The position numbers were made by a program, and so were the translations under genes. A model generated the notes under the pieces. It worked only from the letters and a program-made list of their open reading frames with translations. It did no database searches and was not told the DNA's origin. Shown one piece after another: positions 1 to 64,000 of a stretch of DNA of 64,000 nucleotides. Origin of the DNA: Candidatus Parcubacteria bacterium (GTDB lineage Bacteria; Patescibacteriota; Minisyncoccia; Phycocordibacterales; JAKAEA01); contig CAWDXL010000021.1 in assembly GCA_963806325.1 (NCBI GenBank), positions 18,624 to 82,623 of the forward strand, read 5' to 3'. How positions within the stretch are numbered: the stretch's first letter is position 1; each line of letters starts with the position of its first letter.

Positions 1-1304
1 GCGCTCTCTGATCTTGAAACGGAGCTCGAACCGGATGTTCAAGCTGCACTCGGCGATGATAAAGATACGGGCGAGGAGACTCCTGTTAAGCTTAATATAA
101 AAGATAAAACTGAAGCAAAATTGTCGAGGATGCTCCGGTTACAAAAATTGTCGCTACTATTTTGCGGTACGCTACGGAGGGAAAGGCATCCGATGTTCAT
201 ATCGAGCCGATGCGCGATAATGTCCGTGTCCGCTTTCGTGTTGACGGTATCATGAACACGAGCCTCGTGTTGCCGATCAAAGTGCACTCTGCGCTTTCAG
301 CTCGCATTAAAATTTTGTCAAATATGCGTCTTGATGAAAAACGCAAGCCGCAGGACGGACGTTTTTCGGCAAAAATCGACGGCCGAAAAATTGACTTTCG
401 TGTTTCTACATTTCCTACCTACTACGGCGAGAAAATTGTTATGCGTATTCTCGATCAAGAGCGTGCAGTTAAAAACTTTGAGGAAATGGGCTTGTCTAGG
501 CGGAATATAGATTTTATTCACAAAGCTATTGCAAAGCCCTATGGCCTCATTCTTATTTCCGGCCCGACCGGTTCCGGAAAAACCACAACACTATACTCAA
601 TGCTGAATCTCTTGGATCGCGAAAAAATGAATGTTCTCTCGCTTGAAGATCCGGTCGAATACAATATTGAAGGCGTCAGCCAATCGCAGGTGCGTCCGGA
701 AATTGGCTACACGTTTGCGACAGGACTGCGCACGACTCTCCGCCAAGATCCAAACGTCATCATGGTCGGCGAGATTCGTGATAAAGAAACAGCTCAGCTT
801 GCTATCCAAGCAGCGCTCACCGGACACCTTGTATTGTCAACTATCCATACCAACAACGCTGTCGGCATTATCCCGCGTCTTGTGGATATGGGCGTTGATC
901 CATATCTTATTGCGCCGACGCTGATTCTCGGCATGGCTCAGCGCCTCGCCGCGACGCTTTGTGAGGGGGGAGGAAAAGATATCCCGATCGAAGGCAGTAT
1001 TAAAGCGATGCTCGATAAGCAGTTCGAGGATTTGCCTCCGCAGTATCTGAGCGAGATTCATATGCCGGCCACCATCAAAGAGGTGATACCGATGCCTGAC
1101 TGTCCAACAGGCACCCGTGGCCGTATGGCGGTCTTCGAAATGTTTGAAATTGATAAGGATCTTGAGCGTGTCATTTTGTCGACGCCGTCGGAGCTTGAAA
1201 TTTACAAGGCTGTACGAGCAAAGGGAATGCTTACGATGCGCGAGGATGCCATTCTTAAGGCATTTGCCGGACTTATCCCATTTGAAGAAGTGAATAAACT
1301 CTAA
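1..1304 (+). CDS. pilB: Type IV pilus assembly ATPase, PilB/GspE family (5' end outside window; apparent frame break near 117-120)
   Basis: ORF 162-1304 has Walker A GPTGSGKTTT, IMVGEIRD and the His box TGHLVLSTIHTNNA. The same frame upstream of 162 reads VEDAPVTKIVATILRYATEGKASDVHIEP back to a stop at 111-113. Frame 1 (1-120) reads an acidic linker, ALSDLETELEPDV...KTEAK. The two frames meet at the A-run 117-120. Confidence 0.9.
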
Positions 1305-1361
1305 ACCACGCTCGCGTGGCTGTGATATACTACTACCACGTGAATATATAACCCCACTATT

Positions 1362-1769
1362 ATGGCAGAACGACCACTCTATAAAATAATGCTTGTCGAT
1401 GATGATTCATTTCTTTTGAATATGTATTCGCTCAAGTTTTCAAAGAGCGGTTTTGAAGTTGAAGCTATTCAAAGCTCGGAGCAGGCTTTAAAAAGATTAA
1501 AGGAGGGTTTTGTACCTGACATTATTCTCCTCGATATTATTATGCCGGGCATGGACGGACTCGAACTTTTGTCCCATATTCGAGAAGAAAAGCTTGCCGA
1601 ATCAGCCACTATTATCATGCTTAGTAATCAGAGCGATACCAATGACGTAGACCGGGCAAAGTCGCTCCGCATCGACGGCTACATTGTTAAGGCAACAACA
1701 ATACCGTCGGAAGTGATATCCCAAGTATTGTCTATTAACGAAGCTAAACATCATACACCACACGCATGA
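1362..1769 (+). CDS. Single-domain response regulator (CheY-like receiver)
   Basis: 135 aa. It has the N-terminal acidic pocket MLVDDD, a phospho-acceptor context ILLDIIMPGMDG and a conserved Lys in DGYIVKA. No output domain. It sits between pilB and pilT, and its stop overlaps the pilT start (ATGA). Confidence 0.85.
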   Translation: MAERPLYKIMLVDDDSFLLNMYSLKFSKSGFEVEAIQSSEQALKRLKEGFVPDIILLDIIMPGMDGLELLSHIREEKLAESATIIMLSNQSDTNDVDRAKSLRIDGYIVKATTIPSEVISQVLSINEAKHHTPHA

Positions 1770-2830
1770 GCGAAGCACATAAAAAATTTATAGACGATCT
1801 CGTGAGTGTTGTTGGCAAGGAGAATGCCTCCGACCTTCATCTTACGGAGGGGCGCGTGCCGATCATCCGTACCTCAGGGTTTCTCATTCCGCTGCTTAAA
1901 ATGCAGCCGCTGACAACCGACGACATGCACGGTGTGTTGGATGAAATTTTGACGCCTGAGAATAAACAGATTTTTTTGCGCGACAAAGAAATCGATTTTT
2001 CGTACAATCACAGCGAATCCCGTTTTCGCGGCAACGGATTTTTCCAGCAGGGGAAAATTGCCATTGCGCTGCGTCTTATTCCGCACACGATTAAAAGCAT
2101 AAAAGAGCTCAATCTGCCGGAAATTCTTGAAACATTCACCAGAAAAAATCAGGGTTTCTTTTTGGTTGTCGGTCCGGTTGGACAAGGAAAGTCTACGACG
2201 CTTGCTTCCATGGTTGATCTCATCAATCAAGAGCGGCTTGAGCATATTTTAACAATAGAAGACCCTATTGAATACATTTATACGCCGAAAAAATCGATCA
2301 TTGATCAGCGTGAAGTAAAAATAGACACAAAAGATTTTCATACAGCGCTCAATTCTATGTTCCGCGAAGACATCAATGTGGTATTGATCGGGGAAATGCG
2401 AGGTCTCGAAACTATCTCAACTGCTGTCACAGCTGCTGAAACGGGACATCTTGTTTTTTCAACACTTCACACAAACAATGCTGCCCAGACAATTGAGCGT
2501 ATCATCGACTCGTTTCCTGCTGATCAGCAAAGCCAAATCCGCATGCAGCTCGCTGGCTCGCTTACAGGTATTTTCTCTCAGCGACTCATTCCGCGTATTT
2601 CAGGCGGTCTCATTCCGGCGTTTGAACTTCTTATTAATAATAGCGCGGTGGCAAATCTTATTCGTGAGAGCCGTACGCATGAGATAAGTACGGTCATTGA
2701 AACAGGTTCACAGCTCGGTATGATTGATCTCAATCGTTCAATTGCCGAGCTGGTGCGGGCGGGAGAGATATCAATTGAAAATGCTACCCACTACTCGCTC
2801 AACCCGAAAATTCTTGAGAAGATGCTTTAA
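1766..2830 (+). CDS. pilT: Twitching-motility/retraction ATPase, PilT family
   Basis: 354 aa with Walker A GPVGQGKSTT, VLIGEMRG and TGHLVFSTLHTNNA. The length and the missing N-terminal GspE domains fit PilT rather than PilB. Confidence 0.88.
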   Translation: MSEAHKKFIDDLVSVVGKENASDLHLTEGRVPIIRTSGFLIPLLKMQPLTTDDMHGVLDEILTPENKQIFLRDKEIDFSYNHSESRFRGNGFFQQGKIAIALRLIPHTIKSIKELNLPEILETFTRKNQGFFLVVGPVGQGKSTTLASMVDLINQERLEHILTIEDPIEYIYTPKKSIIDQREVKIDTKDFHTALNSMFREDINVVLIGEMRGLETISTAVTAAETGHLVFSTLHTNNAAQTIERIIDSFPADQQSQIRMQLAGSLTGIFSQRLIPRISGGLIPAFELLINNSAVANLIRESRTHEISTVIETGSQLGMIDLNRSIAELVRAGEISIENATHYSLNPKILEKML

Positions 2831-2855
2831 TAGCCGGTTATTTATTTTTTAGCTC

Positions 2856-4058
2856 ATGCTTTTTTCTTACAAAGCCATTGATACCGGAGGAGCATCGCGC
2901 ACAGGGAGTATAGAAGCTCTCAATGTAGATGTTGCCATTGCATCGCTCCAGCGGCGCGGGCTTGTGGTACAGACAATAAAGTCGGATGATGCAAAGCCGG
3001 GGATCATGAATGCGGCAATATTCCAGCATGTATCTATTAAAGAGATTGTTATTTTGTCTCGTCAACTCGCCATTCTTTTTCAGGCCCAGGTCTCGGCGCT
3101 GCGCGTGTTTAGGCTTATTGCCGCCGAGTCGGAGAATATGCTTCTGCGCACGAGTCTTATTGAGATTGCCGACGATATTCAGGGCGGCAGCGCCATTTCA
3201 AAAGCGCTTGAAAAACACCCTAAAGTATTTTCAGGCTTTTATGTCAACATGGTTCGTTCCGGCGAAGAATCGGGAAAGCTCAATGATATTTTCATGTACC
3301 TAGCCGATTATCTTGAGCGAAATTACGAAGTGACGTCTAAAGCCCGCAATGCTCTCATTTATCCAGCATTCGTCATCGCTATGTTTTTTGCCGTCATGCT
3401 TCTCATGTTTACGATTGTCATTCCAAAAATCAGCTCCGTTTTAACATCAGGCGGCCAAGCGTTGCCGATATACACTACTATCATTCTTGGTCTTTCAAAT
3501 GCGATTATCGCATACGGTCTTTATATTCTGATTGCTCTCGTTGTTGTTGGCTTCTTCCTAATTCGTTTTATTCTGACTCCTTCGGGCTCTGAAGTGTTTG
3601 ATCGTTTTAAGCTTGAAGTGCCATATGTTGGCATGCTCTATCACAAGCTTTATTTGTCGCGCATTACCGACAACATGGATACGATGCTTACGTCCGGAAT
3701 TCCGATGGTCAAAGCTCTTGAGATCACTCAAACAATTGTTGGCAATAAAGTGTATGTTAATCTTCTTGCTACTGCTACCGAGTCTGTCCGCGGCGGCCGT
3801 CCGCTCTCCGACGCACTTTCCGAATTTCCTGAAATTCCAGGCATTATGATTCAGATGATAAAAGTAGGAGAGGAGACCGGAGAGCTCGGAACAATTCTGA
3901 AAACTATGTCGCACTTCTATCAAGGTGAAGTAATGAATGCGGTCGACACGCTGGTGAGCCTCATTGAGCCGGTCATGATCGTAGTGCTCGGCGTGGGCGT
4001 CGGATTCCTTTTGGCAGCCGTTATCGTGCCGATCTACAATATGGCGGGGAGTTTCTAA
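2856..4058 (+). CDS. pilC: Type IV pilus platform protein, PilC/GspF family
   Basis: 400 aa with two GspF-like halves and hydrophobic segments in the expected pattern. Its operon position follows pilB and pilT. Confidence 0.85.
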   Translation: MLFSYKAIDTGGASRTGSIEALNVDVAIASLQRRGLVVQTIKSDDAKPGIMNAAIFQHVSIKEIVILSRQLAILFQAQVSALRVFRLIAAESENMLLRTSLIEIADDIQGGSAISKALEKHPKVFSGFYVNMVRSGEESGKLNDIFMYLADYLERNYEVTSKARNALIYPAFVIAMFFAVMLLMFTIVIPKISSVLTSGGQALPIYTTIILGLSNAIIAYGLYILIALVVVGFFLIRFILTPSGSEVFDRFKLEVPYVGMLYHKLYLSRITDNMDTMLTSGIPMVKALEITQTIVGNKVYVNLLATATESVRGGRPLSDALSEFPEIPGIMIQMIKVGEETGELGTILKTMSHFYQGEVMNAVDTLVSLIEPVMIVVLGVGVGFLLAAVIVPIYNMAGSF

Positions 4059-4074
4059 ATAAATATTAAAAAAT

Positions 4075-4112
4075 AAAACACGCTGTTTTTAAAAGCAGCG
4101 TGTTTTATTTTT
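4075..4112 (+). terminator. Rho-independent terminator after pilC
   Basis: The arms aaaacacgctgttt and aaagcagcgtgtttt form a roughly 14-bp stem (one G-U pair) with a ttaa loop, followed by a T-rich tract. Confidence 0.8.
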
Positions 4113-4246
4113 ACTTATCCACACCCACCCCTACACGTATTTGCGAATACTGAACTATAATAGACACATTAGCAACAAACGACGTGCGGCCCGAAGTTAT
4201 AATCAAACTAAAGGCTAGTGTCGGAATTATTAATTAGTTATTCATA

Positions 4247-4681
4247 ATGAAGAATACAAAAAAAGGTTTCACGTTGATTGAACTCTTGGTGGTTATCGCT
4301 ATCATCGGTATCTTGTCTGCTATCGTTTTGGCTTCGCTCTCAACAGCACGGAGCAAGGCAAACGATGCTAAAATTCAGGGCCAGCTTTCAAGCATGAGAG
4401 CTGCAGCTGAAATCTACTATTCAAACAATAGTAGTTATGGTCCAATAGAAAGTGTATGTACTGCAGGTCTCTTTGCTGACCCTACTTCAGGCATGGCAGC
4501 TCTCGCAAGTTCAACTGCAGGCATGGCAGGAGCAAACATGACCTGTGGTGTCACAACTTCTCCGGCAGCATGGGCAGCCGGCGCAACTCTTTCAACAGGC
4601 AAGTTCTGGTGTGTTGACAGCTCCGGTAAATCAGTCAGCGAAAACTCAGCTCTCGCTGCTGGAACAGCCGCCTGCTCATAA
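4247..4681 (+). CDS. Type IV major pilin candidate (class III signal peptide)
   Basis: 144 aa. The N-terminus MKNTKKGFTLIELLVVIAIIGILSAIVLASL carries the prepilin cleavage/methylation motif G/FTLIE. It is a stand-alone gene with its own terminator and has C-terminal Cys residues. Confidence 0.85.
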   Translation: MKNTKKGFTLIELLVVIAIIGILSAIVLASLSTARSKANDAKIQGQLSSMRAAAEIYYSNNSSYGPIESVCTAGLFADPTSGMAALASSTAGMAGANMTCGVTTSPAAWAAGATLSTGKFWCVDSSGKSVSENSALAAGTAACS

Positions 4682-4702
4682 TTTCAATCGTATAGAAATT
4701 TC

Positions 4703-4733
4703 AAAACCCCGCTTTGGCGGGGTTTTGTTTTGT
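4703..4733 (+). terminator. Rho-independent terminator after the pilin gene
   Basis: aaaaccccgc / tttg / gcggggtttt hairpin followed by gttttgtg. Confidence 0.85.
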
Positions 4734-4746
4734 GTGAAGATCGGTA

Positions 4747-4755
4747 TGGTATAAT
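4747..4755 (+). promoter_or_regulatory. Extended -10 box (TGGTATAAT) 6 nt upstream of the pilD ATG; possible leaderless transcript
   Basis: tggtataat lies at 4747-4755 and the ATG at 4762. No Shine-Dalgarno sequence fits in between. Confidence 0.35.
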
Positions 4756-4761
4756 CTTTTG

Positions 4762-5654
4762 ATGGGTTCGCTCAATTTTTCTTTGCTTCTCTCGCTATTC
4801 TTTTTTCTTTTTGGCTGCATTATCGGCAGTTTTTTGAATGTTGTTATTTTAAGGTTTAACACGGGTCTCAGTATTGCTAATGGCCGGTCGCGCTGCTTTT
4901 CCTGCAATAAAGATTTGCGCTGGTATGAGCTTGTGCCGGTACTGAGCTATCTCGCAGTGCGGGGGAAATGCGCGCGCTGCAAGAGTAAAATTTCTATTCA
5001 GTATATCTTGGTTGAGCTTGCAACGGGAGTTACGTTTGTGCTTATCTATTTAAAATTTCAGTATCTGGCATTTTTTCCTGCAACTCATTCTATTTCCTCG
5101 GGTTTAATTTCCTCATCCCTGTCTGTATTTTTTATTGCACTTGCGTATTACTTTTTTATTGCAGCGCTGCTCATTGTGATTTTTGTGTACGATCTCAGGC
5201 ATAAAATTATTCCCGACACGCTTGTTGCTATATTCATCGTTCTTACATTTCTCCGGCTATTCACCGCTGTGCCGCAGCTTTGGGCGCATGGTACGCTCAG
5301 TGATTTTTGGGCCGGCCCAGTGATAGCACTCCCATTCTTTTTATTATGGCTTGCTTCCCGCGGTCGATGGATGGGCCTCGGTGATGCCAAGCTCGCGCTG
5401 CCGATCGGCTGGATGCTTGGCATGCAACGGGGCGTTTCAGCTGTTGTTTTTGCGTTTTGATCGGCGCTCTTGTAAGTCTTGCGGTGATCGCTGCACAAAA
5501 GCTGCGATTGCCGAAGAGCGCGCACGGGCTTACAATGAAGTCTGAGATCCCGTTCGCTCCGTTTCTCATTCTCGGCATTGCTGTTGTGTTTTTTACCGGC
5601 GTTACCATTATGAGTCTTTCGTTTTCACTTGCCGGAATGTCGGGCGGTTTCTAA
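4762..5654 (+). CDS. pilD: Prepilin peptidase (A24 family), split by one frame break near 5447-5457
   Basis: It has a CxxC...CxxC cluster (CFSCNKD..., CARCKS) and the Asp motifs VYDLRHKIIPD and GLGDAKL. The C-terminal piece (ORF 5457-5654) contains EIPFAPFLILG. The frames rejoin if the T-run in gcgttttga is one T longer. Confidence 0.85.
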
Positions 5655-5664
5655 CTATTACACC

Positions 5665-6324
5665 GTGATTTTTTTAAAAAATTTTCAACATACAGTGCAG
5701 CGAGGCTTCACCCTGATAGAGCTTATGGTGGTCATAGGCATCATTGCTGTTGTCACGGCTATCGTTATTCCAAGTTTCAAATCGTATGACTCTAATGTGC
5801 TGCTGACCAATGCCGCGTATACGCTGGCGCTCACTATTCGGCAGACTCAGTTTTATGGTATTTCCGTGAAACAGGGAAGCGACAGTTCATCAGGCAGCTA
5901 TTCCGATGCATACGGTATTCATTTTGACAGCCAAAAAAATTCCTATGTGGTCTATCAGGATATACCCAATAATGGTGTGCTCAGCTATTCGTATGACAGC
6001 ACCAATCCCGATGAATTTGTCAGCAGTACCGATCTTGACTCAGGCTACTCAATTCAAAAAATCTGTTTTGTCCAGCCGCCCGGAGATCCAGCATGTGCCG
6101 ACAGCGGAAGCAGCGCGTTTATCGATGTTGAATTTGATCGGCCTAATCCTGATGCTATTATCAATACGGCAAACATACCGGGCGCAGATGGGCCGTATCT
6201 GCCAAGTACCGCGGGACCATACGGCGCCTGCATTTACCTTATGTCAACTACAAATACCAGTACGGTCTATGTCGATAAAACAGGACAGATATCGGTAAAT
6301 TCGCCTTCGTGCCCAAGCTCATAA
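5665..6324 (+). CDS. Minor pilin / pseudopilin-like protein
   Basis: Prepilin motif QRGFTLIELMVVIGIIAVV. The ORF track starts at ATG 5629, which overlaps pilD. The in-frame GTG at 5665, just after the pilD stop, gives a typical short leader, so the start is uncertain. Confidence 0.75.
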   Translation: MIFLKNFQHTVQRGFTLIELMVVIGIIAVVTAIVIPSFKSYDSNVLLTNAAYTLALTIRQTQFYGISVKQGSDSSSGSYSDAYGIHFDSQKNSYVVYQDIPNNGVLSYSYDSTNPDEFVSSTDLDSGYSIQKICFVQPPGDPACADSGSSAFIDVEFDRPNPDAIINTANIPGADGPYLPSTAGPYGACIYLMSTTNTSTVYVDKTGQISVNSPSCPSS

Positions 6325-6334
6325 GTTTATTATT

Positions 6335-6937
6335 GTGAACTATTCTTCAAAAAATTCCGGTTTTACACTGATTGAGCTCATGGTATCGCTCGGCCTGTTT
6401 ACGGTTGTAAGTCTTATGGGTATTTCTGCAGTCCTTATCGTTATTGCTTCAAACAAAACGACCCTCTCATCAAATTCTGTTATTTCCAATCTTGATCTTG
6501 CCGTTGAGGATATGTCCCGAAGCATTCGCGTGGGCAGCAATTATCATTGCGGTGATTACAATTATGCTTCACCTGATTTATCGGTGGTATCTAACCCCCA
6601 TGATTGTCCGCCGCAGACAATCACTGCCGGCCAAAATGATAATTTTACCTTTGAGCCGAGCGCAGAAACAAACGATACCAATCGTGACACCTATTATCTG
6701 AGCGGTACAAAAATAGTGAAGGCGATCAACGGTGTTGATGAAGGAGTGATCACGCCGCCTGAAGTGACTATCGATTCATTAACGTTCTTTGTGAGCGGGT
6801 CGGCACAGCAAAGCGATCCTCCTCCAAATAGGACGCAGCCCAAGGTCATCATTATTATTGTCGGGTATGTTACAAACGGCGGCACAAAAACTTCGTTTAA
6901 TATTCAAACTACTGTTTCTCAGCGGGTCGTACTATAG
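6335..6937 (+). CDS. Minor pilin / pseudopilin-like protein
   Basis: The N-terminus MNYSSKNSGFTLIELMVSLGLFTVV has the G/FTLIE motif. 200 aa. Confidence 0.75.
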   Translation: MNYSSKNSGFTLIELMVSLGLFTVVSLMGISAVLIVIASNKTTLSSNSVISNLDLAVEDMSRSIRVGSNYHCGDYNYASPDLSVVSNPHDCPPQTITAGQNDNFTFEPSAETNDTNRDTYYLSGTKIVKAINGVDEGVITPPEVTIDSLTFFVSGSAQQSDPPPNRTQPKVIIIIVGYVTNGGTKTSFNIQTTVSQRVVL

Positions 6938-6947
6938 TTCATATATA

Positions 6948-7613
6948 ATGAATACTTCTATGCCTCAGCATTTTTTTAGAAAAAATAGTAAAACAAATTT
7001 CAGCGGCTTCACCCTGATTGAAACACTCGTGGCAATCAGCATTCTTGCTATTGTTATTGCGGGCTCGATGGCAGCTATTCAAGTGACCTTGAAATCGACT
7101 GTGTATGCCAAAGATGCCGTAACAGCAAAATTTTTAGCCGAAGAGGGCATAGAGTCAATTAGAAATATGCGCGATACAAATATTATCAATGGACTTCCAT
7201 GGATGAGCGGTATTGCCGACCCTGATGTTAGTGACGGCAGTGCCGGCAGTCCATGCGGAGATATTAGTGCCGAGACATCATCGAGCTATTGCTACATTGA
7301 TTCTATAAATAACACTGTTCCTATGGTATGCACCGGACAGGATGGTACATGTACAACGCCGTTAAATTTTGATAATGATACGAAAGATTATTTGTACAGT
7401 GATGACTCGGGCAATCCTACTCCTTCAAAATTTATCCGTTCAATACAAGTTGTCGGTGTTGATGGTATCAACGGATCTCCCGATGGTACGGCGGCGGATA
7501 CTTTTTCTGCTCGTGTTACTGTTACTATTACATGGGACGAAAATGGTGATCCCCAAACCTATTCCGTGATCGACTATCTGTATCCATGGTACGTCAGCAA
7601 CGATCAGGGTTAA
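6948..7613 (+). CDS. Minor pilin / pseudopilin-like protein
   Basis: The internal ATG at 6948 gives MNTSMPQHFFRKNSKTNFSGFTLIETLVAISILAIV. The longer ORF from 6858 would overlap the previous gene. Confidence 0.75.
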   Translation: MNTSMPQHFFRKNSKTNFSGFTLIETLVAISILAIVIAGSMAAIQVTLKSTVYAKDAVTAKFLAEEGIESIRNMRDTNIINGLPWMSGIADPDVSDGSAGSPCGDISAETSSSYCYIDSINNTVPMVCTGQDGTCTTPLNFDNDTKDYLYSDDSGNPTPSKFIRSIQVVGVDGINGSPDGTAADTFSARVTVTITWDENGDPQTYSVIDYLYPWYVSNDQG

Positions 7614-7634
7614 CTTTTTATACACGACAATATA

Positions 7635-8132
7635 ATGTCACACACACCACTAACATTGCAGCACAAGAGGGGATTTACGCTTTTCTTCGCGATACTTATT
7701 GTTGCGCTGCTGCTTGCCGTCTCTACATCCATTTCCTTCCTCGCTTCAAAGCAGCTGCAGCTGCTGACGCTTGGCAATCAGTCAGAGCTCGCGTTTTATG
7801 CCGCGGATTCAGGTATGGAATGTGCTCTTTATTGGGACAAGATCAATACTGCGTTTGACGTTGATAATCCATCCGACGCAAGTCTTCATTGTGGTGGAGG
7901 AAATCCGATCACCGCAACATATACTCCTACTACTGCCAATGGAGAGATGTGGTCATTCACTGTTAGTCCCGACAATACTGCTTGTGCTGCGGTGACTGTT
8001 ACTAAATTTGATTATATTGATCCAAACACCCTTCAGCCGACTGGTGTGTGGGCTACTGATGTGGTGTCACGAGGCTATGACGGACCATGTAAAGGCTCAG
8101 AGCTCGAACGCGCCATCGAGACCGTCTATTAA
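7635..8132 (+). CDS. Atypical minor pilin-like protein lacking Glu5 (GspK/PilX-like position)
   Basis: The N-terminus ...KRGFTLFFAILIVALLLAV has the G/F cleavage context but no Glu at +5. It is the last gene of the pilin block. Confidence 0.6.
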   Translation: MSHTPLTLQHKRGFTLFFAILIVALLLAVSTSISFLASKQLQLLTLGNQSELAFYAADSGMECALYWDKINTAFDVDNPSDASLHCGGGNPITATYTPTTANGEMWSFTVSPDNTACAAVTVTKFDYIDPNTLQPTGVWATDVVSRGYDGPCKGSELERAIETVY

Positions 8133-8245
8133 AATAAAGATATACACATCAGCCACACCTCTCTGTTTTCTGATGGGGTATAATAGCTCTATAGTATGTA
8201 ATTGCTACAACCAAAATTTATTTATAAGCCTTCAGAAAAAATATA

Positions 8246-11200
8246 ATGATGAAGAAATTATTTGTATGTGTTGTTGGCGCTGCGGCACTTTTGTGCGCTT
8301 CTGCGGTGCATGCTCAGGATGTGCAGAATATAGCTCCTGATGTATATGTGCGAAATATAACTATTCCGGAAACCTCATATAAAGCCGGAGATACGGTTGC
8401 CGGAACTGTCGATCTCATTAATGGGGACGCTACAGGTATTCCAGATATTGTATACCAGATTTCTCTTGGAACTGATTATCAAAAAAATGGCCTTATCGGC
8501 GCTTTGTACGATACAATAACTTCATCGCCAATATTTTTAAGTCCGCAGGCGGACCAAACTGTTTCATTTTCATACAAACTTCCTGTTGTTTTTGATACAA
8601 CAACCAATCTTACGCTTCACATTCAGGCCTTTTTAAAGAGCGGAGTACCGCTTGGCTGGACTGATATGCCTATCACTGTTTCGGGTGGAATTCCCGCACT
8701 CAAGATTGGTACCGTATCTCTCATGGTTGGAGGCACAACATATAATGCTGGTGTTGGTCCGACCATCTATCAAGACGGCACAAGCACGCTCAGTGTCTCG
8801 CTTACAAACCCGGCTACCTCAACACTCACCGTCACTCCTCATGTTGTAATCTATGATCATTCAACGACTGGTAAAATGATTGAACAGTATTCCGAAGCTG
8901 CTTTCTCAATGAAGGCAGGCGGTTCAGCTGTTGTAAATTATACAGTACCGGTGTTCAATTACACGCCGGGCGTGTATGTAGGTGAAATAACATTCACGGA
9001 TTCAAACAATCTCACGCGCTCCGTGCCTATTGATTTTCGCTATATCGTTGCTGGTAATATAGTGACTCTCCACTCGATTACCACACAAAAAACGACAGCG
9101 GCCGTTGGGGACAGTATTCCAATTACCATAAATTACAGCGGTACCCCCTATGATATTTCTACAGGCACTACTCAGGGAAATAACAACGCTCTGCTTGATG
9201 TACAGCTCTATAACGAAAAGGACCAGCTGGTGGGAGAATATCAAGATACAACAGATTTTAACAGCGGCAATTCAAAAACCGTTCCCATTGCGGCTGCTGT
9301 TGAAGCCCAGGCGTTACGCATCAATGTGTCCGTAACGAGTGCCGGCAAAATTTTGGCCTCATATGCAGCACCACTTACGGGTAATTATGACCAGGCGCAC
9401 CAGCAAGCTCTTGATGAACAGGCCGCGCATGCTGCTCGCATTCAGCTTGCGATCGAAAGTATTGTCGCACTTCTCATTGCGTGTATTGTTGTTGCTATAT
9501 TGTTTAAACTGCTCAATCCAAAACACAGAACAACCCTTGTTCTTATTTTTGCTCTGACCGCCGCCGGCGCGTATTTTGGCATTCACACTGTGTCTGCATA
9601 CACCACTATAAGTCATCAGAGTATCAATGGGGTGTGGGATTATACCGGCTATAATTTCAATAATGGCAGCTATCCAACATCGCTCGATAGCCAGGGATAC
9701 AAGCCTCAGGGATACCAAAATCCGGATGGTGATGGATCAAAATGGCATGTTGTTGGTGATTGCAAAACGGACGATCTTTCCTCGCCATCTTCCGGGTGCG
9801 ATGATCTTTCACCTCAGGTGACAATTAATACGCCCGGCACGACCGACACGTTTACTCCTGGTCAGACATTTTATCTCACCGGAAGCGCTTTTGCACTGGC
9901 GTGTATGAATAATCCGCTCGATATCATCGTAAGCGGTACATTTAATGGGGGAAGTACACTCACGACAACAAAAAATAATATAAATAATTATAACGGGAAA
10001 GAAGGAGATCTCAGTAGTTTTAATACCACATTTTCTGTAGGTCCTTTTACTGCTCCAACGACTCCGGGCACCTACACACTCAATTTTAGAGTAGACAGCT
10101 ATACAAATATTCCGGGTCGGACGACAAATATGAGCGATTACAATAAGGACTCAAAGGCTCCTGGCGGCACGCTTGATCCTGCTACAACAGGAGGTTATCT
10201 TACCGGTTCTGTAATAGTTACTGTTGTGCCGCCTGTTCCCGTTGTTGCATTAGTAGCTACTCCAACAAGTATTTTGAGCGGAAATACTTCCACATTGAAA
10301 TGGTCAGCCACAAATTCGCCGACATCATGTACCGCTTCAGCTTCGCCTTCAGATTCATCATGGAGCGGTTCAGTTACAGCTACATCAGCAACTTCCACTC
10401 AATCAACGAGTGCACTTACTCAAACCACGACCTACACGCTTGTATGTAAAAATTCCGGAGGCACATCAAATACGGCGACAGCGACAGTAACTGTCACCGA
10501 ACCAAATGTTCCTGTTGTCACACTGACTGCAACCTCGCCGATAACCAGCGGAGCAACAGCGACACTGAGTTTCTCAGCCACAAATTCGCCGACATCATGT
10601 ACCGCTTCAGCTTCGCCTTCTGATTCATCATGGAACGGTTCGAAAACAGTGACATCATCGACCAAAACCCAGTCAACGAGCGCTCTCACGCAGACGACGA
10701 CCTACACGCTTACCTGTACAAATGCCGGTGGAACATCTGCACCTGCCAGCGCAACAGTTACGGTTACATCTCCTCAAACTACTGCGCCAAAGGTGTCTCT
10801 TACAGCGAGTCCAACTTCCGTATATTCCGGTTCGCCGTCGACTCTTATCTGGTCTGTCGATAATGGCGGAGATTCAGGGACGTCGTGTGATGATGGTGGT
10901 GATGGATGGTACACAGGAGGTATGAGCGGATCTGTTTCAACGGGCGCGCTCTATGCTGCTACTTCATACACGCTTAACTGTAAAAATAATGCCGGTTCTG
11001 ACAGTGATACTGCAACAGTTGCCATCGAGGCTCCTCAAGCTAGCATACCGGTAGTCTCTCTTTCTGCGGTCGAGGATTCCAATTTTTCTGGCACGAACGG
11101 AGGCAATATATATTTAAATTGGCAAACTCAAAATGTTCCTACGACATGTCTTGCCTCGGGTTATGGCTGGAATGGTGACGTGGATCCGACAGGAGGCACT

Positions 11201-12328
11201 TCACAGCCTATTTATGTCAGCAGTTCTGAAACGTATACAATCACATGTTCAAATTCTGCCGGTTCAAGCAGTGACACTGCTACAGTTACTGTTACTCCGA
11301 CTGTCTACACGACACCGGTCGTAACTCTCTCTGCTGTTCCGACCTCTGATTTTTCAACTACTCAGGGAGGGGATATAAATCTTGTGTGGACGGTAAATGA
11401 TTATGGCGATTCAGGAACAATATGTCTTGCGTCTGGATACAACTGGAATGGTGACGTGGATCCGACAGGAGGCACTTCACAGCCTATTTATGTCAGCAGT
11501 TCTGAAACGTATACGCTTACGTGTACAAACTCTGCCGGTCTCTCGGGTAACGCTGTTGCTCAGGTAAGTGTTATTCCTCAAAATACAGCGCCTACTGTAA
11601 GTCTGAATGCTCAGCCGTCAAGCATTGTAAACGGCAATTCTTCAGTGTTAACATGGTCATCTTCATCAAACGCGGTTTCGTGCTCAAGCAATAGCTTCTC
11701 AACGGGCGGTCTGACTAATAGTTCATCCGGTGTCATAGTTTATCCAACTGTTACTACAGTCTATAGCATTACGTGTACCGATTCTGCGGGCGACGTTTCA
11801 TCTCCGGCCACTGCTACTGTTACGGTCAGCGCATTGTCTGCACCGACAGCAAATCTGTATGCGAATGGCACGACACTGACATGGAATTCAACTAATGCAG
11901 ACTCATGTGTTGGTTCTGGGTTTTCAACCTCAGGCCTTACCAGCAGTTCTGTGGGGGTAACGGTAAGCCCGGGTAATTACAGCATTACCTGTACAAATTC
12001 AACGACAGGAGCATCGGCCGCGGCGTCTATCACGGTCAACAATCCTACTACGGGTCCAGCGTGTTATCCTACACAGAGCAATCTGCGTGTAACATCAGCT
12101 ATCGTAAAAACTCAAATTGTTTGGCAAAATTCCGCTGCTTCTCCTGTGGGCTGGTATCAAAATAATGTTTGGCTCGCCACAAGCACTGAATTTACAACAT
12201 CCTATAGCACGGTCGGTTTGGTTTCTATGAAGATGCTCTATCCGCTTGGCGGAGGAAGCTACCAATTAATTCCATGCCAGCCTGTGCCGCTCAATATCAA
12301 ACCAGTGCCTACCGTCGGTGAAATCTAA
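8246..12328 (+). CDS. Giant surface protein, paralog 1 (signal peptide, beta-sandwich N-region, two TM helices, 7 Ig-like repeats, conserved C-terminal module)
   Basis: An uninterrupted 1360-aa ORF. Signal peptide MMKKLFVCVVGAAALLCASAVHA. Hydrophobic helices IESIVALLIACIVVAILFKLL and TLVLIFALTAAGAYFGI. It has repeated two-Cys Thr/Ser-rich modules and the C-terminal motif CYPTQ...CQPVPLNIKPVP. Confidence 0.85.
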   Translation: MMKKLFVCVVGAAALLCASAVHAQDVQNIAPDVYVRNITIPETSYKAGDTVAGTVDLINGDATGIPDIVYQISLGTDYQKNGLIGALYDTITSSPIFLSPQADQTVSFSYKLPVVFDTTTNLTLHIQAFLKSGVPLGWTDMPITVSGGIPALKIGTVSLMVGGTTYNAGVGPTIYQDGTSTLSVSLTNPATSTLTVTPHVVIYDHSTTGKMIEQYSEAAFSMKAGGSAVVNYTVPVFNYTPGVYVGEITFTDSNNLTRSVPIDFRYIVAGNIVTLHSITTQKTTAAVGDSIPITINYSGTPYDISTGTTQGNNNALLDVQLYNEKDQLVGEYQDTTDFNSGNSKTVPIAAAVEAQALRINVSVTSAGKILASYAAPLTGNYDQAHQQALDEQAAHAARIQLAIESIVALLIACIVVAILFKLLNPKHRTTLVLIFALTAAGAYFGIHTVSAYTTISHQSINGVWDYTGYNFNNGSYPTSLDSQGYKPQGYQNPDGDGSKWHVVGDCKTDDLSSPSSGCDDLSPQVTINTPGTTDTFTPGQTFYLTGSAFALACMNNPLDIIVSGTFNGGSTLTTTKNNINNYNGKEGDLSSFNTTFSVGPFTAPTTPGTYTLNFRVDSYTNIPGRTTNMSDYNKDSKAPGGTLDPATTGGYLTGSVIVTVVPPVPVVALVATPTSILSGNTSTLKWSATNSPTSCTASASPSDSSWSGSVTATSATSTQSTSALTQTTTYTLVCKNSGGTSNTATATVTVTEPNVPVVTLTATSPITSGATATLSFSATNSPTSCTASASPSDSSWNGSKTVTSSTKTQSTSALTQTTTYTLTCTNAGGTSAPASATVTVTSPQTTAPKVSLTASPTSVYSGSPSTLIWSVDNGGDSGTSCDDGGDGWYTGGMSGSVSTGALYAATSYTLNCKNNAGSDSDTATVAIEAPQASIPVVSLSAVEDSNFSGTNGGNIYLNWQTQNVPTTCLASGYGWNGDVDPTGGTSQPIYVSSSETYTITCSNSAGSSSDTATVTVTPTVYTTPVVTLSAVPTSDFSTTQGGDINLVWTVNDYGDSGTICLASGYNWNGDVDPTGGTSQPIYVSSSETYTLTCTNSAGLSGNAVAQVSVIPQNTAPTVSLNAQPSSIVNGNSSVLTWSSSSNAVSCSSNSFSTGGLTNSSSGVIVYPTVTTVYSITCTDSAGDVSSPATATVTVSALSAPTANLYANGTTLTWNSTNADSCVGSGFSTSGLTSSSVGVTVSPGNYSITCTNSTTGASAAASITVNNPTTGPACYPTQSNLRVTSAIVKTQIVWQNSAASPVGWYQNNVWLATSTEFTTSYSTVGLVSMKMLYPLGGGSYQLIPCQPVPLNIKPVPTVGEI
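10236..12050 (+). repeat. Intragenic tandem array of ~270-280-nt (85-95-aa) Ig-like module repeats, about 7 copies
   Basis: Recurring ...TL.WS..N.PTSCTASA...W.GS......T.Q.T..L...TTYTLTC.N.GG.S...ATVTV. It includes perfect DNA repeats (47 nt at 10304/10574 and 72 nt at 11167/11443). Array edges are approximate. Confidence 0.8.
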
Positions 12329-12346
12329 TTTCTTAGAAAACATATC

Positions 12347-15300
12347 ATGATGATGAAAAAGTTGTTTTTGTGTATCTTTGCTGGAATTGTGGCACTAACA
12401 GGTTTTGCCGCCATTGCCCAAGCAGACACACTGCCTGTACCGCCGCAGGTCTTCGTCAAGGATATTACGCTCGATAAAACTACATACAGTGCGGGAAGCA
12501 TTGTTACTGGATCATTTGCTCTTGAAAATGGCACATTAGGAACCAATATCTCCGGCATTATGTATCATGTGTCACTTACGGGTGATTACAATTCCAATGG
12601 ATTGGCTGGCTTGTATTACGATACAAAAATTTATGGACCGGTATTTTTAACGGGTTCAGATACGCATAAAATTATACATTTCAGCTATGTTCTTCCGAAA
12701 ACGTTCGGTGGTACGGGGCTTGGTATTCAGGTGAGAGCCTATCTCGCAACAGGAGACCCTCTTGGCTGGTCAGATGCATTTATTACCGTGACTGGTGCAT
12801 TGAGCCATGCCTCTATCACGGACGAATCATTGATTGTTGATACTGCGCAGACATCGATACCTCAGCGTTTTACCGTTTTGTCTGGGCCAACAATCTATAA
12901 AAATGCGCACGGTGCTCTTGCGGTGGCGATTTCAAATACATCTAAAGATTCCCTGTCCCTGGTACCGCATATTGTCATATACGACAGATCCGTTTCGGGA
13001 AAAATTCTTGATGTATATAATGCTACATCATCCGTAATTCTTGCATCGGGCGGCAGCCGGAACCTGTCATTTTCGTTGCCGACATTTGATTATCAGGCAG
13101 GTGTGTATTTTGGTGAGCTTAATTTTCTTGATGCGCAAGGAATGGCTCGGACAGTACCTGTGCAGTTTCGATACATTATCGCTGGTGATATTTTGAGCAT
13201 CTCATCCATTACATCTCCGGTTTCAGCAGTGACAAAAGGAGACATTCTTAATCTTACAGTTACGTATGCCGGTGCACCGTACGATATTTTTACGGGCGAA
13301 ACACCCGGTACTACTACGGCTGATCTCGCAGTAAATGTTTACAATGAGAAAGATCAGCTTGTCGGCACATATACCGAGCGCTCGATGGATTTTAATTCAG
13401 GTGCGTCAAAAATACTGCCCGTTCCTATATATAAAAATGCTCAGGCATTGCGCGTGGTTGCTACTGTGACGAGCGGCAGCAAGATGATTACCTCATATAC
13501 AGCCGATCTCTCGGCAAATTATGAGGAAATGCATAGTCAGCCGGGTATCAGCGAGAATTTGTTTGGTCTCATTGCTATTGTTGTGGCAGCCCTGATAATA
13601 ATCGGTCTCACCATATTCTTCTTCATGAAGAAAAAAGGGAAGTACATGCTTATGACCCTTTTGATTATGGTTGGTGTAGGATGCATTGGGTATAGACCTG
13701 CCACCGCTTTTACCGTTACAGGTACTCATTTTATTAATGTAGTGTGGGATTACGTTACGACCGGTATATGGCAGCCTGCCAATTCAACTGATCCTTATGC
13801 CGACGGATATGAACCTTTTGCCAACAATAATCCATCCTATACTCTCCCGTGGCTTCACTACGCAAGTTCGGGTACAGGTGATCCGAGTGAAGTGCCGACT
13901 GTTCTTATTAACTATCCCACAGACTCTGACACACTTCAGCCAAACCAATCATTTTATATTACGGGCAGTACGTATGCTGCGGCGTGTGAAAATAATCCTC
14001 AAGATATTCTCGTTACTATTACGTTCAACGGCGAGACTCGTACTGAAAGCTTTGGAGATGTAAACAGTTACAACGGCGATCATGATGTTGTCAACAGTCC
14101 TGTAACTGATTTTTCAGTTGGACCTTTTACTGCGCCTGCATCAGGTACATCACAAGCTGTCATAAGAGTCGATAATTATACCAATGTTCCCGGCCAGTCG
14201 AGCAATGAAAAAGCGCGTATTGCATTTGAAAAAAATACAGGTCTCAAACCTCCCACTACATCCGGAGCGACGGAAGGTATAGATACTACAGGAGGTGATA
14301 CGGAAGGGGTGCAAAATATTGTTGTTGCTTCGTCTGTTCCGACTGTGTCTCTCACTGCCAGTCCATCAAGTGTTACAAGCGGCGGCAGTTCAATCTTGAC
14401 ATGGACGACAACAAATTCGCCGACATCATGTACTGCTTCAGGTGACTGGACTGGCTCAAAAACAGCTACGGGCGGCACGCAGTCGATGAGTAATCTCACC
14501 ACAACAAAAAATTACACAATCACATGCACAAATTCTGCGGGTTCAGGTAATGATACTGCGACCGTGACAGTGACTTCACCAAATATTCCTGTCGTCTCAT
14601 TTTCTTCGAATGTAACGAGCTATACCACAGGTGGCGGCAATCCTTTGTTTACATGGTCAGCCACAAACTCCCCAACGTCGTGTACTGCGACCGGCGGCAC
14701 GAGTTCGTGGGATGCGGTCACAGCCACATCGGGCACTAGTCAGCAATTTGGTCCCATTTCTCAGACAACCACATATACACTTGCATGTACAAATGCGGGA
14801 GGGGTTTCAGCGCCTGTGTCGATAACAATTAACGTCTCGGATGCATCACAATATTGGCTTGCTACATGGATTAATTGCAATGGTCCTAATTCCGGAAATC
14901 CGAATGATACCGGCCAATGCTACATAAAACAAACAGGTTCTAGTGCGCCGAGTGCTGTTCCAAATTATGACTACGTGCTTCAGTGTCAAGCAGGCAACGA
15001 TTTTATCTGGGATATCAACGGGGCTTATTCCTGTGTTTCCGATACTCGAGAATACTCGATATCATTTTCACAAATCTCAAGCCAGCAAGCCAGCCAATAT
15101 GTGGAATGTGCTCCTGATATGTGTTCTGTTGCATCCGGACCAGCAGTCCCTCCTACAGTGACTCTTGCTTCGCAAGATCCAAATTTACTGCCAATTGATG
15201 ATGGTTCGGTCGACAGTATTCATTTTACCCTTGATAATGGGGGAGACCCGAATACTACATGTGTCATGAATAATAGTGGCGGTGATCGATATTGGGATAA

Positions 15301-17773
15301 TTGGTCAGGTGTATACTCCAATAATGTAGATCAGTACATTTCAACTGATACTCTCTATACTACAACCACGTATACGGTGACATGCTGGAACTCAGTTGGC
15401 TCTGATAGCGCGAGCACTGTTGTTACCGTTAAACCTCCTACAGTGCCATATACTCCTCCTACGGCAACTATCACTGCAAATCCGCAAAATGTTGCCTACA
15501 ACGGAACAGTTACATTGAGTGGAACAGTAAATGCTGGAGGTGATCCCGATTTATATTGTGAAATAATTGATGCTAATTATATGTGGCGCGCGTATGGATA
15601 TGGAATGGATGATTATTTAAGTACGTATGACAATCCTCCCGACCTTATTGGTCCTGACGCTAATGGTGCATATACTTATTCCCAGACAATAACACCATAT
15701 GATGATTGGGGAAATTCACGATCCTCAATTCAATATGAAATAACATGTACAAACTCAGTAGGGAGGATAAGTGCTACAACCACAGTAACTACATATATTC
15801 CTCCTGTTGTGACTCTTTCCGCAAATCCGACAAACTTTGTTGGTAGCGGCAATCCGACGCTGACATGGACGGTTGACGATGGCGGAGATCCAAATACAAC
15901 GTGTGCCGGCAGTGGCGGCTGGCAAGGTTCAGTCAACGCAGCGGGAGGTACATGGACATTGCCAAATACAATCACGCAAGCTACCACCTATACACTTATA
16001 TGTACAAATGGAGCCGGTGACTCAAATACTGCGACTGCCACGGTCACTATTGGTAATCCTCCAAATATTTCTCTTGCCGCCAATCCTTCTTCGGCAGAGG
16101 TCGGTTCATACTCGCAGTTAAACTGGACGCTCAATGATCAGGATGAATCAATCAGTGATTGCATTTTGAGCAATGACGCCAATGACTATACAACTGATTT
16201 TGCCTATTATCCTTACGAATACGGAAGTTATGACGATACTACTGGAAACTGGGTGTACTATGACGGCAGCCAAGAATCATATCTCCTCACCTCAACCGTT
16301 ACATACACTCTTACATGTATTAATCCGTATGGTTCTGATAGTGCCACTGCGACAATTACTGTTGCTCCGCCAACACTTCCTTCTGTTAGTTTAAGCGCGG
16401 ATCCGGCATTGATTTATTCCAATGATACATCTGATTTATCGTGGAACATCGACAATGGAAATGATTCAGCAACATACTGCTATCTGACTGATGATCAGGA
16501 TAATTTCTATACCACTATCGAATATTACGGTTACCAATATACAACATCTCCATATACCACGCCTCCACTTTCAGCAACGACAGAGTATACAATTACATGT
16601 ACAAACTCTGTTGGTACCGTGAGCGGCTCTGCAACGGTTACCGTTAATCCTCAGACTGATCCTCCATACGTCACACTAACCGCTGATCCAAATCCCGTAA
16701 GTGCTGGAGACACATCAACAATCTCATGGTCGGCAACGAATGAGCCGACGTCATGTACAGCCTGGGGTGATTGGCAGGGACAGGGAATGCCTGCAGCTGG
16801 ATCGTGGACGACTGGCCCGCTTACAACAACCACAACGTATAGTCTTTCATGCAGCAACGGTGCGGGTATCTCAAATACCGCGACTGTACAAGTTCCTCTT
16901 TTAAGCAATCAGCCAGCAGTCACACTTGTTTCAGATGAAGATCCAAACAATCCTATTTCGAGCGGCCAATCTGCAAACCTGAGCTGGACGATAGACAATA
17001 AAGGCGATCCAGATACCTCATGCAATTTAATTGACGACTATAATAGTTTTAATCAGCAAATTGAACCGCCAGCAACGCCGACCGGCACTATGTCTACCGG
17101 CTATCTGACGGCTGATACCACATTTACGCTCACCTGTACAAATAAATATGGCACAGCAAGTGCCGACACAACAGTGACAGTCAATCAGACATGTGTTCCT
17201 GCAGTCGGGGTGACCGCAGACAACTCCGTCACCGTTTTGGCTCCTCCACAGCGAATACTGACATGGTCTTCAAATTGTATGAATTCATGCTCGAGTGCTG
17301 ATTTCACGGTGCCTATTGATTTGACTACCGGCCTTGGTCAAACTTCCGGCTCTACATTTGTACCGGTGCCATCAATATCCGAAAGTCCAAAGAAATACAC
17401 CGTTATGTGCACCCCTCTCACAGGATCATCAGAATCTGGTTTTGCGTATGTTTATCACAACAACGATACTCTTCCAACCTGTTATCCTAAACAATATGGT
17501 TTGGCGGTCACGTCCGCTATTATAAAAACACCGATTACGTGGATATCGGCGAATATTGATTCTTCGGATACTGTGACTGGCTGGCAAGGAGATAATGGCT
17601 GCAACAGCGATACCTGCACATATTCTCAGGTTGGCTTGGTGCATATGTCTATGATCGTTTCATCATCGACTCCGACCGTGGTTAATGGTGTATCTACAGA
17701 TCCGAGTATGACGATTGAATGCCAGCCTACGCCGCTCAATATAAAACCAATCCCCGTTATTAAAGAATTTTAG
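12347..17773 (+). CDS. Giant surface protein, paralog 2 (same architecture, about 12 Ig-like repeats)
   Basis: An uninterrupted 1808-aa ORF. Signal peptide MMMKKLFLCIFAGIVALTGFAAIAQA. Its N-region is collinear with paralog 1 (e.g. FRYI(V/I)AGxI, YNEKDQLVG). It has a central hydrophobic pair and the C-terminal motif CYPKQ...CQPTPLNIKPIP. Confidence 0.85.
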   Translation: MMMKKLFLCIFAGIVALTGFAAIAQADTLPVPPQVFVKDITLDKTTYSAGSIVTGSFALENGTLGTNISGIMYHVSLTGDYNSNGLAGLYYDTKIYGPVFLTGSDTHKIIHFSYVLPKTFGGTGLGIQVRAYLATGDPLGWSDAFITVTGALSHASITDESLIVDTAQTSIPQRFTVLSGPTIYKNAHGALAVAISNTSKDSLSLVPHIVIYDRSVSGKILDVYNATSSVILASGGSRNLSFSLPTFDYQAGVYFGELNFLDAQGMARTVPVQFRYIIAGDILSISSITSPVSAVTKGDILNLTVTYAGAPYDIFTGETPGTTTADLAVNVYNEKDQLVGTYTERSMDFNSGASKILPVPIYKNAQALRVVATVTSGSKMITSYTADLSANYEEMHSQPGISENLFGLIAIVVAALIIIGLTIFFFMKKKGKYMLMTLLIMVGVGCIGYRPATAFTVTGTHFINVVWDYVTTGIWQPANSTDPYADGYEPFANNNPSYTLPWLHYASSGTGDPSEVPTVLINYPTDSDTLQPNQSFYITGSTYAAACENNPQDILVTITFNGETRTESFGDVNSYNGDHDVVNSPVTDFSVGPFTAPASGTSQAVIRVDNYTNVPGQSSNEKARIAFEKNTGLKPPTTSGATEGIDTTGGDTEGVQNIVVASSVPTVSLTASPSSVTSGGSSILTWTTTNSPTSCTASGDWTGSKTATGGTQSMSNLTTTKNYTITCTNSAGSGNDTATVTVTSPNIPVVSFSSNVTSYTTGGGNPLFTWSATNSPTSCTATGGTSSWDAVTATSGTSQQFGPISQTTTYTLACTNAGGVSAPVSITINVSDASQYWLATWINCNGPNSGNPNDTGQCYIKQTGSSAPSAVPNYDYVLQCQAGNDFIWDINGAYSCVSDTREYSISFSQISSQQASQYVECAPDMCSVASGPAVPPTVTLASQDPNLLPIDDGSVDSIHFTLDNGGDPNTTCVMNNSGGDRYWDNWSGVYSNNVDQYISTDTLYTTTTYTVTCWNSVGSDSASTVVTVKPPTVPYTPPTATITANPQNVAYNGTVTLSGTVNAGGDPDLYCEIIDANYMWRAYGYGMDDYLSTYDNPPDLIGPDANGAYTYSQTITPYDDWGNSRSSIQYEITCTNSVGRISATTTVTTYIPPVVTLSANPTNFVGSGNPTLTWTVDDGGDPNTTCAGSGGWQGSVNAAGGTWTLPNTITQATTYTLICTNGAGDSNTATATVTIGNPPNISLAANPSSAEVGSYSQLNWTLNDQDESISDCILSNDANDYTTDFAYYPYEYGSYDDTTGNWVYYDGSQESYLLTSTVTYTLTCINPYGSDSATATITVAPPTLPSVSLSADPALIYSNDTSDLSWNIDNGNDSATYCYLTDDQDNFYTTIEYYGYQYTTSPYTTPPLSATTEYTITCTNSVGTVSGSATVTVNPQTDPPYVTLTADPNPVSAGDTSTISWSATNEPTSCTAWGDWQGQGMPAAGSWTTGPLTTTTTYSLSCSNGAGISNTATVQVPLLSNQPAVTLVSDEDPNNPISSGQSANLSWTIDNKGDPDTSCNLIDDYNSFNQQIEPPATPTGTMSTGYLTADTTFTLTCTNKYGTASADTTVTVNQTCVPAVGVTADNSVTVLAPPQRILTWSSNCMNSCSSADFTVPIDLTTGLGQTSGSTFVPVPSISESPKKYTVMCTPLTGSSESGFAYVYHNNDTLPTCYPKQYGLAVTSAIIKTPITWISANIDSSDTVTGWQGDNGCNSDTCTYSQVGLVHMSMIVSSSTPTVVNGVSTDPSMTIECQPTPLNIKPIPVIKEF
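14335..17470 (+). repeat. Intragenic array of diverged Ig-like module repeats (about 12), interrupted by a Cys-rich non-repeat insert near 14830-15140
   Basis: It has the same two-Cys module consensus as paralog 1 and shares a 22-nt string with it (acaaattcgccgacatcatgta at 14411). Array edges are approximate. Confidence 0.7.
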
Positions 17774-17796
17774 GTTCTTCTCATTCTCTGATTTTC

Positions 17797-17805
17797 TGGC
17801 ATACT
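17797..17805 (+). promoter_or_regulatory. Extended -10-like box (TGGCATACT) abutting the ligA start codons
   Basis: tggcatact lies at 17797-17805, ATG at 17806 and a second ATG at 17812 (7 nt after the box). No Shine-Dalgarno sequence is present. Confidence 0.3.
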
Positions 17806-19865
<2,060 letters not shown>

Positions 19866-19882
19866 TGCTACTATATATTCAT

Positions 19883-20177
19883 ATGATTTCTACGAATGAT
19901 GTAAAAAAATTGGCGGCGTTGGCCCGTATAAAGCTGACGGCTGAGGAAGAAGAAAAGTTGGCCAAAGATATGGAAAGTATTCTAGGCTATGTTAAGCAAA
20001 TTAAAGAAGTTGCGGCTTCTTTAACGACGCCGGAAAAAACTGGAGACAGAAGAAAGAACGCGGAATGTGCTTCGGGAAGATTCCAATCCTCATGAGTCAG
20101 GTATCCATACTGAGGCAATTTTAGCTGAGGCGCCTCAGCGGGAAGGTGCGTATTTAAAGGTAAAAAAAATACTGTAA
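19883..20177 (+). CDS. gatC: Asp/Glu-tRNA amidotransferase subunit C, with one frame break at A6 (20034-20039)
   Basis: MISTNDVKKLAALARIKLTAEEEEKLAKDMESILGYVKQIKEV, then, after removing one A, ...PEKLETEERTRNVLREDSNPHESG...AYLKVKKIL. Its stop overlaps the gatA start (TAATG). Confidence 0.8.
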
Positions 20178-21616
20178 TGATAAACCTCAAAGAATTAACG
20201 ATACAAAAAGCTCGCATCGCTTTAGACAAGAAAGATTTTTCTGCTGTCGAACTTGCGCTGGCATATAAAGCAGAAATAGAAAAGAAAAATCCGGAGCTTC
20301 ATGTCTACCTCGAAGTTTTTCCCGATATTGAAGAGCAGGCGAAAAAAGCTGATGAGATGATACGGGCAGGGAAGTCACAGGCACTTACCGGCATTCCTTT
20401 TTCAATAAAGGATAATATTTTAATCAAAGGCCGAAAAGCCTCATCAGCATCAAAAATGCTTGAAAATTATACCGCCACCTACGATGCAACTGTTATCACA
20501 AAACTCAAAGCTCAAGGCGCAGTATTTTTAGGCAGAACAAATATGGATGAGTTTGCCATGGGAAGTTCAACCGAAAATTCAGCGTACGGAGCGACCAAAA
20601 ATCCGTGGGATACGTCGCGTGTGCCCGGCGGATCTTCGGGTGGTGCTGCAGCAGCACTCGCGGCCAATCTTTGTTTGGCGTCACTTGGTTCTGATACCGG
20701 CGGTTCTATCCGCCAGCCGGCAAGCTTTTGCGGACTGGTAGGCTTGAAGCCAACATACGGTGCTGTCTCGCGTCACGGCGTCATGGCCATGGCCTCATCT
20801 CTCGATCAAATCGGACCACTCGCAAAAAATGTTGAGGATGCTCAAATTATTTTTGATGCTATACGAGGCAAAGACCGATATGATTCAACCTCTATAGATA
20901 TTCCGGCTACTCCAAGTACTCCAGTTCCAACAAAGAAATTCAGAATCGGCGTGCCGTTTGATTTTGTCGGTCAGGGCGTGGATGAAGACGTTATGAAAAA
21001 TTTCAACGACTCGCTTGAAAAACTCAAGAAAGCGGGCTGCGAAATTGTTGATGTAAAATTGCCATACTTAAAATATTCTCTCGCGGTTTATTATATTTTG
21101 CAGCCGGCAGAAGTGTCTTCAAATCTTGCGCGGTTTGATGGAGTGAAATATGGCCTTCATAGAGACGGCAAAGATTTATTAGAAGATTATCTGCTCACGC
21201 GCCAAGACGGTTTTGGTCCTGAGAGCCGCCGCCGTATCATGCTCGGTACGTATGTACTCTCTTCAGGATATTATGATGCGTACTACTATAAGGCACACGC
21301 TGTACGCTCGCTTATCATTAAAGATTTCGAAAAAACATTTGAACATGTTGATGTTATTTTAACGCCTACATCTCCGGTGCCGGCATTTAAAGCGGGGGAA
21401 AAATCAAACGACCCGTTGGCAATGTACCTAGCCGATATTTTTACGGTCTCGGCAAACATCGTGACACTGCCCGCAATTTCCGTTCCATCTGGTTTTGCGG
21501 AAAGAGATGGAAAACAGCTGCCGCTCGGCATTCAATTTACCGCTCCTTACGGATGCGAGCATGTTTTGTTTGCTATCGGCAAGAAAATGGAAGCTGCAGT
21601 AATACCAAAAAAATAA
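20177..21616 (+). CDS. gatA: Glutamyl-tRNA(Gln) amidotransferase subunit A (amidase signature family)
   Basis: 479 aa with the amidase signature GGSSGGAAAALAA...GSDTGGSIRQPASFCG. It follows gatC directly. Confidence 0.92.
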   Translation: MINLKELTIQKARIALDKKDFSAVELALAYKAEIEKKNPELHVYLEVFPDIEEQAKKADEMIRAGKSQALTGIPFSIKDNILIKGRKASSASKMLENYTATYDATVITKLKAQGAVFLGRTNMDEFAMGSSTENSAYGATKNPWDTSRVPGGSSGGAAAALAANLCLASLGSDTGGSIRQPASFCGLVGLKPTYGAVSRHGVMAMASSLDQIGPLAKNVEDAQIIFDAIRGKDRYDSTSIDIPATPSTPVPTKKFRIGVPFDFVGQGVDEDVMKNFNDSLEKLKKAGCEIVDVKLPYLKYSLAVYYILQPAEVSSNLARFDGVKYGLHRDGKDLLEDYLLTRQDGFGPESRRRIMLGTYVLSSGYYDAYYYKAHAVRSLIIKDFEKTFEHVDVILTPTSPVPAFKAGEKSNDPLAMYLADIFTVSANIVTLPAISVPSGFAERDGKQLPLGIQFTAPYGCEHVLFAIGKKMEAAVIPKK

Positions 21617-21685
21617 TATGGCTGAAGCAGGAGCCCCCAAGGGCGATGCAAAAGTAGAAAAAAAAGCCAGACATTTACTGAGTAC

Positions 21686-22306
21686 ATGATCGAGCTCTTA
21701 GGCTTTATTATTCTCATCGTCCTCATATCAAATGCAATCGGAAGGGTTTCGCAAAAATACGGCTCGCTGACGTGGCAAACAATTGCCGCTGCAATCGGCA
21801 ACTGGATTATTTCTTCGCCAATCGGCCCCTTTGTTCAGTATTTTGCTGTTGCGTTTGTGACGGTCATTAACATTGTATGCCTTGTGCTCGTTTTCGGTAT
21901 CGTCTACAGTCTTATTATGCTTGGACGTGCCGACAGGCTGCTTGAAGAGACTATCATCCCAGAGGCTAAAGATGAGGAAGTTATAGAAAACAAAAATCCG
22001 CGCTGGCAACGTGTCGTGGAACATCTCGGATCAAAAAATCCCGGTGACTGGCGTCTTGCGGTACTTGAAGCTGATATTGTTCTTGATGAATTGCTTGATA
22101 CGCTTGGATACACCGGCGATACAATCGGTGACAAACTTAAGAAAGTGGCCAGAGGAGATTTTATTCCTCTCGATCAAGCTTGGGAAGCCCACCGGATCCG
22201 TAATGCAATTGCTCATGAAGGCCACGAATTCATGCTTTCAGAGCGCGAAGCTCGCCGCATTATCGGGCTCTACGAACAGGTATTTCGGTCATTTAACTTT
22301 ATTTAG
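21686..22306 (+). CDS. Hypothetical membrane protein (3 N-terminal TM helices, conserved soluble C-terminal domain)
   Basis: 206 aa with hydrophobic N-terminal helices and the C-terminal motif WEAHRIRNAIAHEG. No family name recognised. Confidence 0.6.
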   Translation: MIELLGFIILIVLISNAIGRVSQKYGSLTWQTIAAAIGNWIISSPIGPFVQYFAVAFVTVINIVCLVLVFGIVYSLIMLGRADRLLEETIIPEAKDEEVIENKNPRWQRVVEHLGSKNPGDWRLAVLEADIVLDELLDTLGYTGDTIGDKLKKVARGDFIPLDQAWEAHRIRNAIAHEGHEFMLSEREARRIIGLYEQVFRSFNFI

Positions 22307-22360
22307 CTTTGCTGGTGCTTGCAATAAGTACTTATTTAAGGTATATTTTGTATCCCCAAT

Positions 22361-22431
22361 AGGGGAGTAGTGGAACGGCACCACGGGAGGCTCATAACCT
22401 CTAAAAGCAGGTTCGACTCCTGCCTCCCCAA
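22361..22431 (+). tRNA. tRNA with CAU anticodon, possibly the initiator tRNA-fMet
   Basis: Hand-folded cloverleaf: acceptor aggggag/ctcccca (A1xA72 mismatch), D arm gtgg-aacggca-ccac, anticodon arm ggagg-ctcataa-cctct, T arm gcagg-ttcgact-cctgc. The 1:72 mismatch and two G-C pairs next to the anticodon loop are initiator-like. Confidence 0.75.
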
Positions 22432-22499
22432 CACGTCGCCGGTTTTCCTGTAATATGAGCATTGAATGAATACGCATTGCGTGGTATGTTTATTTTGCT

Positions 22500-22572
22500 G
22501 TCAGCGTAGCTCAGTTGGTAGAGCACAGGACTCATAAGCCTGGGGTCGTGGGTTCGATCCCCACCGCTGACA
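22500..22572 (+). tRNA. tRNA with CAU anticodon (elongator Met or lysidine-dependent Ile2)
   Basis: Acceptor gtcagcg/cgctgac, D arm gctc-agttggta-gagc, anticodon loop ctcataa, T arm gtggg-ttcgatc-cccac. There is one A-G mismatch at 31:39. Confidence 0.8.
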
Positions 22573-22595
22573 CATTTTTTAACCTTGGCATTTGT

Positions 22596-22623
22596 TTGAC
22601 AAAGCTTTTTATGAGTGTACGAT
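22596..22623 (+). promoter_or_regulatory. Sigma70-like promoter candidate (TTGACA, 16 nt, TACGAT) for the downstream noncoding transcript
   Basis: ttgaca at 22596-22601 and tacgat at 22618-22623. Confidence 0.4.
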
Positions 22624-22629
22624 TAACAA

Positions 22630-23024
22630 ACGGAACGACCGAATAGCTATTGGATGGCTGTCGGGCGACGTTCTATTTTAGATACGTCCTGTTATTTGGG
22701 AGGTTCGACATGCCGTCGAACAATATTGTGGGTAGTGGCATACGGGTGGTTTTTGGCGAAGTTGTTGGAGAGCCGAGTACTCCTGGTGCTCAGCGACTTC
22801 AACTTTCTCGGTGTGTCTGAGAGAGACGCCGAGGATGCCAAGCCGGCTGGAAATAGGATCAGAGAGAGGGTGGTTCTCCTTTCTCAGGAAGTCTGCTTTA
22901 CAGACGTCCCCAGAGGTGCACGTTTCCGACGGCGGTTCTGAAAATGGGTTTGGGCGCAGTTAATTATTTTGCTTGATCGGGAGGTCACATCTATGAGGGG
23001 GCAATCAACGCCCCCTTTTTTTTT
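22630..23024 (+). ncRNA. Candidate structured ncRNA of ~400 nt, identity unresolved
   Basis: This is a 525-bp gene-free gap between tRNA genes with a promoter-like element upstream. A strong terminator sits at 22997-23024 (gggggc/aatcaac/gccccc plus T9). It contains local hairpins such as gttcgac-atgcc-gtcgaac and gtctg-cttta-cagac. The only long ORF (22654-22941) has an Arg/Cys/Trp-rich, non-protein-like composition. Confidence 0.45.
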
Positions 23025-23098
23025 ATTGCTTCAAAAGCAAAAATCTGTTACATTCTAGGGTATCTTCTAAAGTCTTCTGTGGCTTTCCAAGAAAAATT

Positions 23099-23172
23099 GC
23101 GGTCGTAGCTCAACTGGTTAGAGCACTCGCCTGTCACGTGAGAGGTTGTGGGTTCAAGTCCCATCGGCCGCG
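23099..23172 (+). tRNA. tRNA-Asp (GUC)
   Basis: Acceptor gcggtcg/cggccgc (one G-U pair), D arm gctc-aactggtta-gagc, anticodon arm ctcgc-ctgtcac-gtgag, T arm gtggg-ttcaagt-cccat. Confidence 0.9.
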
Positions 23173-23203
23173 CAAAAGTTTCGATTTCTATTATGGTAGT
23201 ATT

Positions 23204-23584
23204 ATGCTCATGGATAAAAATACCGCCATTATCTTGCAGGTAGGAGTCAAGGCTTTTCTTAAAAATAAGGAGGGGAAATATTTGCTGGTGCATCGATCAT
23301 CCGAAAAATATAAGGGTACCAAGGGCTCATGGGATATTGTTGGCGGCCGGATTAATCCCGGCACGAAGCTTGTTGAAAATCTCAAGCGTGAAATAGCAGA
23401 AGAAACACAGCTTGAAATGTTGTCTGAACCGACTCTTATATATGCTCAGGATATTATTCCAAATGCCGAACGGCATATTGTCCGTCTTACATATCTCGCG
23501 GCGACAGACGGTGAACCAGTCCTAGACTTGTCTGAAAATGTTGAATATAAATGGCTGACGCTCGCGGAGCTCGCAAATCATTGA
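23204..23584 (+). CDS. NUDIX hydrolase
   Basis: Nudix box GGRINPGTKLVENLKREIAEETQL. The start is taken at ATG 23204 to clear tRNA-Asp. A +1 frame continues as DDLDIYVREILDKGLIS to 23636, so the C-terminus may be cut short by another indel. Confidence 0.8.
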   Translation: MLMDKNTAIILQVGVKAFLKNKEGKYLLVHRSSEKYKGTKGSWDIVGGRINPGTKLVENLKREIAEETQLEMLSEPTLIYAQDIIPNAERHIVRLTYLAATDGEPVLDLSENVEYKWLTLAELANH

Positions 23585-23665
23585 CGATCTTGATATATAT
23601 GTGCGGGAGATTTTGGATAAAGGGCTTATCTCATAATGATTCGATAAGATTTTAGTCACACCATT

Positions 23666-24402
23666 ATGCTTTCAAATTCATCCGACCCACGCGCAAAAGC
23701 AGAGGAACAGCGAAGAATTAATGAAGAACAGAAAGTGGAAGAAAAAAAGCGCCGTGACCATGAGGAGCGTCTGCGCGCCATTGAAGCCAAGAAACGGGAG
23801 TATGAAAATAAAAAGAAGGAGCTTATAGCTGCACAAAACGAGCGCCGCCGTTTTGGAGAAGATCTTGAACATGCAAAACGGGCACTTGCTATGGGAGGCA
23901 AGATTTTGATATTACCAGTAGTCGGCATGTTCATGATGAAGAAATGTTGGCACAGCAGCAAGCTCATGCGTTGCAGGAAAAGACCCAGGAACAGTCAAGA
24001 ATTGACCGCGAGATCAGGGAGCTTGAATTACAGCTTGCCGACAAAAGAAAACAGCATGAGGCGTTAAGAGCTGAATTGGAACATGTTGGCCACGAGCCTG
24101 TGCACAAAAAAACTGGATTTGCAGCATTTACTCCCGAGCAGGTGGAAAAGAGAAAATATTTTGACACTACCAAACGGCAATTCTCTGAAAAAGAATCTAA
24201 ACTCAAAGATATGGATCAGCATATTCGCCAGCTTGCTTCCGACACCGAAAAAGATGAGCGTGATATTAGTCAACTCTTGAACGGGCGCGCTAGCTCAGGG
24301 CAAATATTATTTATACATATATATCGTAAAGTCCTGCGGAAGATAATCCGTGACAATTTCTACGCGGTCACAGAATGTTTTACAAAAGCCAGCGACAGAT
24401 GA
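23666..24402 (+). CDS. Hypothetical coiled-coil protein (Lys/Glu/Arg-rich), with a frame break near 23930
   Basis: ORFs 23666-24067 and 23944-24402 are both strongly charged heptad-like sequence (EEQRRINEEQKVEEKKRRDHEE..., REIRELELQLADKRKQHEALRAELE). The last ~95 nt overlap the convergent methyltransferase, so the true 3' end is uncertain. Confidence 0.5.
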
Positions 24403-24942
24403 CGGATCATAGGCAGCAAAATCAGCATCGTCAATATGGGTAGCACGGTTTAGCATATTAAATGCGACGCCGATAGTAGCGAGATCAAACATTTTTTTAA
24501 TGCAGGAAAAATAATATGCCTGGTGATTTTGTATCTTGAAACTCAATGCACCGGAGGCGAGAACATAGTCAAAAATTTTGTTATTGTCAAAATTATGTTC
24601 GAGAATATTGCCCGTCAAAAATTTTCCTTCTGGGTAGCGGGCAGCTGCATGTGCTGTAAATTCCGGCATGATATCAATGCCTGTATAATCGACTTCAATG
24701 CATCTTTTCAGAAGATATTTATACAGATCGCCCAAGCCGCAACCCACGTCAAGAATACTTTTGTTATGTATGTCGCCGATGCCGAGCAATACGTCAAATC
24801 GTATGCGCTGATTGCGCGCGTCGCTCCAGTGCAGGCTGCGCGCGTCGGCGTCGCCAAATTCCGTCAAAGCTGTTTCGTAAAAATCATGAAGCCGTTTCTT
24901 GTCGTTTTCTTCAATGTGAGGAAGGGGAGTGATGTTTGCCAT
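24307..24942 (-). CDS. Class I SAM-dependent methyltransferase
   Basis: Motif I ILDVGCGLGDL. The start is taken at MANITPLPH (24942), because the longer ORF to 25080 reads antisense through the tRNA-Thr 5' exon. Confidence 0.8.
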   Translation of the reverse strand: MANITPLPHIEENDKKRLHDFYETALTEFGDADARSLHWSDARNQRIRFDVLLGIGDIHNKSILDVGCGLGDLYKYLLKRCIEVDYTGIDIMPEFTAHAAARYPEGKFLTGNILEHNFDNNKIFDYVLASGALSFKIQNHQAYYFSCIKKMFDLATIGVAFNMLNRATHIDDADFAAYDPSSVAGFCKTFCDRVEIVTDYLPQDFTIYMYK

Positions 24943-25038
24943 AGGGCTTATGATATGCGCGAACCATATTTTTTGCAAAAATACTGAAAATACCCTAATA
25001 TGAGGCGTACCCAGGTTTTTCAGTTCATTACAATATAT

Positions 25039-25313
25039 GCCGATGTAGCTCAGTTGGTAGAGCACGTCATTGGTAAACAAAATTGCCCTTCATCTTGGAA
25101 ACGAGATGCTGAAGCCCGAATAACGGTTAACGTCCATGTGTGTGGATAAGACCGTGGCGACAATCGCCCGAACGACTGACAAGGGGTGCTTCACTCATGA
25201 AAGCATGGGTATGCGCAAGATACAGTCTAACCCTCCTATAATCCGCCACGGCGGAGAAATGGAGGTAGATGTGAATGACGAGGTCAACGGTTCAATCCCG
25301 TTCATCGGCTCCA
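25039..25313 (+). tRNA. tRNA-Thr (GGU) interrupted after anticodon position 36 by a ~199-nt intron; encoded CCA
   Basis: The 5' exon is gccgatg-ta-gctc-agttggta-gagc-a-cgtca-ttggt (25039-25074). The 3' exon is aa-tgacg-aggtc-aacgg-ttcaatc-ccgtt-catcggc-t-cca (25274-25313). Joined, they give a perfect 73-nt cloverleaf with loop ttGGTaa. Confidence 0.85.
25075..25273 (+). ncRNA. Group I-like self-splicing intron in the tRNA-Thr anticodon loop (no ORF)
   Basis: The 5' exon ends in U and the insert ends in G. The insertion site between nt 36 and 37 matches known bacterial tRNA group I introns. The internal gcaagatacagtctaac resembles the conserved AAGAUAUAGUC core element (from memory). Several stem-loops are present (ggcga-caa-tcgcc, tccgc-cacg-gcgga, cctcc...ggagg). 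Confidence 0.65.
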
Positions 25314-25358
25314 ACATAAATAAAAGCACTGCATTTGATATGAGGTGCTTTTATTTAT

Positions 25359-25646
25359 ATGGATATACGTATATTGGGACAGAGGTTTGATGATTACTCG
25401 AAATATATTCGCGGACTTTCAAAGCACACGATTGCAAGAAATAGGCTAGTGCTCAGGCTTTACTGCAATTACAGCAAGGTTGCAAACATAGAGGAGGTGA
25501 CAGAAGAAAGCGTACAAGGTTTCTTTGTATACGGTAGAACGCAGCGTCAGTGGAAAGCAAATACTTTTATTGTATTCAGCTTGTCGCTCCGAGTGTTTTT
25601 TAGATGGGATTGGTTAGAAAATTTGGTAGAGAATACAAACATTTAA
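25359..25646 (+). pseudogene. Tyrosine integrase remnant (N-terminal SAM-like core-binding domain only)
   Basis: 95 aa with the pattern ...YIRGLSKHTIARNRLVLRLY...VTEESVQGFF...ANTFIVFSLSLRVFFRW. It is typical of phage-integrase N domains but has no catalytic domain. It lies directly 3' of the tRNA. Confidence 0.55.
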
Positions 25647-25836
25647 TTCATTAAGATAAGTTCGAACGCTGTCCTAGAGGATTAGAGAGATAGACCTCAT
25701 TACTCATACTAACATGATTTATAAATGACACATCTATTTTACTTTGTCAAAATAGTATGTTAAACTACCCGGTAGGTAGTTGTTTGAAATAAACCATAAA
25801 CCGAGCTTTTGGCTTACTCACGAAAGGATGTGTCTC

Positions 25837-27752
25837 ATGCAGGTTACACCTCGCATCTACCAAAACGTGGCTGTGGAAGTTGCACTCAAGGGTCTGCGAG
25901 GCAGCCTCAGGCGCGCTCTCGTAGTCCTCGCGACAGGTCTTGGCAAAACCTTGACCGTCGCGTTCATCACCAAGAAATTCCGTCCCAAAAAGACGTTGTT
26001 TCTGGTTCACAACAACTTCATCCTCAAGCATGCCTTGGATGAGTTTCGCCTGGTTTTCGATGAGAAGACAACGATGGCGACATACAATGGCATGTCGAGA
26101 GATGGAGCAAAGGAAGCCGACATGGTTTTTGCTACCTGGCAGACCATGAGTAAAAACCTCAAGCGCTGGGCACGAAACCACTTTTGATCTCATTATTGTG
26201 GATGAAGCTCATCACTCGGAGGCTGATACCTATCGACCGGTGACTGCGTATTTCACTGGAGCGAAGCTTGGTATCACTGCTACGCCTGATCGACAAGACG
26301 ATGCGGACATCCGTGACGTCTTTGGTCCGGAAGTGATCAATATCACGCTCGAAGAAGCTATTGCCCGCGGGTGGCTGCCTCGAATCGAGTATCACGTCAT
26401 CACTGACGAGAGTCTCGACGAGAACATGCTTCAGAAAATCGTTGGAGAGATCCGCGAAGGTAAGAAGCGTTTTACGATGGCAGAAGTCAACCGTCGTATC
26501 TTCATCAAGAAGCGTGATGTTGAGATCACTCGGATCATCAACGGCTACGCCGAGAAGGCTGTCGTGTTCTGCAGCTCGATCACTCATGCTGAGCGACTGA
26601 GCCAGACGCTTGACCTTGCCGCAACCTTTCATTGCAAGAAGGGTAGCGGACAGAAAGAGACCTACAATCAAAATCGTGATACTCTCGAAGATTTGAAGAA
26701 TGGGAAAGTTCGTCGGGTGTGCGCAGTCAATGCCTTCAATGAAGGTGTGAATGTGCCAACCGTCGGACTCGTCAGCCTTCTGTCGGGTCACTGGAGTCCT
26801 GACGATTTTCCGGCAACAGTTGGGTCGCGGGCTTCGTCCTGGAAAGGACAAGCTCATCGTTCTCGACTTTGTCGGGAATCTCGAGCGCATTCAATTGGTG
26901 CTTGAGATGATGAACAAGGTTTCTGATCTTCATGAACAATATACTCCTAGGGATGAAATTGAACGTGAAGGTTATGTCCGGCAGAAGTTTGAAGTATCCG
27001 GAAAAGGATTTGAGTTTACCTTCTCTGACAAGGTAGTGGACTTAATGAAAGTTTTGCAGCATTGCGAACGGCAATTTTACCCGACATGGCAGGAAGCCAG
27101 TGGAGTAGCTGCAAAATTGGGGATTAGAACCAAGGAGGAATACTACAGGCGTTATATGGAAGATGAACGTCTCCCAAGTAGTCCTTCGAGCATGTATTCT
27201 GATTTCCCCGATTGGTCGATGTTTCTGCGAGGAGAAATGCGCAAAAATTATTACCCAACTCTGGATCAGGCAAGGAAGTCTGTACAGAAGTTGGGTATTG
27301 TATCTTATCCGGAATACAAGAGGCGTTTTAAGGAGGACTCGCGTCTTCCAAGTAATCCGAACAGAGAATACCGCAATTTTCCAGGCTATCGAATCTTCTT
27401 GGGGGTGAGCAAGAAAAAGTACAGGACATGGCAGGAAGCCAGTCGTGCTGCTTTAAAGCTTGGAATAGACTCTCTTTCTGAATATCGTAAGCGTCGTAAG
27501 GAAGATCTTGCTCTTCCAGGTGATCCCAATTTCACCTACTCTGATTTTCCAGGCTATCGAGTATTCTTCGGTAGAAATTTTCAGTCAAAATATCAGTCCT
27601 GCATTTTGGCTGCAAAAGCTGCAAGAAAATTGGGTATTCACTCGGCGAGTGATTACAAGCAGCGTTATAAGCAGGACCCACTCCTTCCTGGCAACCCTTA
27701 CGGGATGTATGAGGATTTTCCGGGCTGGCCCCAATTCCTTGGCAAGAAGTGA
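25837..27752 (+). pseudogene. SF2 DEAH-box helicase (type III restriction res-subunit-like) with a C-terminal 4x ~57-aa repeat; two frame breaks
   Basis: Motif I LATGLGKT, motif II IIVDEAHH (restored by shortening T4 at 26182-26185), motif VI QQLGRGLRPGK in the third ORF. The C-terminal repeats follow the pattern W/LxxA...KLGI.S..EY..R.KED.RLP..P...Y.DFPGW..FLG. Confidence 0.75.
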
Positions 27753-27765
27753 AAGGACTTACTTT

Positions 27766-27803
27766 AGCCCCGCACATCAGAAATGGTGGAGCGGGGCTTT
27801 TCA
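27766..27803 (+). terminator. Hairpin terminator candidate after the helicase gene
   Basis: agccccgc...gcggggct (8 bp, 17-nt loop) followed by ttttcatt. Confidence 0.45.
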
Positions 27804-28102
27804 TTGTTAATAAAGATGAAACAGAAACCCCGAACCGAAAGGAATGGGATTTAATTATTATATAAAAAAGGCACCGGAGAATCTCATGGATTCAAGAACG
27901 GTGCCGTATCTAATCATTACTTAAATGAAGTGAAAGAAGACATGATTTCTCAAAATTATGCTGTTGTTCTTTCTATAAAAGACAAATCAAAAAGCGGTCA
28001 ACTTAGAAGTCAGTTACTTCAAAAAAATCAACTTGTTGAGTTAGTAGAGAATGCTATAAAAGTTAAAGCATAGTAGTTTTTAGAGTTACTTTTTATTAAA
28101 GA

Positions 28103-28140
28103 AAAAGAGCCGCCCAACCTGATGTTGAAACGGCTCTTGA
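28103..28140 (-). terminator. Terminator candidate for the minus-strand gene 28164-28565
   Basis: On the minus strand aagagccg...cggctctt (8 bp, 18-nt loop) is followed by ttttcttt. Confidence 0.45.
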
Positions 28141-28163
28141 ATTGCCCGAAGCATGGTGTGAGT

Positions 28164-28565
28164 TCACGCAGCCTCGCGAGTCTCCAGATAGTCCTGCACA
28201 GTGTAGACCATACCCTTGAGCTCTCCCTCAAGGACGGACATCGCTGAGATGCAGCGGGGTCGATCGATCTTGCCGCCACCTTCGGCTTGCTTGAGCGAAC
28301 GATCCAGATGATGGATCTGCTGAAGGCAGAAGTGAATGCGGAGTGCATAGGTACGAAGGTCTTCACCTTTGAGTGCCTTTGAAAGGGTTTGATCAACCCA
28401 TGCCGCATTGCGCTTCATTGTGTCGCGGAACTGGCGCACCAGCTCCACAGCGTTGGGCTGCATGAGAGCTTCAGCAAAGACAAGCGGATACGCCGCCTGT
28501 CGGAACGCGATCTGTTGATCGGTATCAAGGGGACTATTTGGAATAGCCTTAAATGGGCCGAGCAT
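28164..28565 (-). CDS. Hypothetical protein (island cargo)
   Basis: About 133 aa starting at MLGPFKAIPN, preceded by gaggtg 5-6 nt upstream. GC-rich. No recognisable motif. Confidence 0.5.
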   Translation of the reverse strand: MLGPFKAIPNSPLDTDQQIAFRQAAYPLVFAEALMQPNAVELVRQFRDTMKRNAAWVDQTLSKALKGEDLRTYALRIHFCLQQIHHLDRSLKQAEGGGKIDRPRCISAMSVLEGELKGMVYTVQDYLETREAA

Positions 28566-28959
28566 TAGGCACCTCACTTTCTTGTGGTTAAGGTTCTAGC
28601 GCTAATACTACGCAAAAAGCGAAGAAAGGCAAGAATACAGATAGGCTCAGAACGTGTCAGCCCCCGTGTCCCTTAAAATCGAGGCGTGTGCGATTGTGTC
28701 CCCGCTGTTCGACGAAGTGCCACTCCTGGAAGAGTGTTCGCAACGTGGGGCAACGTGACAAGCGTGTGAGGAAAACTAGGCACGATCATTGCGCAAAGCA
28801 GCGACCTTTTGATATAATTAGTTGGGTCTTTTTGGAGACTTTTATTGGGAGCAAAAACGGGTGATAAACTGGCCCCCACAACGACATACATTTAATGAAC
28901 TGAAACACGATTATAGCCAGTAAAATAAAGCCTTGTAATGGTTTAGACCTCGGGAGAAT

Positions 28960-29006
28960 ATTTGGTAATGACGAGGTCAACGGTTCAATCCCGTTCATCG
29001 GCTCCA
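28960..29006 (+). repeat. Direct repeat: intron-less copy of the tRNA-Thr(GGU) 3' half (att-like island boundary)
   Basis: ttggtaatgacgaggtcaacggttcaatcccgttcatcggctcca is identical to exon 1 nt 25070-25074 joined directly to exon 2 (25274-25313), with no intron. Confidence 0.85.
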
Positions 29007-29099
29007 ATTACTCATACTAAACAGATTTTTGTTGTAAATATTGATGTGTTATTGTGACGGGAGGTTGTTTTTATGTAAAAATTTTCTCAGATTTTGAAT

Positions 29100-29384
29100 T
29101 TAAATTATGTTAGGATTCCGAGTGCGCAGCTGAAGATAAATATTCCGACCGTAAATAAAAAAGCTCAGTACCTGGGCGGTTGAGAAGACAACGTCCTTAA
29201 TGTGAATCGAATAAATCAGAATAATAATCGTGCCAAGGACGCTCAGATACCAGAAGCCCATCGGTATGGTGACCGCTTTATTTTTTTCAGAAGCGATCCA
29301 TTGCACGATGAATCGCAAAAAGAAAATGAATTGGCCAAAAAAGCCAAAGACGATCCAGGGATTAAAAAGATCTGCGATACTCAT
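29100..29384 (-). CDS. Small membrane protein, lipid-A-biosynthesis N-terminal (LAB_N) domain-like
   Basis: 94 aa with three TM helices and the pattern GFFGQFIFFLRFIVQW...EKNK. It overlaps the upstream GT2 gene by 4 nt, which is a common pairing. Confidence 0.6.
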   Translation of the reverse strand: MSIADLFNPWIVFGFFGQFIFFLRFIVQWIASEKNKAVTIPMGFWYLSVLGTIIILIYSIHIKDVVFSTAQVLSFFIYGRNIYLQLRTRNPNII

Positions 29385-30136
29385 AATAAAATGCTTTTAA
29401 AAGAAAAATGTATCGGATGCAGAGAATCGGCGTCCTTGTGTTTGATGTGGTAGCTTATCCGCAGTGCCGTGACCAATCCTGTAATTCCATATATGAAGCG
29501 GGACATGCTATATTTGCTTGCCCCATGAATTCGCCGGCGGTGATGGACTTTTATTTCTGTTATTGAAGTATAGCCATGTGCTTTGGCAAGCATGGGTATA
29601 AAACGATGGAGACTGCCGTATAAAGGCAGGCTTTGTGCCGTTTCTCGGCGGTATGCCTTGAAACCGCAATTGTGATCATGAAGGTATATGCCGCTTGCGA
29701 TTGACGTGACAAAATTATAAATTTTTGAGGTTTGATTTTTTACCAGAGAATCAAGCCGCCTGTATTTCCAGCCCGACACAAGATCATATCCATCATCAAT
29801 TTTTTTGATAAATCTCGGAATTTCAGAAGGATCATCTTGTCCGTCTCCATCCATTGTAATGAGTATGCTGCCGCGGGCAAGATCAAAACCTGCGCGCAGC
29901 GCCGTGGCCTTGCCATAATTTTTATCAAAATTGATAGCTTTGATATGTTCTCGGTCGCGCAGATAGAGTTCTGTAATTTTTGATTCAGTACCGTCGGTGC
30001 TGCCGTCATTGACGAAGATTATTTCGTACGTGCGCATTCCAGCATCCATAATGCGTTTGATTTGTGCATAAAGAATGGGAAAATTATCTTCCTCATTAAA
30101 TACTGGAATAACTATTGATACATCAAAAGAATGCAT
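29381..30136 (-). CDS. Family 2 glycosyltransferase (polyprenyl-phosphate sugar transferase-like)
   Basis: VSIVIPVFNEEDNFP...IIFVNDGSTDGT...ITMDGDGQDDP, the GT-A DxD signature. Confidence 0.85.
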   Translation of the reverse strand: MHSFDVSIVIPVFNEEDNFPILYAQIKRIMDAGMRTYEIIFVNDGSTDGTESKITELYLRDREHIKAINFDKNYGKATALRAGFDLARGSILITMDGDGQDDPSEIPRFIKKIDDGYDLVSGWKYRRLDSLVKNQTSKIYNFVTSIASGIYLHDHNCGFKAYRRETAQSLPLYGSLHRFIPMLAKAHGYTSITEIKVHHRRRIHGASKYSMSRFIYGITGLVTALRISYHIKHKDADSLHPIHFSFKSILL

Positions 30137-30190
30137 GATATTGAAATATATTTCCTGCGTAGTATGTAACGTACAGACGAGAAATATATT

Positions 30191-31055
30191 TCAATACGCC
30201 AAAAAGGATGCATAAAAAAAGCCCGGGAATATTTTCCCGGGCCGGCTAAAGATAAAATATCCGCATGAAAATGTTATCCTGCTGCGAAAGCCCCTATCGT
30301 GCCGCCACTGTTTCCAGCAGCAGGAATATAGAGCGGAGCTTGAGTGCATGTAGGATGCAATCTTGCGCCGCACAGACCGGCTTGACAAGCTTCTCCCGAA
30401 TTTATTCACGAATAGTTCGACAGTGTGGGACTCGCAAAAAGCCGCATCTCGCATTTTGAGATAAGTGAGGAGTGCGGCGTGTGCGGTATCATTCAAAGAA
30501 ATTATCCTCGGTCTTGCGTTGATGCCCATGAGACGGAGAGTGCGTCCGTCCGCTTCGCTGTTGATCGCGCTTCGGGGAATCTCTATGAGCTCACTGATCT
30601 TTGCGCCGGTGGTATACATTATATGCATGATCGCCAGATCACGAGCGCCAGATAGGGTGGTTGCGTCGGGTATAGCGAGCACTTTTGCCATCTCTTCGGA
30701 CGTGATCGGTTTTACAGCCTGTCGCACACACTTGGGTGCGTACAGATGTATCGTCGGGTTAGCCGCTACCATCTTTTCGCCTGCCAGCCATTTGTACAGG
30801 GTCCTGAGGCTGGAACATTTTCTAGCAATCGTATTTGGGGAATATTGTTCATGCAGGCTGGAGGTATAGCGCCGTGGTCTGCTCGTTGGCCGACAGCATG
30901 AGTTGACACATGTTTGCACTGCAGTTTCCTTGCCTGAGATAAGCTTCATATTGCGCCACGTCGACACCGTAGCATGCGATCGTCTGATCGCTCATACGGC
31001 ACTCATGTCTGAGGTAGCTGAGAAACTGACCGACAAGCGTAAGCTGCGCTTCCAT
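30191..31055 (-). pseudogene. Decayed Xer-like tyrosine recombinase (multiple frame breaks, degenerate catalytic C-terminus)
   Basis: N-terminal piece 30849-31055 (LVGQFLSYLRHECRMSDQTIACYGVDVAQYEAYL). Middle piece with TIARKCSSLRTLYKWL, ARDLAIMHIMYTTGAKISELIEI. I could not recover the expected HxLRH...LLGH...Y box cleanly in any frame. Confidence 0.6.
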
Positions 31056-31292
31056 AAAAGGCTCCTTGCGGTAAAAGGTACGAAGTCATGTGTTCATCTG
31101 CGGAGATTTTTACCACTATCTTTTGCCTGAGTCAAATGATTGTTTATACGAATCGGACCTGTTTTTTTAGACAACAATTACAATATTTCGCGTCTACACT
31201 ATCTGTCGGTGATGCTGGTGCAAAATGTTGCATTGATGGGACGGTACAACTCTGATACTATGACTACGACAACAATGTAGGTTTTACCGCTT

Positions 31293-32124
31293 ATGAATCC
31301 AGACACAAACGCCACACCCGCTATTTCGGGGCTCCCCGGTCCTATTGTACTTTTGCGCGCTGCGCTCATTTTGTATGGTTCGCGGATACGAGTCGTACTC
31401 TCTATGACGTGTCTCGCATTTGTCGCAGTCTTGCTTGCAGGAGTAGTGCCGGCAGATCATGTGACGATTTCATTTTTTGCCGGTCTCCTGAGTCTTATCG
31501 TAGTCTACCTTACATCTGTCGGTCTTATTTATGCATGTGCGGATCCTGGCGCAAAAAATAAATCTTATATAATTTACTATCAGCAGGCATGGTTCTGCAT
31601 CGGTATGTATATATGGGTCTGGTTCCTTATTTTGTTTACGGTTGCAGGCGCTGCAATTTTTCTCGTTGTTCCTGCAGTCATCGCTTTTGTATATTTTTCT
31701 CTTGCCGGGTTTACTGTCGTCTTGGAAGGAAAGCAGGGCTTTGATGCACTTATCCAAAGTGCCCGATATGTGCGCCGGTCATGGTGGGCAGTGTTTGGCC
31801 GGATTTTTTTCCTCGGTTTTATGCTTGCACTCCTCGCTCTTTTTTTGAATACACTTTTTCTCGGTCAGAGCAGTTCATGGTGGGCGCAAACTGTAACACC
31901 AGGCAATCAGTATGCTGTGTGTGGTACCTATTTCTACCGCATACATATATCTTATGTATGCCGATCTCAAGCAGCGCGCTGCTCTTAATCCGGAAACGCC
32001 TGAGCCGCAGACGTGGGATTCGAAAAGAATATATCGGCTGGTGGTTATTCTTTCTGCATTGGGTTTTGCTGCGCTTTGCTTGCTTGCACTCAACGGTACA
32101 CTGAGCGCATTCTTTGCAAAATGA
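31293..32124 (+). CDS. Hypothetical polytopic membrane protein, with a frame break near 31900
   Basis: ORFs 31293-31988 and 31912-32124 are both hydrophobic and collinear. The second frame holds the plausible C-terminus ...YLMYADLKQRAALNPE. Confidence 0.5.
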
Positions 32125-32214
32125 CGCAAAATCGCATACGATAGCGAAGAGTACACATGCCACCTTAGCTGTTTTGACTGATATCACACAAAACATTTAA
32201 GATAGGGCATACGC

Positions 32215-32287
32215 GCCACCTTAGCTCAGTTGGTAGAGCACCACTTTCGTAAAGTGGGGGTCCGCAGTTCGATCCTGCGAGGTGGCT
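32215..32287 (+). tRNA. tRNA-Thr (CGU)
   Basis: Acceptor gccacct/aggtggc, D arm gctc-agttggta-gagc, anticodon arm ccact-ttcgtaa-agtgg, T arm cgcag-ttcgatc-ctgcg. Confidence 0.9.
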
Positions 32288-32290
32288 CAC

Positions 32291-33175
32291 ATGAACAAAG
32301 AGGAACTTGATAAGAAAATAGCGGAGCTCGAAGCCCGCATGGCCGCACCTGATTTTTGGGCAGACAAGGTGAAAGCGCAGGCTGTCATCAAAGAAATCCA
32401 AGATCTGAAAGCTGAAAAAGAATCGGGCGGCATGAGCGGAAAGTATGATCGCGGCGGAGCAATCCTCACTATCTTTTCCGGAGCTGGCGGTGATGATGCC
32501 GAGGATTTTTCCGGCATGCTTCTTTCGATGTATCGCAAATATATTGAAAAAAAAGGCTGGGGCATTGAGCTTATTCACGAGCATACAAATGATCATGGCG
32601 GCTATCGCAATGTGGCGATTGAAATCAGCGGCAAAAATGTCTACGGCACATTGAAAAATGAATCAGGTGTCCATCGGCTCGTGCGCATCTCGCCGTTCAA
32701 TTCAAAAGCTCAGCGCCACACATCGTTTTCTCTTGTTGAAGTCGTGCCAAGATTTGATAAAGCCGAAGATCTCCCCTTGAAGCCTGATGAAATACGCGTA
32801 GAGCTTTCAAAAGCCGGCGGTCCTGGCGGACAAAATGTAAATAAGCGCGAGACGGCGGTGCGGGTGGTACATATTCCGACAAATATTTCAGTGCACGTCA
32901 CATCCGAGCGGTCGCAGGCGCAGAATAAGGAAAAGGCGCTCCAGATGCTCCGCGGCAAACTCTACAAGCGGGCAGAAGAAGAGCGTGTTGCCGAAGAACA
33001 TGGCATGTCAATTTCAAAAACAGCGGATATCGAATGGGGAAGCCAGATCCGCTCATATGTCATTCATCCTTATAAAATGGTGAAGGATCACCGCACAAAT
33101 GTGGAGACAGGCAATGTCGATAAAGTACTCAATGGTGATATTCAGGAATTTATTGATGCGGAGAGGGAGATATAA
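32291..33175 (+). CDS. prfB: Peptide chain release factor 2, short form (~294 aa), with no programmed-frameshift site
   Basis: SPF tripeptide (RISPFNS), GGQ motif (GPGGQNVNK) and the conserved RHTSF, SQAQNKEKA, WGSQIRSY. ATG 32291 lies 4 nt after the tRNA-Thr end. The GTG at 32282 in the ORF track lies inside the tRNA. Confidence 0.9.
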   Translation: MNKEELDKKIAELEARMAAPDFWADKVKAQAVIKEIQDLKAEKESGGMSGKYDRGGAILTIFSGAGGDDAEDFSGMLLSMYRKYIEKKGWGIELIHEHTNDHGGYRNVAIEISGKNVYGTLKNESGVHRLVRISPFNSKAQRHTSFSLVEVVPRFDKAEDLPLKPDEIRVELSKAGGPGGQNVNKRETAVRVVHIPTNISVHVTSERSQAQNKEKALQMLRGKLYKRAEEERVAEEHGMSISKTADIEWGSQIRSYVIHPYKMVKDHRTNVETGNVDKVLNGDIQEFIDAEREI

Positions 33176-33221
33176 ACACAAATACCCTGCCTCGAATATG
33201 TAGAGTCTTTCTTTGTACAAT

Positions 33222-33270
33222 ACAACACCCCGCCTCGAAGACTCGGCACCCCTCTTTAACAAAAGAGGGG
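33222..33270 (-). repeat. Repeat copy C (inverted) of the hairpin-plus-GC-tail element flanking the DUF559 gene
   Basis: A 33-nt stretch, aacaccccgcctcgaagactcggcacccctctt, is identical to the reverse complement of copy B. It is followed by the hairpin cccctctt-taacaaa-agagggg. Confidence 0.8.
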
Positions 33271-33303
33271 ATGTACTTGCACTAAAGCTAGACATGTCAG
33301 CAG

Positions 33304-33354
33304 TTTTCCCCTCTTGAGTTCAAGAGGGGTGGCCGGAGGCCGGGGTGTTGTGTC
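33304..33354 (+). repeat. Repeat copy A of the DUF559-flanking element
   Basis: ttttcccctcttgagttcaagaggggtg...ggtgttgtgtc. The hairpin cccctcttgag/ctcaagagggg matches copy B except for one base. The internal GC segment differs. Confidence 0.8.
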
Positions 33355-33382
33355 TTTGGGTATAAGTCGGGGTGCTATATTC

Positions 33383-33733
33383 TTAAAGAGCTTGTTTGAT
33401 TTTCTGCAGCACTCCGTCTAAATTGGTATTAATTTCACTATTCCAAAATCGCAAAACTGTATTGCCAAGTTCCTCTAAAAAATCCGTACGCTCTTTATCA
33501 TATTCTTTTGCATTATCATGCTGTGAGCCGTCAATTTCGATAATCAATTTCTTCTCTGCACAATAAAAATCAGTTATATAAGGCCCGATACTATGCTGGC
33601 GTTGAAACTTATAGCCAAGACCTCTGCTTTTCAAATGTTTCCATAAAATTATTTCCTGAATCGTTAGATTATTTCTCAACTCTCTCCTCCTTTCCTCTAG
33701 TATTTTAGAGGTATGTATATATTTTTTATCCAT
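33383..33733 (-). CDS. DUF559 / Vsr-like endonuclease-domain protein
   Basis: 116 aa with E(I/L)LW..L......KF.RQ..IG.YI.DFYC....L(I)IE(I)DG..H...........D..L...G..VLRF.N.E(I), the characteristic DUF559 pattern. Confidence 0.85.
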   Translation of the reverse strand: MDKKYIHTSKILEERRRELRNNLTIQEIILWKHLKSRGLGYKFQRQHSIGPYITDFYCAEKKLIIEIDGSQHDNAKEYDKERTDFLEELGNTVLRFWNSEINTNLDGVLQKIKQAL

Positions 33734-33774
33734 GCCTAGGATTTTATAAAATACCAGATGAAAATAAGCTGAAT

Positions 33775-33830
33775 TTTTCCCCTCTTGAGCTCAAGAGGGG
33801 TGCCGAGTCTTCGAGGCGGGGTGTTATGTC
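33775..33830 (+). repeat. Repeat copy B of the DUF559-flanking element
   Basis: tttttcccctcttgagctcaagaggggtgccgagtcttcgaggcggggtgttatgtc. Confidence 0.8.
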
Positions 33831-33884
33831 TTGTTTAGCAGAGGTTGAACTATATTTTCTTTGCGATACAATGGAGAGGTCTAT

Positions 33885-34565
33885 ATGATTTACTTCGAAA
33901 ACGTCTCAAAGATTTATCCTGATGAATCGATAGCTCTTGATAACATAAGCCTTAGCATCGAGCCCAACGAATTTGTATCCGTTGTCGGGCATTCCGGAGC
34001 CGGCAAAACAACTCTGCTTAAGATGCTGCTCGCGGAAGAGAGTCCCACAGAAGGAAAAGTCTATTTTCAATCGACCGATATTCATCGCCTCCGCCGCAAC
34101 GAAATGAATAAGTTTCGCCGCCGTATCGGTACTATTTTCCAGGATTTTAGATTGCTGCCAAATAAAACGGCGTACGAAAACGTGTCATTTGCTATGGAAG
34201 TAGCTGGTCGGAGCGACGAAGAGATCGCTTCCGATGTGCCACATGTTCTTGAGCTCGTCGATCTCGGCAAAAAAATGTGGAGTTTCCCTCATCAGCTCTC
34301 CGGCGGAGAAAAACAGCGCGTGGCTATTGCGCGCGCAATTGTCAACAATCCCGATATTATTATTGCCGACGAGCCGACCGGAAATCTCGATCCGATCAAT
34401 ACTTACGAAATCATCCAGATTTTGAAGAAAATCAACGATCTCGGCACTACTATTATTCTCACGACTCACAACAAAGGGGTAATTGATAATTTAGGGGGAA
34501 GGGTAATCACCATTGAAAACGGCAAGGTCAGCCGCGACGATAAAAATGGCAGATATATTTTGTAA
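33885..34565 (+). CDS. ftsE: Cell-division ABC ATPase FtsE
   Basis: Walker [10 protein letters not shown], signature LSGGEKQR, Walker [13 protein letters not shown]. It is followed by ftsX. ATG 33885 ([11 protein letters not shown]) is preferred over the upstream alternative start. Confidence 0.9.
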
Positions 34566-34572
34566 ATTAAGG

Positions 34573-34578
34573 TATACT
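34573..34578 (+). promoter_or_regulatory. -10 box (TATACT) 7 nt upstream of the ftsX ATG; possible leaderless start
   Basis: tatact at 34573-34578 and ATG at 34586. The ftsE-ftsX gap is only 20 nt and has no Shine-Dalgarno sequence. Confidence 0.3.
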
Positions 34579-34585
34579 AATTTCC

Positions 34586-35509
34586 ATGTGGACAAATTTC
34601 AAGCGAGTCGTTAAAGCCGGTTTCATCAATTTCTGGAGGAACGGCTTTGTGTCGCTGGCTTCGCTTCTCGTCATGACAATCACGCTTCTCGTGCTCGGCT
34701 CGATTATTTTTGTCGGAGTACTTTCAAATAATGCGCTTGAACAGATCAAAGACAAGGTGGATATCAATGTCTATTTTGTTACGGCCGCGCAGGAGAGCGA
34801 TATTCTTCTCATCAAAAACTCGCTTCAGACGCTGCCGGAAGTAGCAAGTGTCACCTACGAATCAAGCGATCAGGTGCTTGCCGATTTCAAAGAGCGCCAT
34901 GCTGACGACCAGTACACGCTTCAGGCACTCGATGAACTTTCGAGCAATCCTCTCGGCGCCATGCTCAACATTAAAGCTCAGGATCCTTCACAATACGGCG
35001 GCATTGTTGATTTTCTCCAGTCGAAGAGCGTGTCGGCGAGTGATGGTCTGCCGATTATCGACAAGATCAACTACAATCAAAATAAAATTGCTATTGATAA
35101 GCTGACGGCTATTATTAATGCGATGCACCGCATGGGGCTCGTGCTCATGATTATTCTTGTTTTGATTTCAGTTATTATCACGTTCAATACGATACGTCTT
35201 GCGATCTATGTCTCTCGCGATGAAATCGCCGTCATGCGCCTCGTGGGTGCGAGCTCAAAATTTGTGCGCGGGCCATTCGTCATTGTCGGCATTATGTACG
35301 GCATTGTTTCGAGTATTATTGCCGCACTCATCTTTCTTCCTGCTACCTACTATCTTGGAAAATATACCGCCAGCTTTTTCAATGATTTGAATATCTATTC
35401 CTACTATATCCATAATTTCGGACAAATCTTTCTCATGCTTCTCGGTGCCGGTGTAGTGGTGGGTGCAGTTTCGAGTTATTTAGCAGTCCAACGGTATTTA
35501 AAAGTTTGA
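34586..35509 (+). CDS. ftsX: Cell-division permease-like protein FtsX
   Basis: 307 aa with the topology TM1, a large extracytoplasmic domain, then 3 C-terminal TM helices. It is adjacent to ftsE. Confidence 0.85.
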   Translation: MWTNFKRVVKAGFINFWRNGFVSLASLLVMTITLLVLGSIIFVGVLSNNALEQIKDKVDINVYFVTAAQESDILLIKNSLQTLPEVASVTYESSDQVLADFKERHADDQYTLQALDELSSNPLGAMLNIKAQDPSQYGGIVDFLQSKSVSASDGLPIIDKINYNQNKIAIDKLTAIINAMHRMGLVLMIILVLISVIITFNTIRLAIYVSRDEIAVMRLVGASSKFVRGPFVIVGIMYGIVSSIIAALIFLPATYYLGKYTASFFNDLNIYSYYIHNFGQIFLMLLGAGVVVGAVSSYLAVQRYLKV

Positions 35510-35518
35510 TGTAAATAT

Positions 35519-37243
35519 ATGAACAAAGCGAAAAAACGAAGCTACATATTCGTGGTGGGAGGAGTAATGTCCGGAGTTGGCAAAGGAATCGCCTCCTCAT
35601 CAATAGGAACAATCATGAAAGCGCGGGGACTTAACGTCACCGCGCTAAAAATTGATCCGTATATAAATATTGATGCCGGCACGATGAATCCGACCGAGCA
35701 CGGCGAAGTGTATGTACTTGAAGACGGCGATGAGACTGATCAGGACATGGGCAATTATGAGCGTTTTTTCGATATTACGCTGTCGCGCGCCAATTATATG
35801 ACGACCGGCCGCGTCTATCTTGATGTTATCAAAAAAGAGCGCAATTTGGAGTATAAAGGCAAAAATGTGGAAGTGGTGCCTGATATCCCGCTCGAAGTGA
35901 TTCGCCGGATTGAAACCGCCACGGAAAAAGCTGATTCAGATGTGACGATTATTGAAATCGGCGGCACGATCGGCGAATATCAAAATATTATTTTCCTCGA
36001 AGCGGCCCGCATGATGAAGACGAAGTATCCGAAGTCAGTTGCGTTTGTTATGGTGAGCTATCTGCCGATTCCGTCAAAAATAGGGGAGATGAAAACCAAG
36101 CCGACGCAGTATGCCGCGCGAAGCTTAAACAGTGTCGGTATTCAGACCGATATCATCATTGCCCGCAGCCAGGTGCCCGTCGACAAGAAGCGCAAAGAAA
36201 AAATCGCGCTCTTTTGCAACGTTCCTGCCGAGCACGTCATTTCTGCGCCTGATGCCGATTCTATTTACGACGTGCCGGTCAATTTTGAACGCGACAATCT
36301 CGGCAATATTCTCTGCGATATTCTCGGCATCCACAATGGCCATACAAATTTGCGGCCATGGAAAGCGTTTGTCTCAAAAACAAAAAATCCAAAAGGCGAC
36401 GTCAATATTGCCGTTGTCGGAAAATACTTCGACTCCGGCGATTTTGTTCTTTCTGATGTGTATATATCAGTGCTTGAAGCCATAAAAATTTCCGCCTACA
36501 GCCTCGGCCTCAAGCCGCACATTTCCTATGTAAACTCAAAAGATTTTGAAGGGCCGAAAGGCAAGAAATCCGTCACCATGCTTTCAAATTATGACGGCGT
36601 GCTGGTGCCTGGCGGCTTCGGCTCGACCGGTATCGAAGGAAAAATAAATGCTATTCAATACTGCCGTGAACACAAAATTCCGTACTTCGGCCTCTGCTAC
36701 GGCATGCAGCTCATGGTCATTGAATATGCCCGCAACGTCGCCAAGCTTAAAGGTGCTCACACCACGGAGGTAAATCCGACGACCGCCTTTCCCGTTATCG
36801 ACATCATGGAGCATCAGAAGAAAAATATTGAGTCAGGCATGTACGGAGGCACGATGCGCCTCGGCGCCTATCCGGCCTTTCTTCAGAAAAATACCATCGC
36901 CCGCGCGGCATACAATAAAGAAATGGTTTCCGAGCGCCATCGACATCGCTATGAAGTCAATCCAAAATACATCGCTCCGCTCGCCGACGCCGGCCTCGTC
37001 TTTTCCGGTACATCACCCGACGGCAAGCTCATGGAAATCGCCGAATTGCCGCAAAACAAGCATCCGTTTTTCCTTGGTACGCAGTTTCATCCGGAATTTA
37101 CTGCCCGCCCATTGCACCCTCAGCCATTGTTTACGGCATTCATAAAAGCCGCGGCGAGAAATATAAAACTAAGCGACAAAAAACCAGAGCCGGCAGAAAT
37201 AAAAACTACGCTGGCGGTGCCGGAAGAGGTGGGGAGGGAGTAG
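35519..37243 (+). CDS. pyrG: CTP synthase
   Basis: N-terminus YIFVVGGVMSGVGKGI, the glutamine amidotransferase domain with GLCYGMQ, and HRHRYEVN. 574 aa with a short Lys/Glu-rich C-terminal tail. Confidence 0.95.
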   Translation: MNKAKKRSYIFVVGGVMSGVGKGIASSSIGTIMKARGLNVTALKIDPYINIDAGTMNPTEHGEVYVLEDGDETDQDMGNYERFFDITLSRANYMTTGRVYLDVIKKERNLEYKGKNVEVVPDIPLEVIRRIETATEKADSDVTIIEIGGTIGEYQNIIFLEAARMMKTKYPKSVAFVMVSYLPIPSKIGEMKTKPTQYAARSLNSVGIQTDIIIARSQVPVDKKRKEKIALFCNVPAEHVISAPDADSIYDVPVNFERDNLGNILCDILGIHNGHTNLRPWKAFVSKTKNPKGDVNIAVVGKYFDSGDFVLSDVYISVLEAIKISAYSLGLKPHISYVNSKDFEGPKGKKSVTMLSNYDGVLVPGGFGSTGIEGKINAIQYCREHKIPYFGLCYGMQLMVIEYARNVAKLKGAHTTEVNPTTAFPVIDIMEHQKKNIESGMYGGTMRLGAYPAFLQKNTIARAAYNKEMVSERHRHRYEVNPKYIAPLADAGLVFSGTSPDGKLMEIAELPQNKHPFFLGTQFHPEFTARPLHPQPLFTAFIKAAARNIKLSDKKPEPAEIKTTLAVPEEVGRE

Positions 37244-37262
37244 GAAAAAATTACATCGCTGC

Positions 37263-37790
37263 ATGAAAGAAACTGAAAATAACTTTGCTTATATCGATGG
37301 AGCCAACCTTTATGCTGGAATGGAAGCTTTGGGTTGGAAACTGGACTATAAGCGATTTCGTGTATGGTTGAGCGATAAATACGGTATCAAAAAGGCATAC
37401 CTATTTCTAGGCATGATGCCTAAATTCAAAGATCTATACACCAACTTGCAAGAACAAGGGTACACCTTGGTTTTCAAAGAAGTGATCTACCAGAATGGTA
37501 AACCTAAAGGGAATTGCGATGCGGATCTTGTTGTTAAGGCTATGGAAGATACCTATGAAAATTCTCTGGATAGAGCAATCTTCGTGACCAGTGATGGCGA
37601 TTATAGTAGTCTTGTTAAATTTCTACAATCAAAACAAAAGTTTGATACCCTCCTATCTCCGGCAACAGTGGAAAAATGCTCTATTTTGTTAAAACGTACC
37701 AATGCGCCAATTGTGTATATAAACGATAAACGTTCAACTCTTGAATATACTCATGTAGCCAAAAAAGAAAAAGCCCCCGATGCCGACTAG
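37263..37790 (+). CDS. NYN-domain (LabA/DUF88-like) protein
   Basis: N-terminus AYIDGANLY, then ...DADLVV.AMED......D.AIFVTSDGDYSSLV, typical of the NYN/LabA nuclease fold. Confidence 0.7.
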   Translation: MKETENNFAYIDGANLYAGMEALGWKLDYKRFRVWLSDKYGIKKAYLFLGMMPKFKDLYTNLQEQGYTLVFKEVIYQNGKPKGNCDADLVVKAMEDTYENSLDRAIFVTSDGDYSSLVKFLQSKQKFDTLLSPATVEKCSILLKRTNAPIVYINDKRSTLEYTHVAKKEKAPDAD

Positions 37791-37929
37791 CAGCATAAGG
37801 GTCTTTCTCGTGGTGATACGCATATAGTGACGCATAACTCGTAAAAAAGCAACATATTCATGTTGATAATCATAAAAAATGGCCTTAAATAAGGCATTTT
37901 TAAAATATACTCCAATCGTACTAGAGTTG

Positions 37930-38078
37930 TGTGCAGGAGTTTGGTGAATATTTATAGAAATAGATTGTCATCCCCGTGAAAACGGGGATCTAGGCTCCAT
38001 ACGACCTAGATTCCCGCCTGCGCGGGAATGACATCTTATATGCATTTCTCAATTACTCACCAGACTCTGTGCAGGAGT
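37930..38078. repeat. MITE/REP-like unit: a 68-nt nested-palindrome core (37966-38033) flanked by an 11-nt direct repeat, tgtgcaggagt
   Basis: The core is tgtcat-[ccccg tgaaaa cgggg]-atctagg-ctccatacga-cctagat-[tcccgc ctgc gcggga]-atgaca. The direct repeats lie at 37930-37940 and 38068-38078. Imperfect inverted ttggtgaata / attactcaccag sequences sit inside the direct repeats. Confidence 0.6.
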
Positions 38079-38148
38079 AGTTGACTATATATAAAACATG
38101 TGTTAGTTTAAAATAAGAGTAGTTTTCACCCCAACCAAGGAGTTGCAG

Positions 38149-38553
38149 ATGCCAACCATCGTCGTAGTCGAGAAGCCGATTCCGGCCGAATATCTTCGGC
38201 CGGACGGCGGATTCACGTTCAATGCCCATTCGAACGTTCAGGATGAGTATGATTTTTGCGGAATTCTCTCGGACAGGATTCTGGCCGTTGAAAAGATGGG
38301 AGCAATCAAGCATCTTTTCAACTTTCTCTCCAGCTTTCCCGTCGAAGGTGAGATGAGAATTGAAGTCGTTGTCCCTAACAGGACAATACAGATTGCCGGC
38401 AGCCTCAGAGTCTGGGGACCGAAAGCCTACCACGAGTTCAAACAGGTCTCGTCGGCTATTGAAGGGCTTCTCGAGGAACTTGCCGGAAGCATTCTCGAGA
38501 CTCTTACGTTCACCCTCGAGTTCGGCCAGTCTGTGACGTTTGAGAATGCATAG
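38149..38553 (+). CDS. Hypothetical protein (small GC-rich islet next to tRNA-Gln)
   Basis: aaggag lies 6 nt upstream of ATG 38149 and the amino-acid composition is balanced. The fully overlapping antisense ORF 38053-38574 is judged spurious. Confidence 0.5.
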   Translation: MPTIVVVEKPIPAEYLRPDGGFTFNAHSNVQDEYDFCGILSDRILAVEKMGAIKHLFNFLSSFPVEGEMRIEVVVPNRTIQIAGSLRVWGPKAYHEFKQVSSAIEGLLEELAGSILETLTFTLEFGQSVTFENA

Positions 38554-38637
38554 CCTTGGCTGTGCTGAACACAAGCCTCGGATACCACTACGGCGCCCTT
38601 GTAAAAAAGGTAATTTTACGGTATTTTAGGGAGACAT

Positions 38638-38708
38638 TGCGGGATCGTCTAATGGTAGGACATTTGCCTCTGGAGCAAAGTATCTTGGTTCGAGTCCAAG
38701 TCCCGCAG
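38638..38708 (+). tRNA. tRNA-Gln (CUG)
   Basis: Acceptor tgcggga/tcccgca (U1-A72, as in bacterial tRNA-Gln), D arm gtct-aatggta-ggac, anticodon arm tttgc-ctctgga-gcaaa, T arm cttgg-ttcgagt-ccaag. Confidence 0.88.
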
Positions 38709-40289
38709 CAAGCTTGGATTTTGTAAGCACAAAGCTTCAAAATCCTTTTGTTTTTCAACAGTATCTAGAGGTTCTAACCGTTCTTTTATCTGCTTAACAT
38801 ATTTTGCACACTCGGGCATTGGCAAAAGTGTTTCTGCCAAGTTAACTATAAGTTTTTTGTCTTTTATCAATAGGTTCGAACCTAGAGTCGAAAGTATCCG
38901 TCTTCTTGTCTCCATTGAGCCGTTTTTGAACTTATCTCGGGCATGAGTGATAAATAACAACATATCGTCAGCCGCTTCAAGCCATTTCTCAACTCTTTGG
39001 TCGGTATTGCCTAATGCCTTCTTGAAATTATCTTTTTCCTCTTGAGCTCTTGTCTTTCTTTCAAGAAATTCTTGCTCTGTAAGCTCACCATTGGCTCTCA
39101 TGTCGATTAAGTTATCAATTTTGCGTACAGCGGCGTTATAGCCCTTCTGCTGGCTTTCCAACACTGAAGTTCTGCTTGTTGATTCTTTCTCGTGTTCTGC
39201 CTTAAACCACTTCATCGCAAAAGTATGAAACTCTGGCGGGATTTCAAGTGAATCAATCGTTAGGTCAATTTGCTTTTCAAGCTCATCTTGCTCTATAGAC
39301 CCCTGAGTACACTGTGGGTTTTTTCTTTTGGTACAGTGATAATAAATGTAGATATGAACATTACCATTTTTCTGTTTCTTCATTTTTGTTTCGGCAGTAA
39401 TCATACAACCGCATTCAGCACATTTCATCATACCGATAAAATCAAAAATATGTTTTTTCGGTCTAGGTCTACCTTCTCTTCCAAGTAGAAACTGAATTTT
39501 GTCGAACTCTTCCTCCGTCATCAAGGGTTCGTGAGTGCCTTTATGCCATTTGCCACTACCAACTGGATATTCAAAAATTCCATATCCAAACGGACGAGTA
39601 AGAATATTGTATATTGTGCTTCTACTCATCGGTTTACCTTGAGGTGTTTTAAATCCCCATTCTTTATTTACAATGTTTAATATTTTTGGGGGAGTGTATG
39701 TTCCTGTAAGCATGAGGTCTATCATTCTACGAAGGAGTGGAAATCTTTCTGTGTCTGTTTTAATACCCTTAATACCTTTTTCATCGGTAAAATTTAAATG
39801 ACCTAAAGGTGCAGGACCAGGGAATACTCCTAGACCAGCTTTTTGTCCTAAACCTCTTTTTACATCTCGTCCTTTTTTAGCAGAGTCATACTGAGATTGA
39901 GAAAGAGCCATCTGTAACATCCAAATACCTTCAGGTGTATTGTCGAAATGATAGGCAACAAATTTTAAATCCTGAATTTGATTTGTGCGAACCATGTAAG
40001 TTAATGATGCTGCGTCAATTTCATTTCGAGAAAGTCGGTCAGGATGCCAGACAATTAATCCTCGTCTATCTCCTGAACCAATTTTTTCAAGCATACCTGA
40101 AAAGAGTGGACGGTTGTAGGGTATGAAAGCACTTTTACTTTCCTCTATAAATTCAATATCAAGGTCGGGAAATGTTTCAAGAATTTTCGTCTTTTGAGCT
40201 GGAATTGACAATGCTTGTCGTTCTTTATCTTCACTAGATTTGCGAAGATATGCATAGTATTTAATTTTATTTTTGTGTTCAGATTTCAT
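38649..40289 (-). CDS. Large serine recombinase (phage-type integrase)
   Basis: 546 aa. N-terminal resolvase domain with YAYLRKSSEDKE (catalytic Ser) and LIVWHPDRLSRN. It also has a recombinase domain, a Zn ribbon (CAECGC...YYHCTKRKNPQC) and a long coiled-coil C-terminus. The last ~20 codons read antisense through tRNA-Gln. Confidence 0.9.
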   Translation of the reverse strand: MKSEHKNKIKYYAYLRKSSEDKERQALSIPAQKTKILETFPDLDIEFIEESKSAFIPYNRPLFSGMLEKIGSGDRRGLIVWHPDRLSRNEIDAASLTYMVRTNQIQDLKFVAYHFDNTPEGIWMLQMALSQSQYDSAKKGRDVKRGLGQKAGLGVFPGPAPLGHLNFTDEKGIKGIKTDTERFPLLRRMIDLMLTGTYTPPKILNIVNKEWGFKTPQGKPMSRSTIYNILTRPFGYGIFEYPVGSGKWHKGTHEPLMTEEEFDKIQFLLGREGRPRPKKHIFDFIGMMKCAECGCMITAETKMKKQKNGNVHIYIYYHCTKRKNPQCTQGSIEQDELEKQIDLTIDSLEIPPEFHTFAMKWFKAEHEKESTSRTSVLESQQKGYNAAVRKIDNLIDMRANGELTEQEFLERKTRAQEEKDNFKKALGNTDQRVEKWLEAADDMLLFITHARDKFKNGSMETRRRILSTLGSNLLIKDKKLIVNLAETLLPMPECAKYVKQIKERLEPLDTVEKQKDFEALCLQNPSLLRDLDSNQDTLLQRQMSYH

Positions 40290-40473
40290 ATTTTTGTTGG
40301 GTCAGAAACGCCAAACGGACGATTCTGGTTGACCCAATACACTTGCCCCCGAAGGAGTAGTTTTATCGGCAGAATCGCCCGTTTGGCACGACAAAGCAAC
40401 AAAAAACCTTCAGGTATGCAATCTGTATTGGGTCAACAAGTTAATTATACTCTAATAATTTTTACAGCCAAGC

Positions 40474-40920
40474 TTACATTGTGAGCGGTTTTCCCTCGCC
40501 AATAATCTCGACATCAGACTCTCCATGCTCGTTTACGATAGTAATCTTCCATTGGTCGAATTCATCCATGAAGTTCCAGTTAAGCTCTCGATATCGCTTA
40601 GCTTCCTTGAGAGTTTCAAATATGCCGCATGGCTCAAATTCTGGTTGAAAAGCATTTGCATTTTTGTGGTAAAGCTTGAAATGCGGAGATGATTTATATG
40701 CATTGAAGCCTTTCTCTTCAAGTTCGTTAAGTTCAATAGTTTTATTAATACTTTCACGAATCAGTACAGAAATTACGTCCTCGCCCTCATCATAGAGGCA
40801 GTCAACCACTTGCTCCAATTCTGCTTCACTCAATTCTCGGTCAATTTCTTGTTCAGCTTCGCACTGAATCATTTCTTCGGTAATTGGATACACTACTTTT
40901 TCTTTGTTTTGATTTTGCAT
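40474..40920 (-). CDS. Hypothetical acidic protein (element cargo)
   Basis: 148 aa with a strongly Glu/Asp-rich N-terminal half. No motif recognised. Confidence 0.5.
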   Translation of the reverse strand: MQNQNKEKVVYPITEEMIQCEAEQEIDRELSEAELEQVVDCLYDEGEDVISVLIRESINKTIELNELEEKGFNAYKSSPHFKLYHKNANAFQPEFEPCGIFETLKEAKRYRELNWNFMDEFDQWKITIVNEHGESDVEIIGEGKPLTM

Positions 40921-40935
40921 GTTTTAATTATTGTT

Positions 40936-42147
40936 TTAACCTAAGTCATATCTTTTAAATTCTTGTAATTTTTCCTCAACAACTGCAATTCCACGAGTAT
41001 AAGGAATATCTTTCAGGAGAATTGCAGAGTCTCTAATTTTTTCATCAAGACGCAGTCCACAACTTTTATCACTCCATAATGCATTCAGCTTATTTTTAAC
41101 TCTTCGTACACCAAATTCGTTTACAAGAAAATACAAGCCAAAATTGATTAGAGTTTTATTAAGAGTATGAGCATTTCTTTTGCCAGTTCTTTCTCTCTGA
41201 ATAAGAGTATTTAGGACATCCTCAGAAGAAATATCTATTTTGAATGCTAATTGATTAGCAGGTTTATCGGTAATGTCAGTCCAAGTTTTTAGGATTGCCT
41301 TTTTCCACAATACTTCACTAAAGATTGACTCGAATGTAATTACTTCAGGTTTATTAGGCAGAAGCTTTGAGACAAAACTGTATACACTTTTTTGACTATT
41401 GAATCTAATCTCAAGCCTCAATACTTGTTCGGTCTTACGCAATTTATCTTGAAGCAGACCGTACTCACTCTTCGTTTTATCTTTATCAACAGAGATATTT
41501 CTTGTTTTCTCAATGTCCTTCATTTTGTCATAGAAGATGATGTTATGAGAGCTTGTATAGAAATAAAGGCTCTCGCCATCATTTCTGTACTCTCGTGTGT
41601 TTACTTCCATTCGTCTTCCTAAATCCGCCTTTTTAAGTTCAGCCAATACATCTCTTACTGTCATTGGATAAGGTAGCAAAATGTTTTTGCCAAAATGAAC
41701 CTTTGTAGCAATTGAGTTTTTGATGGCTTTTTCGCTTGCGTTTATCCCCATTGTTGCGAGCTTCCGTTGCAGTAAGACAATAAGAGACTTAAAACAATTC
41801 TCTGAGTCTATAATTTCCTGGAGGTTGTTTCCGTAGAGTATTTTCGGAATAGAAAACTCTATATGAAGATAATAATTTAGTTCACCATCCTCAAATCGTC
41901 GGTATGCAGTAAGGCGGGGTTTATAGATGTCTTCCTGCCTGTCTTCAAAAGTTGAATTTTGAACATACTTCTTGAATGATTTTTGATAATTGAATGTACT
42001 AGGAATTTCTTTTCCTTGCTTGATAACTAACTCGGGATAAAACAACTCAGGTTTTACGACCTGAAACTCTGGGTATTTTATCTTTAGACTAACGGTATCA
42101 AGCATAAGCGTTAGCCTATTTGCGTTGCTTTTTATGTTCATATCCAT
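40936..42147 (-). CDS. Putative replication initiation protein (resembles the phage/plasmid gene II/X Rep family)
   Basis: 403 aa. The spaced pattern LDTVSLKI..., LHIEFSIPKILYGNNL, VHFGKN, ESLYFYTSSHNIIFYDK, VLRLEIRFN matches my recollection of that family (SLPK..G.N / YDK / LR.E). This is not verified by search. Confidence 0.4.
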   Translation of the reverse strand: MDMNIKSNANRLTLMLDTVSLKIKYPEFQVVKPELFYPELVIKQGKEIPSTFNYQKSFKKYVQNSTFEDRQEDIYKPRLTAYRRFEDGELNYYLHIEFSIPKILYGNNLQEIIDSENCFKSLIVLLQRKLATMGINASEKAIKNSIATKVHFGKNILLPYPMTVRDVLAELKKADLGRRMEVNTREYRNDGESLYFYTSSHNIIFYDKMKDIEKTRNISVDKDKTKSEYGLLQDKLRKTEQVLRLEIRFNSQKSVYSFVSKLLPNKPEVITFESIFSEVLWKKAILKTWTDITDKPANQLAFKIDISSEDVLNTLIQRERTGKRNAHTLNKTLINFGLYFLVNEFGVRRVKNKLNALWSDKSCGLRLDEKIRDSAILLKDIPYTRGIAVVEEKLQEFKRYDLG

Positions 42148-42213
42148 TTGTTATCTCATAACTTGTTGTCCCGAATATTCGTGGAATACTCCTGATGAGA
42201 TGCAAAATGAGTT

Positions 42214-42384
42214 TTATTGGTCTTCTTTTTTGTCTTGACCAATGTCCAAAGAGTCTTGTTCATAGACAGCTTTATAGAGATTTACAAAATTATTAGCTCG
42301 AAAAGACGCCTCTTCGTCAGAGAGTTCTATTCCAAAGCGTGCTTTGTAAATCTGCTTGTATTCTTCTATGGCTTCTTTGGGTAA
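42214..42384 (-). CDS. Small hypothetical protein
   Basis: About 56 aa starting at MLPKEAIEEYKQIY. Start uncertain. Confidence 0.35.
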   Translation of the reverse strand, partial: LPKEAIEEYKQIYKARFGIELSDEEASFRANNFVNLYKAVYEQDSLDIGQDKKEDQ

Positions 42385-42613
42385 CATAAGAAGCCCGCTC
42401 TTTACCTGACAGGTTCTTGAACGCTTAATAGCGACCTGCCAAGTAAGCAACGGGCTTACTCATGGCGTTCAAGATTTACGCAGCCAAAATAAAAAATAGG
42501 CTTACTTTGTAGGGTAATAAAAAAGCGTCTTTTTGACGCAATTTGTGAGACTTTTGTGAGAAATACTTCTAATTTCTTTTTTACTGAGTAATTTTTGAAC
42601 AAAATTCACAAAC

Positions 42614-43534
42614 TCAAAGTGATTTTTGTGAATGCTTCTTTGCTCGTTTTCTATTACGTTCACGTACACAATCTTTATTTTCTAAAGTATCAGGACAATA
42701 TTTTTTAGAGTGACCAAAAGGCAGTGCCTTACCACAATTATTACAAAAGGCTGAAACTCTGTATAAAGCGAGCATCTCTTCATGAAACAATGCTGCTAAG
42801 CTTCTGGCTACAACAACCGATATTTTCTTAGGTCGATTTTTTAGACCTGATTTTTTAATTTGTGTTTCATCAATCTCGTATTCTTCTGCACCAGTTGGGA
42901 TGAAACCATCGTTTTGATGTTGGTCTAAGGCTGTCCAGAGATTTGAGTTTGGGATTGTTAAGTTAAAAACATCTGAGTTAGATGAGGTTCTTAATTTCTC
43001 GTAAATATTAATATTACCTTTCATTATTTGTTCGTATTGCCTGTATATTTCCTCACCGAATTTCTTGTGATTATATAAGCCTCCCCAGAAATACAATCCT
43101 AATTTTTCGCCCATTACTTTGTCGTCCTCACGATTTATATACATCTGCCAAAACAATGGAGTATTGTAAGTACCTTGATAACTATATAAACCCAACTCAA
43201 ATCCTACGCCATTTCTTATAGTAAATTCACCTTCTTTTATAGATTCCATCAATTTCTTTTCAAGGTTTTCAGCCCAATCTTTTGCAGGCTTTAATTCTGA
43301 AATCTGTGAAAGCTGATTTTTCTTAAAGTTGTAAATTACAGATTGATATGGAAGAAACAGATTATCTAACGTAAGAGGCTCATTTTGTAATAGGGTTACA
43401 AATTTATCCCAGAGAATATTATAGGTGACCTCATCAAAATAATTCTCTGTTTCAGAATCCTTGCGGTGGTCGTTTACTATAATGGCATAGCGAATAGGAA
43501 ATCTGTCGGGTAAATTCTTCATATTATGCTTCAC
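42614..43534 (-). CDS. Hypothetical protein with a C-terminal Cys-cluster and basic tail (possible DNA binding)
   Basis: 306 aa. C-terminus CNNCGKALPFGHSKKYCPDTLENKDCVRERNRKRAKKH. Confidence 0.5.
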   Translation of the reverse strand: MKHNMKNLPDRFPIRYAIIVNDHRKDSETENYFDEVTYNILWDKFVTLLQNEPLTLDNLFLPYQSVIYNFKKNQLSQISELKPAKDWAENLEKKLMESIKEGEFTIRNGVGFELGLYSYQGTYNTPLFWQMYINREDDKVMGEKLGLYFWGGLYNHKKFGEEIYRQYEQIMKGNINIYEKLRTSSNSDVFNLTIPNSNLWTALDQHQNDGFIPTGAEEYEIDETQIKKSGLKNRPKKISVVVARSLAALFHEEMLALYRVSAFCNNCGKALPFGHSKKYCPDTLENKDCVRERNRKRAKKHSQKSL

Positions 43535-43636
43535 ATTACTTCACTTTTATATTTTATTCAAATTACAAAGCGGACTTCTCTTTACCCTCAAAATATGTTT
43601 AAATTGAACCACAACTAAATACGGTATAAGCCTAAA

Positions 43637-43774
43637 CCAGTGAGAAATCACTGGCATGGCATAAAATCCGCACGACACAAGAAAACCCGTTATCAGGGCG
43701 TGTCGTGCGTTGCTGGGAGAAATCCCAGCATGACCTTCGGGTCACCTGGTAGCGGGCTTTGTTGTATCCGCTAC
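43637..43774 (+). ncRNA. Cluster of five consecutive stable hairpins (candidate structured RNA or single-strand replication origin)
   Basis: The five hairpins are ccagtga-GAAA-tcactgg, cgcacgacac...gtgtcgtgcg (10 bp), gctggga-GAAA-tcccagc, tgacc-TTCG-ggtca and gtagcgg...ccgctac. The GNRA and UUCG tetraloops appear only when read on the plus strand. Confidence 0.5.
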
Positions 43775-43799
43775 TAAATTATTAGCTAGTCATAAAAAC

Positions 43800-44369
43800 A
43801 TGGACACGACACATGTCGGTAAGAAGAGATTTTATAAACGATGGTGGTTCTGGGTCTTAGTGATTATAGTACTTTTTATAATTATAGGCTCAAGTGGTAG
43901 TTCAACTACTCCAACTAAAGTTGCGAGCACTGATGCTACTACTACCTCTCAGCCCGCTCAACAGCAACAACAGGTCTATAAAGTTGGAGACAGTATAAAA
44001 CTCGGTGATTCAATTTTAACGGTTAATAAAATCTCAACATCATTTGGGGGACAATATACAAAGCCTTCTGAAGGTAATGAGTGGATAGATTTGAATATTA
44101 CTATTCAAAATACAAGTTCATCCCAGCAGTATGTAACAACAATGGGTCAAATGTTTGTTCGAGATGGTCAAGGTAATAGCTATCAAGTTGCTGTTACGGA
44201 CAAGCAACTAGAAAATCCGAGTGCTGGTTTAGATGGAGCAATTATTGCTAACAGTAAACGGACGGGCTGGGTCGGCTTTGAGGTTCCTAAGGGTGCTACA
44301 GGGCTTCAATTCCAATACAATGGCAGTTTGTGGGGTGGTGGCACAGTTCTTGTGAATCTGACTCAATAA
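43800..44369 (+). CDS. Membrane-anchored DUF4352-like protein
   Basis: N-terminal TM helix (WWFWVLVIIVLFIIIG), a Thr/Ser/Gln linker, then a beta-rich domain (GDS..L.......V..................G..W(I)...(I)T(I)QN.....................G..Y......GW(V)GFEVP) as I recall for DUF4352. Confidence 0.5.
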   Translation: MDTTHVGKKRFYKRWWFWVLVIIVLFIIIGSSGSSTTPTKVASTDATTTSQPAQQQQQVYKVGDSIKLGDSILTVNKISTSFGGQYTKPSEGNEWIDLNITIQNTSSSQQYVTTMGQMFVRDGQGNSYQVAVTDKQLENPSAGLDGAIIANSKRTGWVGFEVPKGATGLQFQYNGSLWGGGTVLVNLTQ

Positions 44370-44378
44370 TCTCAATAG

Positions 44379-44403
44379 AACCGCTGAAAAGCGGTTTTAT
44401 TTA
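44379..44403. terminator. Bidirectional hairpin terminator between convergent genes
   Basis: aaccgc-tgaaaa-gcggtt, flanked by T-rich sequence when read on either strand. Confidence 0.6.
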
Positions 44404-45296
44404 TTCCTTGGGGGATATTTGGTCTTTATTATTTCAAGCTGTTCTTTACTTGATGCAACGATTCTTTCGCCAGAATGCAAAGCTGTACGTTGATTTATAG
44501 GCTCAACATTTTCAGCTGGGATATCAATGTAGCAGTCTTCATTGATTGTCCAACCTGCCAATAAGGCAAGGTCTTTAGAAAGAGGAAGACTTACTTCGGC
44601 ATCTTTATAAATTAAACCAGGCTGACTTCCAATTGCTTTTGCTCCATACTTTTTTATTGATTCTGGACGTACCACGACAAAGGGGTCATCTGATGTAATA
44701 AAGTCGATGTCGCCATTCTTACGCTTTAAGATAGCCCACTTCATATCAAAAATAATTTGTGCAGTAGAAACAATTTGAGGTATTAAATCTGCGGCATGTT
44801 GCTCATCAAAATCTTTAAGACCTTCATCGAGTTCTTCAAGTGTTATCGATTTATCGTCGCCTGAAGATGGCATTATACTCGCAAGTTCACGAGCTTCAGG
44901 ATTACGGCGATATTCTTCCTGCCATTCTTGCATAGTTTCTTTTAACCTCTCAAACATATTTCTCATGGATTCTCGGTGCGGTCTTGTGCGGTGCAGCATC
45001 GCAGCAGTGAAGATTGCAATCTTTGCTCGCTCGTCAACAGTAAGAGGTATTCCCTTGGAAATCTTATTGGCAAATATGTCAGCAAATGCTCCTTCCATAT
45101 TAGCCAAAGTATCTTCTACGACAACGCTTTTCTCACCATTTTTCAAAGTAAGGCGGTAAAAGTGTGTTTCGACAAGAATATTTTCAGGTCTAATATTGAA
45201 TATTTTATCGCTGGTATCTAATACCCAAACGTATCCGTTTTTGTCGGTAAAATTCTCAAGATAACAGCGTGGTACTGTGTGATGTCGTTTCTGCAT
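44397..45296 (-). CDS. DUF4238-family protein
   Basis: 299 aa. The N-terminus MQKRHHTVPRCYLENFTD matches the characteristic HH.(V/I)P..YL..F opening of DUF4238. Confidence 0.6.
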   Translation of the reverse strand: MQKRHHTVPRCYLENFTDKNGYVWVLDTSDKIFNIRPENILVETHFYRLTLKNGEKSVVVEDTLANMEGAFADIFANKISKGIPLTVDERAKIAIFTAAMLHRTRPHRESMRNMFERLKETMQEWQEEYRRNPEARELASIMPSSGDDKSITLEELDEGLKDFDEQHAADLIPQIVSTAQIIFDMKWAILKRKNGDIDFITSDDPFVVVRPESIKKYGAKAIGSQPGLIYKDAEVSLPLSKDLALLAGWTINEDCYIDIPAENVEPINQRTALHSGERIVASSKEQLEIIKTKYPPRNK

Positions 45297-45447
45297 GACT
45301 TAATTATAACACCTTAACAAATACTGGTTTTTATGGCAAAATGAGCCTTAACAAAAGATTGGACGATATAGATAAAAATTTCTACTAAATGACTGATACA
45401 TCTCTTTTATTCTTCTTTTCCTAGCTAATTTCCTTTCGGGGTTACTT

Positions 45448-45941
45448 TTGTTTGCTATCGCCTCAATTATCTTGCCTTTTTATGCCAGATTGTGGAAAAA
45501 GCCCCACATGAGAATTATTCCTTTTGATAGAAGAAAGAAGTACTTTGAATTAACTCAATCCGAAGATAAACAATGGGAAGCAACCTTAAAATTATTGATT
45601 CAAAATAGAGGAAATAACACAATAGATAGGTTTTACTGGGAAATATTTATTGAGAAAGATATTTTTAGTAATGCTCAACCTATTGTTTCAAATATTCAAG
45701 AGTTTTCAATCGAAAAGAAGATTTATCAAAGTATGTGCGGCTATACGGTTTCATACAAAAACCAATCTTTGCTCTCGAGGGTATTGATTTTCCTTATGAG
45801 ATAAAAATAAAGATGAAAGATAGAAAAGAAACCAAACTAATGTACTATTTTAAAACTGACCAAGGTCAAATACCATTTTATTCATGGCTTGCAGTGTCAT
45901 ATGATAAGTTTCAATTTCTGAAATCAATTTTAATAAAATGA
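45448..45941 (+). CDS. Hypothetical protein, with a frame break near 45740
   Basis: ORFs 45448-45804 and 45735-45941 overlap and are collinear. Very AT-rich. No motif recognised. Confidence 0.4.
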
Positions 45942-46159
45942 AAAAAATAAAAGAAATTATCAAGTATGGAATCATTAACTGGCGGAATTTCTGGTTTCTG
46001 CTAAGTATTTTTGTGACTTCTTATTTTGCCTTTCATTTAGAAAAAGTTATTTTTGATATATATCCAAATCTAATAATAAAAGTTTCTAGCCATAATTTAA
46101 TTCTTCTAGCTACCTTTTTATTTGTCTTATTTTATTTATTTTCTTTATTCATCCAATAA
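45938..46159 (+). CDS. Small two-TM membrane protein
   Basis: 73 aa with two hydrophobic helices. It overlaps the previous gene by 4 nt. Confidence 0.45.
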   Translation: MKKIKEIIKYGIINWRNFWFLLSIFVTSYFAFHLEKVIFDIYPNLIIKVSSHNLILLATFLFVLFYLFSLFIQ

Positions 46160-46179
46160 AACAACTCAGAAAACAAAAA

Positions 46180-48526
46180 TTGCGTAGGCAACCATCCTGG
46201 GTATTTTATTCTTATTGGAGTTTAGTTGTAGCACCAATTTTGGGGTCAATTTACTTTTTTTATTTTTATCACAAATTATTACATATAACACTATCTCAGC
46301 CATGGTGGTTCGGTATTATTCTAGGTATTGCAACATTTTTTACGGGTTATTTTTCTAATGAAAATAAAATTGATTTAGCTTTTACAAAATTTGCCGCTGG
46401 TTCTGTTGGAATTGCCGATGATAAATTAAATTTTAAGAAAACAGCAGAACATACAGCAAAGGGTATATCGGGATTAAAAAATTATATAAATGTTGCCCGA
46501 ATATATGGGATTTTGGGTTCGGGGAAATCCTCATATATAAGAATGGTGATTGAGTATCTAGACAATAACAGCACTTTATATACCTATATCTCTTTAACAG
46601 AGACAAATGAAGCTAAGGATTTTTCCAGTCTCTTTGCAGAAAGATGGCTTGAAACCTTGCGGAAATGTATCCTAAGATTGATATTACTTCCTATCTACCT
46701 TTATGTATTCAATTCTGTAGAGAATGGGGGTCATGGAATATATTCTGAAATCTTAAATTTTGAGCTTTTATTGAAAAAGGACTCATTAAACAGAAGCCTT
46801 TTTTCATGACCAATTTACTCGAAAGAAGTAAACCAAAATTTGTTTCTAAGAATGTCGCTCAGTTGTTTGGGAATATTCCCAAAATCAAAGAAAATCTGTG
46901 GGTAATTGTAATTGATGAAATTGAACGTGCACAATTGGATGAAATATATAGAGTAGTTGAAATTATTGAACGATTTAAAAATGAAGGTAGGTTGGGTTTT
47001 TCCTATAAAACTATGTTTATTCTTTGTATATCTGAACCAGATTTTGAAAACTTATTAAAAACGTATTCTGAAAAAGATAATCTTGCCTGGTCTATCAGAA
47101 CTTTTTTTATGACCCAAAAAGTATTACTCTGCCCATTTTTCTTCCACCTATTGAGCCACAATTTAAATTTAACTATATTTTAAATCTATTAAAACAGGTT
47201 AAGGATTCTGAGGGTATTGATAATCTAAATCTAAGCGATATTTCTTTTGTTGTTGGGATTAATCCATCTCGACATTTCCTAGACAATCCAAAAGAGGCTT
47301 TAAGTTTTATTGTCAGTAGATTAATGGATGAGACTCCAAGAGTAATCGATAGAACAATTCAAACCCTATACTTCTTTTATGCTGCTTTCCGAGACCAGAC
47401 TGGTATTCCGCAAAAAAGCTCTATAAGATTTAGCGATATCTTAGCAATTGAGTATATAAAAATAAAATTTCCATTTCTCATTGATTTTTTTGCTAAAACT
47501 ATTCACAAGCTTGTTGCTCAGACACAATCTGATGAATTAGCCTCGTGGATTTTTAAAAATGAACTCAAGGATAAAAAGATGGGTCTTATGGAGTGGATTA
47601 AGAATGAGACAGGCACTGAATTGACTCCAAGTGAGCAGGAAGATGTTAAAAAATTTGTAAGTTTAGTAATGAACTATTACTTTGATTTTCTAAAGAATGA
47701 TGTGAATTTTAAAGTTAAATATGATTACATAGGTACAACGTCTTATCCTGAAACAATGTATGACCTTCTAACCCTAGTTGCTGATAACATTGATACACCT
47801 TATAAAAGAAACAGTAGAGTTTATTCTCAACATAAAAGCAATCCAGATTATAATATTAAGTCACTAACCGATATTGATTTATTAGGGTATTCAAGATTCT
47901 TGAATGATTTAAATGATACAACTATTCAACTACACTTTGATATAGTTGAAGCCATTTCTGAAAGAATTCTTAGTGGAATAATAAAATCAGAACCGTTAAA
48001 TACAGGAGACACATTATTTGATGAGGCTGTTTTTCAATTTTCATATCAACTTTTAGTGATTATTGAAAATGATAAAAGCGAGGCGGTTTCTTCCCCAGAC
48101 TTAAATAAAGTTTTTGAATATTTTAAAAATTTACTTTCATCGAATAAAGTTACAATTGGTGCAAAATATATTATTTTAAATTCATTTGCTAATAATCATA
48201 GGGGTGGGGGTTCTTCCATTCATTTACGATATGATAGTGCATTTCAGAAACTCCTAAAGTATTTCCGTAATGATATTTTGGATTTGATAGAACTTGTTTT
48301 TGCTGAAGCTAACCATAGATATTTATCTGAGAGAGAAGAAATTTATAAACATGAAGAAAACTTCTTCTATCTTTTGTATCAGGGCTGGTCTGGCTACAAA
48401 GATGCACATGATGAAATTGATAATATTCGCTCTATCGCAGCACATGGACTAGAGAAGTATCCAGGAGCAATAAAATTATATTGGAATGTATATCCTTTTA
48501 AAAATGGCTGGGAAAGTTGGGAATGA
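46180..48526 (+). pseudogene. Transmembrane KAP-family P-loop NTPase, fragmented by at least 3 frame breaks
   Basis: It has two N-terminal TM helices, Walker A GILGSGKSSYI and Walker B-like WVIVIDEIERAQLDEIYRVVEIIERFKN. An alternative frame at 47110-47320 reads KSITLPIFLPPIEPQFKFNYIL...LMDETPRVIDR, which links the pieces. The helical C-terminal region runs 47324-48526. Confidence 0.65.
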
Positions 48527-48540
48527 TTTAATAGAGGGGG

Positions 48541-48795
48541 ATGTATTTTTTTGGAACAAATATTAATGGAGCACTTCTCTATATGCCATTGGATACTTTG
48601 ATAGATATTACTAATAAGTCAGTATTAAAAGATGATGAGGAAATGCAGAGAAGAATTACTTATTGGAAGAAAATGTCTACGAAACAACAATTCAAAGATT
48701 TACAGCTCAAGGATGACAAAACAACCTTGAAGGCAGTTTTAATAGCGAGAGGGTATCTAAAAGCTCCTGAAGAGATAGAGAATTTAAATAAATAA
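48541..48795 (+). CDS. Small hypothetical protein
   Basis: An 84-aa ORF directly after the KAP NTPase. No motif recognised. Confidence 0.4.
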   Translation: MYFFGTNINGALLYMPLDTLIDITNKSVLKDDEEMQRRITYWKKMSTKQQFKDLQLKDDKTTLKAVLIARGYLKAPEEIENLNK

Positions 48796-48864
48796 TTTGA
48801 TTACGGATATCAAATTTTACCTTGGAATTTTAGCAGGGTATGTTTCACTTGTGGAGATAATAAT

Positions 48865-50300
48865 TTATAAATTATATCTTTGAATACAAACTTCAGCTCT
48901 TACTCTTGGTAAATTGAGCCTACTCCATTCAGTCATTCCGCCTTTAAGGCTGTATGCTTCTATGCCCGCCTCACGAGCTTTAAATGTGGCAATCTTGCTA
49001 CTATTCCCACGGCGACATACAAAGATAACCTTCTTGTTTTTATATTTTGAATCTTTAAGTTGCTTGTCATTTAAACCATCTTCAATATGTTCTGAAGCAG
49101 GAGCATGAAAGTCTTCATATTCTTCAGGTCTACGAGTGTCTATGAGAATTATATCTTCATTCGCTTCGACAGTATTCTTCTCCTTAATATTTTTCCAAAG
49201 TTTAGAAGGCTCATCTCTAAATAAAAGTTTATATGTTTCTTCCGCAGTAATTTCAGGAATCTCAGATTTAATTGTTTTAACTGAGTTGATTGATTTATTT
49301 TCTAATAACTCCTCATTAAAAATCTGTGGAAATTCAGATTTATCTAGGTACTCAAAGTACTCATCAATGTAAGGTAGTGGGCTGTCAGGACAAATAAAGA
49401 CGGCAATTTTCTCTTGGTTAGTATTTAAATTTTCCTCAGATAAATATTTAAGTAGACCTGCTAATGCGAAACCTGAACTGGGTCCAGCCATAATGCCAGC
49501 TCTGCATAATTCCAAGCTTTTCTTAAATGATTCTACTGTTCCAATTTCCTCAACCGTATCTGTATATTTCTTCCAATCAAAAGCTATCTCTTGTAAAAGG
49601 TTTTGTGTTCGTACACCTGGTACAGGATTATTAGGCTTTCTGGTAACTCCAACAATTTTAATATCTTTATTTTTATCTTTTAGATATTTAGCAGTACCGA
49701 CTATCGTTCCTGTTGTTCCAAGACCTACACATAAAATATCAATCTTGCCCTGAGTTTGTTCCCAGATTTGTGGGGCAGTCCATTTTTCATGAGCTTGTGG
49801 GTTTGCTTCATTATCATATTGCCCAGGATTAAACCACTTATTTTCTTTAGCCAAACTTTTGCTTTATAGATGCCGCTAGTCGGGTCATGTGGGTCAGGAC
49901 AAATCGGCTCATGATTTACTATTACTTCTGTGCCAAGGATTCTTAATAATTTTAATTTTCCTTCGCTTACTTCATGAGAAACAATTGCCTTAGTTTGAGG
50001 AATACCAAACGCTCTACCAATAACAGCGAGGGAAAACACAGTATTGCCAGAAGAGTTTTCAATAATAGTATTTATTCCTGACAAATCCTTTTCTAAAAGC
50101 ATGTTATATGCCGGTAAAGACTTAACATTTCCAAGAGGTAAAAAGTTCATGAGCTTAGCAAAAATCCGAATACCTTTCTCTCTAAATGGATTCAGACTAT
50201 CAGGTAATTCAACCAATGGTAAAGGTGGATTATTATCGGGATTTAGAAAATCTCGAATTGCATTCTTGCCTGCAAAAACATTTAACTGGTTAGAGTTCAT
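48865..50300 (-). CDS. PLP-dependent cysteine-synthase-fold enzyme fused to a C-terminal rhodanese domain; frame break near 49860
   Basis: The N-terminal piece has the PLP-lysine context (LPLGNVKSLPAYNML) and SSGNT. The second piece has GLGTTGTIVG and a PSSG loop. The C-terminal rhodanese domain has the active-site loop CRRGNSS. Confidence 0.7.
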
Positions 50301-50332
50301 AGGTGAAAGAAGTATCTATTTGATTTGTGAGG

Positions 50333-51247
50333 TCACCAAATCGTTCGGTAATCAGAAGCTTGTGCAACGTACACTTTATGAAGTTGCCAAAGCTTTTCCA
50401 AACGCTTTTGAGAGTCTTTAGGAGTATCAATAAGCTTTTGATGTATGTCTTCAAATAACTGGATATTCTGAGATTCTAGTTTTGTAATATCCAACGCTCC
50501 GCCCTGTCTATCAATTTCAGCTAGGTATGGAGAGTCTTCCAAAAATCCAATGAGCTTTTCAGTTGGTATATTCTGTCTAATAAAATCTTTATCTGATTCT
50601 GACCTTACTTTATTTCCAACAACAAACAGACTGTTTTGCTGTTCCAGCTTCTTCAGCAAGTTCTAGGTAGTGCCTAAATACCTCTAGACTACGTTTTGTT
50701 GGCTCAACAACAAGACAGATCAAATCAAATTGAGCGTGAAGTGTATTTGCAAATGCATCGACACCTGCAACCATGTCGGCTATGACATAGCATCCTTATC
50801 AATTAAATGGCTAAGGATATTTTCAAATATAGCGAGATTGTTGTGGTAACAGCTCGCACCAATTTCTTCTTCGTCATATGTGCCTACTGCAAAGAGATAT
50901 AAATTATTATCTTTAACGAAATAATCCTTAATCGGGCTATTTTCAATATTTTTTAGGATAATAAGATTGGACTTTGAAGAGGGAGGAGTAGTTTTTCTAA
51001 ATGCGCCCAGCTTGGCTATATCAGTTCTTTTGCCAAGCAATTGCTTTTTAATATTTTTTACTACGTCAGGATGTGATAAATGTTTCGAGACTGGTATCAC
51101 ATCAAAACCTAATAACTCAGGCATATGGATATTTAAATCCGCATCAAAAACAGCAACCACTTTATTCTGTTGTTTAACATACTCAGCAAATAAAGCTGAT
51201 AATGTTGTTTTACCTGAGCCTCCTTTTCCTACAAATGCAATTTTCAT
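50333..51247 (-). CDS. CooC/MinD-superfamily P-loop ATPase (metallochaperone-like), with two frame breaks
   Basis: N-terminus MKIAFVGKGGSGKTT (deviant Walker A). The middle frame reads YVIADMVAGVDAFANTL...LICLVVEPTKRSLEVF. The C-terminal piece reads LFVVGNKVRSESD. Confidence 0.65.
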
Positions 51248-51254
51248 AAATGTT

Positions 51255-51314
51255 AATGACTTACATCTAGCAATATACTTGATATTAAATCTAATTGCAA
51301 ATGATTTACATTTA
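51255..51314. promoter_or_regulatory. Divergent promoter region with two copies of AATGAYTTACATYTA (candidate Fur-family operator)
   Basis: Copies at 51255-51269 and 51300-51314 share 13 of 15 positions. A 9-bp inverted repeat, cataaatgt (51245-51253) / acatttatg (51308-51316), brackets the region. Confidence 0.4.
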
Positions 51315-51329
51315 TGGTAAGTTGTATAT

Positions 51330-51746
51330 ATGAAATTGGACTACCAACACATGCTTAAAGAGGCGAGATTAAAAGTAACTCCAGCCCGCTTAGCCATTCT
51401 TAACCTATTTACAGAAGGTTGTAAGCCTTTGAATGCCGAAGATATATTTTCTAAACTCAAAAGCAAAGATATTAATCTCGTGACTATTTATCGAACTCTT
51501 GGGTCATTAGAACAAGCAGGAATCTTAAAAAGAATAGACTTGCACACTGAATCAATACACTACGAACTAGCTTCTCATCATCACCATCATATTGTATGTA
51601 CAAAGTGCGGAGATATTGAGGGTTTTGATATTTGTGAGGTTGAGAATATTTCAAAGAAGGTCTTAATAAAATCTTCGAGATTTAATTCTATTAATCAACA
51701 CTCACTTGAATTTTTTGGTATGTGTAAGTCTTGTGCAAAAAACTAA
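51330..51746 (+). CDS. Fur-family metalloregulator (Fur/Zur/PerR type)
   Basis: 138 aa. It has a winged-helix N-domain (RLAILNLF..., TIYRTL..LEQAGIL), a His cluster HHHHHIVCTKCG and a C-terminal CxxC (CKSC). Confidence 0.85.
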   Translation: MKLDYQHMLKEARLKVTPARLAILNLFTEGCKPLNAEDIFSKLKSKDINLVTIYRTLGSLEQAGILKRIDLHTESIHYELASHHHHHIVCTKCGDIEGFDICEVENISKKVLIKSSRFNSINQHSLEFFGMCKSCAKN

Positions 51747-51763
51747 GGCTTAAGTTTACTTCT

Positions 51764-52459
51764 ATGAAACGAACACGCTATCTACTTGTTGGTCTCGCTT
51801 TAGTATTAGCTCTTGGTTTTTCGATTCATCATTTTTATTTTAGGAAACAAATAAAGCTTGTGGCTTTAACCTTTGATAATGGTCCATATGGAACCACAAC
51901 TGACGCTATCTTAAATATTCTCGAACACAAGAAAGTTCCAGCTACATTTTTTATTATTGGTAAGAATGCAGAGCTTCATCCTGAACAAATAAAAAGAGAA
52001 GTTGCAGATGGTGATATTGTTGGGAATCATAGCTACAGTCATTCTCGTGACTTACCGATTATGGCATCAAGTACCTTGCGAGCTGATATTTCTCATGCTC
52101 AAAATATTATTTCAAATATATCGGGTCTTAGTCCGCATTTTTTCAGAGCACCCTATGGTTCAACAACTCAACAAATGATTCAAGAAATTCAAAATGAAGG
52201 ATATGTTTTTGTAGGTTGGGATGTTGACCCTAATGATTGGAACAACGCTAACTCATCGCTTTCAGTTATTTCTAGTGTGGAGAGTAAGGTCAAACCAAAT
52301 GATATTTTACTTTTTCATGATGGACACAAAGATGGTACAACATATTCCCGAGACAATACTATTCAAGCTCTGCCCATTATTATTGATGACCTACAAAAGC
52401 AGGGTTACACGTTTGTGACTATAGATAAAATACTCAATACTCCAGCTTATAGAGATTAA
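51764..52459 (+). CDS. Polysaccharide deacetylase (NodB homology domain) with an N-terminal anchor
   Basis: TFDNGP, ATFFIIG and VGNHSYSH motifs. ATG 51764 follows the fur stop. Confidence 0.85.
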   Translation: MKRTRYLLVGLALVLALGFSIHHFYFRKQIKLVALTFDNGPYGTTTDAILNILEHKKVPATFFIIGKNAELHPEQIKREVADGDIVGNHSYSHSRDLPIMASSTLRADISHAQNIISNISGLSPHFFRAPYGSTTQQMIQEIQNEGYVFVGWDVDPNDWNNANSSLSVISSVESKVKPNDILLFHDGHKDGTTYSRDNTIQALPIIIDDLQKQGYTFVTIDKILNTPAYRD

Positions 52460-52481
52460 GTTTTAGATATATAATACCTCT

Positions 52482-53640
52482 ATGAGAAAAGCCTTCAGCA
52501 TTTTATTGATATTTCTTACATTAACGACACCTGTTTTCGCTCAACAAGGACAGCTTCTTCAAGATAAGGTTACTACCGTAAAAGCTAAAGTTCTTGATAT
52601 AACTGCTGAGCAAGTTAAACAAGTTCCTGGCACTGATGTAAGTGACAACTATCAAACATTGCAGGTTCAAATTCTTGAAGGAGACCAGAAAGGACAAATT
52701 GTAACCGTAAACAATGACTACCTAAGTCTCAAAAAAGGAGAAACATTCTATATGTTGGTTACCGTGAGGGCAGATGGTAGTGGAACCTTGTACGGCGTCT
52801 CTGAACCATACCGCTTACCAGCCGTGCTTTTCTTTGTCGGTCTGTTTGTTGTATTAGTGATTGCGTTCGGTGGCATTCAAGGTATCAGAGGGACTGGTAA
52901 GTCTTATCGGCAGTTTTGTTTTAATATTGTATGTTTTGTTGCCTGGCATTTTGCATGGGTATTCGCCGATTTTAATGAGTCTAGGTGTTGCCTCACTTAT
53001 CATCATTGTCGGGTCTTACGTTACTCATGGATTTAATATGACGACTACCTCTGCTGTTATAGGAATGATTTTTACGATTATTATTACAGGATTTCTAGCT
53101 TACATAGCCGTGCACTGGGCACGATTGAGTGGTTTTAGTAATGAAGAAGCGGTATACCTCAATCTTGATACGCGAGGCTCAATAGATTTTGTTGGCTTAC
53201 TTCTCGGAGGAATACTCATTGGTCTTCTCGGTGTGCTCTATGATGTTGCAATTGGTCAGGCAATTTCAGTCGAGGAGCTTCATCACATTGCTCCGCACAT
53301 TCCTCGAAGAAAAATTTTTACTCGAGCGATTCGGATTGGTAGAGAGCATATTGGTGCACTCGTGAATACACTCGCAATTGCATATGTAGGTGTGTCGTTA
53401 CCGCTATTACTCTTGTATGTCCATTCTTCGAGTGGACCGATATCTCAAACTATCAACCGAGAAATATTTGCTACAGAAATTGTGCGAACAATGATTGGAA
53501 GCATCGGACTCGTAATTGCAGTACCAATTACAACTATTATTGCGATATTTATTCTTATGAAAAAACCGAAGGGTGCTGTATCGAAAGAGAAACTTGCTGA
53601 AGAAAAACATGCTCTTGAACATGCAGAGCATCATCATTAA
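52482..53640 (+). CDS. YibE/F-family membrane protein, with a frame break near 52880-52920
   Basis: It has a signal/anchor plus a soluble N-domain, followed by a polytopic region (GLLLGGILIGLLGVLYDVAIGQAISVEEL...REHIGALVNTLAIAYVG) typical of YibE/F. The C-terminal His tail reads HAEHHH. Confidence 0.7.
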
Positions 53641-53699
53641 AATCGCTACCAACTTCTTACTACTGCGAAGTAATTTAGGTCTGATATACTCATTAATGA

Positions 53700-53728
53700 G
53701 GTTCTAACATCGTCCAGTCCCCGCAGCA
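53700..53728 (+). repeat. Degenerate tRNA-Gln 3'-end-like sequence (candidate attR of the serine-integrase element)
   Basis: tccagtccccgcagca (53713-53728) against the tRNA sequence tccaagtcccgcagca (38695-38710). They differ only by two single-base run-length changes. The upstream ggttc is also shared. Confidence 0.4.
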
Positions 53729-53964
53729 TTGTATTCAAATCACCATTTTTCGGTGCATTTGCAAGTAGTTGATAGGGGTTTTTAAACTGAAATTGAGCCA
53801 CCTTTTTGTTTTTGATAGAAGCGTTCAAGAGTAACTTTTTTAGCATGTTTCGCGGGTGGGGTGTAGGATAAATTGACAAAAAAATATCGGTTTTTATATA
53901 ATCTTTTTAGGACCTTCATATTAAAGTGTCCATAATTATAAGCTGTAATTATTCGCAATTTACT

Positions 53965-54303
53965 ATGAAAAAAATAATTGTATCGTTATTTATTACGTTA
54001 TCAGTCTTTGTTGCATCTAAAGCCTATGCCCAGTCCTCGGATGTTCCAGTAGTAAACACATACAAAGATGCTACGAGTACATCAGTGACTATCAATCTCC
54101 CAGATGGTTTCAATGGTTCCGTGATGACTACCTATGATGGCAATCAATTCAAAACCACTTACTCTACCAGCACAGCACTAACAAACGAGCAGTTTAATAA
54201 AATAGAAGCTGACATCCAGGCTCAAGAAAAATCTATGGACGACTTGTTTCAACAACAGCAAAAAATGTTCCAGCAAATGTGGAGCGATTTAGGCTGGAAC
54301 TGA
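53965..54303 (+). CDS. Small secreted hypothetical protein
   Basis: Signal peptide MKKIIVSLFITLSVFVASKAYA and a Gln-rich C-terminus. Confidence 0.55.
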   Translation: MKKIIVSLFITLSVFVASKAYAQSSDVPVVNTYKDATSTSVTINLPDGFNGSVMTTYDGNQFKTTYSTSTALTNEQFNKIEADIQAQEKSMDDLFQQQQKMFQQMWSDLGWN

Positions 54304-54324
54304 TAGATGTTTTGACGAGATTCG

Positions 54325-54357
54325 AAAACCACCCTATTTAATAGGTGGTTTTTGTTT
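54325..54357 (+). terminator. Rho-independent terminator
   Basis: aaaaccaccctat-tta-ataggtggtttt hairpin (one bulge) followed by tgttt. Confidence 0.75.
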
Positions 54358-54612
54358 ATATGGGCATCGCAAACGCAGGACAGCGATGGAAAAACACACT
54401 ATCTCCTTGCAGTAAAACGGTTCTAACTTCGCTCAAGAAGGCTAGTCAATAATGTAGAATAAATGTTATAAATACAATGCAATTATTCTCAAAAAGAAAT
54501 GGAATCGGTGTCCTGGGGAATCATAATAGAAATATAATAAAAAACCTCTATGCTATTAATAAACTCATCCGTGATATACTAAGTGTCCACTATTCTTATT
54601 AGTACATTATCT

Positions 54613-55248
54613 ATGAAAATATCTCTTATTGTTCTTTTGATAATTGTGCTCTTGCTCATTATCTGGTCACTCGTCGGATATTTCACTTCAAATGCCGAAC
54701 AGGCAAAATATTCGGTAATTAAAAAAGCTGATGGTTATGAGATTCGGAATTATCCGGCTCACATTGTTGCTCAAACTGTTGTTGAAGGAGCACGTGTAAA
54801 TGGGGATGTTTTTAATAAAGGTTTTAAGATCATCGCTGGCTACATATTTGGCGGGAATATTAAAAAAGAGAGTATTGCTATGACTGCTCCTGTCGCCGCC
54901 CAAGGAATGTCAGAAAAGATAGCAATGACTGTGCCGGTGACGGGAACACCCGAAGGGAATTCTCATGTTATCTCCTTTGTCATGCCAAGCGGATATACAC
55001 TTGCTACATTGCCCACTCCGAATGACTCGAGAATAAAGCTTGTTCCCGTACCTGAGCAAAAAATAGCGGCGATTACATTTTTAGGATATAGGACTGATCC
55101 TCTTTTTGAGAGGATGAAGAAAGAATTATTTGCAGATCTTGCTCGTGACAATATTACGATGATAGGCACTCCTATATACGCAGGCTACAATCCGCCATGG
55201 ACTCCTCCGTGGATGAACCGAAACGAAATAATGGTGCAGGTCCAATGA
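54613..55248 (+). CDS. SOUL heme-binding-family protein with an N-terminal anchor
   Basis: YE(I)R.YP......T, F..(I)AGYIFG.N and two (I)AMT.PV motifs typical of SOUL/HBP. The start is taken at MKISLIVLL. Confidence 0.75.
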   Translation: MKISLIVLLIIVLLLIIWSLVGYFTSNAEQAKYSVIKKADGYEIRNYPAHIVAQTVVEGARVNGDVFNKGFKIIAGYIFGGNIKKESIAMTAPVAAQGMSEKIAMTVPVTGTPEGNSHVISFVMPSGYTLATLPTPNDSRIKLVPVPEQKIAAITFLGYRTDPLFERMKKELFADLARDNITMIGTPIYAGYNPPWTPPWMNRNEIMVQVQ

Positions 55249-55757
55249 AGCATATTGTAGTTAACGACAAAATGCAGAGAGGCTATTCCTATGAACTCTC
55301 TGAGCTTGTCGGTAAAAATTTCGATCCAGAATTCAAACCCCAACTTACACCGAAGCAAATGCTTGAGCTCGGTGTATTTGGCGGTGTGTATATGCGCGAT
55401 TCCATTCATGAATTTCCAAAGGACTGGTTTGTGAATGCAAGATTTCAAAAAAGTGGAAACTATGATCATGACCCAAAGCTTAATTACTTTGGCGTTAATG
55501 CTTCACAACCGCTATCAGTTTGGAAAAAGAAAGGCTGGATTTATAAAGATGATCCTCGAGGCTGGTTTCAGTGGTATTGTCGGTACCATATGGGTAGGAG
55601 AATTCCTGATGAAGACAAAAGACAGATAAAGCGATGGAAAGCTATGCAGAGACATAGTGCTCAAGTAAAGAAAAATTGTAGCGCGGGTGATAAAGATTGC
55701 CGTCCAAAGCAAAGGCAGGCACTTTTACACTGGGCGTATGATAGCAGGACTTTTTAA
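55245..55757 (+). CDS. Conserved-looking hypothetical cytoplasmic protein
   Basis: About 170 aa starting at MKHIVVNDK, with a start that overlaps the previous stop (ATGA). Trp/Arg-rich (GWFQWYCRYHMGRR). No family name recalled. Confidence 0.5.
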   Translation: MKHIVVNDKMQRGYSYELSELVGKNFDPEFKPQLTPKQMLELGVFGGVYMRDSIHEFPKDWFVNARFQKSGNYDHDPKLNYFGVNASQPLSVWKKKGWIYKDDPRGWFQWYCRYHMGRRIPDEDKRQIKRWKAMQRHSAQVKKNCSAGDKDCRPKQRQALLHWAYDSRTF

Positions 55758-55796
55758 AAGGTGTTAAAAATAAACACTATCGTATACTAAAAATCT

Positions 55797-56678
55797 CTAA
55801 TCAAATATCGTTCCTAAATATGTATCAATAGTGCGCTGGTCCATATCGTAGAAATTTTTTCCTTCGTTGTGCAAATCGGTCGCGAGTTTTATGCCCACAA
55901 ATCTCCAGTGCCACGGCTCAAATTCGTAGTAGCTATTGCCTTGCGGATAGGAAAGGATGAAGCCGTATTGGTACGCATTTTGGAGCATCCACTGATATGC
56001 CGGAGTTTTATCGAAACCGTCGATAGCGCCATTGAGGCTTGTTGTCGTAAGGTCGACGGCGGTGCCGAGCTGGTGCTCCGAGTAGCCTTGGTCGGCTGAA
56101 AATGAATTTGCCGTGCCGGCTCCGTAGGTCACGACGTATTCGCCTTTGAGCGCGCCTTGCTGGCCAAACGATCGGTATGCCGATGCAACGTAAATTTTTA
56201 TATTTGATTCTGATGCTGCTCCGATCATTGTGATAAGGTGGGGCAGGACATCGCTTTCAATTTGGAGTGTTGCGGTGCTCGAGTACACATCTTCGGCAGG
56301 AATAGGCGACAAGTGGGCCGGTACATAATTTTCACTCAAGAAAAAGACTTTTGAATATTTGTCGAGAAGCTGGGGATCGGTCTGTGAAAGCTTTTGGAGC
56401 GAGGAAAGCGTACCGGTGAGGCTGCCGACCTGGCTTTGGAAACCGCCAATTTGCTGCTGCTCGGTCGTTAAAGCATTTGAAAGCGCAGCGCGTGTTTCAT
56501 TGATCGCGGTTGTTGTTGAAGCCAGTGCGGCGGAAAGCGAAGCTACGTCTGTATTTGTGGCAGCAAGGCGCGACGAAAGGGAACTTGTGCGAATAAAGAG
56601 ATATATAACTATACACACCACGACTGCGCATAGTACAAGTGCGCCGACAGCCCACGGCATTATATTTTTTTGTTTCAT
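55797..56678 (-). CDS. D-alanyl-D-alanine carboxypeptidase, VanY/M15B family, membrane-anchored
   Basis: N-terminal TM helix, then SAYRS...Q, SEHQLGTAVDL and EPWHWRFVG (Zn ligands). Confidence 0.85.
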   Translation of the reverse strand: MKQKNIMPWAVGALVLCAVVVCIVIYLFIRTSSLSSRLAATNTDVASLSAALASTTTAINETRAALSNALTTEQQQIGGFQSQVGSLTGTLSSLQKLSQTDPQLLDKYSKVFFLSENYVPAHLSPIPAEDVYSSTATLQIESDVLPHLITMIGAASESNIKIYVASAYRSFGQQGALKGEYVVTYGAGTANSFSADQGYSEHQLGTAVDLTTTSLNGAIDGFDKTPAYQWMLQNAYQYGFILSYPQGNSYYEFEPWHWRFVGIKLATDLHNEGKNFYDMDQRTIDTYLGTIFD

Positions 56679-56750
56679 ACATGTATTATTATATAGTATC
56701 TCGGCACTATGCTAAAATCCCGATCTACGGCAAAATAATTTAAAAAACAT

Positions 56751-57329
56751 ATGTCTTATTGTGACGCCATCAAACATATGCCGGAAGATAGAAAGGCTTT
56801 GCATAAGGCATATCACGATTTTCAATATGGCTTTCCGATCAGTGATGACGATGAGCTATTTGGTCGGCTGATGCTGGAAATTAACCAGGCAGGATTGAGC
56901 TGGGAAACGATTCTTAAAAAGCAGGATTCATTTAGAAAAGCGTATAATAATTTTAATATAAAGAAAGTGGCAAAGTATACTGATGCAGATCGGGCACGGC
57001 TGATGAGTGATTCAGGTATTATTCGCAACAGGCTCAAGATCAATGCTGCTATCGAAAATGCAAATAGTATAGTAGCTCTGCAAAAAGAGTATGGATCATT
57101 TCAGAAATGGCTCAAAGTCAACTATATGCTGTCGGAGAAAGAATGGATGAATCTTTTCAAGAAAACATTTCGATTTACCGGTGGGGAAATCGTTCGGGAA
57201 TTTTTAATGAGTATCGGATATTTACCCGGTGCCCATGTGCCGAGCTGTTCAGTGTACGCGAAAATCCTAAAAAGAAAGCCGATGTGGACGAAACTTCACA
57301 GTAGATCGGCTACATGTGGAGGAATTTGA
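56751..57329 (+). CDS. tag: DNA-3-methyladenine glycosylase I
   Basis: YHD.(E/Q)(W/Y)G.P..DD..LF..L.LE..QAGLSW..IL.K, followed by IIRNR.KI.A. The N-terminal Cys and C-terminal H...C fit the Tag Zn site. Confidence 0.85.
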   Translation: MSYCDAIKHMPEDRKALHKAYHDFQYGFPISDDDELFGRLMLEINQAGLSWETILKKQDSFRKAYNNFNIKKVAKYTDADRARLMSDSGIIRNRLKINAAIENANSIVALQKEYGSFQKWLKVNYMLSEKEWMNLFKKTFRFTGGEIVREFLMSIGYLPGAHVPSCSVYAKILKRKPMWTKLHSRSATCGGI

Positions 57330-57410
57330 CAAAATGTAATAATTTTGTTATTGTAAAGCCAGAAATATCGTTGTTGCCAAACACACATTCATAAATGAAA
57401 GGCAGGATGT

Positions 57411-58691
57411 ATGAATATTTTTCGCACTGCGTGGCTCGGAGTATTTCCAGCCATGCATGAACGAAACTACCGGCTGTTTTTTTACGGCCAGCTTATTTCC
57501 TGGAGCGGCAACTGGCTTCAAATCGCGACGCTCGGCTGGCTTGTAAAGACAGTCTTGCATGCGCCGGCAAGCCAGGTAGCACTCGTCGCAGCATTGCCTC
57601 AGGTAGTCGCAGCGGCGGGTGCATTCTGGCTCGGATTTATAACCGACCGGTTTGATGAACGCCGGTTGCTGTACGTCACGCAGAGCATCCAGATGATCCA
57701 GGCATTCGTGCTTGGCTGGCTCACGCTGACGCATCGTATCACCTTTGCGTGGGTGGAAGTATTGGTTGTCGTCATGGGCGTGAGTAATGCGCTCGATCGG
57801 CCGACTACCCACACGTTTATCATGCGAATTGCCCGCAAACATCTTCGCTCGGCGGTGGCTATGAATGGTTCGCTGATCATGGCTGGCGCGTCGATTGGCG
57901 GATTGCTTGCAAGCATTCTTATCCCGCTCGTCGGGATTGGCGGCGCGTTTATCGCAAACGCCGTATCATTCATCGCCATCTTCTGGACGCTTGCGCTCAT
58001 GAAGCTCCCGCTGGTGAAAAAAGATGCGCCCCAGCATGCGGTCGCGGCAATTATTTCCGGTTGGCGGTATTTGTGGAACGAGAAGTCTCTTCTTTTCTAC
58101 ATTTTGCTCAACGGCATAGTTGTTGTGCTTGGCTTCTCATACCGGGCGATCTTCCCTGTGATAACGACGGAGATTTTCCACGCGGGATCGAGCGTCAATG
58201 GCAGTCTCTACGCTTGTGCAGGTATAGGCGCATTCGTCGGCACCTGCCTCGTCTCATCACTGCAGAAAGAGCTCGGAAAAGAAACCAAACTCTTTCAGTG
58301 GTTTGTGACCGGCGGCATGCTTGTGTCAGGCTTGAGCCTGGTGCTGTTTGCTGTCACCCGGTCGCTGTGGGCTGATCTGCTGTTTCTGGCCATCTCATCT
58401 ATGGGTGTGATTATGGCATCGTCAACCTTGCGGGGTTCGATTCAGCACCATATTCAGGAGGAAAAACGCGGCCGGGTGATGGGATTTGTGTTTGCTGTTT
58501 TCCTCGGCGGAGTGGCCTTAGGAAGCTGGCTTGCTGGCGTTGTTGCCACCCATGTAGGATCTTTAAAGACGATTGTGTTGGCAGGAGTAATTTCTACGCT
58601 GGTCGGGGTTCTCCTTTATTTCAAACGCAATGTCGTCTTTATCCGTCGTGATCACATGATTGCTGCGGCATCACCTATAGCGGTTGTCTGA
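57411..58691 (+). CDS. MFS transporter
   Basis: 426 aa with about 12 hydrophobic helices and a D-R-x-x-R-R-like loop (ITDRFDERRLL). Confidence 0.8.
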   Translation: MNIFRTAWLGVFPAMHERNYRLFFYGQLISWSGNWLQIATLGWLVKTVLHAPASQVALVAALPQVVAAAGAFWLGFITDRFDERRLLYVTQSIQMIQAFVLGWLTLTHRITFAWVEVLVVVMGVSNALDRPTTHTFIMRIARKHLRSAVAMNGSLIMAGASIGGLLASILIPLVGIGGAFIANAVSFIAIFWTLALMKLPLVKKDAPQHAVAAIISGWRYLWNEKSLLFYILLNGIVVVLGFSYRAIFPVITTEIFHAGSSVNGSLYACAGIGAFVGTCLVSSLQKELGKETKLFQWFVTGGMLVSGLSLVLFAVTRSLWADLLFLAISSMGVIMASSTLRGSIQHHIQEEKRGRVMGFVFAVFLGGVALGSWLAGVVATHVGSLKTIVLAGVISTLVGVLLYFKRNVVFIRRDHMIAAASPIAVV

Positions 58692-58801
58692 TCGACATCA
58701 TTTTTGTTCCTAACCCTTTACCTCCCGGCCTTATCCGCCGGGAGTTTTTTAATATGCTTTAGGTAAAAACTCCAATCAAACTTCCGTGATATAATTTTTT
58801 T

Positions 58802-59349
58802 ATGAAAGAAATAGAAGTTAAGGCACGCATAAAGAATGCAGAGCAGTTGTTCAAAAAGCTTGCATCTATTGGGTGCATATTGTCTGTACCGGTACGGCAG
58901 GCTGATACCGTCTACACAAGGATTCCCGCAAAGACCGTGGAAGACTATCTTAAAAATGATCATTTTGTGCGCATCCGAGAAAAAAGCGACGGAAGTTTTT
59001 TGTTTACGGTAAAGAAACCTATTTCCAGAGAATTTTTAACCAAAACTGAGCATGAGACTGAAGTAAAAGATATAAAAGAGCTTGAGGAGGCACTTTTTCT
59101 TATGGGATATCAGGTTTCAAATAAAGTTACCAAGCTTCGCCGCACCACGCATTTTAAAGATTTTGAAAATCTGTATTGATGAAGGTCGAAAAGATGGGTT
59201 CGTTTATTGAAATTGAAAAAATGTCGGAAGGAGATGCTGCTCTTGTGAGAAAAGAGCTGAATGAATTTCTCGTTGTGCTTGGCATTTCTCCCGATGATGA
59301 GGTGCATAAAGGCTACGATATTATGGCGATAGAGAACCAAACAGAATAA
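58802..59349 (+). CDS. CYTH-domain protein (CyaB-like/thiamine triphosphatase fold), with frame break(s) near 59165-59185
   Basis: N-terminus MKEIEVKARI (the ExExK motif). The downstream frame reads VEKMGSFIEIEKM...LGISPDDEVHKGY, which matches the CYTH C-terminal half. Confidence 0.7.
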
Positions 59350-59490
59350 TAATTATGAAAAAAGATGCACCATGGTGGCTATGGATCTGATACACAGGTA
59401 TGTCTTTATGTTGCAGTCATTGCTAATGATGAGCATGGTATACTGTACAGTACGGTCGTACATTATTATTTTTAATAAAAGATTATTTCT

Positions 59491-59700
59491 ATGAAACAAA
59501 TGAGTGTTCTCGGCTGGATCGCGTTTGTCCTCGTCGTCATTGGCGGACTAAACTGGGGTCTTGTCGGTGGATTCAATTTCGACTTGGTTGCTGCTATTTT
59601 TGGCGCAATGTCAGTTGTATCCCGTGTCGTATATGTGCTTGTCGGCCTCAGCGCTCTCTACATGATTGGCGTTGCATTTAGCAAGCCAAAGCAAATGTAG
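59491..59700 (+). CDS. DUF378-family small membrane protein
   Basis: 69 aa with the pattern (I)GG(L)NWGLVG.F.FDLV...FG. Confidence 0.75.
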   Translation: MKQMSVLGWIAFVLVVIGGLNWGLVGGFNFDLVAAIFGAMSVVSRVVYVLVGLSALYMIGVAFSKPKQM

Positions 59701-59734
59701 GATTGCTGTGCTCTCAATTCTTTGAGTTTCAAAA

Positions 59735-59766
59735 AACTTCCTGTGGTTGTCAGGGAAGTTTTTTGT
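59735..59766 (+). terminator. Rho-independent terminator candidate
   Basis: aacttcctg-tggttgt-cagggaagtt (one bulge) followed by ttttgtg. Confidence 0.6.
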
Positions 59767-59844
59767 GTCATGTGTTGACAGCCAGGAATGATTCAGATGA
59801 AAGATCACAAGTCTTACTTTTTTCTGGTATACTCCGCAGTATAA

Positions 59845-60459
59845 ATGGATCTTAAATCAACCTACAACAAAATAGCGGAAGACTGGTCTAAAGATCATGC
59901 CACGGATACATGGTGGCAGGAGGGAACGGATAAGTTTTTATCATTATTGCCAAAAGAATCAACGGTGCTCGATGTGGGCTGCGGAGGTGGAATTAAATCA
60001 AATTATATTGCTGGTAAAGGATATAGAGTGACCGGCATAGATTTTTCTGAAAAAATGATTGAAGTTGCACACAGGAAATTTCCCAAGATTGATTTTGATG
60101 TAGTTGATATTTATATGATAGATAAATATCAAAAGATGTTTGATGGTATTTTTGCTCAAGCAGTGTTGCTGCATATTCCGAAAAATAAAGTTATGGAAGT
60201 ATTGGAGAAAATAAAAGATAAACTGAAACCATGCGGTCTCTTATATATCGGTGTTAAAAAAATAAAAGATGGACAAATTGAAGACGAGAGTATAAAAAAG
60301 GAAAATGACTACGGATATGAATATGAAAGATTTTTCAGCTATTTTACTCCGGAAGAGTTAAAAAATTATATGAAACAGCTCGACATGGAAATAGTTTGGG
60401 AAGGGGTGACAACATCAGGCCGGGCCGACTGGATTCAAATAATTGGCAAAAAGAAATAA
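59845..60459 (+). CDS. Class I SAM-dependent methyltransferase
   Basis: Motif I VLDVGCGGG and motif II GIDFSEKMIEVA. Confidence 0.85.
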   Translation: MDLKSTYNKIAEDWSKDHATDTWWQEGTDKFLSLLPKESTVLDVGCGGGIKSNYIAGKGYRVTGIDFSEKMIEVAHRKFPKIDFDVVDIYMIDKYQKMFDGIFAQAVLLHIPKNKVMEVLEKIKDKLKPCGLLYIGVKKIKDGQIEDESIKKENDYGYEYERFFSYFTPEELKNYMKQLDMEIVWEGVTTSGRADWIQIIGKKK

Positions 60460-60462
60460 ACC

Positions 60463-60885
60463 ATGAAACCGATTGAACTGATTGCTCGGGGATTAATTGT
60501 GCGCAACGATAAGATATTGCTCTGCAAGAGTGTTGAGCATGATTATTATTTTTTGCCGGGCGGGCATATTGAATTCGGCGAAAGCACGGAAACAGCGTTG
60601 ATCCGCGAAATGCAGGAGGAGACCGGCACGGGCATTTCCAGTCTAAAATTTGTCGGAATATTCCAAAATATGTTTACGCAGGATGGAGAACTTCACCATG
60701 AGGTAAATATGCTCTACAGCGCAAAAATAAATACCGAACATATCGTGTCGCAGGAGAATCATATAGATTTTACATGGGCGAATGTGAATACGCTTTCAAG
60801 TATGAAATTTATTCCCAAAGAATTCGCGGAAAAAATAATGGCTTGGCATCAGGATAGGGAAGCACTATATTTTAGTACACTATAA
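60463..60885 (+). CDS. NUDIX hydrolase
   Basis: Nudix box GGHIEFGESTETALIREMQEETG. Confidence 0.85.
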   Translation: MKPIELIARGLIVRNDKILLCKSVEHDYYFLPGGHIEFGESTETALIREMQEETGTGISSLKFVGIFQNMFTQDGELHHEVNMLYSAKINTEHIVSQENHIDFTWANVNTLSSMKFIPKEFAEKIMAWHQDREALYFSTL

Positions 60886-60945
60886 AAAAGCCCGACCGCG
60901 CAGTGCGGAAGGGCTTTGTGTGTCGAATAGAACTGAATACGTCGT

Positions 60946-61746
60946 CTATTGCTTCTGCGGTGCCATCGCTGCCGCCAGCCGCTGCCATTCATTCTTTGGC
61001 TTCCAGACGACATTGCCGGCTCTGACATCTGTGGCAACTTCAGGATCGCCTTGTCGATACTGGGGGAAAGGTTTTTGGACTAAGCTGATCACCGGCAAGC
61101 TTATCGATTGTTCACCGCGAGACAGATGTAGAACCGTGCCTCGTTCTGCACCAGCAGATCGGTCCAAGAAACAAGCGATACCCGCGCACCGGGCACCATA
61201 TTTCTCAATAAGTGCCACAAGCGCACTGGTCGTCGAGAAGTTGTTGCAAACATCCTCGACAATAATCCAGTTTTCGTCGGCAGCCGGCTCATGACGACCG
61301 AAGACAAGTTCCGACTTTTCGCGCGAGCCTTCTGTGGCCACTGCCGCCACCTTTTTTTCGGGGAAGATGTACTGCATGTGGCCATACTGTGCAAGGATGA
61401 CAGCCAATGCCTTTCCTCCTTCTGGTGCGCCACAGAAACCATCAATCTCCCGCATGTCGAGAGAGTCTATAATCTGAGTTTGGAGCTTGCCGGCAAGCAT
61501 ACCGAGGACGATGCCGTATCGCTCTGCCATAGCGAAGTTAACGTAGACATCGCCAACGTACTGCTGGCCAAGTTCGTCCCGGCCAGCATAACCGACAAGA
61601 GGTCCGAGACGATTACCGCCGGTATCCCTCGGACATTCGTAGTAGCCACCGCATGCCCTCAGTAGATCTAAGGGTTTGCCTCTGTGATCATACTGAGCTG
61701 CTGTAGCGACTTGGTCTTTACGCCTTCTGATTTCTTTTCGCGACAT
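60946..61746 (-). CDS. Phosphoribosyltransferase, probably orotate PRTase-like
   Basis: PRPP-binding loop WIIVEDVCNNFSTTSA. It lies immediately downstream of pyrF on the same strand. At 266 aa it is longer than classic PyrE. Confidence 0.55.
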   Translation of the reverse strand: MSRKEIRRRKDQVATAAQYDHRGKPLDLLRACGGYYECPRDTGGNRLGPLVGYAGRDELGQQYVGDVYVNFAMAERYGIVLGMLAGKLQTQIIDSLDMREIDGFCGAPEGGKALAVILAQYGHMQYIFPEKKVAAVATEGSREKSELVFGRHEPAADENWIIVEDVCNNFSTTSALVALIEKYGARCAGIACFLDRSAGAERGTVLHLSRGEQSISLPVISLVQKPFPQYRQGDPEVATDVRAGNVVWKPKNEWQRLAAAMAPQKQ

Positions 61747-61757
61747 TTCGATCTCCC

Positions 61758-62735
61758 TTATCCGCCGCAGCGGATGGTTTGAATTTCCAAATTCATTCTG
61801 TCCACCTCGGCACGAGCAAAGGCAGGATATTCCATTTCGTCGACGCTCGGATCCCTCTTCTTTTGTTCGGCGAAGGCGAAAAGGATAGAGCGCGAAGCGT
61901 TGATGATAAGACCGTCTTGGTTGTTCGTGAGGCCAGCTTCAAGCACTGCTTTGAGTTCGCCACCCTGGGCTCCGATGCCCGGGACAAGAATCGGCATATC
62001 GCCTACAAGTTGACGTACTGTCGCTAGTTCTTGTGGGGCAGTTGCTCCAACGACGAGTGCACAGTTGCGGTTCTTGTTCCAGTGGCGTGCGACACGTAAT
62101 GCGACAAGCTGGTAGAGTGGAACAAGAAACATCCCACTTGAGTTGTTCGACCACTCGCCAACTGGTAGCGTACTCTCGGGTCCCTCCAGCGTGTCAGTAA
62201 GTTGGCCGATCGTTTCGAATGCTACTCTCTGATTTTGGAACTCCCTCGCGCCGGGGTTTGATGTCCGGCACAGGACGATGATACCCTTGTTTTCCTGATC
62301 AAGAAACGGTTTGAGCGCTTCTTCGCCGAGGTAAGGATTGACCGTAACAGCATCCGCATTGAACTCCTCAAATGCTTCTGCTGCGTAGCCAGCATTTGTG
62401 TTGCCGATGTCAGCACGTTTCGCGTCGAGAATGGTGGGAACACCCGGTACTCTGTGGTGCATGTAGGCGAATATCATTGCCAGGGTTCGTCGCAACCCCT
62501 TGTTTTTTCCTGAGAAAAAAGCGACGTTGGGTTTGAATGCACACACCGACATTCCCACTGCGTTAATGATTCCTGTGCTGAATTCGAGAATTGCCGTGTC
62601 GGCATGGTCTTCACCTCCAGCTTGCAAGGGAATGGGAAGCTTGGAGAATACGGGATCAAGTCCCGCACACACAAATTTGCCTTCCGCCCAGCGAGACGCG
62701 AGCATGGCCATGAAATTGGGCCCTACATTTGGCAT
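61758..62735 (-). CDS. pyrF: Orotidine-5'-phosphate decarboxylase (long, type 2)
   Basis: CAGLDP, FKPNVAFF and ILDAKRADIGNT motifs. The start is taken at MPNVGPNF (62735), with gaaagg upstream. The ORF track start at 62819 is an alternative. Confidence 0.85.
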   Translation of the reverse strand: MPNVGPNFMAMLASRWAEGKFVCAGLDPVFSKLPIPLQAGGEDHADTAILEFSTGIINAVGMSVCAFKPNVAFFSGKNKGLRRTLAMIFAYMHHRVPGVPTILDAKRADIGNTNAGYAAEAFEEFNADAVTVNPYLGEEALKPFLDQENKGIIVLCRTSNPGAREFQNQRVAFETIGQLTDTLEGPESTLPVGEWSNNSSGMFLVPLYQLVALRVARHWNKNRNCALVVGATAPQELATVRQLVGDMPILVPGIGAQGGELKAVLEAGLTNNQDGLIINASRSILFAFAEQKKRDPSVDEMEYPAFARAEVDRMNLEIQTIRCGG

Positions 62736-62854
62736 GATGACCAACCTTTCAATGTTCACGATACGGAAAAGCCGTATCAGCTTTCGGGAAATGTTTCCCT
62801 GTACGTCTCTAATACGCAATACTACCTACCCGAGCAATAAAGGCAAGTGAGGGA

Positions 62855-63184
62855 TCAAAGAAATTTCCTTCCATACGATTCCATAGTCTCAATAACACCG
62901 CGCAGAGCTTTACCATTTTTAGTGAGGGAGTATACGGCATGGGGCGGTTTGGCGGCTACTTCCTGGCGCTCTATCAATCCCTTTTCTTCAAGAAATTGGA
63001 GTTTTTTGGTAAGGGTGCGCGAGCTGACGCCTTTGAGTGATGTTTCGAAATCACCAAAACGTTTTGGTGCGGCCAAAAGGTCGCGGATAATGAGCAGTGT
63101 GCACGTGTCACCGATCAGATTGGCTGTCTTCGCGGTCGAGCAGCCGCCGCAAATACTTTTTTCTTGTTGTTTGGTGCGTAGCAT
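62855..63184 (-). CDS. HxlR-family transcriptional regulator
   Basis: 109 aa with C......(I)GD.W.LLI(I)R.L....RF..F......(I/V)S...L...L..LE..G(L)I.R, matching the HxlR winged-helix pattern. It is divergent from the nitroreductase gene. Confidence 0.85.
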   Translation of the reverse strand: MLRTKQQEKSICGGCSTAKTANLIGDTCTLLIIRDLLAAPKRFGDFETSLKGVSSRTLTKKLQFLEEKGLIERQEVAAKPPHAVYSLTKNGKALRGVIETMESYGRKFL

Positions 63185-63313
63185 ATATTTGTACTCAGGG
63201 TAGCATATATTTTGCTACTTTACAAAGTAAAGTGACAGGTCTATACTTAGCATTACTCATACGTAATTGTACGTATTTTATTAATATAATTATCCCGGAA
63301 GGGAATATACCTT

Positions 63314-63949
63314 ATGAAAAATCTTATTGATGGATTGAAATGGCGCTACTCGGTAAACAAATTTGATACAAATAAAAAATTAACCGACGAGCAGATTGCT
63401 GGGCTTGTGGATGCGGCAATCCTCGCCCCAACTTCATTTGGCCTTCAGCCATTTAAGATTATTGTTATTACCAATCCTGAGATTCGCGCCAAGCTTCAGG
63501 CTGCCGGCTATGGCCAGCCTAAGATCAGCGAAGCGTCACATCTTGTGCTTTTTGCGGTAAAGAAAAATATTGACAACAATCTCGTTGATGAATACATTAA
63601 GCTCGTTTCCGATATACGCGGCGTGCCAGTGGAAGGTCTCAAAGCATATGGAGATATGATCAAGAACTCTGCCGGATCAATGACAGAAGAAAAGAAAATA
63701 GAATGGGCAGGCCGCCAGGCATATATTGCACTCGGAGTATTAATTGCTGCCGCCTCGCTTCAGGGGATTGATTCAGCACCGATGGAAGGATTTGATCCAA
63801 AGAAATTCGATGAGATTTTAGGTCTTAATAAGCTTGGGCTTCAGTCACGCGTTGCAGTAGCTGTGGGTTTCCGTGATCCAAGCGATCCAAACGCCTCTTA
63901 CAAGAAAGTTAGACTCCCACACAAGGAAGCGGTTGTCGAAATTAAATAA
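63314..63949 (+). CDS. Nitroreductase-family NAD(P)H oxidoreductase
   Basis: RYSVNKF, APTSFGLQP and the C-terminal GFD pattern. 211 aa. Confidence 0.8.
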   Translation: MKNLIDGLKWRYSVNKFDTNKKLTDEQIAGLVDAAILAPTSFGLQPFKIIVITNPEIRAKLQAAGYGQPKISEASHLVLFAVKKNIDNNLVDEYIKLVSDIRGVPVEGLKAYGDMIKNSAGSMTEEKKIEWAGRQAYIALGVLIAAASLQGIDSAPMEGFDPKKFDEILGLNKLGLQSRVAVAVGFRDPSDPNASYKKVRLPHKEAVVEIK

Positions 63950-63960
63950 AATAAAAAGTA

Positions 63961-64000
63961 AAATCCCCCCGTATGTCATGTATGACATACGGGGGGATTT
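63961..64000 (+). terminator. Perfect 19-bp-arm palindrome after the nitroreductase gene (terminator candidate; window ends here)
   Basis: aaatccccccgtatgtcat-gt-atgacatacggggggattt. The downstream T-tract cannot be seen because the window ends. Confidence 0.6.

Follow-up and report, generated by a model that had tools for sequence, protein, structure and literature searches.

A Patescibacteria serine-recombinase island carrying a DUF4238 gene and a frame-split gene for a candidate anti-phage membrane KAP NTPase

Gene content of the island

The window analysed here is a stretch of 64,000 nucleotides from a Candidatus Parcubacteria assembly (contig CAWDXL010000021.1), and the relatives of its GatA are from Patescibacteria/Paceibacteria, in agreement with the CPR-like genome inferred in the original prediction, which was made from the DNA letters alone. 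The GC content of the window falls from ~0.45 to 0.30-0.38 between 39 and 55 kb, and the following features were located:

38638-42147, minus strand: left part of the island
38638-38709, plus strand: tRNA-Gln
38649-40289, minus strand: large serine recombinase, adjoining tRNA-Gln
Between 38638 and 42147, in the left part of the island: 148-aa ORF
40936-42147, minus strand: 403-aa protein with weak Rep_trans likeness
43629-43744, plus strand: LOOT RNA (Rfam RF03000; 78 bits, gathering score 46.4)
43800-44369: DUF4352 membrane-protein gene, starting 56 nt downstream of the LOOT RNA
44397-45296, minus strand: intact DUF4238 gene (299 aa), monocistronic and divergent from ORF1 and the KAP gene
45448-45941, plus strand: ORF1, whose stitched product of ~163 aa has a hydrophobic helix at its N-terminus
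45938-48795, plus strand: KAP gene, 956 codons once frame-corrected

With the serine recombinase adjoining tRNA-Gln, the proposal that a DUF4238 gene adjoins a membrane KAP NTPase on an integrative element was borne out, and we regard the DUF4238 and KAP genes as two independent cargo genes of this island. A direct-repeat search found no att repeats, whose lack is expected for serine recombinases, and a scan for promoters and terminators gave results at or below chance level. The most AT-rich stretch of the window was confirmed at 46-48 kb (GC 0.30); the DUF4238 gene itself has 39% GC.

A single KAP gene in place of a four-gene operon

[quoted passage not shown] However, tblastn and profile matches showed that the KAP fragments tile homologue positions 1-949 in alternating frames, with the 73-aa ORF (45938-46159) aligning to the N-terminus and the 84-aa ORF (48541-48795) to the C-terminus of homologues of ~950 aa. 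Intact homologues of this length (e.g. P0001 and P0022) are single ORFs in 54 of 56 Patescibacteria loci. Judged from these alignments, the KAP fragments and the two small ORFs are pieces of a single gene of ~950 codons.

The reading frame was then corrected by frameshift-aware alignment against four homologues. The resulting protein shares 48% identity with P0001 and keeps 32 of the 33 invariant and 45 of the 47 near-invariant family columns (77/80), and none of its 956 codons, in DNA of 30% GC, is an in-frame stop. When stitched, it matched PF07693 with 29.8 bits (gathering score 20) over profile positions 22-290 of 293, and precomputed PF07693 matches are present in many homologues; the single unstitched fragments gave no PF07693 match in Pfam, and the KAP assignment thus holds for the stitched protein and fails for the fragments. 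The corrected sequence encodes a complete NTPase with all motifs present, an outcome in favour of the original prediction.

ORF1, formerly the ~165-aa protein, consists of two overlapping ORFs, 45448-45804 (118 aa) and 45735-45941 (68 aa), linked through a single frameshift near 45730. It had no Pfam or PADLOC match, a search of 5.8 billion proteins returned only its own fragment from the same contig, and it was absent at all 56 KAP homologue loci. Its stop codon TGA (45939-45941) overlaps the KAP start codon ATG (45938) as ATGA, and this overlap, together with the separate reading frames of the sequence as given, is what a four-gene operon has in its favour. Nevertheless, the alignment of the 73-aa and 84-aa ORFs to the ends of single-ORF homologues refutes it for both, no small neighbour gene is conserved across the 56 loci, and ORF1 lacks any homologue. 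We therefore consider the four-gene operon very improbable; its small membrane partners are a frameshift artefact, leaving one KAP gene and one orphan ORF.

Architecture of the KAP protein

The homologues share a common layout of four N-terminal TM helices, a KAP P-loop domain and an all-helical region of ~550 aa, which was mapped onto the window gene (all features on the plus strand) as follows:

45938-46159, 46180-46809, 46806-47183, 47324-48526 and 48541-48795: ORF pieces of the KAP gene as assembled
45986-46353: four TM helices (TMH1 45986-46039, TMH2 46097-46152, TMH3 46198-46269, TMH4 46303-46353)
46507-46931: core of the P-loop domain, from Walker A to Walker B
46507-46533: Walker A, GILGSGKSS
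46591-46647: family signature, SLTETNEAKDFSSLFAERW
46902-46931: Walker B, VIVIDEIERA
47140-48795: C-terminal region, ~550 aa, all helical, conserved in the family and including the 84-aa ORF; motifs TTSYPE, NNHRGGGSSIH (48191-48223), EENFFYLLYQGWSG (48353-48394) and LYMPLDTL (at 48577)

Two N-terminal TM helices had been predicted, but four were seen in the hydropathy of the homologues and in the AlphaFold model of P0001 (pLDDT 85), in which helices 10-46, 50-84, 89-112 and 118-136 precede an alpha/beta P-loop domain followed by an all-alpha C-terminus; TMH1 and TMH2 fall within the 73-aa ORF. Walker A (GxxxxGK[ST]) and Walker B (hhhhDE) are both present, 43 homologues share their G, K, D and E residues without exception, and no hydrophobic insert lies between the two motifs.

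The C-terminal region was delimited by sequence conservation within the family and the secondary structure of the P0001 model. A Foldseek search of the PDB with this model gave matches confined to the P-loop part (AAA+/STAND P-loop domains), and a sequence-profile search of the PDB returned nothing meaningful. The C-terminal region, which has no known relative, is presumed to be the sensor or effector part of the protein.

Origin of the frame-breaking indels

The KAP gene as assembled falls into five or more ORFs, separated by 7-9 single-base indels. At least three splits at homopolymers had been proposed; several indels do lie at runs of T5, G5, A5 or T7, while 4 of 9 lie elsewhere.

46115-48546, plus strand: frame-breaking indels, at ~46115-46127, 46660, 46725 and 46762-46771
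Further indels, plus strand: 46806 plus 46829 (a compensating pair), 47079-47100, 48512-48524 and 48543-48546

One explanation is that the gene is a genuine, recently inactivated pseudogene, derived from a defence or cargo gene, broken by slippage indels in AT-rich DNA and non-functional in this genome. The indel density (~3 per kb) is ~20-30 times that of the remainder of the contig, since its 2.9 kb contain 7-9 indels and the other ~61 kb yielded at least six, and seven of those in the gene fall within 1 kb, whereas the adjoining island genes (recombinase, Rep-like, DUF4352 and DUF4238) are intact and no such damage is seen in the left part of the island. Fragmented copies also occur in two other assemblies (L006 and L039), and an independent 1.4-kb Logan contig (run ERR10755936), which ends before the KAP gene, is identical to the window across the overlap, indicating that the assembly is not uniformly bad. 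The damage itself, however, consists of indels only, with zero nonsense codons and the conserved columns kept, a pattern unlike neutral decay, and every indel is a single base, as is typical of read or consensus error. In addition, two frameshifts divide ligA, which is also on this contig, into three ORFs, and splits likewise affect a helicase gene, a cysK-rhodanese gene and a CooC-like gene. LigA is essential, and its frameshifts would not be possible in a viable cell. Because an essential gene is split on the same contig, the KAP indels more probably reflect consensus errors in an indel-prone assembly than true decay, and genuine inactivation keeps a considerable but lesser probability. The window copy is not usable as assembled; intact homologues such as P0001 and P0022 exist.

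The DUF4238 gene

The predicted 299-aa DUF4238 protein on the minus strand was confirmed as an intact ORF. It starts with MQKRHHTVPRCYLENF, contains the N-terminal stretch HHTVPRCYLENF at 45249-45284, and gave a full-length match to Pfam PF14022 (144 bits, E 8e-42), covering positions 1-280 of the 281 in the profile. The PADLOC model DUF4238-Pers gave a partial match (E 1e-12, 46 bits), the better of its two stretches being the C-terminal third, and a single-sequence AlphaFold model was unusable (pLDDT 40). DUF4238 alone has been found to protect against T7 as a single-gene system from the P2 hotspot (Rousset et al. 2022; PMC9122126). Similarly, the window protein is full-length, has the N-terminal motif HH.VP..YL..F and is encoded on a mobile island, but it shares only ~23% identity with the pro483 DUF4238 protein (from a P2-like phage), the one with which it was compared, in an alignment spanning 95% of its length.

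Distribution and gene neighbourhoods of the KAP family

The family is strongly conserved, with 33 invariant columns, and is confined to Patescibacteria; no relatives were found among the viral contigs of IMG/VR or the plasmids of PLSDB. Large serine recombinases occur no more than 10 kb from the KAP homologue in 7-8 of ~50 loci (raw count) and directly adjoin it in four, and at one locus (L058) the KAP gene comes after hsdR-hsdM-hsdS. In a small informal comparison at the locus level, the 150 nearest neighbours (within 1.7 kb) of KAP homologues included at least 11 DNA-methylase family matches, among which one protein may count twice, as well as two GmrSD, two AbiEii, HpaII and IS200, whereas 75 proteins of the far flanks were housekeeping-like. 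A tRNA gene lies within 500 nt of the homologue in eight loci against ~2.5 expected (Poisson P ~0.004), the expectation being our own rough estimate from ~45 tRNA genes per ~1-Mb genome. In line with the original prediction that homologues would occur near defence or mobile genes, restriction-modification (RM), recombinase and tRNA genes lie beside them, and no conservation of the small ORFs with KAP genes was seen.

LOOT RNA was found in four other KAP-family loci. At L032, phmmer and Pfam revealed a DUF4238 gene, for which a BLASTP screen had given no match, in an operon-like arrangement with a second, soluble KAP NTPase; this pairing hints at a functional link between KAP and DUF4238.

Proposed function of the KAP gene

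We infer that the KAP gene encodes a single-gene, membrane-anchored NTPase directed against phages or mobile elements, and it probably belongs to a kind of anti-phage gene described only recently. This role and the mechanism below are drawn by analogy from EF_KAP, PifA and Tmn, whereas the gene structure, family, architecture and associations come directly from the analyses above. The four helices would anchor the protein in the membrane so that both of its termini, like the P-loop NTPase domain, are cytoplasmic, and the helical C-terminal region may sense an infection cue. ATP binding and hydrolysis at the P-loop could then switch its state, probably as an oligomer, and the switched protein may perturb the membrane or block phage replication.

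Alternatively, the family may have no immune role and be a membrane NTPase of mobile elements (maintenance or exclusion) or serve a Patescibacteria-specific envelope or host-attachment function. The restriction to one phylum and the strong sequence conservation would suit such a role, as would loci (L001 and L003) with no obvious defence neighbours beside the KAP homologue and a defence-HMM record that holds nothing beyond an 18-bit PifA match at the P-loop; KAP NTPases have also been proposed in general as regulators of membrane-associated complexes, in work cited in PMC13552941. Nonetheless, the distribution is patchy and the neighbourhoods are variable, often directly beside RM systems, recombinases and tRNAs, which is typical of defence cargo and not of envelope genes, and antiphage KAP proteins of the same layout provide an experimental precedent (PMC13552941). 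A non-immune function is accordingly judged less likely, and the anti-phage reading is preferred.

As a whole, we favour with moderate confidence an explanation that combines two cargo genes, one KAP gene split by indels (assembly error being the likelier cause) and a putative anti-phage NTPase. More tentatively, and with somewhat less than even confidence, the 4TM-KAP family may be an unrecognised, Patescibacteria-specific single-gene immune protein with a new C-terminal sensor/effector module, carried in small tRNA-targeted islands that recurrently combine the same parts. Such islands would bring together an integrase, RM systems and a LOOT RNA immediately preceding the gene of a small membrane protein, joined by DUF4238 at two or more loci.

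Patescibacteria (CPR) are uncultured episymbionts with reduced genomes, and their phage defences are poorly charted beyond RM systems. If immune, the KAP family would add to these a phylum-restricted candidate immune gene of integrase islands, and it would supply the KAP-NTPase defence class, itself newly recognised, with a fresh C-terminal module. It is also worth cautioning that what looks, in an indel-prone assembly, like a large gene in an operon with small membrane partners may in fact be debris from frameshifts.

Comparison with known defence systems

Tmn, reportedly described by Gao in 2020 as a YobI-family transmembrane NTPase, was the system to which the locus had originally been likened. 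Both are single-gene, membrane-anchored P-loop NTPases, the helical C-terminal region would suit a diverged Tmn system, and Tmn, which has helical arms, couples ATP turnover to a membrane-level antiviral state. However, Tmn belongs to another NTPase family, YobI, and two TM helices interrupt its P-loop domain at a point after Walker A (PMC13001434), whereas here the four helices precede that domain with no insert between Walker A and B. Pfam assigned the protein to KAP_NTPase, and NCBIfam gave no informative match for the family. PADLOC scans of the stitched protein (E up to 0.1) and five intact homologues (E up to 0.01) matched PifA only, at 18 bits, with the Tmn model assumed to be included in PADLOC v2. 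The analogy with Tmn therefore fails as a matter of membership, and a diverged Tmn system is extremely unlikely.

PifA of the F plasmid, which excludes phage T7, is the founding prokaryotic member of the KAP group. The window gene resembles it in the KAP-family P-loop, in carriage on a mobile element and in a tie to membrane effects, but the PADLOC match covers ~55 residues at the P-loop, and full-length likeness was rejected. PifA has no TM helices, and the KAP family is described as having four TMH outside the P-loop domain (PMC13001434), an arrangement found in the window gene, where four helices lie ahead of the P-loop.

The closest parallel is with KAP NTPases that carry TM helices and a C-terminal region of unknown function; these protect against phage, require both Walker B and the C-terminal region for protection, and are genetically linked to serine recombinases (PMC13552941). 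The locus had been proposed as a possible variant abortive-infection system, a reading that gained no support here; EF_KAP, the sole KAP protein examined for this mode, is reported as not acting by abortive infection (PMC13552941). Compared by description, EF_KAP places one of its two TM helices at the N-terminus and the other within the KAP domain, and its tail measures 322 aa, whereas in the window family four helices precede a KAP domain free of any insert, the tail reaches ~550 aa, the serine recombinases seen near some members are large and not small, and the range is confined to Patescibacteria. Like EF_KAP, the window gene is a single gene with TM helices, a KAP domain with intact Walker motifs and a long C-terminal region devoid of recognisable domain or structural relative, and by this analogy it appears to fit the recently described antiphage class of TM helices, KAP NTPase and region of unknown function.

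Most of the supposed operon is one KAP gene

An ORF listing of the window, whose GC minimum (0.30) lies at 46-48 kb, reproduced the ORF coordinates of the original prediction:

44397-45296, minus strand: DUF4238 ORF, 299 aa
45448-45804 and 45735-45941, plus strand: pieces of ORF1, in two overlapping frames
45938-46159, plus strand: 73-aa ORF
46180-46809, 46806-47183 and 47324-48526, plus strand: KAP pieces
48541-48795, plus strand: 84-aa ORF

The plus-strand ORFs had been read as a four-part operon of a KAP-family NTPase with small membrane partners. The KAP assignment was borne out: no single fragment from the window reached the Pfam threshold for PF07693, and a 783-aa version stitched by hand scored 29.8 bits (cut-off 20) over nearly the entire profile. 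The stitched protein retrieved homologues of about 950 aa (45-50% identity, 100% query coverage), and all those bearing a taxon name were from Patescibacteria. Their roughly 170 extra residues correspond exactly to the flanking small ORFs of the window, the 73-aa ORF aligning to homologue residues 1-65 (TM helices 1-2) and the 84-aa ORF to residues 867-947 or thereabouts, indicating that the supposed partners are frameshift debris. The family profile matched the three frames in order (positions 1-132, 17-279, 245-397, 372-873 and 877-949). Frameshift-aware alignment against four homologues located single-base indels at about 46115-46127, 46660, 46725, 46762-46771, 47079-47100, 48512-48524 and 48543-48546, with 46806 and 46829 as a probable compensating pair. 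Of 56 loci retrieved from public assemblies, 54 carry the homologue as a single uninterrupted ORF. The correct description, judged from these alignments, is therefore one 956-codon gene (45938-48795) and one upstream ORF. For the latter, ORF1, whose frame breaks at about 45730, no homologues were found anywhere.

Origin of the frameshifts

The copy is broken in the assembly as given, and its frame-corrected sequence, which is free of in-frame stops, keeps 32/33 invariant and 45/47 near-invariant family columns; this is not the pattern that neutral decay should produce in DNA of 30% GC. On the same contig the essential ligA is split into three ORFs, and a helicase (25780-26905), a cysK-rhodanese gene (48865-50300, minus strand) and a CooC/ParA-like ATPase gene (50333-51247, minus strand) are also split. 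These split genes therefore show that indel errors are present in this assembly, generally along the contig and beyond the KAP gene. We lean towards assembly error as the source of the KAP-gene indels as well. Recent and real inactivation of the gene is a less probable reading, though one with an appreciable chance: indels are much denser in the KAP gene (about 3 per kb) than elsewhere on the contig, runs of at least five identical bases underlie only some of the breaks, and the island's left half is free of them, whereas the stop-free frame, the conserved columns and the split genes elsewhere, ligA included, speak against it and for assembly error. An independent Logan contig of 1.4 kb, from run ERR10755936, is identical to the window, but stops short of the KAP gene.

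The three ligA ORFs (NAD-dependent DNA ligase, 17806-19584, plus strand) overlap, with breaks at about 18140-18216 and 19093-19240; the first falls in a G-rich stretch, GGGGAGGGGGTTGGGGGTGGGG, at about 18157-18178. Downstream of the split helicase, the Pfam "integrase repeat unit" (INT_rpt, E 3.5e-30) occurs four times in a 333-aa ORF (26751-27752, plus strand).

A small family with a distinct architecture

The AlphaFold model of P0001, an intact homologue, was built from 43 aligned sequences and was confident (pLDDT 85, pTM 0.71). In it, residues 10-136 form four N-terminal membrane helices, an alpha/beta P-loop domain spans about 180-400, and the remainder of the protein, beginning at 405, is all-helical. 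In a Foldseek search of the PDB, the P-loop part alone matched (AAA+, ORC/Cdc6, RFC, plant NLRs and Avs4, E about 1e-3), and a PDB profile search gave no match outside this part. PADLOC returned a sole match to the PifA P-loop (18 bits), and NCBIfam none. When 1.84 billion cluster representatives were searched exhaustively with the family profile, just 262 proteins were recovered (E up to 1e-3), and most full-length representatives match nearly the whole of it; by this search, the family has few members and a sharp boundary. At locus L058 (6001-8812) it occurs as two overlapping ORFs of 432 aa (TM helices and P-loop) and 506 aa (C-terminal region), and several database representatives span profile positions 10-434 or 448-948 alone; the split in these cases is either natural or a frameshift or truncation artefact.

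Genomic setting of the family

The host is a bacterium of the Patescibacteria/Paceibacteria type, judging from GatA. The KAP gene sits in a low-GC island that starts at a tRNA-Gln gene, where a large serine recombinase and a Rep-like gene are also located; a search for att repeats gave none. Elsewhere in the window, pilin-like genes with N-terminal methylation motifs (6335-7613) are followed by two giant ORFs of 1360 and 1808 aa (8246-17773, plus strand), the 1360-aa product having no Pfam match. Features of the island, with LOOT RNAs (Rfam RF03000) from other KAP-carrying loci, are:

38638-38709, plus strand: tRNA-Gln, left edge of the island
38649-40289, minus strand: large serine recombinase, the last ~60 nt of its ORF overlapped by the opposite-strand tRNA-Gln gene
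43629-43744, plus strand: LOOT RNA, full-length
L005:10933-11059, L049:4849-4971, L020:1929-2048 and L032:13839-13960: LOOT RNA, full-length

No conserved neighbour of the KAP gene was found across the family loci. Mobile and restriction-modification (RM) machinery recurs around it, and the predicted defence-island flavour holds in this respect. A large serine recombinase lies within 10 kb in 7-8 loci, directly adjoining in four; a complete type I RM operon (hsdR-hsdM-hsdS) stands directly upstream in L058, and L005 carries an RM pair and a recombinase. Within 1.7 kb, the 150 closest neighbours gave at least 11 DNA-methylase family hits, among which one protein may count twice, and also include GmrSD, AbiEii, HpaII, IS200 and GIY-YIG. 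A set of 75 proteins more than 6 kb away is housekeeping-like (for example ribosomal proteins, EF-Ts and histidinol dehydrogenase). In eight loci the KAP gene has a tRNA gene no more than 500 nt away, against about 2.5 expected from a rough, unmeasured figure of ~45 tRNA genes per ~1-Mb genome. The family was not found in IMG/VR or PLSDB. In L049, a group I intron (1229-1468, plus strand, 97 bits) overlaps the 3' end of an opposite-strand serine recombinase ORF (1343-3112, minus strand).

LOOT RNA scored 60-84 bits (gathering score 46.4) in the window island and at four further KAP-carrying loci, out of about 52 others. A co-oriented gene for a protein starting with a TM helix follows 56-70 nt downstream in the window, L005, L049 and L032; in L020 the RNA runs at its 3' end into the first downstream ORF, and a TM-helix protein comes next. 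Four of the five loci have an integrase no more than about 3.5 kb away, of the serine type in the window, L005 and L049 and of the tyrosine type in L020. This orphan RNA may belong to Patescibacteria integrative islands, as a component or as a 5' regulator.

The DUF4238 assignment proved sound, with a full-length Pfam match of the minus-strand ORF (144 bits) and a PADLOC match to DUF4238-Pers (E 1e-12). A second locus combining the family with DUF4238 is L032. Its 4TM-KAP gene (8009-10804) has a gene pair about 640 nt downstream (11487-13780, minus strand), made up of a soluble KAP NTPase of 437 aa (PF07693, 44.6 bits) and, about 8 nt after it on the same strand, DUF4238 (84.6 bits). The pair, which also neighbours the LOOT RNA of that locus, may represent a two-gene KAP-DUF4238 unit. 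The two DUF4238 proteins are distant relatives (phmmer E 3.6e-5).

Comparison with known systems

DUF4238 protected E. coli against T7 as a single gene (Rousset 2022, PMC9122126). The original prediction had likened the NTPase to Tmn, which forms a ring or pore. Tmn is currently assigned to the YobI family of NTPases, explicitly set apart from KAP, and has two TM helices within the P-loop domain (PMC13001434); the window protein lacks that arrangement and the link fails. DUF4238, KAP and the defence-island setting stand from that prediction, and the small partners and Tmn do not. According to a 2026 report, KAP NTPases that combine TM helices with a C-terminal region of unknown function are potent antiphage proteins. 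They depend on both Walker B and that C-terminal region, and serine recombinases served as the bait in finding them; one of them, EF_KAP, was reported not to work through abortive infection (PMC13552941). Since these KAP NTPases are the best match in kind, the window gene is best filed as a putative new, phylum-specific member of the antiphage TM-KAP class, with its function ascribed by analogy.
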